Part shown: in pieces, positions 1 to 64,000 of the stretch
How the letters are laid out: each line of letters begins with the position of its first letter
Numbering within the stretch: the stretch's first letter is position 1
Source of the DNA: a virus
Lineage: Duplodnaviria; Caudoviricetes
Virus record (IMG/VR): IMGVR_UViG_3300035208_007487
Strand: one strand, 5' to 3'
DNA: 64,000 bases
Position numbers and translations under genes: made by a program
The notes under the pieces: model-generated
The model's database searches: none
What the model was told of the DNA's origin: nothing
Seen by the model: only the letters and a program-made list of their open reading frames with translations

Positions 1-2
1 TA

Positions 3-647
3 TTAGGTAAAACTTTAACAATTAAAGCTATTGCAATTAAGATAGGAGCTTTAGATTCAGCCATTGCCTCATTGTTATTAAATTTTGAATATTCATGTGC
101 AAGTTGGATAAATGAAACTTCATCTAATCTAATAATAGAGAATGGGCAAATAAGTATTCCAAATAATTCATTATTAACTAAGCAGTTATCAACACTCAAA
201 ACATATAAATTAAGTTTTAAAATATTAGATATAACTAATTTAATAAATCTAATAGTATGCCCAAGAGATTCATATGAAAATAAAAATAATTATACTGGAT
301 CAATATTTACAAATATAACTCCTTATTTATCTGCAACATATACTGATGCAGATATTGCTATATTAAATTTAGGTGAATTATTTAATATGAATAATAAAGA
401 TGATTATAAGAAATATGGAACATTTATTTGGAATAAAACAAATACCTTAACATTAACATATGAAATAGCTTATATTAATTCTACTTATACTCAAGTATTA
501 ACAATATCTGATACTATTCATACATTAGCAAGTAATGTTTTATCAATATCTAAGGTATTAGATAATAGTCCATGCTTAATAGTTAATTCCATATTTGATA
601 TTGATTCAACTATTACAATTGGTAATATTACTATGGAATGTAATTAA
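3..647 (+). CDS. 5'-truncated protein with Fn3-associated/chitobiase-C-like domain end (probable virion decoration protein)
   Basis: Frame is open from the window edge; TLTIKAIAIKIGALDSAIAS resembles the Fn3_assoc signature. Confidence 0.5.
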   Translation, partial: LGKTLTIKAIAIKIGALDSAIASLLLNFEYSCASWINETSSNLIIENGQISIPNNSLLTKQLSTLKTYKLSFKILDITNLINLIVCPRDSYENKNNYTGSIFTNITPYLSATYTDADIAILNLGELFNMNNKDDYKKYGTFIWNKTNTLTLTYEIAYINSTYTQVLTISDTIHTLASNVLSISKVLDNSPCLIVNSIFDIDSTITIGNITMECN

Positions 648-2935
648 GTATTTTTACTAGTAATTGTTATATCATCTACTGATATATGAATTTGAGCAAT
701 CTCATGAGGTATTGAGAAATTTGCAATATCTCCTTTATCTGTTATTAATTGCTTTGCACAATAATAATTTGTATCTTTTCTAAATTGAACAGCCCAATTA
801 ACAAATGTAGTATATATATTTTCGGAAGTATCTGGGTTATTGAAATTAGAATTAAGTAGTATTTCTGTTAAATTACTAGGAGTATTGCTTAATTGAGTGT
901 TTAATAATAATCTGCCCAAAGTTTCTTTAAATATATATTCAATAAAATTAGATACATTAGTTTCAGTCATTTTACTTGAATCAAATGTAGTGCTGCTGCC
1001 TTTGCAAAAATATTTTTGTAAATAATAAGAATAATTACTATAATCACTACCTAAACCAGAAAACAAAGTAGAATTACTTATTGGAGTATAGTAATTGCTT
1101 ACAATATTATCCATAGTTGGTATCATAATTCCATTAAAAATATCATAACTAGCGCTAGTTAAAGTTGAAATATAAACTGAATCATTAGGAATATCAGCGT
1201 ATGGTTCAAAATAAACGTGACACCCCACTATTCCCGTTTTTGCTTCAATTAATTTAACAATTTTTGAATTATATACTGAATCATTAAATTTAGAATTTTC
1301 TTTTAGATATGAATAAGCTTCTTGTTGTATTGTATTTGCTAAATTGGTTTTAGATACTATTGGAGTTGTATAAATTGTCATAGACATTTTATACTTATGA
1401 ACTTTAGGTGGTATATACAAATATCTACAAGTAAGTTGTCCTTTTTCTTTTAATACTTTATATACAGAATCTAATTCAGATCCACTTTCTACATCTTGAT
1501 TAGCCAATCTAAAACAAGATCCAAATGTTTCAACATAATAATTATATTTTTCTTGATCATCTAATTCATTTCCATTATATGTTAAATCAAATTGGCTAGC
1601 CACATCCAATTGAATGCTACTAGATTTATCTTGGATACTTCTTACCATATCAATAGTTTTAAGCCCACTAAACAAATAATCAACTGGTTCAGCGCAATAT
1701 AGGTCACTTGATGATGAATCAGATACATATATATTTTTTAAAACCGTATATAATATAACATTAGAATATCTAAAATCACCAATAGCAATAGAATCTTCAC
1801 CATATGCCATAGCGTATTTTACATTATCACAATCAGTCTTAAGACCTACAATATGATCATCATTATCAACATATCTTTTTCCAGATGCAATAGCCATCGG
1901 TGCATATGTTTTAACTGATTCAATTGACTCAATTTCATCACCACCTACCGGGCTATATTTTAAAAATAAATCAATATTATCTTTATTAATACTATCAGAT
2001 GGTTGAAATATTATGCTTTCAGACCCAGAATATTTTATTTCAGAATCTTTGGCATTATATACATTTCCTTTAGATCCCAATGTTGACAAATATCTAATAG
2101 TAATAGTTCCTCTAGGTATTTCGGATATAATTCCATCTCCGAATCTTATTTCAATATTACCATTATTAATAGTTCTTATTAAACATTTCTTATTTCTACT
2201 TTCAACCAATACTCCATTATCAATATAAGGAGAAGTATTACTATTTTCAGTATATAGAGTGTATTTACTTATTTCATAATATTCACCATCTACGCAAACT
2301 GTGGTTAATCTATTTTCTAAATTATCATCATCTATTAATAAATCATCTTCTCCAAAATAATTTGAAAAAGTAGGATCATTAAAGTTAAATGTTTGAAATT
2401 TCTTTTTTTCGTCAGCTAAAAATGTTCTAGTTTTGAAAGTACCTTGAACTAATTCTGCACCTGAATCTGGTTCAGTTACCGTTCCATTATAATCCCAAGT
2501 AAAAGTATAATCATCTAAGCTAACATAATTTATACCAGAATATTGAAAATCTCCAAACTTTGGAAAGATCATTGATCCATTATATGAAGAAACAGTTCCA
2601 TTAACTTCAACTCTAAATTCTGTTTTAGCTGAAGTTGGGCGTCTAATTGAATAACCTTGTGAATTAGCTCCTGATATAATTGAACTATAATTTTGAGCAG
2701 ATAATAAAAAAGCTTCTCTAAATTGTGCTTCTAAATATTTCCACTCAACATTTAAAGATGATGCAAATATTTCAGCTACTCGTCTACCTAATGATGATCT
2801 ATAAAAATCTTGAAGATTATTTGATTTTAATTTAATAATTCTGCCAAGTTCATATGTAATTTGCTCAAAAGATATTTTTGAATAATCAGTATAGTTATTA
2901 GTAAATGTTAATATTTCGCTAGAAAAAGTAGCCAT
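644..2935 (-). CDS. baseplate wedge subunit (T4 gp6-like)
   Basis: SAQNYSSIISGANSQGYSIRRPTSAKT, IRFGDGIIS and GGDEIESIESVK motifs typical of gp6/baseplate J; context. Confidence 0.85.
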   Translation of the reverse strand: MATFSSEILTFTNNYTDYSKISFEQITYELGRIIKLKSNNLQDFYRSSLGRRVAEIFASSLNVEWKYLEAQFREAFLLSAQNYSSIISGANSQGYSIRRPTSAKTEFRVEVNGTVSSYNGSMIFPKFGDFQYSGINYVSLDDYTFTWDYNGTVTEPDSGAELVQGTFKTRTFLADEKKKFQTFNFNDPTFSNYFGEDDLLIDDDNLENRLTTVCVDGEYYEISKYTLYTENSNTSPYIDNGVLVESRNKKCLIRTINNGNIEIRFGDGIISEIPRGTITIRYLSTLGSKGNVYNAKDSEIKYSGSESIIFQPSDSINKDNIDLFLKYSPVGGDEIESIESVKTYAPMAIASGKRYVDNDDHIVGLKTDCDNVKYAMAYGEDSIAIGDFRYSNVILYTVLKNIYVSDSSSSDLYCAEPVDYLFSGLKTIDMVRSIQDKSSSIQLDVASQFDLTYNGNELDDQEKYNYYVETFGSCFRLANQDVESGSELDSVYKVLKEKGQLTCRYLYIPPKVHKYKMSMTIYTTPIVSKTNLANTIQQEAYSYLKENSKFNDSVYNSKIVKLIEAKTGIVGCHVYFEPYADIPNDSVYISTLTSASYDIFNGIMIPTMDNIVSNYYTPISNSTLFSGLGSDYSNYSYYLQKYFCKGSSTTFDSSKMTETNVSNFIEYIFKETLGRLLLNTQLSNTPSNLTEILLNSNFNNPDTSENIYTTFVNWAVQFRKDTNYYCAKQLITDKGDIANFSIPHEIAQIHISVDDITITSKNT

Positions 2936-2956
2936 AGATAATATTTAGTTAATATA

Positions 2957-4783
2957 CTAATTTGATTTAGTGAACCTAGTTAATTCTTTATTAAGCAATA
3001 CTAAATTAGCTTGTTCATTAGTTAATAGTGTATTTTTTTCAGTATGACTTGCAAATAATGCTTGAAGTATTAATAATGCAGCAGCCACTACTGGCATAGT
3101 GATTGCTAATACTGCTAATTGAGTGTTTGTTAAATTAAAATCAAAAATACCGTAAGAAGATACTTCACCCTCTATTTGATTTATTTCATATTCTAATTTT
3201 TTAATTCTATATTTTGCCCTATTTACCGCAGCTAATTTAATATCATAGAATAAGTCAGTACCGTATGGAATATATTCGTAAATTGAAGACAATAAATCTA
3301 CACTATCCCCATCTTCTTCTAACATAGTTTCTATTTTATAATATGTTTTATTATAGCTTCTAGTTTTACTGTTATATAAAGCTTTTACATCAGATCTTTT
3401 TACATATTCGCTATCTTCATCTGAATAAAAATTATCAGTAATTATTTGATGTAACTCTAATAATTGAGCAAAATTAGTAGCATCAGAGCTAGTTATACTT
3501 TCATAAACATCATCTGTTGATGAATAATCAATTGATGTAGAAGCCTTAATTGCTTTATAATTAGCATATGCGTATGCTACATCAGAATCTAATTGGCTTT
3601 GCTTATTTGCAAAAAAGGCATCTGGATCATTAGCGGCAGAAGTCTCATCTGTAGTATAATTAGGAGTATCTGAAGTTCTGTTTCTAATTAAAGTTGCTTC
3701 TTCTGTTCTTCTAGTTTTATATCTATCTAAATCAGTGGCTCCATCTGCTTCAATAGCTGTAGCTAATTCATTATATGACTTACTTTTAGCTAATTTAGCA
3801 ACAGGATCTACTTCATCCTTTAAAATATCCGCATCATTTAAATTCTTATCAAAAATAAACGACATTAATGCAGTATTTACTTCGATTGGATTATCTGATA
3901 ATTCAATACCATAGTTATTTTTTAATCTACTTTTCCCTTCATACAATATTTGAGTTAATAAATTATCACAATTATCTTGACTTAATGTAAAATTTGAATA
4001 TTTAGTTACATAATCATTAGCTGCACTATCATCTAAACCTAAAGCACCTAATAAAATATTACTTTGATCATCAGTTAATCCGGCTTTAGTAAATATTGAT
4101 TTGAAATAGGATTGGCTAGTTGAATTATTATCATATTCAGATAATATTATTTCGTTTCCAATTGCAATAGCTAATGCAGTGCTAGTAGCAGTTGTTGTTA
4201 CTTTCTTTGATGAATCTAATGAAGTAGTTGTTTGAGAAAAAGCTAAATTAGATAGTAAATTAATTAACTTGCTCTTTCTATCTGAACTTAAACTCGTAGT
4301 TTTTATATAAGCTATTAATCCATTAGCATTATTATTACAAATGTAAGTCATCCCATGTTGATAAAATACACTATAAATACCAAACATTGATAAATCAAAT
4401 GCAGCAGTTCTTAATGCATTAGGTAATGTTAAGAAACTAGAGCAATCTCCCTTAATAGTAGGATATACTGAATTATAATAATTATTCATAATTATTTTAT
4501 AATCAGTTACACTTAATCTACCAAAGGATGATTTATAAGTATTTACCCAAGCTCTTGCACTATTTCCAATCAATCCATCTGCACTCTTTAATAATGCTTG
4601 TTGTGCAGTATTAGTCATTCCTTTTAATTTTTCAGTTGAGCCTGATTTTACATCAATACCTGATGCAATAGTCACGCCACTTGTAGAACTTTTAGGAGGA
4701 ACATATGGGTATAATTCATATCCCTCGGTTCGTTTAATAAAAGCAGTATCAAAAATACCAGCATTAAAGAAATTAGTGCTCAT
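2957..4783 (-). CDS. tail-associated pesticin-like muramidase (two domain copies)
   Basis: FIKRTEGYELYPYVP..SGVTIASGID pesticin/T4-lysozyme-like motif; second copy ends DRYKTRRTEEATLI. Confidence 0.7.
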   Translation of the reverse strand: MSTNFFNAGIFDTAFIKRTEGYELYPYVPPKSSTSGVTIASGIDVKSGSTEKLKGMTNTAQQALLKSADGLIGNSARAWVNTYKSSFGRLSVTDYKIIMNNYYNSVYPTIKGDCSSFLTLPNALRTAAFDLSMFGIYSVFYQHGMTYICNNNANGLIAYIKTTSLSSDRKSKLINLLSNLAFSQTTTSLDSSKKVTTTATSTALAIAIGNEIILSEYDNNSTSQSYFKSIFTKAGLTDDQSNILLGALGLDDSAANDYVTKYSNFTLSQDNCDNLLTQILYEGKSRLKNNYGIELSDNPIEVNTALMSFIFDKNLNDADILKDEVDPVAKLAKSKSYNELATAIEADGATDLDRYKTRRTEEATLIRNRTSDTPNYTTDETSAANDPDAFFANKQSQLDSDVAYAYANYKAIKASTSIDYSSTDDVYESITSSDATNFAQLLELHQIITDNFYSDEDSEYVKRSDVKALYNSKTRSYNKTYYKIETMLEEDGDSVDLLSSIYEYIPYGTDLFYDIKLAAVNRAKYRIKKLEYEINQIEGEVSSYGIFDFNLTNTQLAVLAITMPVVAAALLILQALFASHTEKNTLLTNEQANLVLLNKELTRFTKSN

Positions 4784-6141
4784 TAATATCCTTCCACTGT
4801 AAAGAATGTACCATTAAATGATCTAACATTTTTTATAAAACTAATATCAACATATTTTTCCATTTCAGCTTTATTTGTTAAAACTGAACTGAAAGCATTA
4901 CTATATGCTGTTTCAATTGCATCAGCAATTTTAGTTAAATAACTATTTGCATCTATTAAAGGATTCATCCACCAACAAGTTCTATTTAATTTCAATTCAT
5001 TAAATAATTCTTCAATTCTATTTTTTAAACCTCCACATAAATAGTCATTACAGTCGTTTAGAGAGTCACAAATAATTAGCACGTCAACTATAGAGTATTT
5101 TCTTCTACGTATTATATTGTCCTCATAGTTGTGTGCATAGCCCTTTGGTGGAAACAACCACCCTATTAAAGCATTAACAACTACTCCAAGATATCTAGAA
5201 CGAGTATGCAATAAGTTATTGTAGATAGAATTAAGCCTAATTAATGGTGATAATATTTTTTCAGTTACTGATGCAATAGCATATTGAGTATATGCTTTCA
5301 TTAATTTATATCCATATACTGCATTTTGAACAGGTGAACTATTATATATTTCATTTAATACTTTAGTTTTTTTATTGTTTATACTATCTGCTAAATTTAA
5401 GGCTACTTTTAAAAAAGCATTAACTTCTTGAATTGAATCAAAATGAATTACAGTATCCGTACTGTTTATTGAGCCTAAATCGTATAACATTTGCTTAATT
5501 GTAGAATTAGATACCATTAGATTAAACATAGAAACGATAGGTCCGGCTATTATCTCGCATCGTTCACTCCAAACAGTAACCCCTTTCATGAAATTTAAAA
5601 AATCAGGAGCTTTAATATTATCCAATAAACTTTTAAATTTTTCAATAGCAGCTTCAAAACATGAAAATAATTTATTAACTAAATTTTTAATAATTTCTAA
5701 TATTTTTGCAATATACATATAAATTAATGCTAATATTTTCTTAACAAGATATACTAAGCTTTCTATTAAATTAATTAATATATTAAACATTGGAGCTAAT
5801 ATTGTGCAATAATAACTCTGCCCAAATTTTTCTTTAACATTAGCTAATGATCCTGTTTTATTTTTAAGCATATCAACTGCTGAAGTAAATTTACTAATAT
5901 ATCTATTTGAAAATGCATTTTTAGTAAATCTACTTAAAGTATCTTGAATACTTGGATTACAATCACCTATTCCAACAAAATCTAAACCTTCATCTACGAA
6001 TTGAGTGCATCTTTGATATGTTAATGATTCACTAAATTTTTGAACATTTTCAATATATGAAGGCAATCCAGTTTTTGTACCATTTGCATTAGTACCAATA
6101 ATCCAATTAGCGCCCTTAGATACTAAATCAAATATAGCCAT
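4783..6141 (-). CDS. hypothetical helical protein in baseplate cluster
   Basis: 452-aa ORF; TAAATA-N6-ATG upstream. Confidence 0.6.
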   Translation of the reverse strand: MAIFDLVSKGANWIIGTNANGTKTGLPSYIENVQKFSESLTYQRCTQFVDEGLDFVGIGDCNPSIQDTLSRFTKNAFSNRYISKFTSAVDMLKNKTGSLANVKEKFGQSYYCTILAPMFNILINLIESLVYLVKKILALIYMYIAKILEIIKNLVNKLFSCFEAAIEKFKSLLDNIKAPDFLNFMKGVTVWSERCEIIAGPIVSMFNLMVSNSTIKQMLYDLGSINSTDTVIHFDSIQEVNAFLKVALNLADSINNKKTKVLNEIYNSSPVQNAVYGYKLMKAYTQYAIASVTEKILSPLIRLNSIYNNLLHTRSRYLGVVVNALIGWLFPPKGYAHNYEDNIIRRRKYSIVDVLIICDSLNDCNDYLCGGLKNRIEELFNELKLNRTCWWMNPLIDANSYLTKIADAIETAYSNAFSSVLTNKAEMEKYVDISFIKNVRSFNGTFFTVEGY

Positions 6142-6160
6142 TAATAGTATTTATAAGTAA

Positions 6161-6808
6161 TTATACTACTCTATCACCTACTAATAATACTGGACCTGCT
6201 CCAGTTGGATGAGCTACCGGCGTCCCTCCTCCTAATGATGTTAAATATGGGCAAAACGCGGCATCTGTTACACAACTATGCGGCATAGATAAAGTATCTC
6301 CATTTTTTACAATCGTAAAACTTCCATCCTTTTGAAACGTAATGGAAGTTCCACTTGAATGACTAAATGTGCATTCGCCGGATTTTGTATTATCTTTTAA
6401 TATAGTTCCATCGTTTGATTTATATAATATATTAGTGTGTGGATAATCGTCGTTAACTTCATGTGGATAAAATTTTCCACTGTTATCTATTCCTGGAGTA
6501 TGCCACACTGGACAATGCACATCACCATCTCTAAAAGTTACAAATACTTGAGTTCCAGCTTTAGGAATTTGTAAAGTTTGACTAGGAGCGGGTTCAGCCC
6601 AAGGTTGATCTTTTAATGGTAAATCATCAGTAATTCCAATTACACTAACCTTAATCCAACCTTTATTTTTTTTATCAATACATCTAGTTACAATAGCGTC
6701 ATAATATCCTTCTCCTAATGACATTAAAGATTTAGGATATATTTCATCTCTAAGTGAATTAATATTATCTGAATTAATCTTTTTTTGTGCATCTATTTGA
6801 TTACTCAT
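6161..6808 (-). CDS. baseplate spike/hub protein (gp5/gpV N-terminal OB fold)
   Basis: GWIKVSVIG..PWAEP..IPKAGTQVFVTFRDGD..PV followed by beta-helix-like HSSGTSITF. Confidence 0.8.
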   Translation of the reverse strand: MSNQIDAQKKINSDNINSLRDEIYPKSLMSLGEGYYDAIVTRCIDKKNKGWIKVSVIGITDDLPLKDQPWAEPAPSQTLQIPKAGTQVFVTFRDGDVHCPVWHTPGIDNSGKFYPHEVNDDYPHTNILYKSNDGTILKDNTKSGECTFSHSSGTSITFQKDGSFTIVKNGDTLSMPHSCVTDAAFCPYLTSLGGGTPVAHPTGAGPVLLVGDRVV

Positions 6809-8061
6809 TTTATTCTATCCTTTGATATTCCAAATGCGGTTAAATAAGAATCTGCATTTTCTATGAAATTAGATGATTTAACTAATTCAATTGATGATTC
6901 AAATCTAGCTCCATTACCAAAGTAATAATTTTTTGCGGTAACAAAATATTTTCCAGATAGTGCTTTTGAAAAAGTAACTTGAGCTACATCTGCTGACATT
7001 GTTCCAATAGTTGGTACTAATACATTTACGGCATCTCCAATACTTATAACACTTTCTCCACATTCAAATAATTCTAATTTATGAGAATATTTTCCATATA
7101 CAGAACTTCTCACTTTAGGAGCTATTCCGTAATATTCATGAGTGTTTGGATTAGCCTTTGTTGTTACATCTATAGAAGGCAGAACACCATCAATCATACC
7201 TGTTTTTTGATGTGTATCTGTTTGCGATCCAGGTGTTACACCGGAAGTTGATGAAGTTTTTTTATTTTTTTTACCAGGAGGAGTAATTCCAGTAAATCCT
7301 TGTGTGCCTAATAATGAACCAATTGCTGCACTATTAGTAGTATTAAAATCATAATAACTTAATGTATTATAATTACCATCTTTACTTGTTTTATTTACGA
7401 TATCTTTTTTATTTTTTCCATACTCTAGTAAATATGAAGTTTGATTATTTAATTCATCACCAATAGCTCCTATTTTTATTGTACCATCTAATTTATAAGC
7501 TAAGTATAGCGCATCATCTGATGATACATATGAATGAGCTAATATTGAGTCAAGAGCAATTGCAAAATTCTTATTAACAATTAACCATTTCATAATATCG
7601 TTAGTGTTAACAGTATTGGTAGAAATATTTAAAGTTATTCCTAATCCGTCACATAATTTTTTTATTGTATGAATTGAATCATTATATATAGCTTGCCCTT
7701 TTAATAAAGCTAAATATGACATATTCTCTCCACAGGTAATAAATTCTATTACATAAGTAGAAAACATATTAGCTTCTTTATGTGAATTAAAATGTTTAAC
7801 AATAGTTCCATGTATTACTTTAGTAGTATCTTCAGTGAGATCACTACCATCTGATTTTTCAAATGAAGATATTGTTATTGTAATTTCTAAATTAGATGGT
7901 AAATTTAAAAAATCATCAATTGCAGTAGATGGGGTCTTAATCACTAGTCTACCATTTGGTAAATTACCTAAACTTTCTCTACAACTACATGCAAGAATAG
8001 CATTGCTAGTTAATGTTACACCTTTAGCAGTGCCTAATTTAGCAGTACAAGTTGATATCAT
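6805..8061 (-). CDS. baseplate hub protein (gp27-like)
   Basis: Position; C-terminal LSGKYFVTAKNYYF motif typical of hub proteins. Confidence 0.55.
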   Translation of the reverse strand: MISTCTAKLGTAKGVTLTSNAILACSCRESLGNLPNGRLVIKTPSTAIDDFLNLPSNLEITITISSFEKSDGSDLTEDTTKVIHGTIVKHFNSHKEANMFSTYVIEFITCGENMSYLALLKGQAIYNDSIHTIKKLCDGLGITLNISTNTVNTNDIMKWLIVNKNFAIALDSILAHSYVSSDDALYLAYKLDGTIKIGAIGDELNNQTSYLLEYGKNKKDIVNKTSKDGNYNTLSYYDFNTTNSAAIGSLLGTQGFTGITPPGKKNKKTSSTSGVTPGSQTDTHQKTGMIDGVLPSIDVTTKANPNTHEYYGIAPKVRSSVYGKYSHKLELFECGESVISIGDAVNVLVPTIGTMSADVAQVTFSKALSGKYFVTAKNYYFGNGARFESSIELVKSSNFIENADSYLTAFGISKDRIK

Positions 8062-8409
8062 TTAAGCTCCCTTTATTGTATTTAGATGAGTATTAATGTC
8101 ATCTAAAGTGGGGATTATTATACTTCTATCATAATAAAGATCGGTAACAATGTTTTTATCAAAGGCATCATATTTACTTCTTCTTAATGTTAAAGATGCT
8201 TTAAATGAATATCTTAAATTATTAGCTCTACAAATAGCCCACCAATATTCATCAGTTGCATAGAATAATAAAGACACTTTATCAGGTCTAGCTACATAAT
8301 CTTTAGTTATAGAAAATATAGCCATTGGCTCAGTAATTGAAAATTCAATTGAATCAGATAATAAGTCATATAACCCTTCATCTAGCATTGTTAAATATGT
8401 GGTATCCAT
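8062..8409 (-). CDS. baseplate wedge protein (gp53/LysM-like)
   Basis: RPDKVSLLFYATDEYWWAICRANN motif. Confidence 0.75.
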   Translation of the reverse strand: MDTTYLTMLDEGLYDLLSDSIEFSITEPMAIFSITKDYVARPDKVSLLFYATDEYWWAICRANNLRYSFKASLTLRRSKYDAFDKNIVTDLYYDRSIIIPTLDDINTHLNTIKGA

Positions 8410-9284
8410 TATTGATTAACCTGATTTGCTAATTTTTGTAAATCACCTAATGCAGAAACTCCAGCAATTTTAAAATCACCGTTTGCGTAACCATTATTAC
8501 CTTTAATTTGATAAAATTCAAATCCGACAGTAATTCCAATTACTACGGGTATTCCATTACATGTTTCTCTAGAAGTATTAAAAGAAATATTTGTTATAAC
8601 TAATGGATATAAATTAAATATATCGGTTCCAGCACTATTAGAAATATTTAAAGTAACTGGAGGTGGATTATATGATAATAAAGTAGACAAAGTATCTGTA
8701 ATATCGGTAAATACACTTTTTAAATCTGATACTCCTGGAATTTTGTCAATCCATCCAGAGTTAGAGCTTCCGGTACCTGATGCGCTAGTCGGCTCGGCTT
8801 TACGCTGAGAAGGAAATCCTAATATAAGTATTGCAGGAATTGCTATTTTATATGTATCATCCATTGGAGTATACCATTTCATTGATACTGACAATCCGCT
8901 TATAGAAGATCCATTATACATTCTAGTAGACGCTGCACCAGTTCCAACAATACTCATCCCACCCATATTTAACATAGTATTAGATACATCATAAGTAGCT
9001 TTAACTGCATTCAATGATACCCCAAATACAGTTTGTTTAGATAGAGCTTCTAAACCTTGATAAAGACCTTGATAAGCAGTTCCTGTCCAATTATTAGTGA
9101 AACTTAATGCAATATCATTTTGTAAAATACCTGAGCATCTAGTTCCTTTAATTATTTCTTTAGTGCTTTTCCCTCCAAAAATATTACCAACAGATGATGA
9201 TAATTTGTTTAATGATTTAGTGATACCTGTTACTTTATTAGTATCACTTAAATCAATGGAAGATATGTTTACTATTAATGACAT
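8409..9284 (-). CDS. baseplate tail-tube cap/initiator (gp48-like)
   Basis: PPPVTL..LVITNISF..GIPVVIGITVGF tube-fold end; start moved to ATG 9284, which follows TAAATA-N7. Confidence 0.5.
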   Translation of the reverse strand: MSLIVNISSIDLSDTNKVTGITKSLNKLSSSVGNIFGGKSTKEIIKGTRCSGILQNDIALSFTNNWTGTAYQGLYQGLEALSKQTVFGVSLNAVKATYDVSNTMLNMGGMSIVGTGAASTRMYNGSSISGLSVSMKWYTPMDDTYKIAIPAILILGFPSQRKAEPTSASGTGSSNSGWIDKIPGVSDLKSVFTDITDTLSTLLSYNPPPVTLNISNSAGTDIFNLYPLVITNISFNTSRETCNGIPVVIGITVGFEFYQIKGNNGYANGDFKIAGVSALGDLQKLANQVNQ

Positions 9285-9294
9285 TAAATAATAT

Positions 9295-11349
9295 TTAGTC
9301 TGTTGAAGGGGGAGTTGTATTATAAGTCTTAGTAGCAGATGAACCTCCACTATTTCCACCGCTTATTTCAACTTTAAATATCTTTGAAGATATTTTTTCA
9401 GCTAATATTTCAGCAAATTTGCTACCATCTTCTCCATATATCTTTTTAAACAATTCATATTGTTTTTTAGAATATTCTAAGCCAGTAGCTATTGTATTAA
9501 CTCCATTAGGTCTATTACCTTCATCACTAGGATTTCTTTCAAAATCAGCTATAGTTTTTCTAGGAGCTAATCCTTCAATATTTTGTCCAGAAATTTCTTC
9601 ACTGATTGGAGCAACTGAAGATTGCAAAGGTATAGTTGGAGCGCCATTTGGCAAAGCTTCTTCTTTTTCAGCAGCTAATTTAACTCTATCAATTATTTCT
9701 TTAGATACGGCGGTTTCTTTTGGACTGACATTAGGTAATTTTACTTTAGCTGGCGAATATACTGTTGATGTTATAGTAGCATTAGAATGTCGTCTTTTTG
9801 GAATCTTTCCTGGTTCAACTCCAATTTTATTTTCTTTAAATATATCAGATAATGACAATAATTTATTTTTTAAATCTTTAGTATAATTTATTACACCAGA
9901 AAATCTATCAGAATTAACTTCAGCATTAGCTTCTTTATCACTTTTACCTAATTGTGTTAAATTTTCAGTTATTCTACCTTTATTATCACTATACATCGAA
10001 CGAAGTTCAGCTTCATTTATTCCAAATTTTTCTCTAACGTCTTTAGTAACACCTAATTGTAAATCTTTACGCAAAGCTTCAGTAGCATCTTTACTTAGAT
10101 TTCTACCTAATCCTTTCATTTTTTTATCAATATCGCTAAACTGGCCTTCCAATTCCTTCATCATTAATTTATCAATTTCTCTTCTATTTTTATTAGCTAC
10201 AATTAATGCTTCATTTTCTTTATTTAAATTAGAATTATATTCAGCCCTAGTTTGAGTGATTGTTTCATCAATTTCTTTTAAATCATTTACTCCAGAATGC
10301 ATTGCTTCATAAAAGCTATCCATACGTTTTACATCATCATCAGTTATAGTATCACCTAATGTTTTTTTCCAATCATTTAATATTGCGTTAATATCTCTAG
10401 TATTTAAAGTCCCTGCCTCAACTTTACCTTGTAAATTAGCTTTTTTCTTTTCACCAAATGAAGTTCTAGATAATATCTCTTTCATATTATTATTCATAGA
10501 ATTTGTTAATACATCTCTAGCTGCTTCACTTTCAGCTAATTTATCTCGTGCTGCTTCATTATTAGTTCTAAGTTCATTATATGATGCTTCAGAATACTTA
10601 GTTGCTTCTAATAATTGAGCATTTCGTGTTACATCGGCATCGCCTTTATTTTCTTTAACTTTAGTAAATACATCTTTCCAAGCAGTAAACATATTCATAA
10701 ATTTTCCAGGTAATTCACCAAACCCAGCATTTTCCATAATAACATCACCAGTTTTAGCAACAATTCCTGTAGCTAATCCTGCCAATAATCCTCCACCTTT
10801 TTTATCTTCTTTTACACTAATACCCTCTTTAATATTTTTTCTAATTTGTTCTAAGGCTAATACTTGTTTATTAGACGCATATTTGTAAAACTCAACAGCA
10901 TATTTACCATAGCCATTAGATGCGTATTCTTTTTGTCCTTTAGCTATAGCTTTACTTAATAATGATAAATTCTCTCTAGAATTCAATCCAATTGGTAGAT
11001 TCTTTATTTTAGTTAAAGCTTGAACTAAAGTTTTATGAAAAGATTCAGGAGTTAATAATTTTTCTAAAGTTCCATAATCAACTTTATCATCTTTAATTTC
11101 TTCAAAGGATCTAACGGCATTACCAACTTGAGAATTCCAGCCATCCATACTGATTAATAATTTTTTCATTAAAGATGAAAAATGACGTTGATCTAATCCA
11201 TTTTCTTTAACAGCTTGAGACAATACACTAACTATATCTTTATAATCTTTTGTATTAGTATTTTGTATTTTAACATTAGAATTATAATCTTGTAATATTT
11301 TTACAAGAAAATTTATATCTCTTCCTAAGTCTTGTTTAGAAATTGGCAT
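9295..11349 (-). CDS. probable tape measure protein
   Basis: 684-aa helical/coiled-coil ORF downstream of gp26/gp51-like genes. Confidence 0.5.
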   Translation of the reverse strand: MPISKQDLGRDINFLVKILQDYNSNVKIQNTNTKDYKDIVSVLSQAVKENGLDQRHFSSLMKKLLISMDGWNSQVGNAVRSFEEIKDDKVDYGTLEKLLTPESFHKTLVQALTKIKNLPIGLNSRENLSLLSKAIAKGQKEYASNGYGKYAVEFYKYASNKQVLALEQIRKNIKEGISVKEDKKGGGLLAGLATGIVAKTGDVIMENAGFGELPGKFMNMFTAWKDVFTKVKENKGDADVTRNAQLLEATKYSEASYNELRTNNEAARDKLAESEAARDVLTNSMNNNMKEILSRTSFGEKKKANLQGKVEAGTLNTRDINAILNDWKKTLGDTITDDDVKRMDSFYEAMHSGVNDLKEIDETITQTRAEYNSNLNKENEALIVANKNRREIDKLMMKELEGQFSDIDKKMKGLGRNLSKDATEALRKDLQLGVTKDVREKFGINEAELRSMYSDNKGRITENLTQLGKSDKEANAEVNSDRFSGVINYTKDLKNKLLSLSDIFKENKIGVEPGKIPKRRHSNATITSTVYSPAKVKLPNVSPKETAVSKEIIDRVKLAAEKEEALPNGAPTIPLQSSVAPISEEISGQNIEGLAPRKTIADFERNPSDEGNRPNGVNTIATGLEYSKKQYELFKKIYGEDGSKFAEILAEKISSKIFKVEISGGNSGGSSATKTYNTTPPSTD

Positions 11350-11371
11350 TAAATATTATTTATTCTAATCA

Positions 11372-11572
11372 TTAAGAGCCAACTAATCCATATTTTTGTA
11401 ATTGCTCTTGACGTTCTTGTTCTCTAGTTTCTTCTAACTGTTTTATTAGAATATTAAATTCATGAAAAAACATATTATCAAAATCTATAATAGAAGTATT
11501 ATATTCTTTAGCTAATATTCCTTTAATCTTCGTAAGATAAGTCAGGTCCAATTTTGGGAAGAAAGTAGCCAT
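11372..11572 (-). CDS. gp51-like baseplate hub/tail assembly protein
   Basis: YNTSIIDFDNMFFHEFNILIKQL resembles gp51-type motif; follows gp26-like gene. Confidence 0.6.
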   Translation of the reverse strand: MATFFPKLDLTYLTKIKGILAKEYNTSIIDFDNMFFHEFNILIKQLEETREQERQEQLQKYGLVGS

Positions 11573-12398
11573 CTTGAAAGGGAATGGGTACGATAGATGT
11601 AAAACCGCACTCCTCCTTTTCGCATGTTAAGAAAGCACTCTTATTAAATCCAAAATTCATTTTAATGAAAAAATTATTTATTACTGCAAAATCAGTTGGA
11701 TCTAGATTTTCAAGCATTTCAATTCCATCAGTAATACCCATACCATGTAATACTGAAGCTATTTCTAATAATTTAGCATCATCTATTTTCAATTTTCTTA
11801 AGGCTAAGTTTTCATTAACAAAATTTTCAATTCTAACTTTATCCTTTCTTCTCATAAATCTTAATGCAATCTCATTTCCTGATATTGGTAGTTTACATGA
11901 CATTGGATCAGTTACACTAGCTGGAAGATAATATACCATTAATTTATCTAAAGGAACCAAAGCATCTTCATTCAAATGCCCACATTTACTACAAATAAAA
12001 CTCTTTCTTAGAGGAGTTTTAGTAAATGTTTGTTCTCTTAGCCAAGCTAATATATATAATTCATCTCCTATTAGAATATCTCCAGGTGATACTCCCTTAA
12101 TACGTCTTTTAAATATATCATCAATAACTTCACTATCATTTGAATTTTCCATAGCTTCTAATACTATAGAATCTCTTACTTTTAACGGTTGCCCTTTTAA
12201 TTTACAAGGAATACCTACTTGATTTTTATAATATCTTCCACCTGAAGGTAATCCTCCTATTTCAATATATGGATCTTTTTCTACTTCTTGAACACTTAAA
12301 ATTTCACTAGAAAATTCACTACCTTTAACTATTGCATCAATTTGAGCATCACTTAATCCAGCCGCTTTTAATTGAATAACTCTATTTTGAACATCCAT
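11523..12398 (-). CDS. gp26-like baseplate hub assembly chaperone
   Basis: LPSGGRYY, GDELYILAWLR, two Cys pairs (CSKC, CEKEEC). Confidence 0.75.
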   Translation of the reverse strand: MDVQNRVIQLKAAGLSDAQIDAIVKGSEFSSEILSVQEVEKDPYIEIGGLPSGGRYYKNQVGIPCKLKGQPLKVRDSIVLEAMENSNDSEVIDDIFKRRIKGVSPGDILIGDELYILAWLREQTFTKTPLRKSFICSKCGHLNEDALVPLDKLMVYYLPASVTDPMSCKLPISGNEIALRFMRRKDKVRIENFVNENLALRKLKIDDAKLLEIASVLHGMGITDGIEMLENLDPTDFAVINNFFIKMNFGFNKSAFLTCEKEECGFTSIVPIPFQDGYFLPKIGPDLSYED

Positions 12399-12419
12399 AT
12401 TATATATTTATTGATATTT

Positions 12420-13403
12420 TTAATGTCTTAATACGTAGTTAGTTATACCAGTAGTATTTTTAATACCATTTGTAGCAGTGTTACTTACTACATCGCTTGC
12501 TGATTGAGTTAAGTTAAATCCAACTAAAGGAGCTTTAATATCGCTATTTTTAATTGTAGGATTATATGAACTAATTGCTCCAGTTATTCCAGTATTTACG
12601 CTTTTAGCCACATTATTTCCTACAGTATTAGCAATTGGTAATGAACTATTAACTCGTTCATAACTATCTAATGAAGTTTTTCCTGCATTAACAGAAATAG
12701 TAGTTTCAGTTGCCGTACCTAATGAACTACTTGGATTTTTTAAAGAAACACTTCCTTTAGTGTCCCCTACTAAATCTTTATATGATTCAGCCATTGAAGA
12801 TATTTCAAAAGTAATAATATACATCATAGGATTTATTTCATCATATGCATAAACTGGATCACTAATATTAGTTAATAAGCATCTATCAAACTTTATTACA
12901 TTATCTGCAAAAATATTTCTATTAGTATTTCCATTATCAGCAGCAATAGCATCATGTCTTTGTGTTTTAGTAGTTATTTCTATTGAATAATTTTGACCAA
13001 TTAGATTATTCCCACTAGATTCATATTGCCCATTAAATATTTCAGATTGGCATCTAATTAAGCTTCTATAAATGGCTAAATCACTTTTTTCTCTTACTGT
13101 TAATGTAAGCAATCCACTGGTTTCTATTTCTAAAATATAATTAGGACGTAATAATGAATTTTGGCTCATGTAAATATCATTAGCTTGTTTAAATTTAATT
13201 TGAGGTAATGTAATATTTTCAACAACCCAAGGCTCTTTATTAATTAAATATAACGGGTTAGTTCCAGTAGTATTATTTCCATTATATTGCTGAGTATCAG
13301 ATAATCCACGTTTTCTAATAAAAACATCAAATTGATTCGGAATATATGCTGATGCAATATTGAAATAGGTATTTATTTTTTTAATATCATTTGCGACTAT
13401 CAT
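12420..13403 (-). CDS. tail tube-fold protein (gp54-like)
   Basis: VENITLPQI, LTLTVRE, ISDPVYAYD tube-fold pattern; ATG 13403 overlaps upstream stop (ATGA). Confidence 0.45.
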   Translation of the reverse strand: MIVANDIKKINTYFNIASAYIPNQFDVFIRKRGLSDTQQYNGNNTTGTNPLYLINKEPWVVENITLPQIKFKQANDIYMSQNSLLRPNYILEIETSGLLTLTVREKSDLAIYRSLIRCQSEIFNGQYESSGNNLIGQNYSIEITTKTQRHDAIAADNGNTNRNIFADNVIKFDRCLLTNISDPVYAYDEINPMMYIITFEISSMAESYKDLVGDTKGSVSLKNPSSSLGTATETTISVNAGKTSLDSYERVNSSLPIANTVGNNVAKSVNTGITGAISSYNPTIKNSDIKAPLVGFNLTQSASDVVSNTATNGIKNTTGITNYVLRH

Positions 13404-14155
13404 ACTGAAGTTGCTCCTGTACGGCCCCAAGTACTTCCAGATTCAGTTGTATAACTATTAGTGCTAGTTGTAGGATCTGGACTAGGTATTGCATAAACAA
13501 ATCTGCTGAATTTAAATTCAACAGTAAATTCATATAAATTAGAAGTGCTTTGTTCTAATTTAGGTTGACTAATTTTTACTGGATATATATTTACATATCT
13601 AACTCTCATAATTACTGCGCCTGTTGTATAATCATATACATCAGCATATACTGTATTATTGTTAACAAAAAAGTTTCCGTATACTTCATCATCTTTATTT
13701 TTATAAATTGGAGTGCCATAACCTAATATTGCATTATAATTACTACTATCAAAAATAGCAGAATCATTTCCAATTGAAGCTATACAATAAGAATAGTTAT
13801 ATATACAAAATTGCATCCATCTTAATATATTTTTATGACATATTAGATCACTAGTTTCTAACATGGTTACTACTAAAGTATCATCTTGTTTAATAGTAGT
13901 TGGAACTGATTTTTTACAACCTCCCATGTATGAAATAGTTGTACTATTCATTTCAATAGTTGGAGGCTGATAATCTTTAGTTACTAATGATAGTTTATCA
14001 CCTGTAAAAACATTATAATTTAATCCAATAATATTTTCGTAATTTATTAACTCATTAAAATTAAAATTAAGGCTCCAATGCGAAGTTCTAATTGGTCCAT
14101 TTAATTTTTCTAGTTGTGTTACAAAGTATCCACTACTTTTACTTAATGCAGTCAT
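13400..14155 (-). CDS. tail tube protein paralog
   Basis: Aligns by eye with 14207..14887 (GYF.TQ.E...PIRT.HW.L.F; YDYT.G.VI.RV.Y.NI.P). Confidence 0.65.
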   Translation of the reverse strand: MTALSKSSGYFVTQLEKLNGPIRTSHWSLNFNFNELINYENIIGLNYNVFTGDKLSLVTKDYQPPTIEMNSTTISYMGGCKKSVPTTIKQDDTLVVTMLETSDLICHKNILRWMQFCIYNYSYCIASIGNDSAIFDSSNYNAILGYGTPIYKNKDDEVYGNFFVNNNTVYADVYDYTTGAVIMRVRYVNIYPVKISQPKLEQSTSNLYEFTVEFKFSRFVYAIPSPDPTTSTNSYTTESGSTWGRTGATSV

Positions 14156-14179
14156 TATTTAATATTTATAATATAAAAT

Positions 14180-14203
14180 AAAAAGCCTCAAATGAGGCTT
14201 TTT
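14180..14203. terminator. intrinsic terminator
   Basis: AAAAAGCCTC-AAAT-GAGGCTTTT hairpin after tube gene. Confidence 0.7.
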
Positions 14204-14206
14204 AAA

Positions 14207-14887
14207 TTAGGTTATTGAACCCGTTCCACCTTTTGGAAGAACTATTCTGAATCTATCATGTTTGAACAATGCAGTATATCTTCCTAAATTAGCCTCTTCG
14301 TGCGATAAATTAAGTTCACCTATTGAAGCCGGGAATATATTAATGTATTCTACCCTTAGTATAACTTCTCCCAAGGTGTAATCATATAATTCTAAATAAA
14401 CCCATCCACTATTTCTAACAACTGATTTCCCGCTATCAAAAGTTGAAGTATATTTAGCCGAACCTAAGTTAATACCCCTTTCACTATTTGGATCAATTAC
14501 TGATGTTCCTAATGAACCATTTTGATATAAATCAGTATTATGAGCTAATTGATTCCATTTGCCTAAAAATCTAAAACCTCTTACATCGGCAGGCTCAAGA
14601 ATGTCAAAGCTAGATTCTTTTTCATATTCAGTATTAGTGGTAAATAATACGGATTGTCCCATAAACCATGCTTCAGCAGTATTAATTAATAATTTTGGTA
14701 TCTTAGCTGTTTTAATCATTACGCATATTTCATCGTCAGATTTTACATCTGGGCATATGTCGGTTCCTAATTGAGCTTTAATTAGTGGTACATTAAAACG
14801 TAGTCTCCAGTGAGTCGTTCTAATAGGATCTCTAACATTTTCAATTTGGGTTATGAAATATCCAGTTCTTTTATCTAGTGTGCTCAT
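14207..14887 (-). CDS. major tail tube protein (gp19-like)
   Basis: Directly after sheath; gp19-like pattern (KTAKIP, NIFPASIGELNLS); AAGGA SD. Confidence 0.75.
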   Translation of the reverse strand: MSTLDKRTGYFITQIENVRDPIRTTHWRLRFNVPLIKAQLGTDICPDVKSDDEICVMIKTAKIPKLLINTAEAWFMGQSVLFTTNTEYEKESSFDILEPADVRGFRFLGKWNQLAHNTDLYQNGSLGTSVIDPNSERGINLGSAKYTSTFDSGKSVVRNSGWVYLELYDYTLGEVILRVEYINIFPASIGELNLSHEEANLGRYTALFKHDRFRIVLPKGGTGSIT

Positions 14888-14982
14888 ATCAGTTGTCCTT
14901 ATCTCTATATTTATCTAATTCACTATAAAAACAAAAAATCCACTAATTGCTTAGTGGATTTGTCATTACATTTAATCTTTTA

Positions 14983-17079
14983 TTAGATTAATCCAGCTTC
15001 AATTAATCCATTAGTCTTGTATACTGTATTTCTAACAGTGATTCTTTCAGCACCCTTAGTAATCTCCATTCCAATATCTACGATTAATTGATTATTATCA
15101 ATAACTGTAGAAGTATTATTACTATCGTTACAGGTAACGACATAATTATATAATCCATCGTGTGTTTTAATAAAAGCTAATACAGTGGTTACTTCTTCTG
15201 TAATAGTTTTTCTTAAATCAGATGTATTTAACTCATATACATAAGGAGTTAATTTAGTTCTAAGAACTCCATATAAGTAAGCTAATAATGATACTGCATG
15301 TAATCTATTTAATGAAGTGTTTTTTATTTGAAGGGTTGCTTCTCCCCAAATAAATTGACCATTTAGACTTCTAGTAGTATTAATTCTTTCTTTACTTAAT
15401 GCTCCCACTTCATCTGGGTAATATCTAAGATATACATTTCCACTTGAAGGGTATCCAATTGAACCTCTATTAGTTCCTGCAACAATACTCCAAGGATATA
15501 AATTAGTCCATACATTAGTTATATTGCAAGCTACAAAAGAAGTCATAGCAACTTCAACATCTTTTTTATTGTATCTGTCATACATAACTTGACGGCCATC
15601 ATACATTGCACCCCAATAAGATTCATATGAAGCATTAGAGCCACCTGATTCATATCCCACTCCAGTTACATTTTGATTACATAAATCTATTAATTTATCT
15701 ACACTCTTTCTCTTAGGTAGATCAAATATAGCGATACAATCTTTTCTAATTGTGCAAACTTGAAGCATTGACACTATTACATTTGAATTAACTTGTTCAA
15801 CTAATTCAATTTTATCACCGAAGCCTGAAACGGTTGTTCCAGATGCACATAAAAGATTTACTTTTACATTTGAAATATCTTTGAATAACCCCCAACCATA
15901 ATCATAATTTGGTACAGTTAATGGAGCTACCGTAGTTCCACCTTTTAATAATATTTTATTTTGAGTAGTTGTATATTTGGTTACTGAGCTAGAAGTAGTA
16001 GCAGCTTTAGCCATAGTATAAGATTCTCTTCCAATCCAAGTTCCACGGAAATCTTCATTCATTTGGCCTAATACTAATGAATCACTGCTAGTAGCTTCAT
16101 CTAATTTTAATTGTAATCCAGTATTGGTTACATAATTAATACGAGCGAATGGAATAGTTTGTACTGGAGTAGTAGAAGTTTTGCTAGAATAAATTCTTAA
16201 CAATCCGATTACTTGAATTAATTTAGTCAAATCATCATTAATATCCCACACTAATAAATCAGAATCCCATCTTTTAAATACACCTTTAACAGTGATCTCT
16301 ACATCATTATCATCTAAAAAGGTATAGTCTTCATTTGGGAAGAATCTATCCTTAGAAGTATCATAATATCCTTCACCTGTGATATATTCAGATAATTCTA
16401 CATCATCATCAATTGAGCGAGAAGTTAAAGTATCAATATTTGATTCTCTTACTCCTGAAACAAACCCATTAGGATTTTCATCAGTTGAATTAAAATATGA
16501 ATAAGTTTGGATAGTTACATAATATCCACTTAATCCTGGATATTTAGTTGCTAAAGTAAATGGGCTATTTGAATCTGAATATTCAGTAATTACTACATTT
16601 TTTTCTAAATCATCTACTACTTTTGATATGCTATTAGAAATAGCACTATATATTGAAGCATCTCCGGGATCATATACTCCAGTGTAAGTATTAGTACCAG
16701 AAAATCCGCCACTAAATCCACCATCCAAAACAGTATCATAATCAAGAATACTAGAATTAAGATCTGGGAACATTATGGCAACTGCATCTAAATGTTCATC
16801 TGCTTCAACTTCTCTTACTATTTTTAATATTGCACCTGAATCCAATAGCATTTTAGCTGCATATAGTAATTGGTTATTTTTTGCAGTTTTAGTTGGAGTT
16901 CCAAATATTGAATATAAGTTAGTTGTATCACTTATTGATACAATTTGATTAGATGGACCTTGTGATGTCCAGCCCACTAATCCAACTTTAAAACTATTAT
17001 CATCACCTGTGCTATATGCACTAAGATCTTTAGTTATGAATTCTACGCCCGCTGCGCCTTTTAATTGGTCTATTGCCAT
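14983..17079 (-). CDS. tail sheath protein (gp18-like)
   Basis: GVEFITKDLS N-terminus, PWSIVAGTNRG, YVVTCNDSNNTSTVIDNNQLIVDI C-terminal sheath motifs. Confidence 0.92.
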   Translation of the reverse strand: MAIDQLKGAAGVEFITKDLSAYSTGDDNSFKVGLVGWTSQGPSNQIVSISDTTNLYSIFGTPTKTAKNNQLLYAAKMLLDSGAILKIVREVEADEHLDAVAIMFPDLNSSILDYDTVLDGGFSGGFSGTNTYTGVYDPGDASIYSAISNSISKVVDDLEKNVVITEYSDSNSPFTLATKYPGLSGYYVTIQTYSYFNSTDENPNGFVSGVRESNIDTLTSRSIDDDVELSEYITGEGYYDTSKDRFFPNEDYTFLDDNDVEITVKGVFKRWDSDLLVWDINDDLTKLIQVIGLLRIYSSKTSTTPVQTIPFARINYVTNTGLQLKLDEATSSDSLVLGQMNEDFRGTWIGRESYTMAKAATTSSSVTKYTTTQNKILLKGGTTVAPLTVPNYDYGWGLFKDISNVKVNLLCASGTTVSGFGDKIELVEQVNSNVIVSMLQVCTIRKDCIAIFDLPKRKSVDKLIDLCNQNVTGVGYESGGSNASYESYWGAMYDGRQVMYDRYNKKDVEVAMTSFVACNITNVWTNLYPWSIVAGTNRGSIGYPSSGNVYLRYYPDEVGALSKERINTTRSLNGQFIWGEATLQIKNTSLNRLHAVSLLAYLYGVLRTKLTPYVYELNTSDLRKTITEEVTTVLAFIKTHDGLYNYVVTCNDSNNTSTVIDNNQLIVDIGMEITKGAERITVRNTVYKTNGLIEAGLI

Positions 17080-17158
17080 GATTATTCTCCGTTAGATAAT
17101 ATTTAGCTAAAAATACTAAATAAAGTGCCTTTTTGATATTTTCATAAATAATTATAAT

Positions 17159-18085
17159 ATGGATGATAAAGAATGGGCTTTTTATACTCCTAGTATGCCC
17201 CAAGAACAATTAGCAGATATTAATAATAATGTAAAAGACCATTTTAGTCCTGCATTTAATACTCATAATAAATTTGCTGATCAATCTCTTTATAATAATT
17301 TAAGCGCTCAATATTTTGAACAAAATGGAGTTCAATGCATATACTATGTTTCAACGATCTCAACAACTAAAAAGGCTCCATTCGTAGGTAATCAAACCCA
17401 AGGAATTTATAGAAGTTTTCATACAAAGATTGTAGGGGATTCTATAATACAACCTGAGTTAATTAAATTTGCTAAATTTGGTGCAAGTGGATTAGACCAA
17501 ACATCCTTAGTATTACATAGAGAAGTATTTTTTAAGCATAATGCAAGAAATCTAAGAGAAAGAGGTATTAAACCTGATTTAGATCCAAATAAGCATAACC
17601 CTTGGATATCTCAAAGAGGCTATGCTGATTTTAATTATGAAGGATATAGTGCTGCACAAATTTTTCCAAAAGCGGGGGATTTAATAAAACCTGAATGGAT
17701 TGAAACTCTATATGTGATTGACAGTGTTAATACTAAATTAAGCGATCAATCTTTTATGCAAAGAAGTTATTATTTTAAAATTGCTATTAGAGAATATCAT
17801 GATGATCATAGAAATATTGATCCTAGCTTGGCAACTGAATCAACTAATACGGGTAATTATGTTGAAGAAAAATTTGATCAACCCGCTACATTAGATGTTG
17901 GGCCTTTGGTCGATAATGGGCCTATTGATAAGATCAATAACCCTGATTATGGAGATACTGATAAATTCTGGAAAGATATTGATACTAAAGATGATGTTCT
18001 TTATCGCCCACCTGAAGTACCAGATAGCGAAAAAAATATTTCAAATAGTAAGAAATATGGACAAACTCGTTTTGGTAAATGGTGA
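17159..18085 (+). CDS. neck/head-closure protein (gp14-like)
   Basis: GVQCIYY, FAKFG..DQ, PKAGDLI motifs. Confidence 0.65.
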   Translation: MDDKEWAFYTPSMPQEQLADINNNVKDHFSPAFNTHNKFADQSLYNNLSAQYFEQNGVQCIYYVSTISTTKKAPFVGNQTQGIYRSFHTKIVGDSIIQPELIKFAKFGASGLDQTSLVLHREVFFKHNARNLRERGIKPDLDPNKHNPWISQRGYADFNYEGYSAAQIFPKAGDLIKPEWIETLYVIDSVNTKLSDQSFMQRSYYFKIAIREYHDDHRNIDPSLATESTNTGNYVEEKFDQPATLDVGPLVDNGPIDKINNPDYGDTDKFWKDIDTKDDVLYRPPEVPDSEKNISNSKKYGQTRFGKW

Positions 18086-18115
18086 TTATCTAAATATAAG
18101 TAAAGGGAAAATAAC

Positions 18116-18334
18116 ATGTTTACTACTTCAGAAGATTACAAAGCTATGATTGATTGCTCATATAAGATAGGCAACTCAACCGTTAATGAAAAAAGAACTA
18201 ATTTAAGTGAAAGTTCTGAAAAGAAACCAAATAATATATTTGAATCAATTGGTGATTCAGAAAAACCTAAAGAGCCTATAAAAATAAAATATATTGATGC
18301 AGTAAAGGCTAAGTATTCATTAGGAAAAAACTAA
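18116..18334 (+). CDS. hypothetical protein
   Basis: ORF downstream of a TAAATA motif. Confidence 0.5.
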   Translation: MFTTSEDYKAMIDCSYKIGNSTVNEKRTNLSESSEKKPNNIFESIGDSEKPKEPIKIKYIDAVKAKYSLGKN

Positions 18335-19665
18335 TGTTTAATAGATTAACTTTAACCGAAGCGTTAACCGTATTCGATAATGGGCATACTGTTGATTATG
18401 AGTTTGATACTAAAGAGTATATAAAATGCCTCATATATGCTATGAAAATTGGAACTAAGGCTTCGTATGAAGGTTCTAAGGGACAGCATGTTGGGCAAAA
18501 TGTTTCACCTTCTGCCTTAACTACAATCGTTAATCAATTAATGCTATTTAATCCTTATTCAATAAAAGGCGGAGCTAATTATAGTAAATTAGTAAATAAA
18601 CAAAATAAAAACAATATTCAATTATTGCCTAAGTTCCCAAATTTAGCTAAATATAAACCTGATTCAGCTAAATTAAAATATATTGAAAACAACCCATTTT
18701 TTTCAAAATATTTAAATGATTCAATAATGAAAAAATATATTGAAGACTATTATATTAGTTTTGATGAAGAGGAACATGTATATTTGCCTACTACTAAAGC
18801 TGAATCTAATATGTATATTAGATTTGTTAATTTTCTTAAAAAAGTTAAATTAGATAAATTATCAGATGAATTAAATGATTGGATACGAATAGTATCGGCT
18901 CCATATATTTCAGGAGATGATAGATATACAATAGCGCAAGCCATTGATTTTTTTGAAACAAATAATAAATCATTGTTTAATGCATATAGAGCTAATGAAT
19001 CAGTAGGTGAAGAATATGGCCCACTTGGGGCTGAAAACTTTAATGAAATATTAATTGCAGATGATAAACTAAGCTTTGGCATTAATAAAATAGATAATTT
19101 AGTCCCAAGCAATTACAAAAATAATGTTAAAAATGATATATCACACAATAGTTCATTTGATTTAGGGAATGGGCTGATTTCTTTATTATATGTTGGGTAT
19201 TTTACTATTGATAGAGTTAATGATGTTAATGCTGTAACATCTAGTAAAGGTGAAACTTCTAAAGCTAATGTTTTTTTTAAAATAGAACCAGATGAAAATG
19301 GCAAATATACTCAATACCCTGGGTCAATTAGATTAGTTATAAGTATTTCACATGGTAGTGAATTTAATGCTACTCCTAATCAAGTATTTGAAATAATGCT
19401 AGGATCTAATGATTATAAAGAATTATTTAATTTAAATGCTCATAGTAACAATGTATTAAGTGGGAAAACTTTTGGGCCTTCGGATAGTCATATATTTGGA
19501 TTTCAATTTCCAATTGATTTAATTAAAAGAATGTCGCCCGCTGGGAATCTAGTAATTGAACCTAAGAATTTTAATATTACTGCTAAGAAAACAGCTAAAC
19601 CAGTAGAAGAACCTATAAAAAAGCCAAATGCTTTTGAAGGTTTATTTGATTGGATAAAGGAATAG
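18334..19665 (+). CDS. hypothetical protein
   Basis: 443-aa ORF, translationally coupled to upstream gene. Confidence 0.6.
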   Translation: MFNRLTLTEALTVFDNGHTVDYEFDTKEYIKCLIYAMKIGTKASYEGSKGQHVGQNVSPSALTTIVNQLMLFNPYSIKGGANYSKLVNKQNKNNIQLLPKFPNLAKYKPDSAKLKYIENNPFFSKYLNDSIMKKYIEDYYISFDEEEHVYLPTTKAESNMYIRFVNFLKKVKLDKLSDELNDWIRIVSAPYISGDDRYTIAQAIDFFETNNKSLFNAYRANESVGEEYGPLGAENFNEILIADDKLSFGINKIDNLVPSNYKNNVKNDISHNSSFDLGNGLISLLYVGYFTIDRVNDVNAVTSSKGETSKANVFFKIEPDENGKYTQYPGSIRLVISISHGSEFNATPNQVFEIMLGSNDYKELFNLNAHSNNVLSGKTFGPSDSHIFGFQFPIDLIKRMSPAGNLVIEPKNFNITAKKTAKPVEEPIKKPNAFEGLFDWIKE

Positions 19666-19666
19666 C

Positions 19667-21154
19667 GTGGTACCTTATTATTATCCTAGAGTAATTGAAA
19701 GAATCAATACTGCATTAATTGATGTATTTAATGATGTTCAAATTAATAGATTCAATGAAGATGGAACAATTTCTAAAATAATTGATGTTCCTATTATACC
19801 TCATTATAGTAAAAATTTTGCAGAATATATTATTAATACTAATAGAGTAAAAGAATCTAGATATCAAACTCCTATAATGGGATTAAGAATAACTGGATTA
19901 AATAGAGATGCAGCTAGAATAACTCAGCAAAAATATATCAGAAAAATATATAATGAAGCCAATGGGCAATACTTAAGAGATCGTAGACCCTCCCCTTGGA
20001 AAATAGGATTTACTTTAAGTATCTATACCGAAAATCTAGAAGATTTTTCTCAACTTATTGAAAATATAATAACCTATTTTGATCCAACATTAACTTTATC
20101 AATAAAAGAATTTGAAAAAGTTAATATTGAAAGAGATATAATAGTTACCTTAAATGATCCTAATTTAGAAATGAATGATGAAGTTGATAGAGAAGATCAT
20201 CAAAGCTATTCAATTGATTTACCATTAACAGCTTCTTGTGTATTTTACCCGCCATTATCAACTGCTGCTGTAGTTAAATTTATTAGTACTAATGTTAATA
20301 CTATTGAAGCAGGAAATTCAAATAATTTGTTATCTACTGTTTCATTGGGGCATGGATGGAGTGGTAATGTAAATACCGGATTTGCGCATACTGTTGGAAA
20401 TAATACAGCATTAGGTCAATTGGTATCTTGCATTGTAGGAAATACTTATAGCATTTCAATATTGATTACTTCTTATACTTCTGGATCAATAATATGCTCA
20501 GTAGGAGGATTTACTTCTGATAATATTAGCAGTACTTATAATAAAACATTTATAGCTAGTGCAAATAATTCACTAAGAATACTTCCAAGTTTAGATTTTG
20601 ATGGAACTGTTATTGTTTCATTAAGTGAGGGCATTAGAAAAATAAATTCAGTATCTACTATTCAAAATAATGGAACAGATATGAGTATAGGAGAATATAA
20701 TACATTAATGCCTCGATTATTAACTGATGCCCCTCAAGCATATGCAACAGCCCAATCAGCTAAACAACAATCAGTAGATATTAGCAGTTTGGATGAGAGC
20801 GTAATAGTGAGCGATATAACTAGATTATATGAAGATTATGCTACAACAATTGTAAAATACGATAGCTCGGCTGTTATTCCCATCTATTTAGCTAAGAAAA
20901 ATGAAACCATCGTATATGTAGAATTAATAGTTGGAGATAGTTTCAATAGTCCAAATACTACAATATCAATTGGCAGTGATGCAAATCCAGAATTAATAAT
21001 GAAAGCATCTGAGAACAGCCCTTATTATTCCACCAAATATGCCATTTCGTTTGAATATATTTTACCAGCAGACACTCAAATAAACTTATATTATCATAGT
21101 TCTAATTCAACAAAAGGCGAGGCTCAATTGACATTAGCTTGGAAACAGGTTTAA
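19667..21154 (+). CDS. tail sheath stabilizer/terminator (gp15-like) with C-terminal extension
   Basis: YYYPRVI..FNDVQINR..IDVPI, PSPWKIGFTLSIYT, QLIENIITYFDP. Confidence 0.85.
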   Translation: MVPYYYPRVIERINTALIDVFNDVQINRFNEDGTISKIIDVPIIPHYSKNFAEYIINTNRVKESRYQTPIMGLRITGLNRDAARITQQKYIRKIYNEANGQYLRDRRPSPWKIGFTLSIYTENLEDFSQLIENIITYFDPTLTLSIKEFEKVNIERDIIVTLNDPNLEMNDEVDREDHQSYSIDLPLTASCVFYPPLSTAAVVKFISTNVNTIEAGNSNNLLSTVSLGHGWSGNVNTGFAHTVGNNTALGQLVSCIVGNTYSISILITSYTSGSIICSVGGFTSDNISSTYNKTFIASANNSLRILPSLDFDGTVIVSLSEGIRKINSVSTIQNNGTDMSIGEYNTLMPRLLTDAPQAYATAQSAKQQSVDISSLDESVIVSDITRLYEDYATTIVKYDSSAVIPIYLAKKNETIVYVELIVGDSFNSPNTTISIGSDANPELIMKASENSPYYSTKYAISFEYILPADTQINLYYHSSNSTKGEAQLTLAWKQV

Positions 21155-21184
21155 TCACCAATTATTTTTTGTTATATTTATTCA

Positions 21185-21517
21185 ATGGAAAATGAGAATA
21201 ACTTAAATCCAAAAAAATCTGAAGTATTTGTAATTGAAACCCCAGACGATTTTAGAAATCATTTTGCGACTTATTGCTTTTATCTTACTTATCTAAGTGA
21301 ATGTAGTATTGAAGATGTTAGAGATGTTGAAATTGCATCTACTGTAATATACACTAGGCTATTAACCTCATATTTAAGATTTAACAAGTTAGATATTAAT
21401 GAATTTAAAAAGCAATTGAATATTTCAGTAGTAGAATATATGTCAAGCCCTACTTATGAAGCTACATATAATACTTGGGTTGAAATGGATCATTTAATTA
21501 ATATAGACAAATTATAA
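21185..21517 (+). CDS. hypothetical protein
   Basis: 110-aa ORF. Confidence 0.5.
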   Translation: MENENNLNPKKSEVFVIETPDDFRNHFATYCFYLTYLSECSIEDVRDVEIASTVIYTRLLTSYLRFNKLDINEFKKQLNISVVEYMSSPTYEATYNTWVEMDHLINIDKL

Positions 21518-21519
21518 TA

Positions 21520-24495
21520 TTAAGAATAAGCAATTGTTTCAAAATTTTCTCTATTAATTAATGAATAGTCACTTTTGCCTCTGAATATGATTGGAGTATT
21601 TTGTTCCAATTCATCAGGTGATTGGGTTAATTTATTAACTATTTCTCTCATGGTTGGATCAGTTATCTTATCTAATCCACTTAATTCATTAGTTATTAAT
21701 CTCTTTTTATAGATTGGTTCATCATCAATATTTCCATAATAATAAGGACTATTAGCATAATATAATACTGATAATATAGCAGTGACTAAATCATCATGTG
21801 CATCGCCCAAAGCAGCATATGAATTTCCTTTTTTACCAAAAGTGCATAGTTCAGTTATAGTATTAATATCACATATTTTAAGTAAGCCACGCTCAATATA
21901 TACTTGTAAATAGATGCAAGCTTCCATTTTTCTATTGTGGGATAAGTTAAAACCTAATCCATGCTCATTCATATGAATTAAATTAGGATAGTTTTTATCA
22001 TAATGCAATCCAGTTATAATAGCACCACCGGCTTGTTCCATCGTTTCAACTATAATACCAGCATCATAATAAATTTTAGCAAGATAATATATTTTTTCAA
22101 TATAATTTTTTGGAATAATATCATTAGATTCATAAACAGCAACTTGTTCTATATCAGTATTTGATTTAACTAACCATACTTGGCTAACGCTATAATCTTG
22201 TTTAGTACCCATAGCGGGATCAACAGTTACAACATATTCATATCCCTTATCCTTATATTCCTGATAATTCATTGGATATTTAAATATTCGTAATCTGTCA
22301 TCTTCCAATATAGCAATAGGTGAAGCTACTGGCAACTTCTTTAAGAATCCTGCATCAATTAATGTAGCAACAGATCCTTGGAATTCACATTCATATTCTT
22401 GTTTGAATCGAACAATACCTATTTTATCTATTTCTGTTTTCTTCCATTCTTCGGTTCTTCCAGGAACTTCATCCCAAGCTATTTCTATAGTCCTAAAATC
22501 TTTAGAATCCATAGGTAGGCCGCTTTTAGCTTTATTTTCCGCATCAGTCCACATTTTCCAGAAATGATTAAGACCACGAGGGGTTTGAAACCCTAGTATT
22601 CCACCATATACAACAGAATGAGCCCATTTATCATTTTCATTGTCATTTAATGAAAAATCATATACTCTTTCTACTCCGCTATCTATATTAGTTATTTTAT
22701 CCCAAATTAAATCCTCTTGAACATTTTCCATAAATTTATTATATTCATTATTATTAATAATTAATGATTTTTTAATACCAAGCATTTTTTCTCTAGAAAA
22801 ATGTTTTAGATCTCTATGAATTCCAATATGACTTATCTCTTTTATGCCTAATTGTTTAATAATATTGTTTGAATAAGGAATTACATCTGCATTACTGCCA
22901 ATATGCTTAGTTGTTATACAATTTGATATTCTAGCTTGTTTTCTATTAAATCTAAATCCCACAATATTATAAAATTTTAAAGCGAATGAATTGTTCGCAT
23001 CAATCTTATAATAATTTGAACTAACTTTAACTAATTTAGTAGGGGGGGTTATACCTTCACTCCACGAAGTTAATATTCCTAAATTAAGTAATAGCATTCT
23101 AACTTGAATAGTTAATTCTTTAGATGCAAATCCGATAGATATTCTTGCTTTAGTTTTATGTGCAGTGCCATCTCCATCAAATAATCCTTGTAACATTGCT
23201 ATTATATTATCTCTAGACATTTCTAATAATTTGCTAGGTATTATTTTATTTTTTGCTTTTAGATTAATATTAAATCCTAGATATTCTAATATGGTTACTA
23301 AAGATTTAGAATATATTACATAGTGAAATTTATCAACTTTACGATATCTAAGTGATAACGTATTCAAACAATCGCTAACATCATCTCCACAAGATATTAC
23401 TGTTGAATAGCTTGCATAAGGCCTCATTCCTTTTCTGCTATATCCTTCTGCAATATACAATCCTAAGAAATATGCAAAATCTTTAGAAATATGATTCATA
23501 TTAAATAAATTGCTACCTGTTAAATTAAGCTCACTTTGGCTAATATTATCATTATTGCCCCAAATATTCATTCCATATTTTATTGATATATAATCCCCAA
23601 CTTCTAATTCTTTAGCTCTAAATATTCCATATACTCCATTTTTACATGCATAATATTTATGTTCTAATGAACTTTCAATGAATGAATGAGCTGAACTTAT
23701 TTGTTTAGTTTCTTTTTCACCATCATTATGCATCACAATACCTGTATTAAGATCTTTATTAAACCCTTGCACCTTATATTCAGGCACATAATATCCATAT
23801 CCATCTGGTCTATTATCATCAATAAAATTACTTATTTGTTTTAATCCATTATTAGTAAATATCCAAGTATTTTTTACAACACATGATGTAATAATAACTT
23901 TAGCAGTTGTCATTGACGAAACAGTTGGTATAACTGACGAAATAAATTCATTAGCAATATATGGTTCAACGAAAGCAAATTCATCCAAATATAAAAAATT
24001 ATTGGTAAATCCACGACCAGAATCTTCTTTTGTAGCTGAACATTCCATTCTAGATCCATTAGCAAATTCAATACTGCCCTGATTCCATTTTAATACTGGA
24101 ACTTGCAGCCATAATGGAAGCTCAATTATCATAGCCTTAATTCTTCTTAATTGCTCAGAAGACATTGATTTTTTATGAGCTAAAATAAGAGCGCTTTTGT
24201 TTGGATTGAATAATACATACCATACCATATATGCAGCTACCGTAATTGACTTACCACTCTGTCTAGGGAATTTAGCAATTAGATATGAATTTTCGTGAAT
24301 TGCTTTAATAAATTTTAATGAATATTCTCTAGGTTGAAAATTAATTAAACCCAAATCTCCATCTACAATTTTTATATAATGTAAAATAAAGTAAATAGGA
24401 TCTCGTACAATTTTACGGATCTCTTCTATTTGCCAATCTTCATATTCAGTTTCACCATCGTCTATTCCACGTAGACGAGGATTATTTAGATACAT
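21520..24495 (-). CDS. terL: terminase large subunit (T4 gp17-like), intein-containing
   Basis: YLNNPRL, PRQSGKS Walker A, YLDEFAF Walker B, FKQEYECEF, nuclease VTVDP..DYS and HDDLV. Confidence 0.95.
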   Translation of the reverse strand: MYLNNPRLRGIDDGETEYEDWQIEEIRKIVRDPIYFILHYIKIVDGDLGLINFQPREYSLKFIKAIHENSYLIAKFPRQSGKSITVAAYMVWYVLFNPNKSALILAHKKSMSSEQLRRIKAMIIELPLWLQVPVLKWNQGSIEFANGSRMECSATKEDSGRGFTNNFLYLDEFAFVEPYIANEFISSVIPTVSSMTTAKVIITSCVVKNTWIFTNNGLKQISNFIDDNRPDGYGYYVPEYKVQGFNKDLNTGIVMHNDGEKETKQISSAHSFIESSLEHKYYACKNGVYGIFRAKELEVGDYISIKYGMNIWGNNDNISQSELNLTGSNLFNMNHISKDFAYFLGLYIAEGYSRKGMRPYASYSTVISCGDDVSDCLNTLSLRYRKVDKFHYVIYSKSLVTILEYLGFNINLKAKNKIIPSKLLEMSRDNIIAMLQGLFDGDGTAHKTKARISIGFASKELTIQVRMLLLNLGILTSWSEGITPPTKLVKVSSNYYKIDANNSFALKFYNIVGFRFNRKQARISNCITTKHIGSNADVIPYSNNIIKQLGIKEISHIGIHRDLKHFSREKMLGIKKSLIINNNEYNKFMENVQEDLIWDKITNIDSGVERVYDFSLNDNENDKWAHSVVYGGILGFQTPRGLNHFWKMWTDAENKAKSGLPMDSKDFRTIEIAWDEVPGRTEEWKKTEIDKIGIVRFKQEYECEFQGSVATLIDAGFLKKLPVASPIAILEDDRLRIFKYPMNYQEYKDKGYEYVVTVDPAMGTKQDYSVSQVWLVKSNTDIEQVAVYESNDIIPKNYIEKIYYLAKIYYDAGIIVETMEQAGGAIITGLHYDKNYPNLIHMNEHGLGFNLSHNRKMEACIYLQVYIERGLLKICDINTITELCTFGKKGNSYAALGDAHDDLVTAILSVLYYANSPYYYGNIDDEPIYKKRLITNELSGLDKITDPTMREIVNKLTQSPDELEQNTPIIFRGKSDYSLINRENFETIAYS
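22585..23883 (-). mobile_element. intein (433 aa) with LAGLIDADG homing endonuclease
   Basis: Splits ITS|TPRG; starts CVVKNT, block B SSLEHKY, LGLYIAEG and LQGLFDGDG, block F VYDFSL, ends GILGFQ/T. Confidence 0.9.
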
Positions 24496-24504
24496 AATTA
24501 TTAT

Positions 24505-25293
24505 TTAGTTGAATTTACATTCATATTCTTTTTTAAATCTATTAATTCCTATCTTATTAATAGTTTTAGCTTTCCAACTATCATCTCTACCAGGAACATC
24601 GTTCCAATTTATACTTAATAGTTTAAATTTTCTATTAGAAACTTTATATCTATTATTACATAATTTCCAAAAATCATTAAATTTATTGGGAGTGGAATTT
24701 ATGATAACTTTTGCATTATGATTATAAGGTAAATATTCTGATAAAAATGTTTCACAATCAAAATTATCCCAATAAGCAAATTCATTTAAATAAAATATGT
24801 TAGGACTTAATCCCCTTAATGAAGTTAGATTTGCCGCAGTGACGATAGAAATAGATCCATTAGATAATTTAATGCTTTGCTCATTCCAAGTTAAAATGGG
24901 CGATTGCAACCATAATGGTAATTTCGATATCATGCTTTTAATTCTTCTTAGCTGTTCTTTTACTAATATTTTTTTAGAATCTATCAATACTATATTACTA
25001 TTATAATGAAACATTAAATACCATATTAAATAAGCATCACATATAAGTGATTTACCACTTTGTCTGGGGAATTTTAATATAGTGCTTAAATTATTATGAA
25101 TATGGTTTATTGCATCTAAAATATATTCTCTAGGCTGAATATTAATTAATCCCATATCACAATCTTCTATTTTAATATAATTTAATATAAAGTATGCAGG
25201 GGATTCTATACATTTTATTAATTCACCAATTTGCCATGAATCTAGTTTAACGTCATCTTTGTTGCCTCTAAGCAAAGGATTATTCAAATACAT
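24505..25293 (-). CDS. terminase large subunit paralog, ATPase domain only
   Basis: MYLNNPLLRG, PRQSGKS, FYLNEFA, INSTPN; stops after FKKEYECKF; ATG 25293 follows TAAATA-N6. Confidence 0.85.
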   Translation of the reverse strand: MYLNNPLLRGNKDDVKLDSWQIGELIKCIESPAYFILNYIKIEDCDMGLINIQPREYILDAINHIHNNLSTILKFPRQSGKSLICDAYLIWYLMFHYNSNIVLIDSKKILVKEQLRRIKSMISKLPLWLQSPILTWNEQSIKLSNGSISIVTAANLTSLRGLSPNIFYLNEFAYWDNFDCETFLSEYLPYNHNAKVIINSTPNKFNDFWKLCNNRYKVSNRKFKLLSINWNDVPGRDDSWKAKTINKIGINRFKKEYECKFN

Positions 25294-25321
25294 ATCCAAT
25301 ATTTAGTCAAAAGATATTATA

Positions 25322-27313
25322 TTAAATTCCTAATCCGCTTCTAACTGAATTTGTTTTTGTTGTATTTAACTCTTTTAATTTATCTTTAAATGAATATCCA
25401 TACTTTTGGGTAAACAATTCTTCAATTTTAGCATATCTTTGAGCATATGGAATTTTCTTTAGGATAGATTCATTTTCTTTCATAATATCAGTCCATTTGT
25501 TTTTTAAGTCAACATATTGACTATCTATTCTAAAAGGTATTCCAGCAAAAGGTTTTTTGTCAGTAGATGTTCCTTTAGTAACTGGAGTATTCAAAGCATG
25601 CCCCCCATTTTTATTATTTCTAGCGGCCATTTGACTATTATAATATTCAAATTCTTCAATTAATGACTTATATAGCTGATCATTATTTGGAATACTCTCA
25701 AGATATGGTATTACTGTATTATTCAATTCATACCATATTACTCTAAGTTTATCACCATCATAATGATCTTTAACATATTCTAATAGCTTTTTAGTATTTG
25801 ATTTATTTTCTGTTTCATTATTTTGATTACTTTGCTCTTTAGGTAATTGTTTAAAACCATTAGCAACTGCTTTGATAAATGCTACATCAGATCCTTCATC
25901 AGATGAATTATCAATTACATCTAAGTAATCATTATTAATATCTGGAGAAGGGTTAGTGTCTAATTCTGGATCAGCCGGATTATATCCACTGATTTCTTTA
26001 GCTTTCCCAAATCCTAATGAATTATAAAAATAATCAGAAGTATGATTTAACATTTTAATAGTAGATTGATAAGGTCTTTTAATTTTTAATTTATCAGATG
26101 CTTTTAATAATTGCTTAGAAGTAACAACGGTTTCGCCATCATTACTAACAAATTTATCTAAGAATATTTCTAATTCAGAATATTCCTCCGAAGTCCCAAC
26201 TCTATTTGAATTATCTTCTGGGCTGAAATCTGGATTAAATCCAAACACTATATAAAAGCTTTTATCAGATAATACTTGAGGTTCGCTTAATACTGCTTCT
26301 AATAAAGCCTTATCAATTTCTTTACCTATCTTTTTAAGAATATTTTCTATTGGTTCAAATGTTGATTCATAGCTAGCACTTAACCCAATTAATTGTAAAG
26401 TTTTTTCTTTATTTAATACCTTATAAGTATCTTCAATTGATATATCACTATCCTCATTATCTGTATCGAATTCATTTATTGCATTAGATATTTCACTTAA
26501 TCTTTGTTGGGCTTCTTTACTATTATCAAATGAACTATCTATAAATTCTCTTGAAGTATTTACAACATAAAATGGTTTGATGTTATATGGTTTCCAATCA
26601 ATTGTAGTTGGATCACCTACTATTGAAAATAACTTAGTAGAATATTTTTGAACACTATAATTTTCTGCACCATATTCTTCGATTGAATTTAATCTATTCT
26701 TTGCAGATTCTTCATCTTTCCATCCACTATCTATTGATTTTTCTTCTATATTAATTACATAATATTTGTATTGTTCATTTGGATCATAATCTTCAGATTC
26801 AGCATCTTGAATTGCAGCCAATTCATCAGGTAAATATTTTTTATTAATATCTAATTCATTTAGATCTTCATTAGAAATTAAGCTATTAATTATATCATCA
26901 ATAGTTTCTTCTTTTTCTGGCTCGGCTTCTGGAGTATCTTCATTAGACAGAGGCTCACTTGGGGCTTGAGTTTTTTCAATTTCAGTATTTGGATTAGATT
27001 CATCCGAAGTATTAGCAGGAGATTCTAAAATTTTCTCATAATCTTTAGTTACAAATCCTAAAAATTTTGAAGCAATTCCATCCGGCTTATTTTCGCTACC
27101 ATCAATATATTCAAAGATTTTTTTAAAATCAATAATTTCTTTACGTTTAGATAATGTATCATCTACCCAATTAGCTTTTATATATACCTCAGTTTTACCT
27201 CTAGCCATCTCAATTGGAGCAATAGAGTTACTTAAATTAGCAGTAATAGATGGGTCTACTTCTTTCCAAGCTAGGTGCTCAAAATCAACTTCTAGCAATG
27301 ATTTTTTATTCAT
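25322..27313 (-). CDS. hypothetical acidic protein (possibly virion/internal)
   Basis: 663-aa ORF, TAAATA upstream; internal duplicated motif Y(Y)V(I/V)N....IDS. Confidence 0.6.
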   Translation of the reverse strand: MNKKSLLEVDFEHLAWKEVDPSITANLSNSIAPIEMARGKTEVYIKANWVDDTLSKRKEIIDFKKIFEYIDGSENKPDGIASKFLGFVTKDYEKILESPANTSDESNPNTEIEKTQAPSEPLSNEDTPEAEPEKEETIDDIINSLISNEDLNELDINKKYLPDELAAIQDAESEDYDPNEQYKYYVINIEEKSIDSGWKDEESAKNRLNSIEEYGAENYSVQKYSTKLFSIVGDPTTIDWKPYNIKPFYVVNTSREFIDSSFDNSKEAQQRLSEISNAINEFDTDNEDSDISIEDTYKVLNKEKTLQLIGLSASYESTFEPIENILKKIGKEIDKALLEAVLSEPQVLSDKSFYIVFGFNPDFSPEDNSNRVGTSEEYSELEIFLDKFVSNDGETVVTSKQLLKASDKLKIKRPYQSTIKMLNHTSDYFYNSLGFGKAKEISGYNPADPELDTNPSPDINNDYLDVIDNSSDEGSDVAFIKAVANGFKQLPKEQSNQNNETENKSNTKKLLEYVKDHYDGDKLRVIWYELNNTVIPYLESIPNNDQLYKSLIEEFEYYNSQMAARNNKNGGHALNTPVTKGTSTDKKPFAGIPFRIDSQYVDLKNKWTDIMKENESILKKIPYAQRYAKIEELFTQKYGYSFKDKLKELNTTKTNSVRSGLGI

Positions 27314-27350
27314 GTGAATACCCTTAATAAATATTTATTAAATATTAACT

Positions 27351-28337
27351 ATGGCGATAATATTTAAGCCTGGATTCTTTTATTACATTAAAGCTGAGTT
27401 ACCAATTACCGGCAAACTGATTGCTATTGCTAAAGTAACTAAGCGAGATGAATGGAATGCTTATTGCGATAGATATAAACGATTTTTTAAATCAATTATA
27501 TTAATGGAATATAATTCTATTAAGCCAATTAATGAAAGAATTCGTCAGGTAAGTAAATTAACTAATAACAATTTTAGAAAAATCATTAGAATTCCTAGAA
27601 TTAAAAAAGATAAGAAAAAGCCAATCAAAGGCAATTTATTAGTTAAGATAGATGGAGATACTGCATATATTCAAGTTAGCCATTTCAAAAAAAGAAAAAT
27701 AATTAAAATTGATTTAGAAGATTTGCAACCATTGCTAGATGTTACTAAAAAAAGTTTTTATTTTATTGGCAGATATAATAAGCAATCTAAAACAGTAAAT
27801 TATATATTAAGTAAAAAGAAATATAGACCTAATTCATTATATTCATATATATTAAAACAAAAAATATTTACAAAAGTAATACATAAAGATGGAGATATAT
27901 TTAATTATAAGAAAGATAATTTAATAGTAACTACTCAAAAATCAGTGATAGCAATTGCTCCAAATAATTACTCAGAAGTATTTGTTGAAAAAAAGATTAA
28001 TGAATTAGTTGGAGTAATAAAATCTGATAGAATTAGTTATAATTATATTGCTGAGATTCATGTGCATGGAGTTTTAATTAAATTAGGTAGATTTATTAAT
28101 GCAATAGATGCAGCAATGGCTTATGATATTGCTAGAATGTATTATTATGGTAGAGATAAAACTGCTAATTATCCAGCCAACTACTATTTCATTTTAAAAC
28201 AAGACCTTGTTCTAAAATGGTACATTAATTTAAAAAAACGTAAATATCAGAATGAATCTAATTTGGCACGAGAATTGATGAGTAATATGTTGGCAGAAAG
28301 CCAGAAAGAAAAGGACACACATGGAAACGAGAATTAA
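27351..28337 (+). CDS. HNH/AP2-domain endonuclease-like DNA-binding protein
   Basis: Degenerate HNH (VIHKDGDIFNYKKDNL) and AP2 (YIAEI..LGRF..AIDAAMAYD..YYG). Confidence 0.7.
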   Translation: MAIIFKPGFFYYIKAELPITGKLIAIAKVTKRDEWNAYCDRYKRFFKSIILMEYNSIKPINERIRQVSKLTNNNFRKIIRIPRIKKDKKKPIKGNLLVKIDGDTAYIQVSHFKKRKIIKIDLEDLQPLLDVTKKSFYFIGRYNKQSKTVNYILSKKKYRPNSLYSYILKQKIFTKVIHKDGDIFNYKKDNLIVTTQKSVIAIAPNNYSEVFVEKKINELVGVIKSDRISYNYIAEIHVHGVLIKLGRFINAIDAAMAYDIARMYYYGRDKTANYPANYYFILKQDLVLKWYINLKKRKYQNESNLARELMSNMLAESQKEKDTHGNEN

Positions 28338-28662
28338 CGAGCTATTTAATTGGTGGGACTCATATATTTCAACAGAGGCATCTTCAATTAATAAAAATGA
28401 AATAATTGATGGAGAATCAATTAAATTAGATTTATTAGGTGCTAAAAAAGAGAATATATCCGTAGATGTTAGTGGGCAAATAATAACAGTAAAATCTACT
28501 AAGAAAAATATATATGGGCAAAATACTAAATTTGAAAGAACATATCAACTAGACGAAAAATATGATACTAAATCCCTTAAAGCCAAATATGAAGATGGAA
28601 TATTAACTATTTCAGCCGATGTAAAAGAATCGCGAAAACCTAGAAAAATAGAAATAGATTAA
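28321..28662 (+). CDS. small heat shock protein (Hsp20)
   Basis: DLLGAKKENISVDV, FERTYQL, AKYEDGILTI, PRKIEI. Confidence 0.9.
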   Translation: METRINELFNWWDSYISTEASSINKNEIIDGESIKLDLLGAKKENISVDVSGQIITVKSTKKNIYGQNTKFERTYQLDEKYDTKSLKAKYEDGILTISADVKESRKPRKIEID

Positions 28663-28666
28663 ATTT

Positions 28667-28693
28667 TAAAAGGCCCAATTAATGGGCCTTTTT
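28667..28693. terminator. bidirectional intrinsic terminator
   Basis: AAAAGGCCCA-ATTAA-TGGGCCTTTTT between convergent genes. Confidence 0.8.
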
Positions 28694-28694
28694 G

Positions 28695-30029
28695 TTATAC
28701 TATATTATTCTGTTTAACTTTGCCATCACCTTTAATATTAAATATTTCATTAGTTAATCCAACTAAATGTTTACATAAAGCTGGGATATAATTTGGATTT
28801 GTTTGATCTGATGGTAATGTATAATTAATTGGATATCCATCTTTAGTTCCTCGTCTAGTTACTGCACCGGCCAATGATTTATTTCTCATATTAGCAAAAG
28901 CCAAGTAATAGATAAATGACTTGCAATCGCATCTAACTTCACATGGAAGATCTACACTCCATTCTTGAGTTAATCTTTGTCTTCTTAATTGAATCCATTG
29001 TGAATAATAGTCATGTTTGGTTGGATCTTCAGATGTACACATTGAAGTAATAGATGCTTGTAAATATTTTAAGTCTGGGTGCAATGAATTAGCTTTAATT
29101 GAATTAAAAGTTACTGCTACATTAGTTGAAGTACCTCTACTAGGAAATACTTTAAAGAAATTATTATATAATGTTCTTAAATGTTTTTCTTTTTTCCAAT
29201 CATAGCTTACTTGAGGTTCTTCCTTTTTTTCAGAAGCAGGTAAAGTTTTACTAGATGGCAAAGTTGGTGCAATTGGTTTAGGTTGTTTAGCTGGAACAGG
29301 CTCTTCAATTGGAGAGGAAGGTACTTTAGGGGCGTTTAGAGGGGAAGTAATTGGTTGTTCGGTTGGTTCTTCAATAGGTTGTTCCGGCTCGTTTAAATCG
29401 TCCAGAGACGGGGGCTCTTCATTATTTGTTACATTAAATTCAGGCGGAATTTCAGCATCAGGCTCATTTAAATCATCTAGATTCTTATCATCATCATCAT
29501 TTGGATTTTTTCTATTGGTTGCTTCTAGCATAATATTACGTCTAAAAGCAGATTCTAATAATGCATTAACTTCTTCAATAGTTTCTGCACCTAAATCATT
29601 GCAAACTTCTTGTAAATCTTCTTCACTGAAAGTATGATCAATATTTGTTGGCTTATTTTCTTCAAAAAATTTCCATTTTGTTTCATAAAATTTAGGCCAA
29701 TCTCCATCAGCAATAACAATATTATATTTTTTGCATAATTCACTTAATTCAGGTGAAGCAAAATATGCAAAAATAGAATAATCTTTTAGTTTAATCATTT
29801 TTTTAATATATAAATTATTAGCATTACCTTTTCCGTAATACTTATTAGCTTCATCTAATTTAGAAACTTCAGATTCAGGTATTGAATATAATTCACCAAT
29901 AACTGTTCCAGACTCTTCAGTTATAGCTGGATCACCATATGGAGATTGATATAATTTATATGGTAATTTAATTTTTTTACCAGATAAACTTTCTAAAGGT
30001 TTATATAAAAAAAACAATACATTGTTCAT
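28695..30029 (-). CDS. GGCT/AIG2-like domain + Pro-rich linker + SWIM zinc finger protein
   Basis: VIGELYSI..LDE..Y..I.DGDW GGCT-like N-terminus; CDCKSF...LCKHL SWIM. Confidence 0.55.
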   Translation of the reverse strand: MNNVLFFLYKPLESLSGKKIKLPYKLYQSPYGDPAITEESGTVIGELYSIPESEVSKLDEANKYYGKGNANNLYIKKMIKLKDYSIFAYFASPELSELCKKYNIVIADGDWPKFYETKWKFFEENKPTNIDHTFSEEDLQEVCNDLGAETIEEVNALLESAFRRNIMLEATNRKNPNDDDDKNLDDLNEPDAEIPPEFNVTNNEEPPSLDDLNEPEQPIEEPTEQPITSPLNAPKVPSSPIEEPVPAKQPKPIAPTLPSSKTLPASEKKEEPQVSYDWKKEKHLRTLYNNFFKVFPSRGTSTNVAVTFNSIKANSLHPDLKYLQASITSMCTSEDPTKHDYYSQWIQLRRQRLTQEWSVDLPCEVRCDCKSFIYYLAFANMRNKSLAGAVTRRGTKDGYPINYTLPSDQTNPNYIPALCKHLVGLTNEIFNIKGDGKVKQNNIV

Positions 30030-30054
30030 ATGTATTATTTAGATATAAATTTTA

Positions 30055-30522
30055 TTACCACTTCTTAGCAAATGCGGTGACAATAGTATTAATCATCTGA
30101 AAATTACCTGAAATAAATATCAAAATTATTATGACTAATATAACAGCGGTATCTATTTTTGTGAACTTTTTAAAAAGTGAAGAAGTGCTATTATTGTTAC
30201 TATTATTATCTATATTTTTTGATAATAATTCCATCATTTTGTTATTAGTTTCTTTATTAGAAGCTTCAACTCCTCTTAAACGATATTCATGATCACTAAT
30301 TTTATCTTTAATACTATCAAAATTCTTAGCACTATTCTCTACATACTCATTAATCTTTTTTTCTAAAGTATTATAATTATTATCCATCATATCTACTAAT
30401 CTATTATAATTAATATCAGTGCGCTCTTCTAATTTAGTATAACTAGCATCAAATTTGCCTTCTAATCTTTTCATCCACTCTATTAGCATGTCTTCCTGGA
30501 TATTGCTATTATTTGGTGCCAT
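30055..30522 (-). CDS. coiled-coil protein with C-terminal TM helix (holin/XhlA-like?)
   Basis: DHEYRLRGVE coil; hydrophobic AVILVIIILIFI. Confidence 0.4.
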   Translation of the reverse strand: MAPNNSNIQEDMLIEWMKRLEGKFDASYTKLEERTDINYNRLVDMMDNNYNTLEKKINEYVENSAKNFDSIKDKISDHEYRLRGVEASNKETNNKMMELLSKNIDNNSNNNSTSSLFKKFTKIDTAVILVIIILIFISGNFQMINTIVTAFAKKW

Positions 30523-30573
30523 ATTTTATATTTATAAAGTAGAGCTAATAATTAAAAAAATTAATTATTCAGA

Positions 30574-30759
30574 TTAACTTATTTTCCCATCTTGTATCCA
30601 ACGAGAGATCGCACCAAAAAATCCTAAGATATCTATTGATCCAAATAACATAATAATAGTTCGTAATTGGCTATTTTCCCAAGCTGAAGTCCAAATAGAT
30701 ATTACTATGAATATTAAAAAGATTATTCCAGTTATTAATGCTATTTTTGGATTATTCAT
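30574..30759 (-). CDS. small two-TM membrane protein
   Basis: Two hydrophobic segments; TAAATA-N6-ATG. Confidence 0.55.
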   Translation of the reverse strand: MNNPKIALITGIIFLIFIVISIWTSAWENSQLRTIIMLFGSIDILGFFGAISRWIQDGKIS

Positions 30760-30771
30760 AGCAACTATTTA

Positions 30772-31392
30772 TTATCCAAGCACTTTTTTCTTGAACATTT
30801 CAAATGGAATTTTAAACATAGTCGGAATATCTATTTTAGCAATTCCACTTTCTAATAACCATTTATAATAACTTTTATTAGCAAAAAAATATTTAATTGC
30901 ATCTCCAGTGTCATTATATTGAAACTTAACACCGCCATCTGATTGTATTTCCATAGGAATCCCTCCAAATACAGATGGATCAATTGTTTTAAACATTAAT
31001 TTAACTAAGAAAGCGGGAGGTGTAATGAATTTGAAATTACTCATTTTAGCTACGATATTTTTAGAAGCCATGCCCCATATTGGTTTATGCTCAGAATCTA
31101 TTAATTCTTGCATACCTCTCATAGCTGAAATTGGAGATCCCGCAACTCCAGTTAATTTAATTGGGCCACTTCTTTGTGGTCTAGTTGCAACGAATCCTTT
31201 ATTCTTATCGCCATAAAATTCCCATAGTTTAGCTCTATCGAAAAACTTAGATTCAGTCCAAGATGAACCAGTTGATCTTTCATAAGATGTTTTAAAGATC
31301 TCAAACACCTTATTAAGTTCATTTTGATCTAAATCGTTTACTGTAAATCGCTCTTCGTATAAAAAACCATTATATTCAATTAAAGCGCTCAT
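30772..31392 (-). CDS. hypothetical protein with YNGFLYE N-terminal tag
   Basis: MSALIEYNGFLYEE; late motif upstream. Confidence 0.65.
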   Translation of the reverse strand: MSALIEYNGFLYEERFTVNDLDQNELNKVFEIFKTSYERSTGSSWTESKFFDRAKLWEFYGDKNKGFVATRPQRSGPIKLTGVAGSPISAMRGMQELIDSEHKPIWGMASKNIVAKMSNFKFITPPAFLVKLMFKTIDPSVFGGIPMEIQSDGGVKFQYNDTGDAIKYFFANKSYYKWLLESGIAKIDIPTMFKIPFEMFKKKVLG

Positions 31393-31401
31393 ATTTATTA
31401 T

Positions 31402-31854
31402 TTATAAATTAGCAATATAATCTCTAATTAATTGGATACTCTTTTCAAACCCTGGATGCAATGGTCGTGGGAATTTCCCAAATGGATTAATCCAAATAAA
31501 ATCATCATTTTCCCAATTTAAAATAGGAGTAAACTCATGATCTACAATAGCCAAATAGGTAGTATATTTAAAGGAATTCTCTTTATATTCACATATTTTA
31601 TCTAACTCATATTTTTCATCATATTGAAGTTCCTCTGAGACTTCGCGTCTAAGAGCCTCTTCAAGCTCTTCTCCATCTTCTACCTTCCCACCAACGCTAC
31701 TCCAGCAATGAGGCTTTCTAACCCGCTGTGAGCGGTAAACAAGGCATATTTTACCACTATCCTTAGCATAGAAAATACACCCAACTGCATTTAATCCATA
31801 ATTTAATAATTCTTCATAAATTGCATTATTATATAATAGCTTATACCGATTCAT
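31402..31854 (-). CDS. NUDIX hydrolase
   Basis: Nudix box GGKVEDGEELEEALRREVSEEL; N-terminal YNNAIYEE. Confidence 0.9.
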   Translation of the reverse strand: MNRYKLLYNNAIYEELLNYGLNAVGCIFYAKDSGKICLVYRSQRVRKPHCWSSVGGKVEDGEELEEALRREVSEELQYDEKYELDKICEYKENSFKYTTYLAIVDHEFTPILNWENDDFIWINPFGKFPRPLHPGFEKSIQLIRDYIANL

Positions 31855-33169
31855 TAAACTCCTTAATATATTTACTTTGAAGTTTAAATTCTTGTTTCAG
31901 CGACGAGCACTGCTCCGTTAAGAACTGTAATCTCTCATCTCCGCAAGCGTAACTTTGCGTGGAACTCACGCTAGACTCACCTCTTGCGAGGCTTGTAATA
32001 TATTTGCCCGAAGGTGAATGTTTATCCATCAGCCAGAGCGCATAGTATTGTAGATTTTTAGCAGCGTTAACATCACGATCATGATGCACACCACAATTGC
32101 TACAAGTCCATTCTCTATCTGATAGTTTCAATTCATTATGTTTATGCCCGCAAACACTACAATACCTAGAAGAAGCATAGAAGGTAGGAGCCATTATTAA
32201 ATGGATTCTTGCCCATGCACACTTGTATTTCAAAGTATCTCTAATTTTACCAAAAGAAGAATCTAAAATAGAACTTGCTAATTTATGATTCTTGGACATA
32301 TTTTTTGGCTTTAATGTTTCAATAACAATGGCCTTTGGTTTGGCTTTTACCAAAGAACTTGTCAATTTATGCACAGTATCATTGCGGATATCCGCAACTC
32401 TTTTGTGAACTCTTGACAACCTTGTTATAGCTTTCTTTCTGTTGTTACTTCCTTTTATTCTTCTTGATACCATTCGCTGATATCGTTGAAGCTTCTTTAG
32501 ATGCGATTTATATGCTTTCGGATTCTTGAAAGTATTACCTTCACTAGTAATCGCCAATTCTTTGATCCCTAAATCTACTCCTAATATATCATTAATTGAA
32601 ATATCTTCAAGTTGTGATAATTCTGGGGTTTCAATATCTTCTTTAATAAAAAATGAAACAAACCATCTATCTGCTTGGCGGGATACAGTTGCTTGACTTA
32701 ATTTTATCTTCCCTTCATGTATTGGATAATTCTTCTCCTTTAATCTAATCTTGCCTAATATTGGTAATTGAGCATAATTAGATGCAATAAAAGTTTGACC
32801 GCATAATCTAAATGAATCTCTTTGGCCCCGCTTCTTGAATTTTGGATAACCTGATTTTTTAGCAAAGAATCGTTTAAATGCTTGTTCTAAGTCTCTTAAT
32901 GATTCTTGCCCACAGCATTTAGACACTTGGCTTATCCAAGTTTTTTCTTTTTTTAATAATATTAAATCTTTATACCAATCTATGGCAGTACCTAATTTAA
33001 TTTTATATTTATTTGCATTTTGAGATATTTTGAATTCTTTGTAATTATTGCTTATTATGGCTAATCTATTATTATATGCAAAGCGAGCAACTCCTGCACT
33101 ATTATAACAAAGAGCTGTTTGAGTATTATTGAGTTTTAATTCAAGCACATATCCACGCCATTTTATCAC
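31841..33169 (-). CDS. tnpB: RNA-guided endonuclease TnpB (IS200/IS605/IS607 family), no transposase nearby
   Basis: HTH (AGVARFAYN), GYPKFKKR, RuvC GVDLGI / IVIETL / DRDVNAA, zinc finger CSVC..CSNC. Confidence 0.92.
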   Translation of the reverse strand: MIKWRGYVLELKLNNTQTALCYNSAGVARFAYNNRLAIISNNYKEFKISQNANKYKIKLGTAIDWYKDLILLKKEKTWISQVSKCCGQESLRDLEQAFKRFFAKKSGYPKFKKRGQRDSFRLCGQTFIASNYAQLPILGKIRLKEKNYPIHEGKIKLSQATVSRQADRWFVSFFIKEDIETPELSQLEDISINDILGVDLGIKELAITSEGNTFKNPKAYKSHLKKLQRYQRMVSRRIKGSNNRKKAITRLSRVHKRVADIRNDTVHKLTSSLVKAKPKAIVIETLKPKNMSKNHKLASSILDSSFGKIRDTLKYKCAWARIHLIMAPTFYASSRYCSVCGHKHNELKLSDREWTCSNCGVHHDRDVNAAKNLQYYALWLMDKHSPSGKYITSLARGESSVSSTQSYACGDERLQFLTEQCSSLKQEFKLQSKYIKEFNESV

Positions 33170-33187
33170 TAATATTATTTATCTATT

Positions 33188-33517
33188 TTATACACTTAAA
33201 AAATACTCCTTAATATATGCAACTTCTCCAGAAAACATATTAATAATATCTTCAACTGATAAATTTTCTTTATAGTAATATTCTTCACATACTTGGCATA
33301 ATGCATCAATAGCTGTTTCAAATATTTCTATTTCTCCATATGATATATATTCGTTTATATCATCTGCTTCAAATTTAATTGAATTATTTTTAGTTTGGTA
33401 AACTGTTAAATTATCTAAATTAACTAGTGAAAATAATAATGTTATTGCAATTCCTTTAATATTTTGAGAAATTTGTGACATATTGTTAATCTTATCAATT
33501 GTTTTCTTAACATTCAT
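33188..33517 (-). CDS. hypothetical protein
   Basis: ORF with TAAATA-N6-ATG. Confidence 0.55.
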   Translation of the reverse strand: MNVKKTIDKINNMSQISQNIKGIAITLLFSLVNLDNLTVYQTKNNSIKFEADDINEYISYGEIEIFETAIDALCQVCEEYYYKENLSVEDIINMFSGEVAYIKEYFLSV

Positions 33518-33526
33518 ATGAAATAT

Positions 33527-34120
33527 TTATTGATTAGGTTCTTCAACTTTAGCTTCACTATAAGGAAGTGTTTTAAGTATTTTTAATATATCTGGATTAT
33601 AGCAAATTAAATCAGTAACTCCATTACCAACATATACCATAAATCCATCAATCTGATGAACTCTTAATCTAGATAATAATATATCTTCATGCCCATGATA
33701 ACAATCATACCATATAGATTGAATTAATTCTAATAAGGTATCATTACTTTCTATAAGTGATTCTCTCATTAATCTTTTAGCTCTAATTGGATCTTCATCC
33801 CAATTACTAAGAACCTCTAATTCATCAGGAAGAGCTCTAGTTAGGGCATTAAGCAAACCAATTGGATACTTTGTTTTTGAACCTTTTATATTTGTTCGTC
33901 TGGTTAATCTAACTTCATTTAAAAATCCATCTGGATAGGCGTAGCTAATTGCTTTATCTCTGCTTAAACTTAGATAAAATCCTGGCCCTAATTGGGCATT
34001 ACTATTTTCAGTTAGGGCATATCTATCTTCAAATTTATTAAACTTTACTTTACTGCCATGATACCAAATCTGAGGAATTGCTACAGATTCGTATAAACAT
34101 CCATTATACTCTAATTTCAT
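33527..34120 (-). CDS. ADP-ribosyltransferase-fold protein with YNGCLYE tag
   Basis: WYHGS..F..F..LGPGFYLS..A..YA pattern of ART-PolyVal-like domains. Confidence 0.65.
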   Translation of the reverse strand: MKLEYNGCLYESVAIPQIWYHGSKVKFNKFEDRYALTENSNAQLGPGFYLSLSRDKAISYAYPDGFLNEVRLTRRTNIKGSKTKYPIGLLNALTRALPDELEVLSNWDEDPIRAKRLMRESLIESNDTLLELIQSIWYDCYHGHEDILLSRLRVHQIDGFMVYVGNGVTDLICYNPDILKILKTLPYSEAKVEEPNQ

Positions 34121-34146
34121 ACTAAGTATTTAGATATAATTAAAAT

Positions 34147-34611
34147 ATGAGTGATATAACGGGCTACGGAATTAAATTAAATAAAGAATATAGGCCATAT
34201 TCAAAACTATCATTTAATGAATTCAACAAATCAAATAGTAGCCTTTCTAAGAAAGATATTGAAGAATCTTATGAGAAAACAATACATAAGGTTATAAAAT
34301 ATATTATTGCAATCGGTGCCGAAGAATTACAATCTCAATTAAAAAAATACTCTGAATATGACCCTATTGTAATAAATAGAGAATCAATATCTGAAAAAGA
34401 ATATGCTGAGTCTGGTAGTATGATGGGATTTGAAGTTAGATTATATGCGGATACTGAAATATTAGATAAAATGGTCGAAGCTGCTAAAAAAATAAAGCAG
34501 GATGAAAATATATATACTGAACCTATTAATGGTAAAATTAAAGAAAGTAAATTTAAAGATACATTAGATACTATTATTAAAGTATCGGCTAGGAGAAATA
34601 ATAATGCGTGA
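34147..34611 (+). CDS. hypothetical protein
   Basis: 154-aa ORF heading a small + strand operon. Confidence 0.55.
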   Translation: MSDITGYGIKLNKEYRPYSKLSFNEFNKSNSSLSKKDIEESYEKTIHKVIKYIIAIGAEELQSQLKKYSEYDPIVINRESISEKEYAESGSMMGFEVRLYADTEILDKMVEAAKKIKQDENIYTEPINGKIKESKFKDTLDTIIKVSARRNNNA

Positions 34612-34852
34612 AACAATAACTTCTCATCAATTAGCTAAAGCATTACTTGAAGATGAAGACTTGCCTATTCTTATGATTGTAAATGGCCACACATATAGTT
34701 CAGAAGCCCATAAGTATTCACATGGAGAAATTAAATTAGGAATAAGCACTATAATATATGCTAGTGGATATTCTAAACATATTGTTATAGGACATATGTT
34801 AGAAACTGAGGATAATATTATGGATATTCGAAGTATCAATAAAGATGTCTAG
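34604..34852 (+). CDS. hypothetical protein
   Basis: AGGAG SD; overlaps neighbours. Confidence 0.55.
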   Translation: MRETITSHQLAKALLEDEDLPILMIVNGHTYSSEAHKYSHGEIKLGISTIIYASGYSKHIVIGHMLETEDNIMDIRSINKDV

Positions 34853-35036
34853 GCAAATATTAGAAACTTGTTATTTCTGTCCATTTTGTAAAAAGAAAAG
34901 TGGAACTTTAATTAATGGTAATTGTCCAGACTGTGGAAATCATTATGTAAATCATGAATTAATTCTTTCAAACGATTCAATAATAGTAGTTATTGCAATA
35001 TTACTATTTTTAATATTAATATGGCGCTATATATGA
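34845..35036 (+). CDS. zinc-ribbon membrane protein
   Basis: CPFC..CPDC plus C-terminal TM. Confidence 0.5.
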   Translation: MSRQILETCYFCPFCKKKSGTLINGNCPDCGNHYVNHELILSNDSIIVVIAILLFLILIWRYI

Positions 35037-35470
35037 ATGAATTATTTGCTTTAGTTATATTGGGATGTATCGAAATATTAGTATTGTTATTACATAATTT
35101 TATTGAAAATCATCCTACTTTATATAATACATTAAGATATTATGGGAAATTTACTAACTGCTGTGATATGGTTGGATATGATAAAAAATTATCAAAATTT
35201 TCATATGATACTTATATTTGCAAAAAATGTAATAGAAAATATATTGAAGTTGATGGGAGAAAGCTAGTAAAATTTAAAGCATTAACTATAAAACAAACTT
35301 ATAAAGAAATTACTTATACTATGCATAGAACTAAAGTTAAGCGTATTATTAATCCAATTCTACGCAAAATACAATTTTTTACAAATAAGCCTTATGTAAT
35401 TGCTTCGGTAACTGATCATGGCTATTTTTTGTATTATAAAATAATGCGAGTCTTATATATAAAAATATAA
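35033..35470 (+). CDS. hypothetical membrane-anchored protein
   Basis: N-terminal TM, CC..CKKC; ATGA coupling. Confidence 0.45.
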   Translation: MNELFALVILGCIEILVLLLHNFIENHPTLYNTLRYYGKFTNCCDMVGYDKKLSKFSYDTYICKKCNRKYIEVDGRKLVKFKALTIKQTYKEITYTMHRTKVKRIINPILRKIQFFTNKPYVIASVTDHGYFLYYKIMRVLYIKI

Positions 35471-35475
35471 AATAA

Positions 35476-36216
35476 TCACATTTTCATTTGCTCTACTATT
35501 TCTGGTGAAAAATGCGATCTAATGACATTTGAAATTTTATGCTCAATAGCAGAAATCTTTTCATAGCTAACATTAAAATATTCATGACATTCAGCTAATG
35601 TTTTATATCCACATGAATGACTAATAAAAATCTTTTGTTCAGTTTTATCAAAATTGCATAATATCGAATCTATCTTATTTTTTATTGAAATAGCATCCAA
35701 GCCGTCTTCAGCTTCAGTGGATGAATAAGTTTCTTGTTCAATTGTGTCAAATATATCTAATTCTTCACCGTCTAAATTAATAACTTTATTAACATATTGA
35801 GTTTTTTCATTTGGCAATCCTTTTTTATAATTTCTAATTGAAGCATTTACTCTAGCTGCGGGCATCCTAATTACGCCATTATAACTAATATTCAAAAATA
35901 TTAACAGGCTTTTTTTAATATGCCAAACAATATACGTTAAAAATGTATTAGTTTTATCATCTTTAAATTCTTCAATTCCCTCACTAGCACCAATAATACC
36001 TTCATTAAAAATTTCATTAATATCTATTAATGTTTTAGTATAATAATATCTAGCACATGCAAATATGAATTTGTAAATAGAAGCTAATGCTAAATTCTTA
36101 TATGAAATATCATGAGTTTCATGATATTTTTTAACCAAAGCTTTTTGCTCATCTGAGCTTAATGAAATAGCTTTCTTTAAAATCAATTCCATGTTTGGAT
36201 TTAATTGAACATACAT
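35476..36216 (-). CDS. sigma70-family RNA polymerase sigma factor
   Basis: EIFNEGIIG..IEEF..TFLTYIVWHIK region 2, VIRMP, region 4 KTLAE. Confidence 0.8.
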   Translation of the reverse strand: MYVQLNPNMELILKKAISLSSDEQKALVKKYHETHDISYKNLALASIYKFIFACARYYYTKTLIDINEIFNEGIIGASEGIEEFKDDKTNTFLTYIVWHIKKSLLIFLNISYNGVIRMPAARVNASIRNYKKGLPNEKTQYVNKVINLDGEELDIFDTIEQETYSSTEAEDGLDAISIKNKIDSILCNFDKTEQKIFISHSCGYKTLAECHEYFNVSYEKISAIEHKISNVIRSHFSPEIVEQMKM

Positions 36217-36971
36217 TATTTTTTGCTCTTTTTAGTTGGCATTTTTCTAAAAGACCATTTATCGTATCCCTTAGATTCTGCTATAACTTTATCACTTCCA
36301 ACTGGCATTGGAGGAGTTTTAGTATTCGCAAGAATGCCTCCAAGATACATTTCAATCTCTTGAAAAGCAATATAAGGTTTAATTATTCTATGAAAATTAA
36401 AATCTTTAAGTATAGGATTTTTGATTAATATACTAAGAATTCCTTCTTTTAATAATACATTTGAAATATTACTTATAGGCATTCCAAATATTTTTTCTTC
36501 ACTAACTTGGGATAATCCTTCGCCCTTAAAAATCCTTTCACTTATTCCACAATCATAATAATAATAATTATCCCCAGACATAATTACAAAAATAGGGCAA
36601 TCTAAAGCCCTAAAGATATTATGATTAATTACTGGAGCAAAGCTAGGGGCTTTTCTCCAAGGAATGTCTTCAATTATGTTACAATAATCTTTATAAACAT
36701 TTTTCTTTTCAGCATACCTATCTTTAAGTATATTATAATCTTTTTCAAGATGAGGATATAAAATACCATCAATAGTGATAAGACATTGATACAATACTCC
36801 GCAAAATCCAATTACAGCATTGCAATTAGTATTGATTTTATATTTGTCAAATAGATCACTACCTAGTTCATAAGATTGAACTCTTGAATATATTGGATAA
36901 TCTTCAGAGTTTCCAGTAAAAGACATTCCAATATCATAATAATCTTTAATTTTTTCTCCAAGTATTCTCAT
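36216..36971 (-). CDS. conserved hypothetical phage protein
   Basis: MRI..KDYYD, IGFCG, AFQEIEMYLG, GYDKWSFRK. Confidence 0.6.
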   Translation of the reverse strand: MRILGEKIKDYYDIGMSFTGNSEDYPIYSRVQSYELGSDLFDKYKINTNCNAVIGFCGVLYQCLITIDGILYPHLEKDYNILKDRYAEKKNVYKDYCNIIEDIPWRKAPSFAPVINHNIFRALDCPIFVIMSGDNYYYYDCGISERIFKGEGLSQVSEEKIFGMPISNISNVLLKEGILSILIKNPILKDFNFHRIIKPYIAFQEIEMYLGGILANTKTPPMPVGSDKVIAESKGYDKWSFRKMPTKKSKK

Positions 36972-36972
36972 T

Positions 36973-37263
36973 TCACACCTTTGTTTGAAAATTTCTCATG
37001 AATACTTTACGAATTAATGGACGATGATGATTTGATTTATATAATTCAATCCAGGAATGCCCGCAATCGCACCTACAATAAATTACATGAGATGGGCCTT
37101 CACATTTAGCCGAAATCGTGAAACTAGTTGAAGAACTAGCTCCTTCTTTTTCTAGCGCAATAGATGAATATTCAATTGCTCCACATTTAGGACAAGCAAA
37201 TTGTTCTTCTAAGGCTACATCATTTTCATCTAATTCAAGTTGGTTAACTTTATTTAATTGCAT
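36973..37263 (-). CDS. zinc-ribbon protein
   Basis: CPKC..CDCGHSW. Confidence 0.5.
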   Translation of the reverse strand: MQLNKVNQLELDENDVALEEQFACPKCGAIEYSSIALEKEGASSSTSFTISAKCEGPSHVIYCRCDCGHSWIELYKSNHHRPLIRKVFMRNFQTKV

Positions 37264-37492
37264 TTTCCACTTTCATTATGAAGGGGCACCAATCTGGAAC
37301 ACTTGATTCTTTTTTGGCATTATATGGACGACATCCAGTAGTTGAATAACAATCTTTTTTAAATTTGCAGCCGATTTTAATATCATCATCACAAAAATCA
37401 TCATATGGATCAGGATCAGATTCAATTGTATGAGCTGGGCATTCAATACAAGTAGAAATGCTTAAATCCCCTACATTAGCTATATTACTCAT
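37250..37492 (-). CDS. Cys-rich hypothetical protein
   Basis: CIECP..VPDWCP; AAGGAG SD. Confidence 0.55.
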   Translation of the reverse strand: MSNIANVGDLSISTCIECPAHTIESDPDPYDDFCDDDIKIGCKFKKDCYSTTGCRPYNAKKESSVPDWCPFIMKVENAIK

Positions 37493-37540
37493 ATTGGCTC
37501 CTTATTTATGGGCTGTCTAAAAATTATACAATTATACAGA

Positions 37541-37876
37541 CTAGGTGTCAATTATTTTACCAGGAATTTTTACATCCTCGAACCATTCAGACAATAAAAA
37601 AGCTACAGCGGCTGATTTATGTTCATGCTTAGGTTCCCAACTACTCTGAATTGCCATCAAATGCTTTAAAGCAGTTTGTCCATCAATTCCTTCTTTTTCG
37701 ATAAAATCAGTATCTCCAGATAATCCTTCAAAGAACCAAATACTTTGAATTTTATTCCATTTACTCTGACCTTCTTTAAATTCATTTGGAATATCTTCCC
37801 ACTTAGGTAATAATTTTTCCATATCACCTCCAAAGACCATCTCAACTTTGCTAATTTCTTTAGGTAAATATTTCAT
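37541..37876 (-). CDS. conserved hypothetical phage protein
   Basis: SWEPKHEHK..AFLLSEWF; AAGGAG SD. Confidence 0.65.
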   Translation of the reverse strand: MKYLPKEISKVEMVFGGDMEKLLPKWEDIPNEFKEGQSKWNKIQSIWFFEGLSGDTDFIEKEGIDGQTALKHLMAIQSSWEPKHEHKSAAVAFLLSEWFEDVKIPGKIIDT

Positions 37877-37951
37877 GATTATCTCCTTTATTAAATAAAA
37901 TGCCTCTTCCTAGTTTTATAGAAAGAGGCATAATATTTACAATTTAGCTAA

Positions 37952-38332
37952 TTACTTAGAGACAGTTGGCTTAACACTATCTTTTTCAATAGATATACTA
38001 TTGATAAAGAAATCTTCAGTGCAAAAAGTTGCACGAGCCTGTTGATAGTTAATTTTTAAGATGAAACCACTATCAATAGCCTTGTTGATTAATACTGCTT
38101 GCGAATCAGAAGTAACCACGAATTCATGGTCTTCTGTAGACATAGATCCCACACCATTCCGCATGATTCCCAAAGACGCATCTAATAATGTGTAATTAGG
38201 GCAAAGGATAGGATTCACTTTAATCAGTTTTTTAGGCTGTGCAATGGTATTATTATCAGTAGATGAATATCCAAAACATCCACCGAGCATGCAAAGCATG
38301 GTTAATCCGATTGCTAATCCAAGTTTCTTCAT
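37952..38332 (-). CDS. putative lipoprotein
   Basis: MKK + hydrophobic stretch + LGGC lipobox. Confidence 0.6.
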   Translation of the reverse strand: MKKLGLAIGLTMLCMLGGCFGYSSTDNNTIAQPKKLIKVNPILCPNYTLLDASLGIMRNGVGSMSTEDHEFVVTSDSQAVLINKAIDSGFILKINYQQARATFCTEDFFINSISIEKDSVKPTVSK

Positions 38333-38359
38333 TGTTCTTCTTTCTGATTGAGTGGAAAA

Positions 38360-38542
38360 TTATTCTTCGTCGTCATCATCTAGATCATGAACAATCTGAT
38401 TTAATCTATCAATTGTTCCAAATGGTGTATCATGATTATCATCATCATCAAATGCTCTAGACATTGGTCTAATTCCAGTTACATCTAAACCAATATCTAA
38501 AGGTAATTTGGCAATATCACCTAAAGCACTAAACAACCCCAT
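38360..38542 (-). CDS. hypothetical protein
   Basis: AAGGAG SD, 60 aa. Confidence 0.55.
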   Translation of the reverse strand: MGLFSALGDIAKLPLDIGLDVTGIRPMSRAFDDDDNHDTPFGTIDRLNQIVHDLDDDDEE

Positions 38543-38554
38543 TTTAAGCTCCTT

Positions 38555-38776
38555 TTATTCAATTATATCGCTAGCTAAATCAATGCATGCTTCAGTTATG
38601 CATACACAGCTATATTTTTCTCGTCCAGGTATTCTATCAATTTGCTTTACAATATAGGCTTGCCCATATGCCAATGATTCATCAATAGGTGCTCCTACAA
38701 TAATACCACGATATCCTTCTTTTTTATCATCTATTCGCTTGATAATAATTTCAGTTCCTTCTGGATAGTATCGCAC
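38555..38776 (-). CDS. hypothetical SH3-like small protein
   Basis: AAGGAG SD. Confidence 0.5.
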   Translation of the reverse strand: MRYYPEGTEIIIKRIDDKKEGYRGIIVGAPIDESLAYGQAYIVKQIDRIPGREKYSCVCITEACIDLASDIIE

Positions 38777-38868
38777 ATATTCTCCTTTATTTTTGAGTGA
38801 ATATTTTTCACACTAAATAAAATATCTTGCTTAATGTGATGAAATCACCTAATTCTACGTTAAATAAT

Positions 38869-39780
38869 TTATTCATCCTCAACAAATTTTCCATTAATCA
38901 TTTTATAAAACGTATTGGCTTTAATGCGCTTTCCATCAATTTTCAAGGTGCTGCAATTAATGATTTCCCCATTAATCCATTCAGATAAAGTCAAAAAATC
39001 ACCTAAAGCTCCTTTGGCTTTGCTATCAGGTCCAAATGCAACTGCTAAAGATTGCTCTCCACTAACAATTGCTTGACTGCTAGTGCCTACTGTGGATGCT
39101 AAAGATTGTTTTCCACTATTTGAGGCTAATGAACGATATCCACTATTTGAGGCTGATGACCAATTTCCACTATTTGAGGCTAATGAACGATATCCACTAT
39201 TTGAGGCTGATGACCAATTTCCACTATTTGAGGCTGATGAACGATTTCCACTATTTGAGGCTGATGAACAATCTCCACTATTTGAAGCTGATGAACAATC
39301 TCCACTATTTGAAGCTGATGAACAATCTCCACTATTTGAGGCTGATGAACGATTTCCACTATTTGAGGCTGATGAACAATCTCCACTATTGCTGGCTAAT
39401 GAACAATCTCCACTATTTGAAGCTGATGAACAATCTCCACTATTTGAGGCTACTGAACAATCCTTAGTTTGATGCTCTTTAGACTTAGCATATTCAGCGC
39501 ATAATTGGGTATATTCAATAATATCAATTTCTTTAATAATAGTTATTTTTGTACCGGCCTGTTTAGAGTCCTTAGATTCACCATTAACAATTCCATCAAG
39601 TTCTACTTCACAGAATCTAGATTCTCCTGGATTATAGTAAGAAAATACATCTAGTGGGTTTGTGCAAGCATGAAAGCCCTCTTGACATAGCTCTGCATGA
39701 TCTGTTACATAGGTCTTACCTATTTCGTATTGAAAATCTCTGCACTGCAAATTCTTATCAAATCCCTTAAAACATTTCAT
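38869..39780 (-). CDS. phage protein with conserved N-terminal domain and 9-aa SSASNSG repeats
   Basis: KGFDKNLQCRDFQYEIGKTY..C..GFHAC..PLDVF.YY family motif; C-terminal IKANTFY. Confidence 0.8.
   Translation of the reverse strand: MKCFKGFDKNLQCRDFQYEIGKTYVTDHAELCQEGFHACTNPLDVFSYYNPGESRFCEVELDGIVNGESKDSKQAGTKITIIKEIDIIEYTQLCAEYAKSKEHQTKDCSVASNSGDCSSASNSGDCSLASNSGDCSSASNSGNRSSASNSGDCSSASNSGDCSSASNSGDCSSASNSGNRSSASNSGNWSSASNSGYRSLASNSGNWSSASNSGYRSLASNSGKQSLASTVGTSSQAIVSGEQSLAVAFGPDSKAKGALGDFLTLSEWINGEIINCSTLKIDGKRIKANTFYKMINGKFVEDE
39112..39462 (-). repeat. 13 x 27-bp coding tandem repeat
   Basis: Unit ccactatttgaggctgatgaacaatct with variants. Confidence 0.9.
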
Positions 39781-39846
39781 TTTCTAGCACTCTCTTTCCA
39801 TTTTATGGGTGTGATTATTCAGATCTAACTGGAGACTCATTAATTT

Positions 39847-40185
39847 TTATTTTTGGGTAAATATATCTCGGCTTAATTTTATGATTTTGACCAGCATACC
39901 AAAGTCATCTAATTCACCTACATATACTAAATTATCATTTTGAATAATTTTTAATTCGGCTGAATGTTTATAGCCATAACGATATATAGATAATTGTATA
40001 TTTCTTTGATGAAGTAATTCTAAATATTGAGTTTCCTCCAATGATAATGTCCAATAAAATCCATTATCATTGCAATAAATGTCACATTTAATATCTTCTA
40101 ATAATTTCAATAATGTTGCAATATCTTCATCTGTGAAATTATCAGCTACATAAAATAATCCATTTAAATAGGTAAATGATTTCAT
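39847..40185 (-). CDS. hypothetical protein
   Basis: ORF in co-oriented cluster. Confidence 0.5.
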   Translation of the reverse strand: MKSFTYLNGLFYVADNFTDEDIATLLKLLEDIKCDIYCNDNGFYWTLSLEETQYLELLHQRNIQLSIYRYGYKHSAELKIIQNDNLVYVGELDDFGMLVKIIKLSRDIFTQK

Positions 40186-40186
40186 C

Positions 40187-40489
40187 TTAAGAATAGCTTT
40201 CTATATGTTTTTTATAGCAAGAAGGAATTTCGCCACTTTCAACCCTTAATGTAATTAATTTAAGATAGTTTGTAAACTCATTTGAATGATATTTGATTAT
40301 ACTTAATGCAACTAATATTGAATAACTAATTTGAGCATTAAAATTTGCTTCACTAAATTCTTTAATAAAATTATCCAAATGTTTTAGGTCATCTCTATTA
40401 CCTAATACTTCTTTATATATTAGTTGCATGGCTTCAAATTCACCTGCACTATTATTTAATTCTTGTAATTTATTAATTATTTCAAGCAT
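40187..40489 (-). CDS. hypothetical protein
   Basis: ORF in co-oriented cluster. Confidence 0.5.
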   Translation of the reverse strand: MLEIINKLQELNNSAGEFEAMQLIYKEVLGNRDDLKHLDNFIKEFSEANFNAQISYSILVALSIIKYHSNEFTNYLKLITLRVESGEIPSCYKKHIESYS

Positions 40490-40670
40490 ATTGGATCTAT
40501 TAGTTATTAGGTTCTAGCTGCAATAGTTGTAGCTAATACAATGGTATCTGCAAAAATAATCATACATATATTATCATAGTCAATAGAATGATCTTTTTTA
40601 TATTCAATTATTGTTATTTTAATGAATTCTGCATTAATACAAATTAATAGAATCCAAAATATTAGCAGAA

Positions 40671-40853
40671 TCATATTTTCGCCTTAGCCTTAAAGTAGCA
40701 AAAAAGTAAGCTACAATCTACAAAAACTATTGGAAATAATGCATACATTAAATACCAGCCTCTAATACATTTATCAATTATTATTTTCTTAATATAATCA
40801 AAATTTAAATAAACAACATATAATGCACAGATTATTAAAATTATTTTACTCAT
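40671..40853 (-). CDS. small membrane protein
   Basis: Two hydrophobic segments. Confidence 0.4.
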   Translation of the reverse strand: MSKIILIICALYVVYLNFDYIKKIIIDKCIRGWYLMYALFPIVFVDCSLLFCYFKAKAKI

Positions 40854-40863
40854 TTTATTATTT

Positions 40864-41181
40864 TCATCTAATTATTAGTTTTTGGCCTAATTCATACATT
40901 GGCATTTTTCCATCCCATTTGGACAATATTAACAACTTAACCGAATGCAAGATGCCTTCATATTTTGGATTATATCCCATATCAAGATAAGCCGCATGTA
41001 GTTTTGTTGCAATTTTACTATCATCCCAATCATGAATTAATGCTTGCCCAATATAGTCTTGCATACTCATTATAAGATTATGCTCTTTACAAAACTTCAA
41101 TGAATCAACTAATGGATAGCCACTTTCATCTTCCATTTCAAAAATACCATATACTAATCCATTAAATATTCTAAGACTCAT
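40864..41181 (-). CDS. hypothetical protein
   Basis: G(Y)PL..SL..C pattern reminiscent of an AlaRS helical fragment; not assigned. Confidence 0.5.
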   Translation of the reverse strand: MSLRIFNGLVYGIFEMEDESGYPLVDSLKFCKEHNLIMSMQDYIGQALIHDWDDSKIATKLHAAYLDMGYNPKYEGILHSVKLLILSKWDGKMPMYELGQKLIIR

Positions 41182-41665
41182 AATATTTTTCGCTCCTTAA
41201 ACCAAGTTCAATTTTTCTATTATTAATCCAATTCTGCTTAACAGTATTTAAATACTCTTTATATTCATTTTCAAGTACGTCATATATTTTACTATCAATA
41301 TATTCAGAAATTTTCAATAAAAATTCTTCAGGTATCTTAAATTCTACCCGAAAGCGATCAATGTGATTTCCGAATGAATCCATATCATCATATACACGCA
41401 TATTAGCAACTAAAGCATAATAATCATCATTATAATAAATGAGACAGGTGGGAGTTATTTTATCAAATCTATACCAATTTATTTCATCTTCGATATTGTC
41501 AGTTACAATTAGACTTAATTTAATATATCGAATTATTGATTCTTTAGTAATTAATTTTCTTAATTCATTAATTAAATTTATATTATGTTCAATTTTAATG
41601 TTTTTTATTAACTTTAATTTCTTAGTTAATCTAGGCAATTTACGACTAATATCATTTTCAAACAT
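41171..41665 (-). CDS. hypothetical protein
   Basis: Coupled ORF. Confidence 0.5.
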   Translation of the reverse strand: MFENDISRKLPRLTKKLKLIKNIKIEHNINLINELRKLITKESIIRYIKLSLIVTDNIEDEINWYRFDKITPTCLIYYNDDYYALVANMRVYDDMDSFGNHIDRFRVEFKIPEEFLLKISEYIDSKIYDVLENEYKEYLNTVKQNWINNRKIELGLRSEKYYES

Positions 41666-41876
41666 TTTTAGCTTTCATATTATCTAATTCATTGTGCATT
41701 TCCAGCAAATTAATATTGAAATTATGATCTAAGCATTCATCATGAATAAATCCCTTAAAACTTATTAAATCAAATTTAGAACCAAATCCAAATCTAAATT
41801 CAACATATCCTCCATTATTTAAACAGCCATGCTCTTCAGTTACTTCATGCCCGCATACGAAACAGGTTTTTGGCAT
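41658..41876 (-). CDS. zinc-finger small protein
   Basis: CFVC...FGFGSKFD...HDEC. Confidence 0.55.
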   Translation of the reverse strand: MPKTCFVCGHEVTEEHGCLNNGGYVEFRFGFGSKFDLISFKGFIHDECLDHNFNINLLEMHNELDNMKAKNV

Positions 41877-41993
41877 ACTTTCCCCTAAATTTATTAGTTA
41901 TTGAATATTACATATCTAATATAACAAAATTATATAAAGATGTAAATGTAAAAGTTAGTTAATTTCCATTTTTAACTAAAAACATACTAGAGA

Positions 41994-43280
41994 CTAATTT
42001 AATATTTCTAACTTTTCCTTAATATATTCTACAACATCACTTGACAAAGACTCATCATATTTGTTTTTATGTTCAATCCAATGCAATTTATTTTCTGCAC
42101 TTATTAATGGATTTTTAAACATCTCTAATAATTTAGCTAAATCTAAACCATTCACATTATCCATATGCAATACTGAACCAAGCATCATTGAAGTTGGAAC
42201 TAATATGAAGGCAGTAATATCCTCAGATGAAGCATTATTCTCAATTCCATACTTTAGCTCACTTTGGAAATTTTCAATATACTTAATATATTCATTAAAT
42301 TTAAACTCGCCAAATACATCAACAATCCAATCTATATTCTTTTCACTCAACTGCTGTAGCTCATCATAAAAAATAGAAGTCATCTCAATAATAGTTTTTT
42401 TATTAAACCCGAACATACAATGGGTATTAGTACTAAATCTACGAGATAATATGTTTCTAAATTTACTAGCAAATGGAATTTTATACTTATCAGGTATTGA
42501 ATCAAAAAATCCACTATTATTAAGTTTATATTCATAAAATTTAGGTATTTCATCAAATGATCTTAGTACCTTTTCACTACTTGAATTATAAAGAGCCTGT
42601 GATATTTCTTCATATGTAATTTTGTCATATAAATTAGGATGAGATTTAATATAATTGAATAAATCTACTTTAGTCTTTCCAACTATATTAGATGGAGTTT
42701 TGTCAAATAGAGTAACGTCTATTACATTGTACGAAGTAGGACTTAAAAATACTGCTTGGGCTGGTTCATTGGTATGTATAATTCCTCTATGATGATCAAC
42801 TACATAATCATATCCTAATTTCCGCAATAAAGAATTCCAGTTATTGGCATTTTTTGAATATTCCATAGTAGCATACCAAATATATCCCCCTGGACTTTTA
42901 AATAATGCCCCACTTTCTATATCGTGCATTTCTAAACTAGAAAAACCTAAAACTTTTAACTTTTCTAAATCATTGACTAAATTAGCCTCACTATAATGTT
43001 GTAGATCTAATTTAATAGTTCCTGGCCTAGGTTTTATAAAATATACATATCCATTTTTAGCTTCACTAGTATATTCTGGAACTTTTCCTTCCATGTCCTC
43101 TACATTATAGGCATAAATTCCATTTGGAGTCTCCCATTTAGATTTAGGATTAATTCCTATTTTATTAATATCTCTATATGAAAAATATACATCAGGATCT
43201 TGTTCATATTTTTCTCTTAATTCATCTACTGATGGATTTATTTTAGATTCATATAAAAATCCATTATAAGCAATCTTCAT
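41994..43280 (-). CDS. YNGxLYE-tagged protein, paralog A (conserved N-domain, variable C-domain)
   Basis: MKIAYNGFLYES; KIGINPKSKWETPNGIYAY; GIIHTNEPAQAVFL. Confidence 0.75.
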   Translation of the reverse strand: MKIAYNGFLYESKINPSVDELREKYEQDPDVYFSYRDINKIGINPKSKWETPNGIYAYNVEDMEGKVPEYTSEAKNGYVYFIKPRPGTIKLDLQHYSEANLVNDLEKLKVLGFSSLEMHDIESGALFKSPGGYIWYATMEYSKNANNWNSLLRKLGYDYVVDHHRGIIHTNEPAQAVFLSPTSYNVIDVTLFDKTPSNIVGKTKVDLFNYIKSHPNLYDKITYEEISQALYNSSSEKVLRSFDEIPKFYEYKLNNSGFFDSIPDKYKIPFASKFRNILSRRFSTNTHCMFGFNKKTIIEMTSIFYDELQQLSEKNIDWIVDVFGEFKFNEYIKYIENFQSELKYGIENNASSEDITAFILVPTSMMLGSVLHMDNVNGLDLAKLLEMFKNPLISAENKLHWIEHKNKYDESLSSDVVEYIKEKLEILN

Positions 43281-44584
43281 ATTATTCCTAATCCTTGTTT
43301 AATATACTCTTGAACCTCACCTTGAAGAGATTCGTCATTTATGTCTCCTAAACTAATCCAATCATTAGTATTATTAGCGGCTATTAATGAACTAGAAAAC
43401 TTTTTAAGTATTACGTTTAGCTTATTTTTATCAATATCCCCTAATGCCACATCAACCAATGGCTTATTTTTAATAGTTGGTCCTAATACAAAGTATTTAA
43501 TTTCATTAATATTAGCATTTTTCTCAATACCAATATCAAAGGAACTCTTGAATCTATCAATATATTTCATATATTCATCAAAACTAAATTCATCAACGAT
43601 TAATACAGCCCAATCTATTCTAGTTGTACTTAATTTCTGTAGATTCTCATTAAATATATCAGTTAATTCCAATATTGTTTTTTTATTTATTTTTTGCATA
43701 CATCCTTCATATACTGAAAATCTTCTATCTAATAATTTTTTGAATTTAAGTGCAAAAGCTACTTTATAATCATTAGGAATTGCACTAAAGAAACTATTTG
43801 GACTAACATTAATACAATATTCATAAAATGGCTTAATGGTGTCAAATGATGATAATACCTCTTCTTTAGATGAATCATCTATAGCATCAATTATTTTATA
43901 CATTTGACTGCCTAATAATTTCTTGTAGGTAGCAATGTTGTTATTAATTTTAAGATAATTGAACACATCCCATTTTGCTCCTCTTGGGATTTGCTTATCC
44001 TCAGAGTTATCAAACTTTGATACATCTAATACCGTAAATGATGATGGATTTAAAAACACTGCTTGTGCTGGCTCGTTAGAATGTATAATCCCCATATGAT
44101 GATCAACTACGTAATCATACCCCATTTTTCTAAATATTGCATTCCAGCTATTTGCACTAGTTGAATACTTCATCGTAACATACCAAATATACCCACCTGG
44201 AGTTTTATAATAAGATTTTTGCTCAATTTCGGCATCACTTAATTTAGAAAATCCTAATTGTTTTAATTTTTCTAAATCTTTTTTAAAATCATTACTATTA
44301 TAGGATTGTAAGTCTAATTTTATTGAACCTGGATTTGGCTTAATAAAATATACATATCCGCGATCCCCACCTGTATATTGTGCTTCTTGTTCCCCCATAT
44401 CATCTATATTATACGCATATATGCCATTTGGAGTTCTCCATTCAGATTTTGGATTTATTCCAATCTTATTAATACTTCGATATGAAAAATATACATTAAG
44501 ATCGTCTTCATATTTCTGTTTTAGTTCGTCCACTGTTGGAGTATTTTTAGATTCATATAAAAATCCATTATAACATATCTTCAT
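43277..44584 (-). CDS. YNGxLYE-tagged protein, paralog B
   Basis: MKICYNGFLYES; same conserved N-domain. Confidence 0.75.
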   Translation of the reverse strand: MKICYNGFLYESKNTPTVDELKQKYEDDLNVYFSYRSINKIGINPKSEWRTPNGIYAYNIDDMGEQEAQYTGGDRGYVYFIKPNPGSIKLDLQSYNSNDFKKDLEKLKQLGFSKLSDAEIEQKSYYKTPGGYIWYVTMKYSTSANSWNAIFRKMGYDYVVDHHMGIIHSNEPAQAVFLNPSSFTVLDVSKFDNSEDKQIPRGAKWDVFNYLKINNNIATYKKLLGSQMYKIIDAIDDSSKEEVLSSFDTIKPFYEYCINVSPNSFFSAIPNDYKVAFALKFKKLLDRRFSVYEGCMQKINKKTILELTDIFNENLQKLSTTRIDWAVLIVDEFSFDEYMKYIDRFKSSFDIGIEKNANINEIKYFVLGPTIKNKPLVDVALGDIDKNKLNVILKKFSSSLIAANNTNDWISLGDINDESLQGEVQEYIKQGLGII

Positions 44585-44611
44585 ATAAAATATTTATAAT
44601 AAATAATAAAC

Positions 44612-45118
44612 ATGAAGATTGCTTTTAATAATTATCTATATGAAAGTATAGACAATCTACCATTTCCACCTAAAGGATCTATTCCTATCCCAAGTGGATA
44701 TACTAGAATGTATCACCAAACTGATCCAGCTAAAGTTCCAAGTATTCTGAAAGACGGATTACAAATATCTAAATCTAGAGGCAAACTTGTAGGAGATCCC
44801 GTTGGAATATGGGCTTCAGATAATCCAAAAGGATTTTATGGAGATAGCTCGCATCTAGATACTATAGAATTTAAAATCCCAACTGTCGAATATAATCAAT
44901 TACTTGGACATAGCTTAATAGAACGAGATGTACCCCCAGAAGATATACTTGCAGTCCATTCAGATTGGCAAAATACCGTCAATTATATGGTTAAAAATAA
45001 TATGATAGATCAAGTCAAAAATGGAGATTTCGACTATCTTATGAATAAAGAATATGAACATGCCTCAGATTATGACCAATATACAAAAGCAATTCAATAT
45101 GTAAAATCCCATTACTAA
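44612..45118 (+). CDS. tagged ADP-ribosyltransferase-fold protein
   Basis: MKIAFNNYLYES; MYHQT....SILKDGL..GIWAS..VPPEDI (Tpt1/ART-like). Confidence 0.6.
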   Translation: MKIAFNNYLYESIDNLPFPPKGSIPIPSGYTRMYHQTDPAKVPSILKDGLQISKSRGKLVGDPVGIWASDNPKGFYGDSSHLDTIEFKIPTVEYNQLLGHSLIERDVPPEDILAVHSDWQNTVNYMVKNNMIDQVKNGDFDYLMNKEYEHASDYDQYTKAIQYVKSHY

Positions 45119-45134
45119 TTTATAAATATCTAGC

Positions 45135-46613
45135 ATGAAGATTGCATTTAATGGCTACTTATATGAAGCTAGAAATATTCCAACTGAAGATGAATTGAGA
45201 GAAAAATACGGATCATTAGGAGATTCTTATTTTTTCTCGTATAGATCAATTAATAAAATTGGATTAAATCCACAATCTCAATGGAATACCCCCAATGGAG
45301 TATACACATATAACTTCAAAGATCTTGGAAATAGAGAATCCCCATATAAGGGAACTTCTACAAATGGATATATATATGTTATTAAACTTAAACCAAACAT
45401 CAATGGAATAGATTCACGTACTTATAATACAATAGACCTAGAACAAGATCTTAATAAACTTAAACAATTTGGATATGAAATAGATTTAGAAAAATATTAT
45501 AGAATGAATAACCCATTTAAAGCTATCTGGACTGCTACATATGATGTTAAAAAATCACCTAATGATTGGACTAAAATATTATTAGCTTTGGGATATTATT
45601 ACGTTAGAGATAGAGGTGAAGGAGTTATTCATACTAATGAGCCATACCAAACAGTATTCTTATCACCTAAAGCTTATGATATAGTAGATTCAGGAACATA
45701 TGGAAATGTGGCTATATTTAATGGAACAATTGACCAAAAATGGATAAAAAAATACGCAGCATCTCTTACTGAAAAAAATGTAAAACCTGTTGCAAAATCT
45801 ATCTACAAATATTTTACTCAACATAATAATTTACCAAGATTCGATATATTTAATGCAACAAATACTAATATACTTACTGATATATATAAAACGGCTTTTA
45901 AACTAATAGGAACTTATTCAATTAATCAAATATTTCAAGAAAATCCAAAAATGTTAGTTGCACTTGGGATATCATCAGATTTTGCAAAAGAATTAATAAA
46001 TCAATACAAATCCGCTTTTACTAATTCTACTAGAGCTGAATGGCTAAAAGCTTTAAATGATGAAGATAGATTAGAATATGTTGATAAATTTATAGATACA
46101 TTTAAAAAAATAACAGAAGTTGATACTTATTGGATAGCTTATTTACAAATTAAAGATAGAATCCCAATGATAATAAAATTGGCCAAGGAAATCAATAGTA
46201 GTATAATTAATACACCAGATAATCTTAATGTCCTAATCTATGATATTAGGCCAATATCAAAAGAAGACCAATTGAAACTATTTGATATCCTTATCCCCTC
46301 AATAAAAGAAATAACTAATGATGGAAATGTACAGTGGCTTAATAACTTATTATATCAATATCCAGAACTTCAAGCTCAAAAATTAACTACTACTCTGCAT
46401 GATGAAGTTGCTAAATTAATAACAAATAATGAAATGTTTTTCTTAAGCTATTTTACTATCGAGGACAATAAGCATATGAAAGCATTTGAAATGATTATGC
46501 ATACTTTTAGCAAATATATTAATAGATCAATTAAAGAATACCCTGAAAATATCTTTTGGAAACATTACCCTACTCCATTTAAACAAGTATTTGAACCTAA
46601 AGAATTAAATTAA
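45135..46613 (+). CDS. YNGxLYE-tagged protein, paralog C
   Basis: MKIAFNGYLYEA; KIGLNPQSQWNTPNGVYTY; GVIHTNEPYQTVFL. Confidence 0.75.
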   Translation: MKIAFNGYLYEARNIPTEDELREKYGSLGDSYFFSYRSINKIGLNPQSQWNTPNGVYTYNFKDLGNRESPYKGTSTNGYIYVIKLKPNINGIDSRTYNTIDLEQDLNKLKQFGYEIDLEKYYRMNNPFKAIWTATYDVKKSPNDWTKILLALGYYYVRDRGEGVIHTNEPYQTVFLSPKAYDIVDSGTYGNVAIFNGTIDQKWIKKYAASLTEKNVKPVAKSIYKYFTQHNNLPRFDIFNATNTNILTDIYKTAFKLIGTYSINQIFQENPKMLVALGISSDFAKELINQYKSAFTNSTRAEWLKALNDEDRLEYVDKFIDTFKKITEVDTYWIAYLQIKDRIPMIIKLAKEINSSIINTPDNLNVLIYDIRPISKEDQLKLFDILIPSIKEITNDGNVQWLNNLLYQYPELQAQKLTTTLHDEVAKLITNNEMFFLSYFTIEDNKHMKAFEMIMHTFSKYINRSIKEYPENIFWKHYPTPFKQVFEPKELN

Positions 46614-46689
46614 GTATAGGCCAAATAGATACTTTTCTAATAAAGTAAATGGAAATGGTGTTTAATAAATAATGAATAGCTCCTTTTTT

Positions 46690-47110
46690 ATTGGAGCACC
46701 TATATGCCCATAAAATTTTTTTACATATGGGGGTATTTAAATAATAATTTTTTTGAGGGTACTTAATAACCGCCCTTTAAAATATGATGATGGACATTTT
46801 TGAGAAATGTGACAATATGGGGCAAAATTTTTTAAATTAATGGGGGTCATTAATAACCCTCTTTTGAATGTGAAGAGCTATGGGGCAAAAATTTTTATTC
46901 TTTGGGGGTAGATTGAAATATGAATACTTGTAAGGATATTTAATAACCCCTTTGGGAATACTGGTTGACATTTTTGAGCATAGGGGGGAATATGGGGCAA
47001 AAATTTTTATTCTTTGGGGGTCTAAGATAAGATATAGGGGGCATACCTGCCACCCTCCCTATATAACAAGGGTGGCCCTACACCTTAGCCATAGCTATTT
47101 TAATACCCCC
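46690..47110. repeat. non-coding direct-repeat block (candidate replication origin)
   Basis: TATGGGGCAAAA(A)TTTTT...TGGGGGT x3, TTAATAACC x3, GACATTTTTGAG x2. Confidence 0.55.
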
Positions 47111-47147
47111 TAATAGCCGATCTAAGGCCATCAATTAGCCAAAAGGT

Positions 47148-47402
47148 TTAGTTCTTCATTGGCTCATTTAACAAGCTACAAACGTCCTCAAATCGGAAAT
47201 AATAATCTGTCAAGATATAATAGAAATCGTTTTCCAAAGTTATTGTAAAGATATTGTATGGAGTAATCGTATGCTTGCCAGTATAAGGCTCAACACTTTT
47301 TGCATTAATCTTTTGACCGGCAAATAAAGTAATAGTTTCAAATCGCTTATTGATAGGATTATATAAACATTGCCTAGTAGTATGCAATATGATTATTTGC
47401 AT
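47148..47402 (-). CDS. hypothetical protein
   Basis: 84-aa ORF, AGAAAAG upstream. Confidence 0.45.
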   Translation of the reverse strand: MQIIILHTTRQCLYNPINKRFETITLFAGQKINAKSVEPYTGKHTITPYNIFTITLENDFYYILTDYYFRFEDVCSLLNEPMKN

Positions 47403-47522
47403 TTTACTTTTCTTTGTTAGTATTTTTAACTACATTCAAACAATAGTCACAAACAATTGAATTAAAATGGCTAGGCAATTCAATTAGATTATGGCAATGG
47501 GGGCATTTGATTTTAATGTATT

Positions 47523-47837
47523 TCATTCGGCTTCATCCCCCAAACAAGAAACCTTCCAAGAACCATTCACATACATCACAGTAAGGGCATAAGTTTCCCC
47601 TGAATTACAATAGTCAATTCCCTCTTCACATTCCACCCCGCAAGTGTGAATAATTTCATCAATGGCATATAGCTTGATAAGATATGCTTCAGGACGTCTA
47701 TAGCATGAACGAACATACTTAGTAGCTTTTTTAGAAACCTCTTCTGGATTGATTTCGTTGCGAATGATTCCGAGAATCTTATCGGCATCTTCCTCGGTTA
47801 CATCTTTGATTTGCAGTAGACGGTTTTTGAAAGACAT
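47523..47837 (-). CDS. conserved hypothetical early protein
   Basis: GVE..YCNSGETYALTV motif; start reassigned to MSFKN. Confidence 0.55.
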   Translation of the reverse strand: MSFKNRLLQIKDVTEEDADKILGIIRNEINPEEVSKKATKYVRSCYRRPEAYLIKLYAIDEIIHTCGVECEEGIDYCNSGETYALTVMYVNGSWKVSCLGDEAE

Positions 47838-47916
47838 TTGAATACTCTTTAGTAAATTAGATTTGAACAGGTAAATGAGAAGGAAGCTAGATAACTTCCT
47901 TCCCTGATAGTTTCTT

Positions 47917-48141
47917 TTATTGGTGGTCCATATAAGAAACAGTTGCGCCGCATCCTTCCGGGACATTGGCGGCGATCATGTCGCGGGTATCGACGTATGC
48001 CACTTCCACGGGCTTCACAAGCTTGGATTCACGGGCCGAAGCGTCGAAGGTGGAAGCGGAAATCGCAGGGACGTTGACGGCCTTCGGAGCGGTGCGACCG
48101 TCGAGAGCGAGCAGCGAGAGAGCGATCATGAGCGTATCCAT
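47917..48141 (-). CDS. GC-rich small early protein (signal-like N-terminus)
   Basis: AGAAAGA-N7-ATG; own promoter; C/G-ending codons. Confidence 0.6.
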   Translation of the reverse strand: MDTLMIALSLLALDGRTAPKAVNVPAISASTFDASARESKLVKPVEVAYVDTRDMIAANVPEGCGATVSYMDHQ

Positions 48142-48281
48142 TTGAGTATCTTTCTTTTTGAAGGGGAGCAACATTGCCCGTCCCTTATGTTATATAAGAT
48201 AATGCCAAAAATTAGCCATGTCAAGAGGTTGACTAAAAAAACATGAAAAAAGTTTGTTCTGCAAATTAGTGAAGAACATGA

Positions 48282-48376
48282 AAATAATTCCAAAATTTAG
48301 TCTAGCCAATCAGTCCAGTCTATACTAAATTCCAAGTATATACATAAAGGAATAATAGATATCTCACTCCATTAAT
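48282..48376. repeat. intergenic element copy 1
   Basis: AATAATTCCAAAATTTAG..CTATACTAAATT..GGAATAATAGA..TCCATTA. Confidence 0.9.
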
Positions 48377-48416
48377 AGCTCAAAAAGAATGGGGGAATAA
48401 TCGCTCCCCCAATATA

Positions 48417-49841
48417 TTAAGGATTGATTATGAATAGTTCATTTTTGGAACGAGTTATTGCCACATACCAAAGATTTCTTTCTTCTTGTTCTGAATGAGA
48501 ATAAGTATCGGCAAGAACATAAACAGTATCCGATTCTAATCCTTTGGCTTTATGAGTAGTAGAAAGCATAATAGCAGATTTATCATTTACATCCGAGAAT
48601 AGATTTTTAATGTTATCAATTAATTCATTTTTAGATTTACAATTACTTCCAATTATTCTAAGACATTGTGCCTTATCTTCAATCATATCCGTTTTGGGAT
48701 TAGCTATTCTTTTTTTAAGTCTAATTATTTCTTCATTTTCCCAATCATTAACATATTGAATGAATTCGGAATAATCTTCTTTGAAATTATTAACAACATT
48801 TAATAAGCCTTCACCGTAATCCTTTCCTCGAATCATTGCTTTTTTACCTTGAGATATGAACCCAAAAATAAGAGAAGCTAATGGAGCATTTTTTCTTGAC
48901 AATATGAAACTACCAGCACTTGCATTTTCTTTCATATATTCATAGTTTTCATATACAATAGAACCATCTATTGCATTAGGGGCGGCACTAAATTCAGGTA
49001 CATCCTTTGAGGCTAGTTCACAAATCAACTTAGGGCACCTATATGAAACAGAAAGAGGATATTCTTTAGCAGACATCTTTTCCTTGAAGATATCCATAGC
49101 ACCCGTAGCTGCTCCCCTGAAGCCATAGATAGCTTGAGCAGGATCCCCCACTACACAAATACGCCCATTTGTTTTAACCATTCGGCAAATGAATTCAATT
49201 TGGGCTTTATTAAAATCTTGTGATTCATCTCCAAAGACCCAATCAAATTTTGGAATAGAAAGATCTTGAACAACTGGCATATAAATCATATCATCAAAAT
49301 CAATATAGGAAGTCATTTCTTTTGAGATATTTAATGTGCGGAGAATCATTTGGACAAATATATCAAAAGAAAGACCAGAATCTTTATCTGAATAATTAAT
49401 GTCGAATTCCTCACAAATGGAATAAATATCCTCAATTGATTCGGCTAGATATGCTTTTGCTAATGAGACTGCCTTGTAAGCGGGGCCAAAAAAATTGCTT
49501 GGAAGATCTTTATAGGTTTCATTTAGAATCTTCCTAGTCTTATCATGCGAGCCATGAGCACAAAAGACCCTACCATAGGCCTTTCTAAGCACACCGAAGC
49601 CCGTTGAATGCAAGGTGGCTACTTTGATATGTCTATCTGTAGGGACTCTTGATTCAATCTCTTGAACAATAGCTTTTGCGAATGCTACAAAAGCTACTTT
49701 GTCAGTAGGTTTAGTATAGTCTAATGCTCCAATCAGTGTAGTAGTTTTGCCACTACCGGCTAGTGCTCTGATTTGAATGTGCCCGCTGCCATTTGCTATA
49801 GCGTCATAAATGTTGGCTTGCGGAATAGATGGTTCAAGCAT
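48417..49841 (-). CDS. UvrD/Rep-family SF1 helicase
   Basis: ALAGSGKTTT, DFDDMI, GDESQD, VGDPAQAIYGFRGA, SYRCP, STTHKAKGLE, YVAITR. Confidence 0.92.
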   Translation of the reverse strand: MLEPSIPQANIYDAIANGSGHIQIRALAGSGKTTTLIGALDYTKPTDKVAFVAFAKAIVQEIESRVPTDRHIKVATLHSTGFGVLRKAYGRVFCAHGSHDKTRKILNETYKDLPSNFFGPAYKAVSLAKAYLAESIEDIYSICEEFDINYSDKDSGLSFDIFVQMILRTLNISKEMTSYIDFDDMIYMPVVQDLSIPKFDWVFGDESQDFNKAQIEFICRMVKTNGRICVVGDPAQAIYGFRGAATGAMDIFKEKMSAKEYPLSVSYRCPKLICELASKDVPEFSAAPNAIDGSIVYENYEYMKENASAGSFILSRKNAPLASLIFGFISQGKKAMIRGKDYGEGLLNVVNNFKEDYSEFIQYVNDWENEEIIRLKKRIANPKTDMIEDKAQCLRIIGSNCKSKNELIDNIKNLFSDVNDKSAIMLSTTHKAKGLESDTVYVLADTYSHSEQEERNLWYVAITRSKNELFIINP

Positions 49842-50000
49842 TAAAACTCCTTTGGCAAAATTGCCCTAGGTAAAATATACATTATTTGGCAAAGCTTTGT
49901 CAAGGGATAGCTGAAGAAAATTAATATAGTATTGGATTATTATATCTATTATTACATATGAAAAAAAGGAAGAATTAATTATCTTCCTTTTTTAACAGAA

Positions 50001-50708
50001 TTAAATAGATGCAATAAGCTCTTTCATTTCTTCATTCAAAGTATTTTGGGATTCAGCCCAAGTCTTTACATTTTTCAGAAATTCGGGGCAAATGATTTCG
50101 TGGTCTTCAAGGTCATTAATTGCCACATAAATCATATGCTGAAAGGAAGATTGGTCACATTCCCAATCTTGCAGTATTCCCTTAAATGCAATGTTTGCAA
50201 CCAAACGGCGGCGATAGCCCATTGATTCATTGATGCAGGAAAGAATCTTGGCAACCTTTTCTTCTAGTTCAGAAGTGATTCTAACAGTTTCAGTATCATG
50301 TCCATAGGCAAATTTGAAAGTCATTACCATTGGCTTATATTCACCACGAACCAAGTATCCCAAATCTTCCTTCAATTTGGCAATACGATTTTCAACTATT
50401 TTGGAATAATTGTGATGTAGAAAGCCCGTAGCTAATTCAGGTAAATTACAAGTAGTGTCAACCCCCTCAAATTTGAATTCGGGATTCTTAAAGAGATGCG
50501 GATACGTATTCATAATTTCAATAATTTGCTTTTCCCTTTGATCCGCTTCATTTTGGCGATTAACTACTTCGGTTTCTAGCCGATTGATTTCATCCTTCAG
50601 ATCGGAAATGCGGGGATCATTCTTGATGCGCTCTGCATTGACCTTTTCAGCTAGCAGACGATCAATTTCCTTTTGAATTTCTTCAGGTGTGCGAGTCGTG
50701 GTATCCAT
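50001..50708 (-). CDS. coiled-coil early protein
   Basis: Own promoter and terminator. Confidence 0.65.
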   Translation of the reverse strand: MDTTTRTPEEIQKEIDRLLAEKVNAERIKNDPRISDLKDEINRLETEVVNRQNEADQREKQIIEIMNTYPHLFKNPEFKFEGVDTTCNLPELATGFLHHNYSKIVENRIAKLKEDLGYLVRGEYKPMVMTFKFAYGHDTETVRITSELEEKVAKILSCINESMGYRRRLVANIAFKGILQDWECDQSSFQHMIYVAINDLEDHEIICPEFLKNVKTWAESQNTLNEEMKELIASI

Positions 50709-50849
50709 TTTCTATTCTTTCGGTTTAATGTCGGCAACATTGCCAATTTCTTATATACTAAAGATACTGTCAAACATTGAAGATGTCAAGAGCTTGAACA
50801 AAGAAAGATGAAAAAAATTTGGTGTTCTTCTAATTAGTGAAGAACATGA

Positions 50850-50944
50850 AAATTCTTCCAAAATTTACCCTAGCCAATCAGTCCACTCTATACTAAATTT
50901 CAAGTATATACAAAAGGAATAATAGAGTTGGATATCTCTTATTA
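50850..50944. repeat. intergenic element copy 2
   Basis: Same core sequence. Confidence 0.9.
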
Positions 50945-50984
50945 GCCAATAAAAAGGAAGACATATCAATCTTCCTTTTATCAA

Positions 50985-51251
50985 TTACACCTTAATGATT
51001 TCAAATTTATTACTTGCTTCACAAGAATCATAAAAAGTATTGCGATATTCTATTCCAATTTCTCCTAAATTAATAAGGGCATTCATTACTTCAGTATTTT
51101 CACCGGAAAATGAAGCGGTATTGTAAGTAGTATGTGCAATATGAATAGGATGATTATTAATAATCTTATAGATTTCTAATGTAATATAGCATTCACCATT
51201 AAATATAGGTTTTCCAACTTTTACAGTATAGTAAATGAATACGGTTTTCAT
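50985..51251 (-). CDS. hypothetical protein
   Basis: AGAAAGA-type RBS. Confidence 0.55.
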   Translation of the reverse strand: MKTVFIYYTVKVGKPIFNGECYITLEIYKIINNHPIHIAHTTYNTASFSGENTEVMNALINLGEIGIEYRNTFYDSCEASNKFEIIKV

Positions 51252-51364
51252 TGTGAGATCTTTCTGTGATTAATTAAGATGCTTTACGAATACGATAGAT
51301 GCCATATAGCAGCATCGCAAGAACAATATAATGATTTGACATCCAATTAAGGACGCACATTTTA

Positions 51365-51976
51365 TTATATTCCCAACAATTCCCGATGATTAATCAAACG
51401 GTGTTCAATCTTATCATAGATTTGCCGAATACGTTCATGCGAAAGATTAAGAGCAATTCCAATATCTCGAAAGCTCTTTTCTTCTTTTTTCATGAGAAAG
51501 ATTTGCCTTTCTTTTTCATTCAAAAGCAGATTATTCAAAATGTAATTGAAAGCATCCAAATAATCATTAGTATTTTCTTCGGAAGTATTGCCAGCTACCA
51601 TATCTTCCAAAGTATCCGACGAATCATCACCCCCAATTGGAGCATCTAAAGAAACGATATCCATTTGCCGCTTTTGTGCTTTGAAATACAGAAGATAGCT
51701 ATTCGCGGCATTTCTGCCAACATAATAAACCACCACTCCCAAATCTTTATCTTTGCGACCTTCCCACAAACGGCGCATAGTATCAATGGATAGTTCACCC
51801 GTTTTCTTTGCATGGCTATTGAAGATAATAGAAAGCAAATCGCTAGGCTCTATCGCATAATACTTTGTCACAAGGTTGTAAGTAGTGTAAATAACCTTTG
51901 GAGACGTGAAAGGCATATGCGTAGCCTTTTCTAGTTCAGTCAAATATCCTCGAATCATTGACATATTGCCTGACAT
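51365..51976 (-). CDS. sigma70-family (ECF-size) sigma factor-like protein
   Basis: VSLDAPIG..TLEDMV; region 4 LNEKERQIF..SFRDIGIALNLSHERIRQI. Confidence 0.75.
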   Translation of the reverse strand: MSGNMSMIRGYLTELEKATHMPFTSPKVIYTTYNLVTKYYAIEPSDLLSIIFNSHAKKTGELSIDTMRRLWEGRKDKDLGVVVYYVGRNAANSYLLYFKAQKRQMDIVSLDAPIGGDDSSDTLEDMVAGNTSEENTNDYLDAFNYILNNLLLNEKERQIFLMKKEEKSFRDIGIALNLSHERIRQIYDKIEHRLINHRELLGI

Positions 51977-52052
51977 TTTTTTGCTCCCTTGTTAGGTTTA
52001 CTGCTCTTTGATAATAAAGATATGATAAAACTTTGAAGATGTCAACTTTTTT

Positions 52053-52226
52053 CTAGGAAATCTTTGCTCTCAAATCTTCTAAGGTATTGACACCTGTCAT
52101 TAGATCAGACAGATCGGCCCTGAAGATGATATTTTGGGCATCCCTCAACATGATAGAAAAATACTCTTCATGGGTTTTTTGAACCTTGGGCAATTCTTCT
52201 AGCTGGAATGGAAATGCTTTGTTCAT
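52053..52226 (-). CDS. small protein (57 aa), probably leaderless
   Basis: MNKAFPFQLEELP...; ATG lies 6 nt after the -10 box; absent from ORF track. Confidence 0.5.
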   Translation of the reverse strand: MNKAFPFQLEELPKVQKTHEEYFSIMLRDAQNIIFRADLSDLMTGVNTLEDLRAKIS

Positions 52227-52286
52227 ACTCTTAAACTATATTTTAATTTCTAAGATGTCAACTAATTTGATGAATAAAACAAAAAT

Positions 52287-52380
52287 AATAATTCCAAAAT
52301 TTACCCTTGCAAGTTTATTCACTCTATATTAAATTTCAAGACATATAATAAAAGAATAATAAATATCTCACTCCATTATT
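52287..52380. repeat. intergenic element copy 3 (divergent)
   Basis: Same core with several substitutions. Confidence 0.8.
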
Positions 52381-52424
52381 AGCTAATAAAAAAAAGGAAG
52401 ATTTTTAATCTTCCTTTTTCCAAT

Positions 52425-52577
52425 CTACCAAAGTTCCCAAAAGAGTGACTTCTTGCAAGTCCTGTACAAATCTTTCTTGCAAGCCCTACGATATTTGCGA
52501 TTCAACCTTTTCTTAATATAGGCACGCTTTATTGCAGTATTCTTATTGCATTCAGATGCATGCGGATGGTATTTCAT
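52425..52577 (-). CDS. small basic protein (50 aa)
   Basis: AAGGAAGGAAG RBS; MKYHPHASEC... Confidence 0.45.
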   Translation of the reverse strand: MKYHPHASECNKNTAIKRAYIKKRLNRKYRRACKKDLYRTCKKSLFWELW

Positions 52578-52591
52578 ACTTCCTTCCTTAT

Positions 52592-52786
52592 TTAGTAGAC
52601 GATTTCGCCAAATTGATTTTCAACATGGGCAACCGAAAAATTCAGAATTCCTCCTTTTCCTTTAGCTGCCAAAAGATCATTAAGATGCTTTTTGGCAATG
52701 GATAATGTTTTCCATTCCATCTTTCCTTTGATAGAAAGATAAGAACCTTTGCCATCTTCCTTAATCAAATGAATGGAGTAATTCAT
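52592..52786 (-). CDS. hypothetical protein
   Basis: GAGGTG SD. Confidence 0.55.
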   Translation of the reverse strand: MNYSIHLIKEDGKGSYLSIKGKMEWKTLSIAKKHLNDLLAAKGKGGILNFSVAHVENQFGEIVY

Positions 52787-52787
52787 T

Positions 52788-53261
52788 TTAGCACCTCTTG
52801 AATCCCTTCAAGAGGGAAGAAATTTCACGACGGGCCAAAGATTTTTGGACATTGGCTTGCCTAGCCTGAAGAGAAGAAACCGAATTGCCATAGACCGCCT
52901 TCAGATTGGCTTCAACCTTCGACCGCAAATTATCCATCTTCAGGGCTTTCCATGCGATGTAATTGGGAGAATGGACGATCTGCGATGTGTAAGCTTCCTC
53001 TGCAAGCTTGGCGTCAACTTCGCTCCTGAAAGGTTCCGACTGCAAGCCGTTCGTCCAGTCAAAAACGAGCATCCAACGAGCAGGAAGAAACTTTCCATGC
53101 AAGCGCTCACCAGAAATCTTCTGAATATGGCAAATACGGAAAACGGTAGGATCAGACAAAACGGCTTGCATTTCCTTATCAATAGCTTCCTTAGTTGCGT
53201 GAAAGTTCTTGACATGAGCAAAGCCCTTCTGAATCGCGTTAAGTTCCTTGGAAGTGTTCAT
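52788..53261 (-). CDS. GC-richer early protein
   Basis: AGGA SD before MNTSK; own promoter. Confidence 0.6.
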   Translation of the reverse strand: MNTSKELNAIQKGFAHVKNFHATKEAIDKEMQAVLSDPTVFRICHIQKISGERLHGKFLPARWMLVFDWTNGLQSEPFRSEVDAKLAEEAYTSQIVHSPNYIAWKALKMDNLRSKVEANLKAVYGNSVSSLQARQANVQKSLARREISSLLKGFKRC

Positions 53262-53403
53262 TTTGTCGGTCCTATCGTTAAGGTTCAAGTGCGAGGCCGT
53301 TTACCTCTTCACATAATATAGCCCGAAATATTGGCCATGTCAAGGGCTTGATAAAAGAAAGATGAAAAAAAATTAGTGATCTGCTAATTAGTGAAGAACA
53401 TGA

Positions 53404-53499
53404 AAATAATTCCAAAATTTAGTCTTGCCAATCAGTCCAGTCTATACTAAATTACAAGTATATACATAAAGGAATAATAGAGTAAGATATCTCTTATTA
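53404..53499. repeat. intergenic element copy 4
   Basis: Same core sequence. Confidence 0.9.
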
Positions 53500-53542
53500 G
53501 CCAATAAAAAAAGGAAGACATATTAATCTTCCTTTTTATCTC

Positions 53543-53692
53543 TTACTTGTATTTACGAATCATTTCCCGAATATCTGCTAAAGTTTCACCTGAACAATGT
53601 TGTCCATTTACGCTAGCAGTATATCTCAAAGCGAATCCAATTGCAGTATTTTTCCAAATTTGAACACCAAAATATACTGAATGCGGTTCCAC
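53543..53692 (-). CDS. small protein (49 aa)
   Basis: GAAAGGA RBS, GTG start. Confidence 0.45.
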   Translation of the reverse strand: MEPHSVYFGVQIWKNTAIGFALRYTASVNGQHCSGETLADIREMIRKYK

Positions 53693-53693
53693 T

Positions 53694-53891
53694 TTAGTAT
53701 CCTTTCGCTATATGCAAGGGTTTCCATCCCCAATTGTATTCGGTACTCATATCCTTCCAAAACACTGAATAAGTCTTATTCTTATTATTGGCAAGGAACC
53801 TATCCAATTGTTCTTTGGGAGTACCTGAACCGGATTTATTAGTAAAGAAAATTTCCGTTCCATCTTCATGAATTATTTTGTAATGAAGCAT
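53694..53891 (-). CDS. hypothetical protein
   Basis: AAAGGA RBS before MLHYK. Confidence 0.55.
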   Translation of the reverse strand: MLHYKIIHEDGTEIFFTNKSGSGTPKEQLDRFLANNKNKTYSVFWKDMSTEYNWGWKPLHIAKGY

Positions 53892-53907
53892 TTTATTATC
53901 CTTTTGA

Positions 53908-54522
53908 TTAAGTTGCTTCTGCCAAATCAAATTCGTAATTGGTATCAAGCTTTGGGAGATTATCTTTTGCCATTTGCAAGGCTTCATCCAAAGCATAAAT
54001 ATCCCCACACGAATCAATTATTTCCCCATGTTCATCAAAAGGATTGATAGCATGAGTATTATAGCAATATACATCGCCTCGAATGTATTGATCAAAGATA
54101 GCTATTTCGCCCTTCAATCGTTCTTCTACCGCCTTCCAATCAACGCTTCCGGTTTCTGGAATGATAATCTTTTCGGCCATAGCGGTAAGATTATTCATAT
54201 AGATATAACCTACCAAACCAGAATCCCAAGGATCGCCAAAAGGCTTAGTGCTAATGGTATCGCCAGAATGCGAATACATATAAATTGGCAAAACAAGAGC
54301 TTTGCCGCCCGTTGCGTAGTTGTAGAAACCTTCGCTATCTAGAATAAGCTTACCATCTTCATTAGTTTCCAAAGGAATTGCATCTTTATCAGAAGAAAAA
54401 TGCCTTGGAACCAAAGAAATAATCGTAGAAGAGCTTCCCCAACTACGAGGTGAATCATTATCGTTATCCAAGTAAATCTTGATGATAAAGTTACCAATCT
54501 TTTCAGTTTTGACAGAGTTCAT
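53908..54522 (-). CDS. conserved hypothetical phage/plasmid leading-region protein
   Basis: LPIYMYSHSG..PFGDPWDSGLVGYIY, DQYIRGDVY, DSCG motifs. Confidence 0.7.
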   Translation of the reverse strand: MNSVKTEKIGNFIIKIYLDNDNDSPRSWGSSSTIISLVPRHFSSDKDAIPLETNEDGKLILDSEGFYNYATGGKALVLPIYMYSHSGDTISTKPFGDPWDSGLVGYIYMNNLTAMAEKIIIPETGSVDWKAVEERLKGEIAIFDQYIRGDVYCYNTHAINPFDEHGEIIDSCGDIYALDEALQMAKDNLPKLDTNYEFDLAEAT

Positions 54523-54599
54523 TTTTTAGCTCCTTAGAAGGTTTGGTTGAAGTTCTTAGAACAAAGATACATTGAAATTTTTAGTTTGTCAACTAATTT

Positions 54600-54866
54600 C
54601 TAGATTTCCTTTCCAAAATGACCTTCAAGCTCACCATAGGCCATTTCCATAAGATCACCATTAGGTGCGCTTTCATTCCGTCCGGGTGTATAGTCAGACA
54701 TAGAGAGAGCACTGTAAAGCTCGCTATCTTGCCCGCTATGGTAGTTTGAGGCATACCAATAAATAGCGCCCTCAATGTCGAATTCGTCAAAACCATAGAT
54801 CTTGAACTTGGGAAGATTGAGATATTCCCGCATTTCACTTGCGCTCGGATCAAAAAGCTTGCCCAT
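54600..54866 (-). CDS. conserved hypothetical protein
   Basis: AIYWYASNYHSGQDSELYSALS; GGAG SD. Confidence 0.65.
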   Translation of the reverse strand: MGKLFDPSASEMREYLNLPKFKIYGFDEFDIEGAIYWYASNYHSGQDSELYSALSMSDYTPGRNESAPNGDLMEMAYGELEGHFGKEI

Positions 54867-54962
54867 GATTTTTCTCCATTGAAAGATTTTCTAGAATTCC
54901 TTATTAACAAGTATATATTCTAAATCCTAAGATGTCAAGAAAAAACATGAATAAAGAAAAAA

Positions 54963-55057
54963 TAATTCTTCCAAAATTTAGCCTTGCAAATCAGTTCAGT
55001 CTATACTAAATTTCAAGAGATATTCAAAAGGAATAATAGATATATTAATCCATTATT
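54963..55057. repeat. intergenic element copy 5
   Basis: Same core sequence. Confidence 0.9.
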
Positions 55058-55110
55058 CCATATTAAAAAATGAGTATATATAATATATACTCAATCACTC
55101 ACTCAATCAA

Positions 55111-55524
55111 TCAATTATGTTTTTGGGACGGTGTAAACCATTGATGAGTTTCAAAAATATCATTCAAATCATTTTTGTGAGCAATAGCACCTTGCCCATT
55201 TGAATCATATACAATAGTACTATTTTTCATATTCTTGATATGAATTAACCAACTGCATAATAGCTCTGGATATTCCAATTCAGTATTACATTTGGAAATA
55301 TCCTTTTCGCATTGTTCAATCAAGCCTTTAATCAAATCATGAATGAAATTATCAGAATCAAAAGGATCAAATGAACTTGGCATGAAAAACGTAGAAGGAA
55401 TACTATTGTAAAGGCTAAAGAAAAGATAGCCTACCAAATTGCTATTCCAAATAATAGCCGAAACCCCAAAATTGGCCTTGACGATGTGGTGCATATCGGC
55501 ATAGAAACTGCGCTCACTTGCCAT
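55111..55524 (-). CDS. hypothetical protein
   Basis: Own promoter; AGAAAGA RBS. Confidence 0.55.
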   Translation of the reverse strand: MASERSFYADMHHIVKANFGVSAIIWNSNLVGYLFFSLYNSIPSTFFMPSSFDPFDSDNFIHDLIKGLIEQCEKDISKCNTELEYPELLCSWLIHIKNMKNSTIVYDSNGQGAIAHKNDLNDIFETHQWFTPSQKHN

Positions 55525-55594
55525 TTCATATCTTTCTTTTAGTGAGTAACATTACTCATAAGATGAATATAATAATTTTTGGAACTTTGGCAAC

Positions 55595-55862
55595 AAAAAA
55601 ACCCACCTATCACAAAGTAATAAATGGGAAAGCTTTCAAATTGTAAACCGCACAAGCTTAGAGAGTTGAAAGCTTTTTTGGGCCTTAACGCAGAACAAAT
55701 TGTAACGTGAGTTTTACGGCTCTCCGCGAATGTAATTCATTCGACCTCCAATGATGTACTGACAACGACAGCAAGCCCAAATAGAGCGTGCGAATTCTAT
55801 TTCTCACAATACCCAAGGTCGGGCAATAGTAGCGCCACCGAAAGTGCAGGCGGACTTCCTAC
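55595..55862 (-). ncRNA. candidate structured ncRNA (~260 nt)
   Basis: Promoter and U-tract terminator bracket a GC-richer stretch with several helices and no long ORF. Confidence 0.45.
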
Positions 55863-55989
55863 ACATAGAATATAATAATTTGAAAGATGCTGTCAAGCTT
55901 TTTGGGAAGAAAATAATAGAGCAATGAATCCATTATTAGTATATAAAAATGAGCATACATATAATAGGTATGCTCAATCAATCACTCAC

Positions 55990-56286
55990 TCAATTAGGAA
56001 TTAGTACACACATTTCCAGGAAGTTTTCTTTTGTGATGACCACAAGGGTGTCACCATCTTTCTCATAAATGCCCTTCAGCTCCTTTAGAAGGTCTTTATA
56101 TTCTCCACAGGGGCAAGTAGCACTTTCCTCAATGTGGCCCTTTGAAACAGAGCTATGCTGACCAACATGGGCATAGCAAGTGAGATTTCCTTGTCTGTCG
56201 AAATTGACAGGAAAGGCTGCATAGATGTCGTCGTCCCCTTCGATGTCGCTATACTTGAGAAAAGTGACGTAATGAAGCATTTTCAT
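55990..56286 (-). CDS. conserved hypothetical phage protein
   Basis: AAFP..TCYAHVGQHS..EYKDLLKEL; AAGGAG SD. Confidence 0.65.
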   Translation of the reverse strand: MKMLHYVTFLKYSDIEGDDDIYAAFPVNFDRQGNLTCYAHVGQHSSVSKGHIEESATCPCGEYKDLLKELKGIYEKDGDTLVVITKENFLEMCVLIPN

Positions 56287-56360
56287 TCTCCTTAAGAGTT
56301 AGAGCAACATTGCCCTTCACATAGAATATAAAAAAATCTAGAACTTTGGCAACTACTATT

Positions 56361-56696
56361 TTAGACTAATCCCAACAAGTATTCAGAACGGAAGCCTAAG
56401 AACTTTTTCAATTCTCCCTTGATTGTCTTATAAGGATGATTAAGGAATTGTAATAAAGAAGGCTTTTCACCTAATCCAATCATATTGTAAATCTCTTGCT
56501 TCTCATATCCATAATTGAATAAGGATTGTAATAAAATAATGTTATTTTCTGCATTCATCATTTCCTTCATGGTATCTACATATAGGGTAGTTTCTTTTTT
56601 CGGAGTAATGAATTTAATCTGCTTGGTTGGATAATCAATTTCAAAGGTGCTTTGAGCTTTACCATTCAAAAAATATAGGCTGTATTGCATTGTCAT
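56361..56696 (-). CDS. hypothetical protein
   Basis: 111-aa ORF. Confidence 0.5.
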   Translation of the reverse strand: MTMQYSLYFLNGKAQSTFEIDYPTKQIKFITPKKETTLYVDTMKEMMNAENNIILLQSLFNYGYEKQEIYNMIGLGEKPSLLQFLNHPYKTIKGELKKFLGFRSEYLLGLV

Positions 56697-56802
56697 TCCT
56701 TATGTGGAGGTGAAGTAGTCCTAATATAATTAAATTAATATAATATGTAAACAAAAAAGGAAAGCATTGAAGCCTTCCTTTTCAATTCAGTCGATAATTA
56801 TT

Positions 56803-57153
56803 CTAAATTCTTGTGGCTAATCCAGTGGTTTGAACGAAAAGAAATTCCAATTGATCGCAATACACATCATCATGAGTTATTTTCAAATTCCAATAACCTT
56901 TGGAAATCCGATAAAAATCCATCCGATATGTATCTCGGCCTTCACAATAGCTCAAAATTAATCCATTCAAGCCATTATTTGCTTTGGCTTTGAAATGAAT
57001 CATTGCAGCATATTCACACTTACTAGCCTTGTAAGTATATGAATATGGAAGATTTGCTCCAATCATTTGAAGAAACCGGCTACCACCGATTTGATTCATC
57101 ATGGTAAAAACTACCTTTTTTACCTCTTCATCTGGAACAGTATTGTTTTCCAT
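56803..57153 (-). CDS. conserved hypothetical phage protein
   Basis: QIGGSRF..MIGA, DTY.M.F, DVYCDQL..F...TGL. Confidence 0.65.
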   Translation of the reverse strand: MENNTVPDEEVKKVVFTMMNQIGGSRFLQMIGANLPYSYTYKASKCEYAAMIHFKAKANNGLNGLILSYCEGRDTYRMDFYRISKGYWNLKITHDDVYCDQLEFLFVQTTGLATRI

Positions 57154-57154
57154 T

Positions 57155-57478
57155 TTATTCTACCTCATTAGAACCATGATAGAGTTTCCAATCCCGAATC
57201 TTTTTGTCAAGATATTTGATAAACCTTTCATCTTCAATCTCCGCCTGAGAAACCATATCGGTAATCCAGGAAAATTCTTCTCGCATTTTTTCAGTATAAA
57301 TTTTTACATTAGCGATAACTAATTCTAATGTATTGTGCATATTCCGATAAGCCTCGAATCTAGCTACATCTTTTTCTTGCTTGAATTTAGCATATTGAAT
57401 AGCCGCATTGGTATATGCGTCAACAGTGCCTTTATCCAGTTGATTAAGAAAGTCTAGCAATTGATCTTTGGCGCTCAT
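57155..57478 (-). CDS. hypothetical protein
   Basis: GAGGTG SD; own promoter. Confidence 0.6.
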   Translation of the reverse strand: MSAKDQLLDFLNQLDKGTVDAYTNAAIQYAKFKQEKDVARFEAYRNMHNTLELVIANVKIYTEKMREEFSWITDMVSQAEIEDERFIKYLDKKIRDWKLYHGSNEVE

Positions 57479-57489
57479 TTTTTCACCTC

Positions 57490-57687
57490 TTAGGTTAAGT
57501 TGGGGGTTCTGTTATAAGTAATATAAAAATTCTTGAGGCTTTGGCAACAAAAAAGAGGATCTTTTTCAATCCTCTTATTATCCATTCTTCTGTACTTTGT
57601 TTGGTCCTTGAATGCTTGGCATCTTTGCTTTGGCAAAGGAATCCGAACTTTTGGTAATTCTAGCTTTCGCCTTTTGTAGTCTTTCAT
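57490..57687 (-). CDS. small basic protein
   Basis: FKDQTKYRR basic motif; 3' end overlaps a promoter. Confidence 0.4.
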   Translation of the reverse strand: MKDYKRRKLELPKVRIPLPKQRCQAFKDQTKYRRMDNKRIEKDPLFCCQSLKNFYITYNRTPNLT

Positions 57688-57698
57688 ACCACAATTAT

Positions 57699-58349
57699 TT
57701 ATCCTCTTACGTTGTAAGTATCTTCATTTACTATCCAGCCTGAAATGTTGCTTATTAGAATAGCATTAACAATTGGCTTTGCTGCTTCAATTGATACACC
57801 TTCCGATAATGGAGCTACTACTCTTTCAGTGGGAAGAAAACCTATTTTAAGGTCTTTTAATTCATCTCCTTCAAAAGCTTCCTCTGTTCCATCTGAATAT
57901 ACCTTGAAATATACTACTTCAGATGCTTCCTTGGCAAGCTCTGCAAGTGATTTATTTCCGCTAGAATAAGCCCTTAAATACTTTACTCCATCTTTTTCAA
58001 TGAGTATCTTAGATCCATCTACCCATTTTCCCCAAGGTAATGGTTTACTTTCAAAGTTGCGAACAAATCCATTCTCTGCTAATGTATCATTAACTCTATC
58101 TTCATAATCATCACCTATTGAATATAACTTAGTAGATTCTTTAACTACCCCCTCAATAGTAAGATTGGTAGGATGTGTGTAACATTCAGTAAGAGATACC
58201 TTAAGTTTACCAATAGATTTTATTCTATGGCCTTTCAATACTTTAGGATTAGTACGAGTAGTGATGAATAAATCAATTGGACCTTTACCATTAAATTCAT
58301 TCAATAATTCAGCTACTTTATTTGCGGGGATATTCTTTTTGCTAGACAT
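57699..58349 (-). CDS. conserved hypothetical phage protein
   Basis: YEDRVN..L..F..KPLPWGKW..LIEKDG..YLR. Confidence 0.65.
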   Translation of the reverse strand: MSSKKNIPANKVAELLNEFNGKGPIDLFITTRTNPKVLKGHRIKSIGKLKVSLTECYTHPTNLTIEGVVKESTKLYSIGDDYEDRVNDTLAENGFVRNFESKPLPWGKWVDGSKILIEKDGVKYLRAYSSGNKSLAELAKEASEVVYFKVYSDGTEEAFEGDELKDLKIGFLPTERVVAPLSEGVSIEAAKPIVNAILISNISGWIVNEDTYNVRG

Positions 58350-58460
58350 TAAATTACTCCAATTATTCTATGGTGTAATCTAATGGTAACATTTAATAAG
58401 GAACAATAAAAAAGGAGAGCTAATTTAGCCCTCCTTTAGATGAACATTGAAAATTGAAGA

Positions 58461-58976
58461 TTAGGCAGCGGCGGGAGTCGAAGTATCAGCCTTCGGAGCG
58501 GCACCGTTCTTTGATCCCTTGGGGGCACGGTGGGTAACTTCGCCCTTGAACTGCTCCTGCAAGCGCTTGATCATCTTGGAAATGGAGTTCAGGCGAATGG
58601 AATCCAGCTTGGCAGTGAACTTGCGAGGAGCCTTGATGCCCTCAGCCGCGCCGCGAACCTGGGCATTGATCGTGCATTCGTGGCCGAAAAGAGCCTCATT
58701 GAGAGCCACTTCGACCATTTCATCTTCGACCTTCACCAGAACCTTGGAATCCGGCAAAGTCTTGATGGAATCCAAGATGCTCTGACGAAGCTTCTGATCC
58801 TCGTCCTTACGAGCGCTCTTCTGAACACCCATCGCCTGCTTCACTTCGTCCTGCTTCTGCTTCAGAATGGACTGAATCTTCTTGAGGTCCGTGGTGGGGA
58901 TCGCATTGACATCCAGGGTGACAACCGGAGTATCGGTCTTGGGAGCAGCGGCTGGAGTGTTGATCGTGTTTTCCAT
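58461..58976 (-). CDS. GC-rich Lys/Ala-rich early protein, paralog 1
   Basis: AGAAAGA RBS; two promoters upstream; aligns with 60619..61269. Confidence 0.75.
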   Translation of the reverse strand: MENTINTPAAAPKTDTPVVTLDVNAIPTTDLKKIQSILKQKQDEVKQAMGVQKSARKDEDQKLRQSILDSIKTLPDSKVLVKVEDEMVEVALNEALFGHECTINAQVRGAAEGIKAPRKFTAKLDSIRLNSISKMIKRLQEQFKGEVTHRAPKGSKNGAAPKADTSTPAAA

Positions 58977-59260
58977 TGTCTTGTCTTTCTGATTGTGGTG
59001 AGTTTGTGAGTGGCTTTCAAGAGTCATTCTTGATTACCCTCTTGTATCTCTAATATCATTTTTCCAAGTTGCCTTGTCAAGCGATATTTTGAGATTTTGA
59101 AGTGAGAGGTTTTTGATTCCCTCCCCTTCCTTACACATAGAATATAAAAATTTAGCGACTCATGTCAAGTCTTTTGGAAAGAAACTTTGAAATTCTTTGC
59201 TTTAGTAGTAGTGAGTCAACATGAGCAGAACAACATTAAAGATCTTTAATACTAGCCTAA

Positions 59261-59354
59261 AAATAATTCCAAAATTTAGCCTTGCAAATTTGTCCAGTCT
59301 ATACTAAATTTCAACTATATAAGAATGGAATAATAGATATCTTAATCCATTAAT
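59261..59354. repeat. intergenic element copy 6
   Basis: Same core sequence. Confidence 0.9.
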
Positions 59355-59398
59355 ACTATATAAAAAATCCCCTAAAATTTCTCTTAGAGGATTAAATA

Positions 59399-59471
59399 TG
59401 TGCCCGGTGGGGCTTGGACCCACGACCCGCGACTTAAAAGGCCGCTGCTCTACCAACTGAGCTACAAGCAC
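59399..59471 (-). tRNA. tRNA-Lys(UUU)
   Basis: Cloverleaf GTGCTTG..AGCTCAGTTGGTAGAGC..GCGGC-CTTTTAA-GTCGC..; T-loop TCCAAGC; CCA not encoded. Confidence 0.88.
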
Positions 59472-59609
59472 GTCTCAAATCTCAACACATTATGCTATCA
59501 TCCAATAGAGGTGAGAAGCTAATTGGACGATTCCTTGAAGGCTATCCTTCCTCATCTCTCATGTAAATAATATAATAATTTTACCCAGCTCTGTCAACTT
59601 TTTCTTCAA

Positions 59610-60401
59610 CTATCTCAAATCATATTGAGAAACCTGAACATTATCAATAATTATATTATTTAGATTAACTTTAGCTCTAGTAATAATATTATCAATTGCA
59701 GTATGTGATAATAATAATTCTTCACCTAATTCTCGTAATGTCTTTTTCTTCTTCCCAAACAATCCTTCATAATTAATCAAACAGAATTTTTCTCGTTCTT
59801 CTAATTGATTGATATATCTATGGATTAGATCTACCCTAGCCTTTACCAATATTTGGGTTAATGCATTCTCTGCATTAGGATCGGGCACAATCTCTTCCAA
59901 TGTAGTATCATTCCCATTACCTAATACAATGGGAGAATCAATTGGAGTAGTATTCAATAATGGTAGTATATTATCTTGCAATTCTTTTTTCAATTCAGTC
60001 TCTTCAGGGGTTAGATTATCCCGTTCAAAGATTCTTAGCTTTTTTGCCTTACTTAACAGAGTGTAATAGTTATGTGGAATATGAATGATTGGAGCATTTC
60101 GATATTCCTTTTGACATTCAGATCTCATATAGAATCCAATATGCTTGGCAAAATGTATCTCACCTAGATACATCTTATCATCTGCATACTTTTTGATTCC
60201 ATCCATGAATCCCTTAATACAGGCAGTCATTGCAATATCAAAAGATAAGCTACTTGCTCGCTTGGCAATTTTGATTCGTAAGGGTTGATACTGAATGAAT
60301 AATGAACTTACTAGGTTATTCCAATCTTGCCGATAAACTTTTCCATCTGGTCTACAAAATACTCTACAAAATTCAGCTTTATGTGTACTGTATTCAGGCA
60401 T
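59610..60401 (-). CDS. sigma70-family RNA polymerase sigma factor
   Basis: FAKHIGFYMR, IIHIP, IDSPI..TLEEIVPD, LEEREKF..YEGL..KTLRELGEELLLS. Confidence 0.8.
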   Translation of the reverse strand: MPEYSTHKAEFCRVFCRPDGKVYRQDWNNLVSSLFIQYQPLRIKIAKRASSLSFDIAMTACIKGFMDGIKKYADDKMYLGEIHFAKHIGFYMRSECQKEYRNAPIIHIPHNYYTLLSKAKKLRIFERDNLTPEETELKKELQDNILPLLNTTPIDSPIVLGNGNDTTLEEIVPDPNAENALTQILVKARVDLIHRYINQLEEREKFCLINYEGLFGKKKKTLRELGEELLLSHTAIDNIITRAKVNLNNIIIDNVQVSQYDLR

Positions 60402-60618
60402 GGAATCCTTTTCTGGGAACAAAGAGGTTAAGCCATTAATATATTCCAATCTGATGAATAAAATTAAGATTATGAGTAAGGGGAAATTCCCTTGCCTGGA
60501 TTCTAATATAGTGCAGCTATCCATAGTGGGCAAGAGAAAATTTTACATATTTTGAAACACAAAAAAGGAGAACCAAAATGGTCCTCCCTTTCATCTTATC
60601 ACTTGGCTTGATTTTTGA

Positions 60619-61269
60619 TTAGGCTACGACTGCCTTGGGTGCCTTCTTGCCCTTGTGCTTGGGCACCTTGACGGTATCAACCACGGGAGCGGGAACAGGT
60701 GCAGGAATCTCGGCCTTGGGTGCTTCGGGAGCGTGGCCCTCTTCCATCGTGGATTCGGTCGGCTTCACATGGCGAGTGACTTCGCCCTTGAACTGAGCAT
60801 TCAGCCGGGCAATGGCCTTCTGAATTCCGGTCATGCGAATGGAGTCCAGCTTGGCCGTGAACTTGCGAGGGGCCTTTGTTCCCTCGGGCTGGCCCTTCAC
60901 CTGAGCCATGATCGTGCATTCGTGGCCGAAAAGAGCCTCTTCCAAGCTCACTTCCACGTACTCCCCTTCGACCTTCACCACCACAGGATGGCTCTTGAGG
61001 GCGCGAAGATCATCCAAGATCGTCTGACGAAGCTTCTGATCGTCACCCTTCCTGGCCTTCTTCTGGTCGTCGAGAACCTTCGAGGTGCTGGCCAGAGCCG
61101 CCTTCAGAAGCGAATCAGCCTTCTTCAGGACATCCTTGGGAAGAGCAGCCATTTCCTCGGAACTGAGAGCCGAAAACTTGGCGGCAGTGATGTTCTCGAC
61201 CGTGAGAACTTCATTGATGACGGTTTCGGTGAAAGCAGAGACAGGAGCGGAAGTAAGCGTGGTTTCCAT
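60619..61269 (-). CDS. GC-rich Lys/Ala-rich early protein, paralog 2
   Basis: EALFGHECTI.AQV.G..EG.KAPRKFTAKLDSIR shared with paralog 1. Confidence 0.75.
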   Translation of the reverse strand: METTLTSAPVSAFTETVINEVLTVENITAAKFSALSSEEMAALPKDVLKKADSLLKAALASTSKVLDDQKKARKGDDQKLRQTILDDLRALKSHPVVVKVEGEYVEVSLEEALFGHECTIMAQVKGQPEGTKAPRKFTAKLDSIRMTGIQKAIARLNAQFKGEVTRHVKPTESTMEEGHAPEAPKAEIPAPVPAPVVDTVKVPKHKGKKAPKAVVA

Positions 61270-61458
61270 TGTAGTGTCTTTCTTTTGAGGTTGAGAGGCT
61301 TGGAGAACCATTCTCGTCGTCTCTTACACATAGAATATAAAAATCTAGTGACTTTTGGCAACTAAATCTGAAAGAAAGTTAAAGATAATTTGCAGAACTA
61401 GCTAGGAGGGATTTTCTTGCCTAGTTGCGAGTATATATAATAGCAGAATAGAAGTCAA

Positions 61459-61552
61459 AAATAATTCCAAAATTTAACCTTGCAAATCAGTTCAGTCTAT
61501 ACTAAATTTCAAGTATATACAAAAGGAATAATAGATATACTAATCCATTATT
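61459..61552. repeat. intergenic element copy 7
   Basis: Same core sequence. Confidence 0.9.
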
Positions 61553-61658
61553 ACATAAAAAGAAAGAGTATATATTACTGCATACTCAATCAATCACTCA
61601 ATTAAATGTTGTCGGAAATATATATAATAAGGAATTTATTATTTGCATAAATAGCAAT

Positions 61659-62438
61659 ATGTATAATAAATCAGTAATTAATTTAGCTAAAAAAATGAAA
61701 TTAAATGGAAGCTCAATTAGCGAAATAAGTAGAAAAATTTGTGCTAGTAGATCAGCCATTAAAGAATGGGTTACTCAATCAAAAAGATACACACCTAAAA
61801 ACATATTTTATAATATAACTACTTTTGAATCATTTACTAATAATATGGCAAAGTTTGAAGAATATAGAAAATCATATTATTACTTATTGGGCCAATATTT
61901 GGGAGATGGATGCATTAGCTTAATGAAAAATAAACGAACATACGAACTACGGATAATGTGTGCTGATTCACATCCTATGATAATTGAAGAAGTTAAGAAA
62001 TCCTTAAATATAGTATTTCCATATAATAAAATACAAGATGTGAAACGTCCAGGCTGTCGTTCAATTGGAATATATTGCAGTGCGTTACCTCAAATATTTC
62101 CTCACACTGGAAAGGGCAAAAAACATAATAGAATCATTAAATTAATAGATTGGCAACTTAATTATTTAGAATCAAATAAAATTTATTTACTAAAAGGACT
62201 ATTTCATTCAGATGGATCATATTATTATTCAAAAGCGACTAATAATTATCACTATAATTTTACCAATTGCTCATTAGATATTCATAATATTTTTCAAAAT
62301 TGTTTAGAGTCATTAAACATTAGATATACCTTTAATAAAAGAAAATGTAAAAAAATATTACCTAATGATATATATTTAACAATAATTTATCGCAAATCTG
62401 AAGTAGATAAATTATTTGAATTAATTGGGCCTAAATAA
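61659..62438 (+). CDS. free-standing LAGLIDADG homing endonuclease with N-terminal HTH
   Basis: YYLLGQYLGDG and LLKGLFHSDG; YNFTNCS.DI; HTH SISEISRKI. Confidence 0.8.
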   Translation: MYNKSVINLAKKMKLNGSSISEISRKICASRSAIKEWVTQSKRYTPKNIFYNITTFESFTNNMAKFEEYRKSYYYLLGQYLGDGCISLMKNKRTYELRIMCADSHPMIIEEVKKSLNIVFPYNKIQDVKRPGCRSIGIYCSALPQIFPHTGKGKKHNRIIKLIDWQLNYLESNKIYLLKGLFHSDGSYYYSKATNNYHYNFTNCSLDIHNIFQNCLESLNIRYTFNKRKCKKILPNDIYLTIIYRKSEVDKLFELIGPK

Positions 62439-62471
62439 AAAAACCTCCTAGAAATTAATCTAGGAGGATTT
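62437..62471. terminator. bidirectional terminator
   Basis: AAAAAACCTCCTAGA..TCTAGGAGGATTT. Confidence 0.7.
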
Positions 62472-62475
62472 ATAG

Positions 62476-62840
62476 TGCCCAAGGCGGGACTTGAACCCGC
62501 ACGGCCTTACGGCCAAAGCATTTTACTTACCACTATTACTTTCGTAACCAATCAATTAGATTGTTTGTGGTCTGGACTATCCCTTCATCATATTCAATTT
62601 CTTGAAGTTAGATGGGCGATTATAGTCTCTACACCTTCCTATTACTAGGCTTGGCACGGTATTGGGTCAATATTGCTATTAGGCCGTTCACCGTTAGCAG
62701 CTTATCTAGATAAACTACCCTCAAGGGACTCTTATGTCACTACTTGAGATTACGCCTTACTACATATTCGTTTCCAAATATGCGACCCAACCCTATTACT
62801 AGGGTTTAGTGCTCAGTGTCTACCATTCCACCACCAGGGC
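62476..62840 (-). tRNA. tRNA-Leu(UAA), intron-containing
   Basis: Exons 62808-62840 and 62476-62525 join to give GAGCA-CTTAAAA-TGCTT, long variable arm GGCCGTAAGGCC, T-loop TTCAAGT. Confidence 0.88.
62526..62807 (-). mobile_element. group I intron (282 nt, no ORF)
   Basis: 5' exon ends in U, intron ends in G; core CTAACGGTGAA / AATACCGTGCCAAG / GTAGAGACTA / GATAGTCC (P7). Confidence 0.88.
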
Positions 62841-62853
62841 ATGAGCTAAAAAA

Positions 62854-63219
62854 TGAAGCTAAAAAGAATTGCCTATTACCTTGTTTATATCTGCTTGATG
62901 CAGTATATTAGGTTCTGTTCATTGACTCGGATTAAGGTGAACCCGATGATTGTAAATGGCCTGAAAAACTAACAATGATCCGTTCAGTTTCATCTTCAGT
63001 TTGACGTGAGGGCTTTATTTACTATCATTTTATTACACTTGCGTTTTTGTAATTAGGCTACTGGACTAACTACAATCTATTTCAGTTTATGTGGATGACT
63101 GAAAAAAGATATTTTACCACAAGCCTATCATTCTTTTGATTTGATTTACCTCAAGGACTATGATTCACGAAGAGCGTAGCCATTAAGTGCTTCAAATGGT
63201 TATTGCTAACCTAGCTTCA
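62854..63219 (-). ncRNA. candidate structured ncRNA (~365 nt)
   Basis: No ORF in the track; ends pair (TGAAGCTA/TAGCTTCA); GCAA-tetraloop hairpin; lies between two tRNA-type genes. Confidence 0.4.
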
Positions 63220-63245
63220 ACTATTCCAAAGATTTCAAAGAACAA

Positions 63246-63333
63246 TGGGGGATGATGGATTCGAACCACCGATATCAAGCAGTTCACTTGGTAGCTCACT
63301 GCTAGGTGCCTTAAGCCTCTGGGCTAATCCCCC
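63246..63333 (-). tRNA. tRNA-like RNA with aberrant anticodon arm
   Basis: Perfect GGGGGAT/ATCCCCC acceptor stem, D arm, GGTGG-TTCGAAT-CCATC T arm; anticodon arm non-canonical. Confidence 0.65.
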
Positions 63334-63363
63334 AATCTCATGTATTCAATATAATAATTTGGG

Positions 63364-63513
63364 CTACTGTTGGCAACTTTTGGGAGAAGATTTCTTAAAA
63401 TTCTGCAAGCTCTCAAACACACTGAACAAGCTAGCATCCTTGTTGCTCTGGCTTGCCTTTAGCTCGCTCATATTCACAACCGCTTCAAACAATAGATCAA
63501 CATCCTTCATCAT
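63364..63513 (-). CDS. small protein (49 aa)
   Basis: AGAAAGAG RBS; MMKDVDLLFEAV... Confidence 0.4.
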   Translation of the reverse strand: MMKDVDLLFEAVVNMSELKASQSNKDASLFSVFESLQNFKKSSPKSCQQ

Positions 63514-63574
63514 ATACTCTTTCTGATTGATTTATCTTGCTGCCTTACCATAAGGTGTAGCAAACATAGTAAAG

Positions 63575-63800
63575 AAAAAAGAGACTTGCAAGGGTTTATT
63601 CTTACAAGTCTCAATAGCACACTTCACATTTTTTAACTAGTGTACGGTAGTGTCTCACCTAGCTTACGCCCTAGCTTTTTGCATTTTGATATTTAAGGCA
63701 TATGCGGAGCAAAGTCACCTGTGCCCAAGGGGATTTAGCTAGTCTCTTCTCATGTTCGCGGCCTGAGTCAAGACTTGCATGGCTTCCTAGATCCACCTCA
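63575..63800 (-). ncRNA. candidate sRNA (~225 nt)
   Basis: Promoter 63804-63832 and terminator GAGACTTG..CAAGTCTC-T6; only a 13-codon ORF noticed. Confidence 0.4.
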
Positions 63801-63835
63801 ACCAATATAATAAATGAATTTAATTCTGGCAAGCC

Positions 63836-64000
63836 CTACATGTACAGTTCTTCAACCGTCTTTCTACTCTTGCATTTGGATAGTGACAATTCATGCCACC
63901 AAAGAGGAGTAGAATATCCATCCATTTTTACTAGACAATATTCTTTCTGGTGTACTCTAATGATCTGTCCAGTTGAACAAATCATGTGCTGTCTGTCACG
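63836..64000 (-). CDS. partial hypothetical protein (3' end)
   Basis: Open frame from window edge to TAG at 63836. Confidence 0.4.
   Translation of the reverse strand, partial: RDRQHMICSTGQIIRVHQKEYCLVKMDGYSTPLWWHELSLSKCKSRKTVEELYM

Follow-up and report, generated by a model that had tools for sequence, protein, structure and literature searches.

We propose that a short N-terminal tag, shared by otherwise unrelated proteins of an uncultured T4-like jumbo phage, is probably the form that the T4 capsid-targeting propeptide takes in this lineage, where it would load diverse enzymes into the head for injection. The window, the whole 64,000-nucleotide stretch of DNA analysed here, comes from contig C18 of a 2.36-Mb assembly, and its tagged genes lie between positions 30,772 and 46,613. 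All seven ORFs and N-termini given in a preliminary description of this DNA were reproduced, and re-translation placed the tags as follows.

30772..31392, minus strand: cargo 1, 206 aa, GNAT-like; tag residues 1-13 at 31354-31392
31402..31854, minus strand: cargo 2, 150 aa, NUDIX hydrolase; tag residues 1-14 at 31813-31854
33527..34120, minus strand: cargo 3, 197 aa, ART-PolyVal-type ADP-ribosyltransferase-like; tag residues 1-11 at 34088-34120
41994..43280, minus strand: cargo 4, 428 aa; tag at 43248-43280
43277..44584, minus strand: cargo 5, 435 aa, paralogue of cargo 4; tag at 44552-44584
44612..45118, plus strand: cargo 6, 168 aa, no assigned family; tag at 44612-44644
45135..46613, plus strand: cargo 7, 492 aa, paralogue of cargos 4 and 5; tag at 45135-45167

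The tag covers 11 residues with the consensus M-K-[IL]-x-[YF]-N-[GN]-x-[LI]-Y-E, Ser usually being the next residue, and it ends in [LI]-Y-E in all cases but one, a V-Y-E in a 306-kb relative. The preliminary description had proposed a motif scan of the genome and its relatives, and this bore the motif out. The strict pattern [YF]N[GN]x[LI]YE, slightly widened and searched in the 6,895 ORFs of at least 50 aa in the assembly, gave nine matches, every one of them on C18 and placed 4-7 residues after the start Met. With looser patterns and a PSSM the count rises to 14 tagged genes in the phage, 12 on C18 and two on contig C172, and by this route the following were found on C18 outside the window.

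17287-17598, minus strand: tagged gene
186284-186547, minus strand: tagged gene
187245-188291, plus strand: tagged gene
204347-204733, minus strand: tagged gene
207810-208208, plus strand: tagged gene, weaker match

When the PSSM was run in six frames over the assembly and one relative (2.66 Mb) at a threshold of at least 12 bits, 24 matches fell at ATG starts vs only 4 elsewhere. The 306-kb relative, whose capsid protein is 60% identical, has at least 12 such tags, most of which precede cargo other than that of the present phage, and in IMG/VR the exact pattern was absent apart from one chance internal match.

The tag appears to be a portable peptide that stands apart from the proteins it precedes. 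After removal of the first 14 residues from the 12 C18 cargo proteins, BLASTP at E<=0.01 joins only the three paralogues, in agreement with the earlier statement that similarity outside these three stops at the Glu. The tag codons include all four Gly codons, Ser as TCN and AGT, and Leu/Ile as TTA, CTA, ATT and ATC, and this synonymous variety argues for selection on the peptide rather than on the DNA. Domain matches of the cargo begin C-terminal to the tag, and in the AF2 model of the 428-aa cargo the tag is disordered (residues 1-13, pLDDT <50). The motif had also been considered as a possible integral strand of each folded domain; profile matches, homology limits and AF2 instead place it outside the folded domains.

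What the tag precedes differs from gene to gene. The body of cargo 1 has 315 homologues, some of them modules of proteins as long as 3,603 aa; homology begins immediately past the tag Glu. Its Atlas model is GNAT-like at TM 0.50-0.58, a lead only. In a public predicted model the alignment to GNAT folds sets in at about residue 8-10, and the first strand as modelled might thus take in the end of the tag. Cargo 2 passes the threshold of Pfam NUDIX (PF00293) over residues 23-109, with 51.1 bits against a cut-off of 21.1, and its homologues at 33-39% identity start at the NUDIX core and have no tag. Cargo 3 matches phrog_25279 (E 1.6e-20, residues 14-191) and scores below the cut-off of Pfam ART-PolyVal (PF18760; E 6e-4, 21 bits, cut-off 31.2). 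Nine of its homologues, at 41-51% identity, carry PF18760 by precomputed annotation, and conserved WYHG and GPGFY motifs align between them and cargo 3.

Cargos 4, 5 and 7 form the paralogous set, cargos 4 and 5 being 52% identical and cargo 7 sharing 31-45% identity with both through a conserved N-domain followed by a diverged C-terminal part. None of the three matched PDB chains by sequence. The AF2 model of cargo 4 (mean pLDDT 87.5) has an N-terminal domain that spans roughly residues 27-195, followed by helical repeats in a C-terminal domain. In fold comparison (VIA-align) the best match was the cyanophage A4 pre-ejectosome 9k3a_B at Z 7.7, followed by ART-fold toxins and PARPs (MbcT, ParT, NatT, RES, diphtheria-type) at Z 5-6, and at these values of Z 5-7.7 the modelled N-domain may be called ART-superfamily-like. 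Cargo 6 found no family in Pfam or PHROG; hhalign against the ART-PolyVal alignment was negative, the single-sequence AF2 model was unusable (pLDDT 39), and Atlas returned language-model leads alone, to DarT/PARP/Arr-type clusters. Thus, of the two genes earlier labelled ART-like, the label finds support for 33527-34120, through its PF18760-bearing homologues, and finds none for 44612-45118.

The tagged genes would belong to the late class, judging from a promoter-like motif that they have in common with structural genes. Of 274 genes, 33 have TAAATA 6 nt before the ATG and a further 12 have it at 7 nt, among them portal, terminase and tail genes as well as most tagged genes, which for the most part have the motif at 6 nt and no Shine-Dalgarno sequence. 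Six of the seven genes had been described as having their own TAAATA and the seventh as coupled to such a gene, and we find the same. Five have [TA]ATAAATA or CTAAATA exactly 6 nt upstream of the ATG: TATAAATA for cargo 1 at 31399-31406(-), cargo 5 at 44591-44598(-) and cargo 7 at 45121-45128(+), AATAAATA for cargo 6 at 44598-44605(+), and CTAAATA for cargo 3 at 34127-34133(-). The NUDIX gene has TAAATA at 31869-31874(-), 14 nt before its ATG and followed by AGGAG, and the gene for cargo 4, whose ATG overlaps the stop of the upstream paralogue (ATGA), lacks a separate promoter.

The machinery that such a signal would require is encoded on the same contig, where portal, S77 prohead protease, gp22-type scaffold and gp23-type capsid protein make up a T4-type gp20, gp21, gp22 and gp23 head set. 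The protease matches the Peptidase_S77 profile at 57.7 bits and conserves both catalytic residues of T4 gp21, His85 and Ser140; the capsid protein matches Gp23 at 240 bits. T4 gp21 cuts after L/I-x-E (PMC9026906), a rule that the [LI]-Y-E end of the tag fits. Furthermore, the predicted maturation site of the capsid protein, GFLPE|S, lies opposite T4 gp23 FLTE|A in a MAFFT alignment and is close to the tag GFLYE|S, and the N-terminus of the protease itself contains PIYE|S, aligned to T4 PMLE|S.

The preliminary description held the tag to be different in sequence from that of T4, and this requires correction. The T4 internal proteins IPI, IPII and IPIII carry a capsid-targeting sequence (CTS) (Mullaney and Black 1996, as covered by the reviews PMC9026906 and PMC3012670), in which mutagenesis assigned residues 4 and 7 to targeting and residues 8 and 10 to processing (PMC9026906). 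T4 IPII and IPIII begin with MKTYQEFIAE (read from NC_000866), and the tag, written as [YF]-x-x-[FYCA]-[LI]-x-E, has the same spacing as Tyr4 and Phe7 of IPIII and the subsequent residues 8 and 10. The aromatic-x-x-aromatic-[LI]-x-E skeleton is therefore kept, with one extra residue upstream. The tag is too short for homology with the T4 sequence to be provable, and the likeness may reflect convergence under shared protease and scaffold rules as opposed to common ancestry.

Homologues of the cargo, which among cultured phages are confined to jumbo phages of the Rak2/GAP32/CBB type, point in the same direction. The PF18760-bearing homologues of cargo 3 have T4-like leaders at the aligned position of the tag, such as MRFKEFLLE and MKFIQFLNE, with a nearly invariant Glu. 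A homologue of cargo 2 at 42% identity likewise has a T4-like leader in place of the tag, and distant homologues of cargo 4 begin with leaders such as MKSFKQFLIE. A second leader of about 44 residues, also ending in L-x-E, was noted as well and may be an alternative address.

Taken with the T4-type head machinery, the L/I-x-E end, the likeness to the capsid site and the position of the tag outside the folds, these leaders lend support to the capsid-loading reading offered in the preliminary description. By analogy with T4, we infer that tagged proteins are packaged, cleaved and injected. The tag would be a short unstructured propeptide on late-expressed genes, and during prohead assembly the cargo would be held to the scaffolding core through the aromatic residues of the tag. 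Cleavage after the Glu by the gp21-type S77 protease would then leave mature enzymes free inside the head. At infection the cargo would exit with the DNA and hit host targets ahead of any phage gene expression, as do T4 Alt and Ip1-3. The set so delivered would include several ADP-ribosyltransferase-fold proteins, a NUDIX hydrolase, a GNAT-like protein, a DUF5661 protein and others, with presumed host-directed functions and, more conjecturally, a role against host defences. In the broader form of this model, towards which we lean slightly, a T4-related lineage with genomes of about 300 kb re-coded the CTS (Y-N-G-F-L-Y-E) in step with its own capsid and protease sites and pre-loads a dozen or more stand-alone enzymes.

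Several of the cargo proteins are toxin-like, with ART-fold matches to MbcT, ParT, RES and diphtheria-type enzymes, so that an inhibitory pro-sequence keeping toxic ART or NUDIX enzymes inactive while the phage is being made in the cell would be sensible; and since docking of the tag onto the scaffold is itself a prediction, the peptide could instead attach its cargo to tail, baseplate or portal. We consider such other purposes unlikely. One disordered 11-residue peptide would hardly inhibit each of several unrelated folds, the [LI]-x-E end and the capsid-site likeness indicate the head protease, which in T4 is active only inside proheads, and T4-like leaders fill the same slot in homologues. 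The protease motif also bears on the idea that the tag is no sorting signal but a leader by which a modifying enzyme, RiPP-like or other, recognises its many substrates. The tag lacks the Cys, Ser or Thr pattern usual in leaders of this kind, and none of the 22 Radical_SAM matches of the assembly lies on C18, the home of 12 tagged genes, which makes this idea very improbable. A common address directing proteins to host targets, such as a single host protein or compartment, after ordinary late synthesis, with no packaging, would suit the fact that packaging too is a prediction; nothing specific speaks in its favour, the enzymes would be made late and act in a cell close to lysis, and the links to the protease motif and to T4 leaders would be coincidence. 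We regard it as the least probable of the alternatives.

A role at the level of RNA or DNA draws on the promoter arrangement. Since most tagged genes have the late motif at 6 nt and lack a Shine-Dalgarno sequence, their mRNAs would open with the first codons, and the tag could be a downstream box for leaderless late mRNAs; alternatively, promoter and first codons could form a recombination cassette of the kind that reportedly mediates shuffling in T4-type genomes. Synonymous sites of the tag nevertheless vary freely, about 35 further late genes share the promoter-ATG spacing but are untagged, and two genes, that for NUDIX and that at 41994, are tagged outside that arrangement. Shuffling may be a side effect and leaves selection at the peptide level unexplained, and we give such a role very little credence.

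The capsid-targeting model places the phage beside several known systems. As in T4, a peptide of about 10 residues directly follows Met-Lys on otherwise unrelated proteins, the genes, here predicted to be late, are clustered in plastic regions and the gp20-gp23 machinery is present; in the T4 Ip proteins, too, the leader is the sole common part. The phage tag differs by its extra residue, a conserved Asn-Gly (or Asn-Asn) turn, a Tyr fixed at P2 and the usual Ser at P1′. It also precedes about 14 cargo genes per genome, compared with three in T4 and about 10 reported across T-evens, and its cargo consists mostly of enzymes of 100-490 aa whereas that of T4 consists of small inhibitor proteins. 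T4 Alt is an ART-fold, late-made protein with an N-terminal propeptide ending in I-x-E, and it is gp21-processed, head-packaged and injected, as the ART-like cargo described here would be. Alt belongs, however, to the R-S-E Alt/VIP2 clade and has 682 aa, whereas our ART-like cargo is of the ART-PolyVal type or joins an ART-like domain to helical repeats, and showed no sequence similarity to Alt. The domain repertoire recalls that of polyvalent proteins (Iyer et al. 2017, PMC5512222), with a polyvalent-type ART and NUDIX and GNAT neighbours; these too are predicted to enter together with the DNA when infection has only just begun, and the 206-aa domain recurs in very long polypeptides. Polyvalent proteins unite many domains in one polypeptide, while here each domain has one gene, tag and putative late promoter. 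The arsenal would then be a one-gene-per-domain counterpart of polyvalent proteins, far larger than in any studied T4-type phage. In phiKZ-like phages (201phi2-1, SPN3US) ejection or inner-body proteins are cleaved by a diverged gp21 homologue, with many head proteins cut after the Glu of a three-residue motif and a large injected protein load, but the motif is S/A-x-E, the propeptides are long, the lineage is another one and no short common N-terminal address is defined.

Since the 1990s T4 has been known to use a portable CTS on diverse internal proteins, so that the present finding extends an established mechanism and does not add a new one; what is new is most likely a lineage-specific, enlarged form of it. 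If the model is true, the proteins that an uncultured giant phage injects can be read from its sequence by one simple rule, which here picks out about 14 candidate first-strike effectors (ART-fold, NUDIX, GNAT-like). Their targets may include host transcription, NAD or ADP-ribose signalling, and defence systems. The T4 address would be seen evolving together with the protease sites, and the same rule would provide a route to packaged effectors in other T4-related metagenomic phages. Finally, the tag would be a possible second, orthogonal one for the engineering of T4-style protein delivery.

The tag, an N-terminal peptide of the form M-K-[IL]-x-[YF]-N-[GN]-x-[LI]-Y-E on otherwise unrelated proteins, is a real and highly specific N-terminal address. 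When re-translated, all seven N-termini claimed in the preliminary description were found exactly as written. Among 6,895 ORFs in the assembly, which totals 2.36 Mb, the strict motif is matched nine times, each time on the phage contig (C18) and 4-7 residues after the start Met. Looser patterns together with a PSSM recover four further strong tags and one weaker tag on the part of C18 beyond the window, plus two on C172, another contig of the assembly. The ten tags included in the PSSM scan of C18 score 27-33 bits and the eleventh-best hit 10 bits, and across the assembly and one relative hits number 24 at ATG starts versus 4 elsewhere. Similarity had also been said to end after the Glu, and this stands: once residues 1-14 are cut away, the three paralogues of 428, 435 and 492 aa are the only ones still alike. 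Scanned over IMG/VR, the tag's exact degenerate DNA pattern has a single match, internal to a topoisomerase-like ORF, which we rejected as a chance match. An origin as a copy of a scaffold repeat was likewise rejected, since every internal hit on C18 that scores above 8 bits with the PSSM lies in another gene and none in the scaffold. Two small proteins below the PSSM threshold have off-pattern N-termini that may be decayed or variant tags:

40864-41181 (-), F-N-G-L-V-Y, with I-F-E three residues on
39847-40185 (-), Y-L-N-G-L-F-Y, with no Glu

T4 gp21, the prohead protease, cleaves after L/I-x-E (PMC9026906), and [LI]-Y-E forms the end of every tag. The T4 internal proteins IPII and IPIII begin with MKTYQEFIAE and IPI with a related sequence (NC_000866); ten residues of this leader suffice, targeting depending mainly on residues 4 and 7 and processing on residues 8 and 10 (PMC9026906). 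The preliminary description called the tag different in sequence from T4's. In both, two aromatic residues with two residues between them are followed by [LI]-x-E at the same spacing, which in the tag comes after one additional residue, so that this wording understates the likeness. A MAFFT alignment places GFLPE/S, in the capsid protein of the phage and of a relative, opposite the T4 gp23 maturation site FLTE/A (the slash follows the Glu), and this capsid sequence is nearly that of the tag GFLYE/S. The protease carries PIYE/S in its own N-terminus, aligned with T4 PMLE/S, with P[IV][YF]E at the same spot in relatives.

On sequence grounds the phage is a T4-related jumbo phage, which makes a T4-like head-maturation pathway a reasonable expectation and more than an analogy. 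C18 (212,780 bp, ~29% G+C), of which the window covers 96001-160000, encodes a T4-type tail sheath, gp15, a large terminase with a LAGLIDADG interruption, a Peptidase_S77 prohead protease at C18:71646-72386 in which T4 gp21 His85 and Ser140 are kept, and a Gp23-family capsid protein, and its head module follows the T4 order of portal, protease, scaffold and capsid protein. Megablast of the 30-47 kb region against 50,697 phage records gave no matches. In the terminase, at 21520-24495 (-) and 991 aa long, the LAGLIDADG domain separates the Terminase_6N match from the Terminase_6C match and resembles an intein or an inserted homing endonuclease. From about 47000 on, past the last tagged gene, G+C climbs from ~0.28 to 0.35-0.39. 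This part codes for a UvrD-type helicase, tRNA-Lys and tRNA-His and also has a sigma-like gene and a free-standing LAGLIDADG gene; across C18, three genes of the sigma-70 family were noted. The assembly is a mixed bin: contigs below 36% G+C make up about 1.24 Mb of it, and the remainder are near 43%. A second S77 protease on contig C25 and a second Gp23-family gene on contig C138 suggest that it may contain more than one T4-like phage; the C138 gene could alternatively encode a gp24-like vertex protein.

Of the 274 genes on C18, 33 have TAAATA exactly 6 nt before the ATG and a further 12 have it at 7 nt, and spacings of 4, 5 and 8 nt are found in 1-4 genes. This spacing appears to mark the late class, as the gene set includes portal, terminase and tail genes and most tagged genes, and it implies predicted late mRNAs that are leaderless or nearly so. 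The late-promoter-like form on C18 is [ACT]TAAATA, and these genes have no Shine-Dalgarno sequence. Examples in the window are:

31399-31406 (-), [ACT]TAAATA motif
34127-34133 (-), [ACT]TAAATA motif
44591-44605, two divergent [ACT]TAAATA motifs with one base in common
45121-45128 (+), [ACT]TAAATA motif

Located among the tagged genes is a TnpB gene at 31841-33169 (-) (442 aa, OrfB_IS605 and Cas12f1-like TNB); the tagged NUDIX gene starts within its 3' end, where the TAAATA and AGGAG of that gene also lie. Going by similar N-termini only, 15843-17168 and 192289-193593 on C18 are likely to be two further TnpB copies. A DUF7666 protein at 38869-39780 (-) carries a long array of near-identical 9-residue repeats, S-A-S-N-S-G-D/N-C/R/W-S.

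The tagged proteins themselves, or cargo, include a firmly predicted NUDIX protein and a 197-aa protein that its homologues identify as putatively ART-PolyVal-like. The N-domain of the three paralogues yields a consistent series of ART-fold chain matches at modest Z scores of 5-7.7, and its best structural match is a domain of the cyanophage A4 pre-ejectosome, itself an injected protein; this is also the only Foldseek match of the 428-aa family at E<0.001, and a profile search of PDB sequences with that family gave no match. The C-terminal part of the paralogues is a helical repeat. Modelling gives a lead that the 206-aa cargo may be GNAT-like; that the long proteins hosting this domain are 'polyvalent proteins' was not established, Pfam finding only GNAT and DUF4116 on four of them. 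For the 168-aa cargo a single-sequence AF2 model was unusable (pLDDT 39), a search for related loci found none, and alignment to ART-PolyVal by hhalign was negative. Tagged proteins of 348 and 87 aa align with the ART-PolyVal family at two places only, the tag and a YHG motif.

The evidence from domain boundaries and models says that the tag is not part of the cargo folds. Pfam and PHROG domain matches begin past it, at residue 23 for NUDIX, 14-16 for the ART-like protein and 34 for DUF5661, and AF2 models the 428-aa protein at a mean pLDDT of 87.5 but gives residues 1-13 less than 50. In an alignment with 19 homologues, some of them embedded in long proteins, the 206-aa domain begins immediately after the Glu, with the caveat that a public predicted model of this protein aligns to GNAT folds from residue ~8-10. 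A predicted complex of the scaffold (7-row alignment) with residues 1-45 of the 428-aa cargo had a median score of 0.00, which says nothing either way about binding.

Tags of this type, for example MKIAFKNFIYE, number at least 12 in a complete IMG/VR phage of 306 kb with a 60% identical capsid protein, and eight of them fall inside one 12-kb locus. The tagged cargo of this relative is mostly unrelated to that of the C18 phage, a DUF5661 protein being tagged in both. Cargo homologues at a greater distance have other leaders in the slot. Nine ART-PolyVal homologues start with leaders like MRFKEFLLE or MKFIQFLNE, in which the Glu column is nearly invariant, and homologues of the 428-aa family start with leaders like MKSFKQFLIE, followed by a common N-domain of ~190 residues and varied C-terminal parts. 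Three NUDIX homologues begin directly at the core and one carries a T4-like leader. As T4-like leaders occupy the same slot in cargo homologues, the tag appears to have replaced, specifically in this lineage, the classic T4-type leader on cargo of similar kinds. The ART-like cargo has homologues in cultured phages only among the Rak2/GAP32/CBB-type jumbo phages, where the N-terminus ends I-M-E. A Peptidase_S77 search of five IMG/VR records with ART-PolyVal-like matches found none, which is uninformative since each record is either a fragment or a small phage without relation to this one.

Proteins in or beside the head module of relatives and of the C18 phage include some with tag-like starts ending [LI]-x-E, for example M-K-I-W-F-N-G-L-I-F-E, and some structural or core proteins may thus use the same address as the cargo:

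L016:4334-5461 (+), head-module-associated protein with tag-like start
L015:11732-12475 (-), head-module-associated protein with tag-like start
L005:15196-16335 (-), head-module-associated protein with tag-like start

A second shared N-terminal leader of ~44 residues, containing C-Y-x-V-H-N-T-T-T-K-K-C and belonging to no Pfam family, may be a second targeting propeptide. It ends L-H-E in the first two of its carriers:

G001:146732-147424 (-) (= L030:13732-14424), in a relative, ahead of the NUDIX domain
P0010, a 428-aa family homologue, ahead of a YNGCLYE tag
C172 near 3691 (-), ahead of a 64-aa ORF with a YNGFLY motif

Four other readings of the tag each explain fewer of these facts. An RNA- or DNA-level element is disfavoured because synonymous sites vary, with all four Gly codons in use and the Ser after the Glu written as TCN and AGT, so that selection acts on the peptide. 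Against a leader for a modifying enzyme, C18 has no radical-SAM matches. A propeptide that inhibits the cargo or docks it outside the head, and a host-directed address, likewise account for less.

The portable-leader principle is already textbook for T4. Its injected inhibitors of GmrSD, Ip1-3, have the leader alone in common, and Alt is a packaged, gp21-processed ART (PMC9026906), both functional precedents; reviews suggest that T4-like phages load varied proteins through the CTS (including PMC9026906). We consider it likely that the tag is a variant form of T4's capsid-targeting propeptide, used for a larger cargo set that is rich in enzymes, for which, by analogy, packaging, cleavage and injection would be the candidate functions.

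Follow-up and report, generated by a model that had tools for sequence, protein, structure and literature searches.

What a repeated double-dyad element does between the terminators and the promoters of early phage genes is the question raised by the window, a stretch of 64,000 nucleotides of phage DNA. Three options were offered in the preliminary description: (a) an enhancer or operator for a phage protein, (b) a recombination unit shuffling promoter-gene-terminator cassettes, analogous to PeSL (promoter-early stem-loop) elements of T4-like phages, which are described by Arbiol et al. 2010 (PMC2839356) and Comeau et al. 2014 (PMC4122927), but unrelated to them in sequence, and (c) a rightward promoter for hairpin decoy RNAs.

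One repeat family of ~100-105 bp with seven copies in the window (at 48280, 50848, 52284, 53402, 54961, 59259 and 61457) was obtained by mechanical repeat finding, and a degenerate 44-nt pattern matched exactly these seven sites and none in 100 shuffles, in agreement with the seven copies claimed from the letters alone. An eighth copy was located in the whole assembly at C18:160954 (window-equivalent 64954), ~950 bases beyond the window end. Apart from these eight, an nhmmer profile detected no element in the 2.36 Mb assembly, and the ~319-kb phage genome (C18 and C172) has no others; the number of copies expected by chance was 0. The orientation is identical in all eight copies, with a mean inter-copy identity of 81% (range 71-91%). 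In an alignment of 13 copies (eight of this genome and five of a related strain), ~55 element positions are invariant, including positions outside the dyad arms. On the gene strand the element consists of dyad B, a short AT palindrome and dyad A, the latter with 8-bp arms around a conserved interior of 24 nt whose central 5 nt vary, and both dyads were recovered as first described. Dyad B had also been reported to stand alone at two sites, of which the one at 55912 is credible (E 0.011) and the one at 49930 is weak (E 1.4). The features are as follows.

48276..48382, minus strand: element copy 1, with dyad B, AT palindrome and dyad A; the helicase terminator lies on one side and the promoter of the GC-rich ORF 47917-48174 on the other
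50844..50949, minus strand: element copy 2, upstream of ORF 50001-50708; also called copy 50856
52279..52386, minus strand: element copy 3, also called copy 52292; its A half is the left part of the L034 hybrid
53398..53504, minus strand: element copy 4, also called copy 53410; its B half and terminator are the right part of the L034 hybrid
54957..55063, minus strand: element copy 5, upstream of ORF 54600-54866
59255..59360, minus strand: element copy 6, after the tRNA-Lys unit and its terminator, before the GC-rich ORF 58461-59027
61453..61558, minus strand: element copy 7, upstream of the GC-rich ORF 60619-61311; also called copy 61465
Window-equivalent 64942-65048 (L008:1489-1595), outside the window: element copy 8
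55912..55939, minus strand: dyad B alone, between a terminator region and the promoter at 55896
49930-49960: weaker B-like remnant
52348..53466, minus strand: cassette missing in L034, made up of the A half of copy 4, promoter 53343, ORFs 53288-52425, a terminator and the B half of copy 3
49963..50950, minus strand: cassette missing in the run X3 population (ORF 50001-50708 and the A half of copy 2)
55106..55595, minus strand: cassette missing in L033 and in a minority form of run X3 (terminator, ORF 55111-55524, promoter 55593)
48196..48224, minus strand: sigma70-type early promoter downstream of copy 1, TTGACA-17-TATCTT
50761-50789, ~52233-52261, 53315-53343, 54910-54938, 59141-59168 and 61334-61361: other sigma70-type early promoters after element copies
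53507..53536, minus strand: terminator hairpin upstream of copy 4
48390-48411, 50950-50979, 52389-52418, ~55069-55092, 59366-59393 and ~61567-61588: other terminator hairpins next to element copies

The phage is a distant, uncultured T4-like phage with a genome of ~319 kb made up of C18 and C172, which overlap at both ends; it comes from landfill and groundwater metagenomes, and relatives in wastewater runs match in part. Sheath, baseplate and terminase are encoded, the sheath being 25-28% identical to T4-like phages, and the late motif TATAAATA is enriched in the phage. The element occupies an early, hyperplastic and ORFan-rich part of this genome, in which two sigma-70-family proteins are also encoded. 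Most cassette proteins are without a family match, and the homologues of one family are confined to this lineage. As had been claimed, the most GC-rich genes lie directly behind element copies, and this holds for the top five of the 27 region ORFs (GC 0.45-0.56). ORF 60619-61311 is a paralogue of ORF 58461-59027, and the duplicated cassette brought the element along.

The order at the junctions on the minus (gene) strand is stop codon, terminator, dyad B, AT palindrome, dyad A, spacer, promoter and next gene. A hairpin with a gene-strand T-run is found upstream of all seven in-window copies, which bears out the terminator-like hairpin described on the right side of the element; the eighth copy has no clear terminator hairpin. 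The terminators had also been called bidirectional, but a plus-strand T-run is present at only three of the seven (copies 50856, 52292 and 53410), so that most of them are not. Downstream of every copy lies a strong sigma70-type promoter, TTGACA/TTGCCA-N16-18-TAT(A/C)(T/C)T; the leftward -35 box is thus present beside each copy as described, but it lies 30-103 nt away instead of directly adjoining, across a variable spacer without helical phasing, and in three copies an extra hairpin separates the element from the promoter. The copies cover the 17 kb with 21 of the 38 strong sigma70-like sites of the phage. Since about 13 of the ~21 early promoters in this cluster lack the element (eight have it), it is not required for early transcription. 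The terminators differ from copy to copy and the promoters form sub-families, and the double-dyad module alone is the invariant block.

Wild strains of ~91-93% identity, represented by three short metagenome contigs and Logan contigs, were compared as the preliminary description had proposed, and breakpoints of gain and loss were found at the element. In the hybrid element L034c, the A half of copy 52292 is joined to the B half of copy 53410 and the intervening 1,118-bp cassette is missing, with the crossover placed in the stretch of ~20 nt that separates the two dyads; because the longest exact word common to these two copies is only 17 nt, the hybrid is unlikely to be a chimeric assembly. 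In L034b, the counterpart of copy 2, the A half matches copy 61465 at 58 of 60 positions versus only 52 of 60 for the positional orthologue, and the B half matches the positional orthologue at 35 of 35; the A half is thus a patch conversion, replaced by the copy-61465 type. Mismatches between strains amount to 7-14 per 50 nt in the elements versus 0-4 in most coding flanks. In run X3 the cassette of ORF 50001-50708 was at depth 0, with the joint in the dyad-B/terminator repeats. The joint left by the 55111-55524 cassette, which is missing in L033, carries a novel 28-nt filler, and the same deletion was seen again in an independent sample (run X3) as a minority form. For this cassette and for a LAGLIDADG gene the breakpoints lie beside the element and not inside it, and the element is not involved in every strain difference of the region. 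Several contig joints may be mosaic copies and not deletions, because they have only 30 letters on one side, and a joint that leads back from 59321 to 52348 is ambiguous, though it would fit a circle. The strain comparison shows that whole cassettes have been gained or lost at elements and A halves copied from locus to locus between wild strains. Option (b) was strengthened accordingly by the hybrid with its cassette loss, the A-half conversion and the losses with breakpoints in dyad B or the terminator.

The element found little or no support as a structured RNA, as a rightward promoter of decoy RNA or as a site of site-specific recombination. Option (c) appears weak, the conserved TATACT lying only 12 nt from the sole decent -35 box (TTGCAA). 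The alternative rightward pair, TTGCAA-17-TAAATT, agrees with the consensus at 8 of 12 positions, and a plus-strand T-run follows the hairpin in three of the eight copies. That the element would have its own weak promoters, this rightward one for an antisense or decoy RNA to the hairpin and a leftward TAGACT-17-TAAATT as a second promoter, possibly recognised by one or other of the phage's two sigma factors, is improbable. Both hexamer pairs stand at exactly 17-nt spacing in all copies, the dyad A arms form two -10-like hexamers, the five variable bases fall between two -35-like blocks, and the two sigma-70-family proteins are encoded nearby. However, each pair reaches only 8 of 12 positions, matches that we estimate to be common by chance in such AT-rich DNA, and the region holds 91 sites of >=9/12 versus 60 expected; besides the distance of TATACT and the few plus-strand T-runs, the motif is upstream of no other gene in 319 kb, and neither phage-enriched promoter motif, TATAAATA or TTTTTGTTATATT, is present in the element. 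The plus strand also pairs worse than the minus strand, which speaks against decoy RNAs (206 of 286 versus 264 of 286 pairing cells), a difference due to five pair positions that form G-U or U-G wobbles on the minus strand alone. This same bias, the one-sided changes that leave pairing intact through wobble and the U-rich stretches after both hairpins would suit an element working as minus-strand RNA in read-through transcripts, with the two hairpins as back-up terminators, processing site or stabiliser. Such a role has a similarly small chance of being right: the folding energy is about that of shuffled sequence (z -0.3 to +0.3 on both strands), compensatory pairs number 0 with a covariation score below the shuffled mean, Rfam gave no match even at E = 1, and most transcripts would not contain the element, since it lies after a good terminator and before a promoter.

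That the element is a site- or structure-specific cassette-exchange site (attC/res-like), with a recombinase on both dyads and the crossover in the central AT palindrome, is the least probable of the readings considered. The cassettes are flanked by a co-oriented array of copies, the well-resolved L034c crossover and several ambiguous joints fall between dyad A and dyad B, and hairpin potential is strand-biased. A deletion also occurred between copies with only 17-nt words in common. Against this, C18 and C172 encode no tyrosine or serine recombinase, all PF00589 and PF00239 matches being on other bin contigs, and no RAYT (Y1 transposase), PF01797 matches being confined to contigs C79, C80, C129 and C177. 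The A-half tract of L034b has the short, patch-like form usual in homologous gene conversion, the apparent crossover lies where the longest block of identity ends, as expected if homology drives the exchange, the cassettes have their own promoters, and attC core sites are absent. A related idea, also very improbable, makes the double dyad a socket dedicated to cassettes: a hairpin specific to one strand, or a site bound by protein, would have its crossover core in the central AT palindrome, integron-like and without a known integrase. If true, it would let a lytic jumbo phage take up genes of foreign appearance (GC-rich) and anti-defence RNAs, change their order and regulate them together. It is unlikely, though less so, that the element is purely an operator/enhancer or upstream activating region for a subset of early promoters, with recombination incidental and without a selected role. 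Fixed polarity, invariant positions beyond the dyad arms, the distinct GC-rich gene subset driven by the eight of about 21 early promoters with the element, and the resemblance of two dyads and a central palindrome to multi-site operators all favour it, but the promoter spacing is variable and unphased and none of the neighbouring ORFans was recognisable as a DNA-binding protein. Because the strain data show the element as breakpoint and conversion tract, recombination must at the least be a genuine consequence of it.

We therefore prefer, with about even confidence, a combined reading, in which the element, as the conserved module in the middle of a terminator/element/early-promoter junction, acts at the DNA level as a crossover point and is probably also recognised by a sequence-specific reader. 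The junctions split part of the early hyperplastic region into self-contained cassettes, and the copies, being alike and co-oriented, serve as register-preserving crossover points. The exchange enzyme is presumably the general homologous recombination system of the phage (a UvsX/RecA-like gene is on C18), since no site-specific recombinase is encoded. Against this, some copy pairs have no exact word longer than 17 nt in common and are only about 65-70% identical, which makes them a poor substrate for homologous recombination. A sequence-specific reader is suggested by the ~55 positions without variation, by a polarity that never changes, by the restriction of the copies to the early-promoter cluster and by the link to GC-rich ORFan cassettes; it would most likely be a phage or host DNA-binding protein on both dyads, tuning or insulating the adjacent early promoter. 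The unphased spacing of 30-103 nt to the -35 box and the extra hairpin in three copies count against such a reader. Such a regulatory function would keep the element conserved and hence recombinogenic, and an operator or enhancer, option (a), would be the most plausible reason for its conservation. Should the module prove to be an operator bound by protein, the early accessory genes behind it, possibly for anti-defence, would form a set that is regulated together and moves together, and regulation and gene flow would be linked in one sequence.

Three known systems invite comparison. Like enterobacterial BIME/REP (RIP-type) repeats, which are known to bind proteins (IHF, gyrase) and to serve as substrates of recombination, the element is a mosaic ~100-bp intergenic repeat of two palindromic units and a conserved linker, located after gene ends or terminators. 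REPs, however, are host-chromosome elements spread by RAYT transposases, whereas no RAYT is encoded here, the sequences are dissimilar, and the copies are confined to one 17-kb phage region, always before a promoter. With integron attC sites and Vibrio cholerae repeats it shares the co-oriented repeats (~100-120 bp) punctuating small accessory cassettes, the cassette boundaries inside the repeat and the strand-biased hairpin potential; it differs by its two local dyads in place of one long imperfect palindrome with R''/R' core sites, by a promoter and terminator in every cassette, and by its place in a lytic phage without integrase.

The closest likeness in this comparison is to PeSL cassettes, of which the element appears, from the sequences compared, to be a more elaborate form. 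In PeSLs, the conserved repeat comprises the promoter, an AT-rich upstream region and the stem-loop, and excised mini-circles are detectable by inverse PCR (PMC2839356, PMC4122927). Both systems combine an intergenic terminator stem-loop with a strong sigma70-type early promoter, are clustered and co-oriented in a hyperplastic region of small ORFans in a T4-like phage, show indels or replacements between close relatives with breakpoints in the repeats and hybrid elements, and lack a dedicated recombinase. The element behaves as a PeSL-type linker because relatives show a hybrid copy, an A-half replacement and cassette losses. It differs in its unrelated sequence, in its restriction to about 8 of 21 junctions, and in its conserved core, which is a ~100-bp module in its own right, with two dyads and a palindrome, and is neither promoter nor terminator. 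PeSL-type shuffling was established with a small number of cultured T4-type phages; the hybrid element, the conversion patch and the recurrent cassette losses provide natural-population evidence for such a process in a very distant ~319-kb relative, in which the portable homology is supplied by a separate, highly constrained module instead of the promoter or terminator.

Repeat finding over window positions 47000-63000 returned one repeat family of seven copies of about 109 nt, and all seven were recovered where the preliminary description had placed them. The copies are named here by window position (48288, 50856, 52292, 53410, the 54961 region, the 59259 region and 61465). By MAFFT alignment of the copies, a block of about 95-105 nt with long invariant runs was delimited, the flanks being more variable. 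A degenerate 44-nt pattern derived from the copies matched exactly seven sites in the window and none in 100 dinucleotide-preserving shuffles, and a search of the whole assembly with it added an eighth match (C18:160954), some 950 bases past the window end; the window corresponds to C18:96001-160000, C18 being a contig of a metagenome bin. All element copies have the same orientation. No additional element was found in the 2.36-Mb assembly with an nhmmer profile built from all eight, nor any match outside the element copies with a half-profile of dyad A. Of the two solitary dyad B sites claimed earlier, the half-profile of dyad B makes the one at 55912 credible (E 0.011), and the one at 49930 is a weak match. 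The repeat is genuine and has clear limits. Beyond the assembly, strict and loose exact scans for the element pattern gave 0 copies in IMG/VR and in GTDB species genomes, megablast of the element against cultured phages gave no match, and a DNA search of 234 genomes from the order of the bin gave chance-level matches only. The element was absent from 23 loci of helicase relatives (≤38% identity), and the sigma-like protein as a query recovered no viral loci.

The junctions that carry the element are composed, in order along the gene strand (minus), of the following parts:

Stop codon
Intrinsic terminator, unlike from copy to copy
Dyad B, with a stem of 9-10 bp and a variable loop of 6-8 nt
Short AT palindrome, mostly GTATATAC
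Dyad A, with 8-bp arms (12 counting wobble pairs) and an interior of 22-24 nt, conserved except for the 5-nt centre
Variable spacer of 30 to 103 nt
Early promoter

The terminator and the promoter are both independent of the element. About 13 further early promoters of the cluster lack it, and the element is therefore an optional module. An extra hairpin with a U-run is located between the element and the early promoter in three copies (window 50823-50846, with homologues near 48255 and 53375), and would halt any transcript leaving the element. A cassette-end repeat resembling TAATTGATTGATTGAGTGAGTGA (gene strand; window 55094-55124, 55973-56003, 61581-61611 and 62535-62565) provides stop codons in three frames immediately ahead of the terminator.

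C18 (212,780 bp, 29% GC) and C172 (106 kb) share overlaps at both ends and together make up a genome of about 319 kb. Tail sheath, baseplate wedge and large terminase are encoded by the phage, with the sheath 25-28% identical to those of T4-like phages. Sequences upstream of genes are 9-fold enriched in TATAAATA, the late-promoter word of T4, and 17 genes carry it. To judge by sequence, the source is a distant T4-like jumbo phage. C18:144224-163306 is its main early region, since 21 of the 38 strong sigma70-type sites of the phage (TTGACA/TTGCCA-N16-18-TATATT) are clustered there. Proteins of this region are mostly ORFans, the exceptions being a UvrD-like helicase and two sigma-70-family proteins; the latter (regions 2-4; window 51365-51976 and 59610-60533, minus strand) match TIGR02937 and phrog_351 with scores that fall short of the curated cut-offs. 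On C18 and C172 outside the element cluster, a motif of extended -10 type, TTTTTGTTATATT (TGtTATATT), is enriched about 11-fold upstream of 15 genes; the TATAAATA and TTTTTGTTATATT enrichments suggest at least three promoter classes in the phage. In the whole assembly G000, contigs with less than 33% GC total about 1.08 Mb and accompany a genome of about 43% GC; genomes of the same genus measure about 1.0-1.8 Mb. The bin therefore seems to combine several large phage-like replicons and gives no evidence on the host.

The claim that GC-rich genes lie behind the copies holds for the five most GC-rich of 27 ORFs (GC 0.45-0.56, GC3 up to 0.66, in a phage of 29% GC), each of which is directly behind a copy. 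The chance of such an arrangement was about 3 in 10,000 by our own hypergeometric estimate, a figure that deserves less weight because two of the five genes are paralogous. GC-rich ORFans at 58461-59027, 60619-61311 (minus) and 47917-48174 have a GC of 0.53-0.56 and a GC3 of about 0.66. The first two are the paralogues, with 49% identity, Lys/Ala/Pro-rich tails and homologues confined to this phage lineage; the AlphaFold model of their family had a pLDDT of 48, too low for a fold search.

Strain comparison was done by using L032-L034, three contigs of one metagenome sample that are 91-93% identical to C18, together with public sequencing runs; 20-30% of the words of the region were present in the wastewater runs. 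L034 is colinear with C18:143866-148419 and next resumes at 149384, and the junction is a single hybrid element that resembles copy 52292 in its left flank and dyad A, and copy 53410 in its dyad B and terminator. L034 lacks the 1,118 bp that separate the two registers and that contain promoter 53343, three small ORFs and one terminator. The longest exact word common to the two copies is 17 nt, which makes a de Bruijn assembly chimera unlikely. At the 50856 position, the L034 copy matches its positional orthologue at 35/35 positions in dyad B and also keeps the flanks, whereas its dyad A is closer to copy 61465 (58/60 positions) than to the orthologue (52/60); this copy reads as a patch conversion of dyad A. 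For the L034 copy at 48288, the nearest match is the eighth copy. Inter-strain mismatches per 50 nt amount to 7-14 at the elements versus 0-4 in most coding flanks, as expected if the loci exchange variants. In run X3, depth was zero across 50201-50800, and one contig connects 49962 directly to 50951, a joint within dyad-B/terminator repeats; loss of the ORF at 55111-55524, with a 28-nt filler, was found in L033 and as a minority form in X3. C18 itself contains a cassette duplication (element, promoter and GC-rich ORF) in which the proteins are 49% identical and the element copies 85%. The comparison of related genomes for gain and loss breakpoints, which had been proposed as a check, thus revealed a hybrid copy, a conversion and cassette losses at repeats, and this natural variation backs the earlier suggestion of a recombination unit.

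Several further joints between copies in Logan contigs (among them 50911 to 52348 and 59321 to 52348) were not scored as deletions because one side was only 30 letters, and mosaic copies or overlaps in the graph may account for them. Run X4, labelled RNA-Seq, is probably DNA, was available as contigs only and has no bearing on transcripts. A 166-nt insertion (L033:328-493, window 54597) lies immediately upstream of the -35 box of promoter 54592, and a second replaced segment was observed at C18:143527-143865 versus L034:717-1000. The LAGLIDADG and tRNA-Leu(UAA) differences between strains are unconnected with the element. The free-standing LAGLIDADG homing-endonuclease gene (window 61659-62438, plus strand; PF14528, E 3e-11), between the copy 7 terminator and tRNA-Leu, is missing from L032 and had a depth of about 0 in all four runs. 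The tRNA-Leu(UAA) (window 62469-62860, minus strand) has its anticodon loop split by an insertion of about 280 nt (about 62526-62804) in C18 and is uninterrupted in L032; the split form was called neither by ARAGORN nor by Rfam at the gathering threshold.

As for how copies are exchanged, a site-specific mechanism may be considered, as the recombining copies have little exact identity in common, but neither C18 nor C172 encodes a tyrosine recombinase, a serine recombinase or a Y1 transposase, every match being on other contigs of the bin. The only resolvase on a low-GC contig (C25) was rejected as a candidate because it belongs to a different replicon. General homologous recombination is the economical explanation, given this absence, the UvsX/RecA-like gene present in the phage, the short patch of the conversion tract and the location of the resolved crossover at the end of the longest identity block.

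Exchange is distinct from the conservation of the element, for which RNA- and DNA-level readings were compared. There was no support for a structured RNA: on both strands, the folding energies matched those of shuffled sequence, compensatory changes were zero with a covariation score under the shuffled mean, and no Rfam match was obtained even at E = 1. The sole hint of one comes from five pair positions with G-U on the minus strand alone; 92% of cells are paired on that strand versus 72% on the plus strand. No recurrent antisense complement of the element blocks was found elsewhere in the phage, as would be looked for in a trans-acting RNA. The rightward promoter for a hairpin decoy RNA, proposed in the preliminary description, is weak, with TATACT 12 nt from the -35 and only 3/8 hairpins able to terminate a rightward RNA. 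A promoter within dyad A on either strand is possible, the arms giving TAAATT on both strands 17 nt downstream of TTGCAA or TAGACT; however, each hexamer pair matches at just 8/12 positions, a level common by chance in such AT-rich DNA by our uncomputed estimate, and the motif is unused elsewhere in the 319 kb.

The TATAAATA and TTTTTGTTATATT promoter classes were absent from the element, as were, partly by reading of the sequence, Bacteroidetes -7/-33 motifs, a MotA-box-like reading and ECF-like boxes. A sigma-54 site was rejected by the same reading (GG-N10-GC spacing unmet), and an IHF site because the candidate consensus stretch coincides with the variable dyad A centre and lacks conservation. 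The copies showed no consistent helical phasing between the element and the -35 box. The remaining explanation of the conservation is a candidate sequence-specific DNA reader, which we infer because about 55 positions are invariant across 13 copies, polarity is fixed, and the element is confined to the early cluster and associated with a single subset of genes. An operator or enhancer, one of the functions first suggested, is the likely cause of the conservation; its putative protein reader might activate, repress or insulate.

PeSL is a composite motif of early promoter and stem-loop in hyperplastic regions of T4-type phages, whose recombination results in deletion, insertion or replacement of ORFans and for which a dedicated recombinase is not known (PMC2839356, PMC4122927). 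The element shares four features with PeSL and differs in that its conserved repeat is an additional module, neither promoter nor stem-loop. The analogy with integron attC, res and REP/BIME fails, the matching enzymes being missing here. Two distant relatives found through the helicase neighbourhood, L014 and L011, contain classical PeSL-like repeats of promoter and leader hairpin, so that such junction repeats are the norm in this group of phages. In L014:3500-14800 the promoter repeats are 55-66 nt, some with a G/C stem-loop across the -35 box, and in L011:9800-21500 the repeats are 81 nt and consist of promoter, conserved leader hairpin and Shine-Dalgarno. The double dyad is a lineage-specific novelty added to these usual repeated junctions, and the element is a variant of the PeSL-type linker with a novel conserved module.
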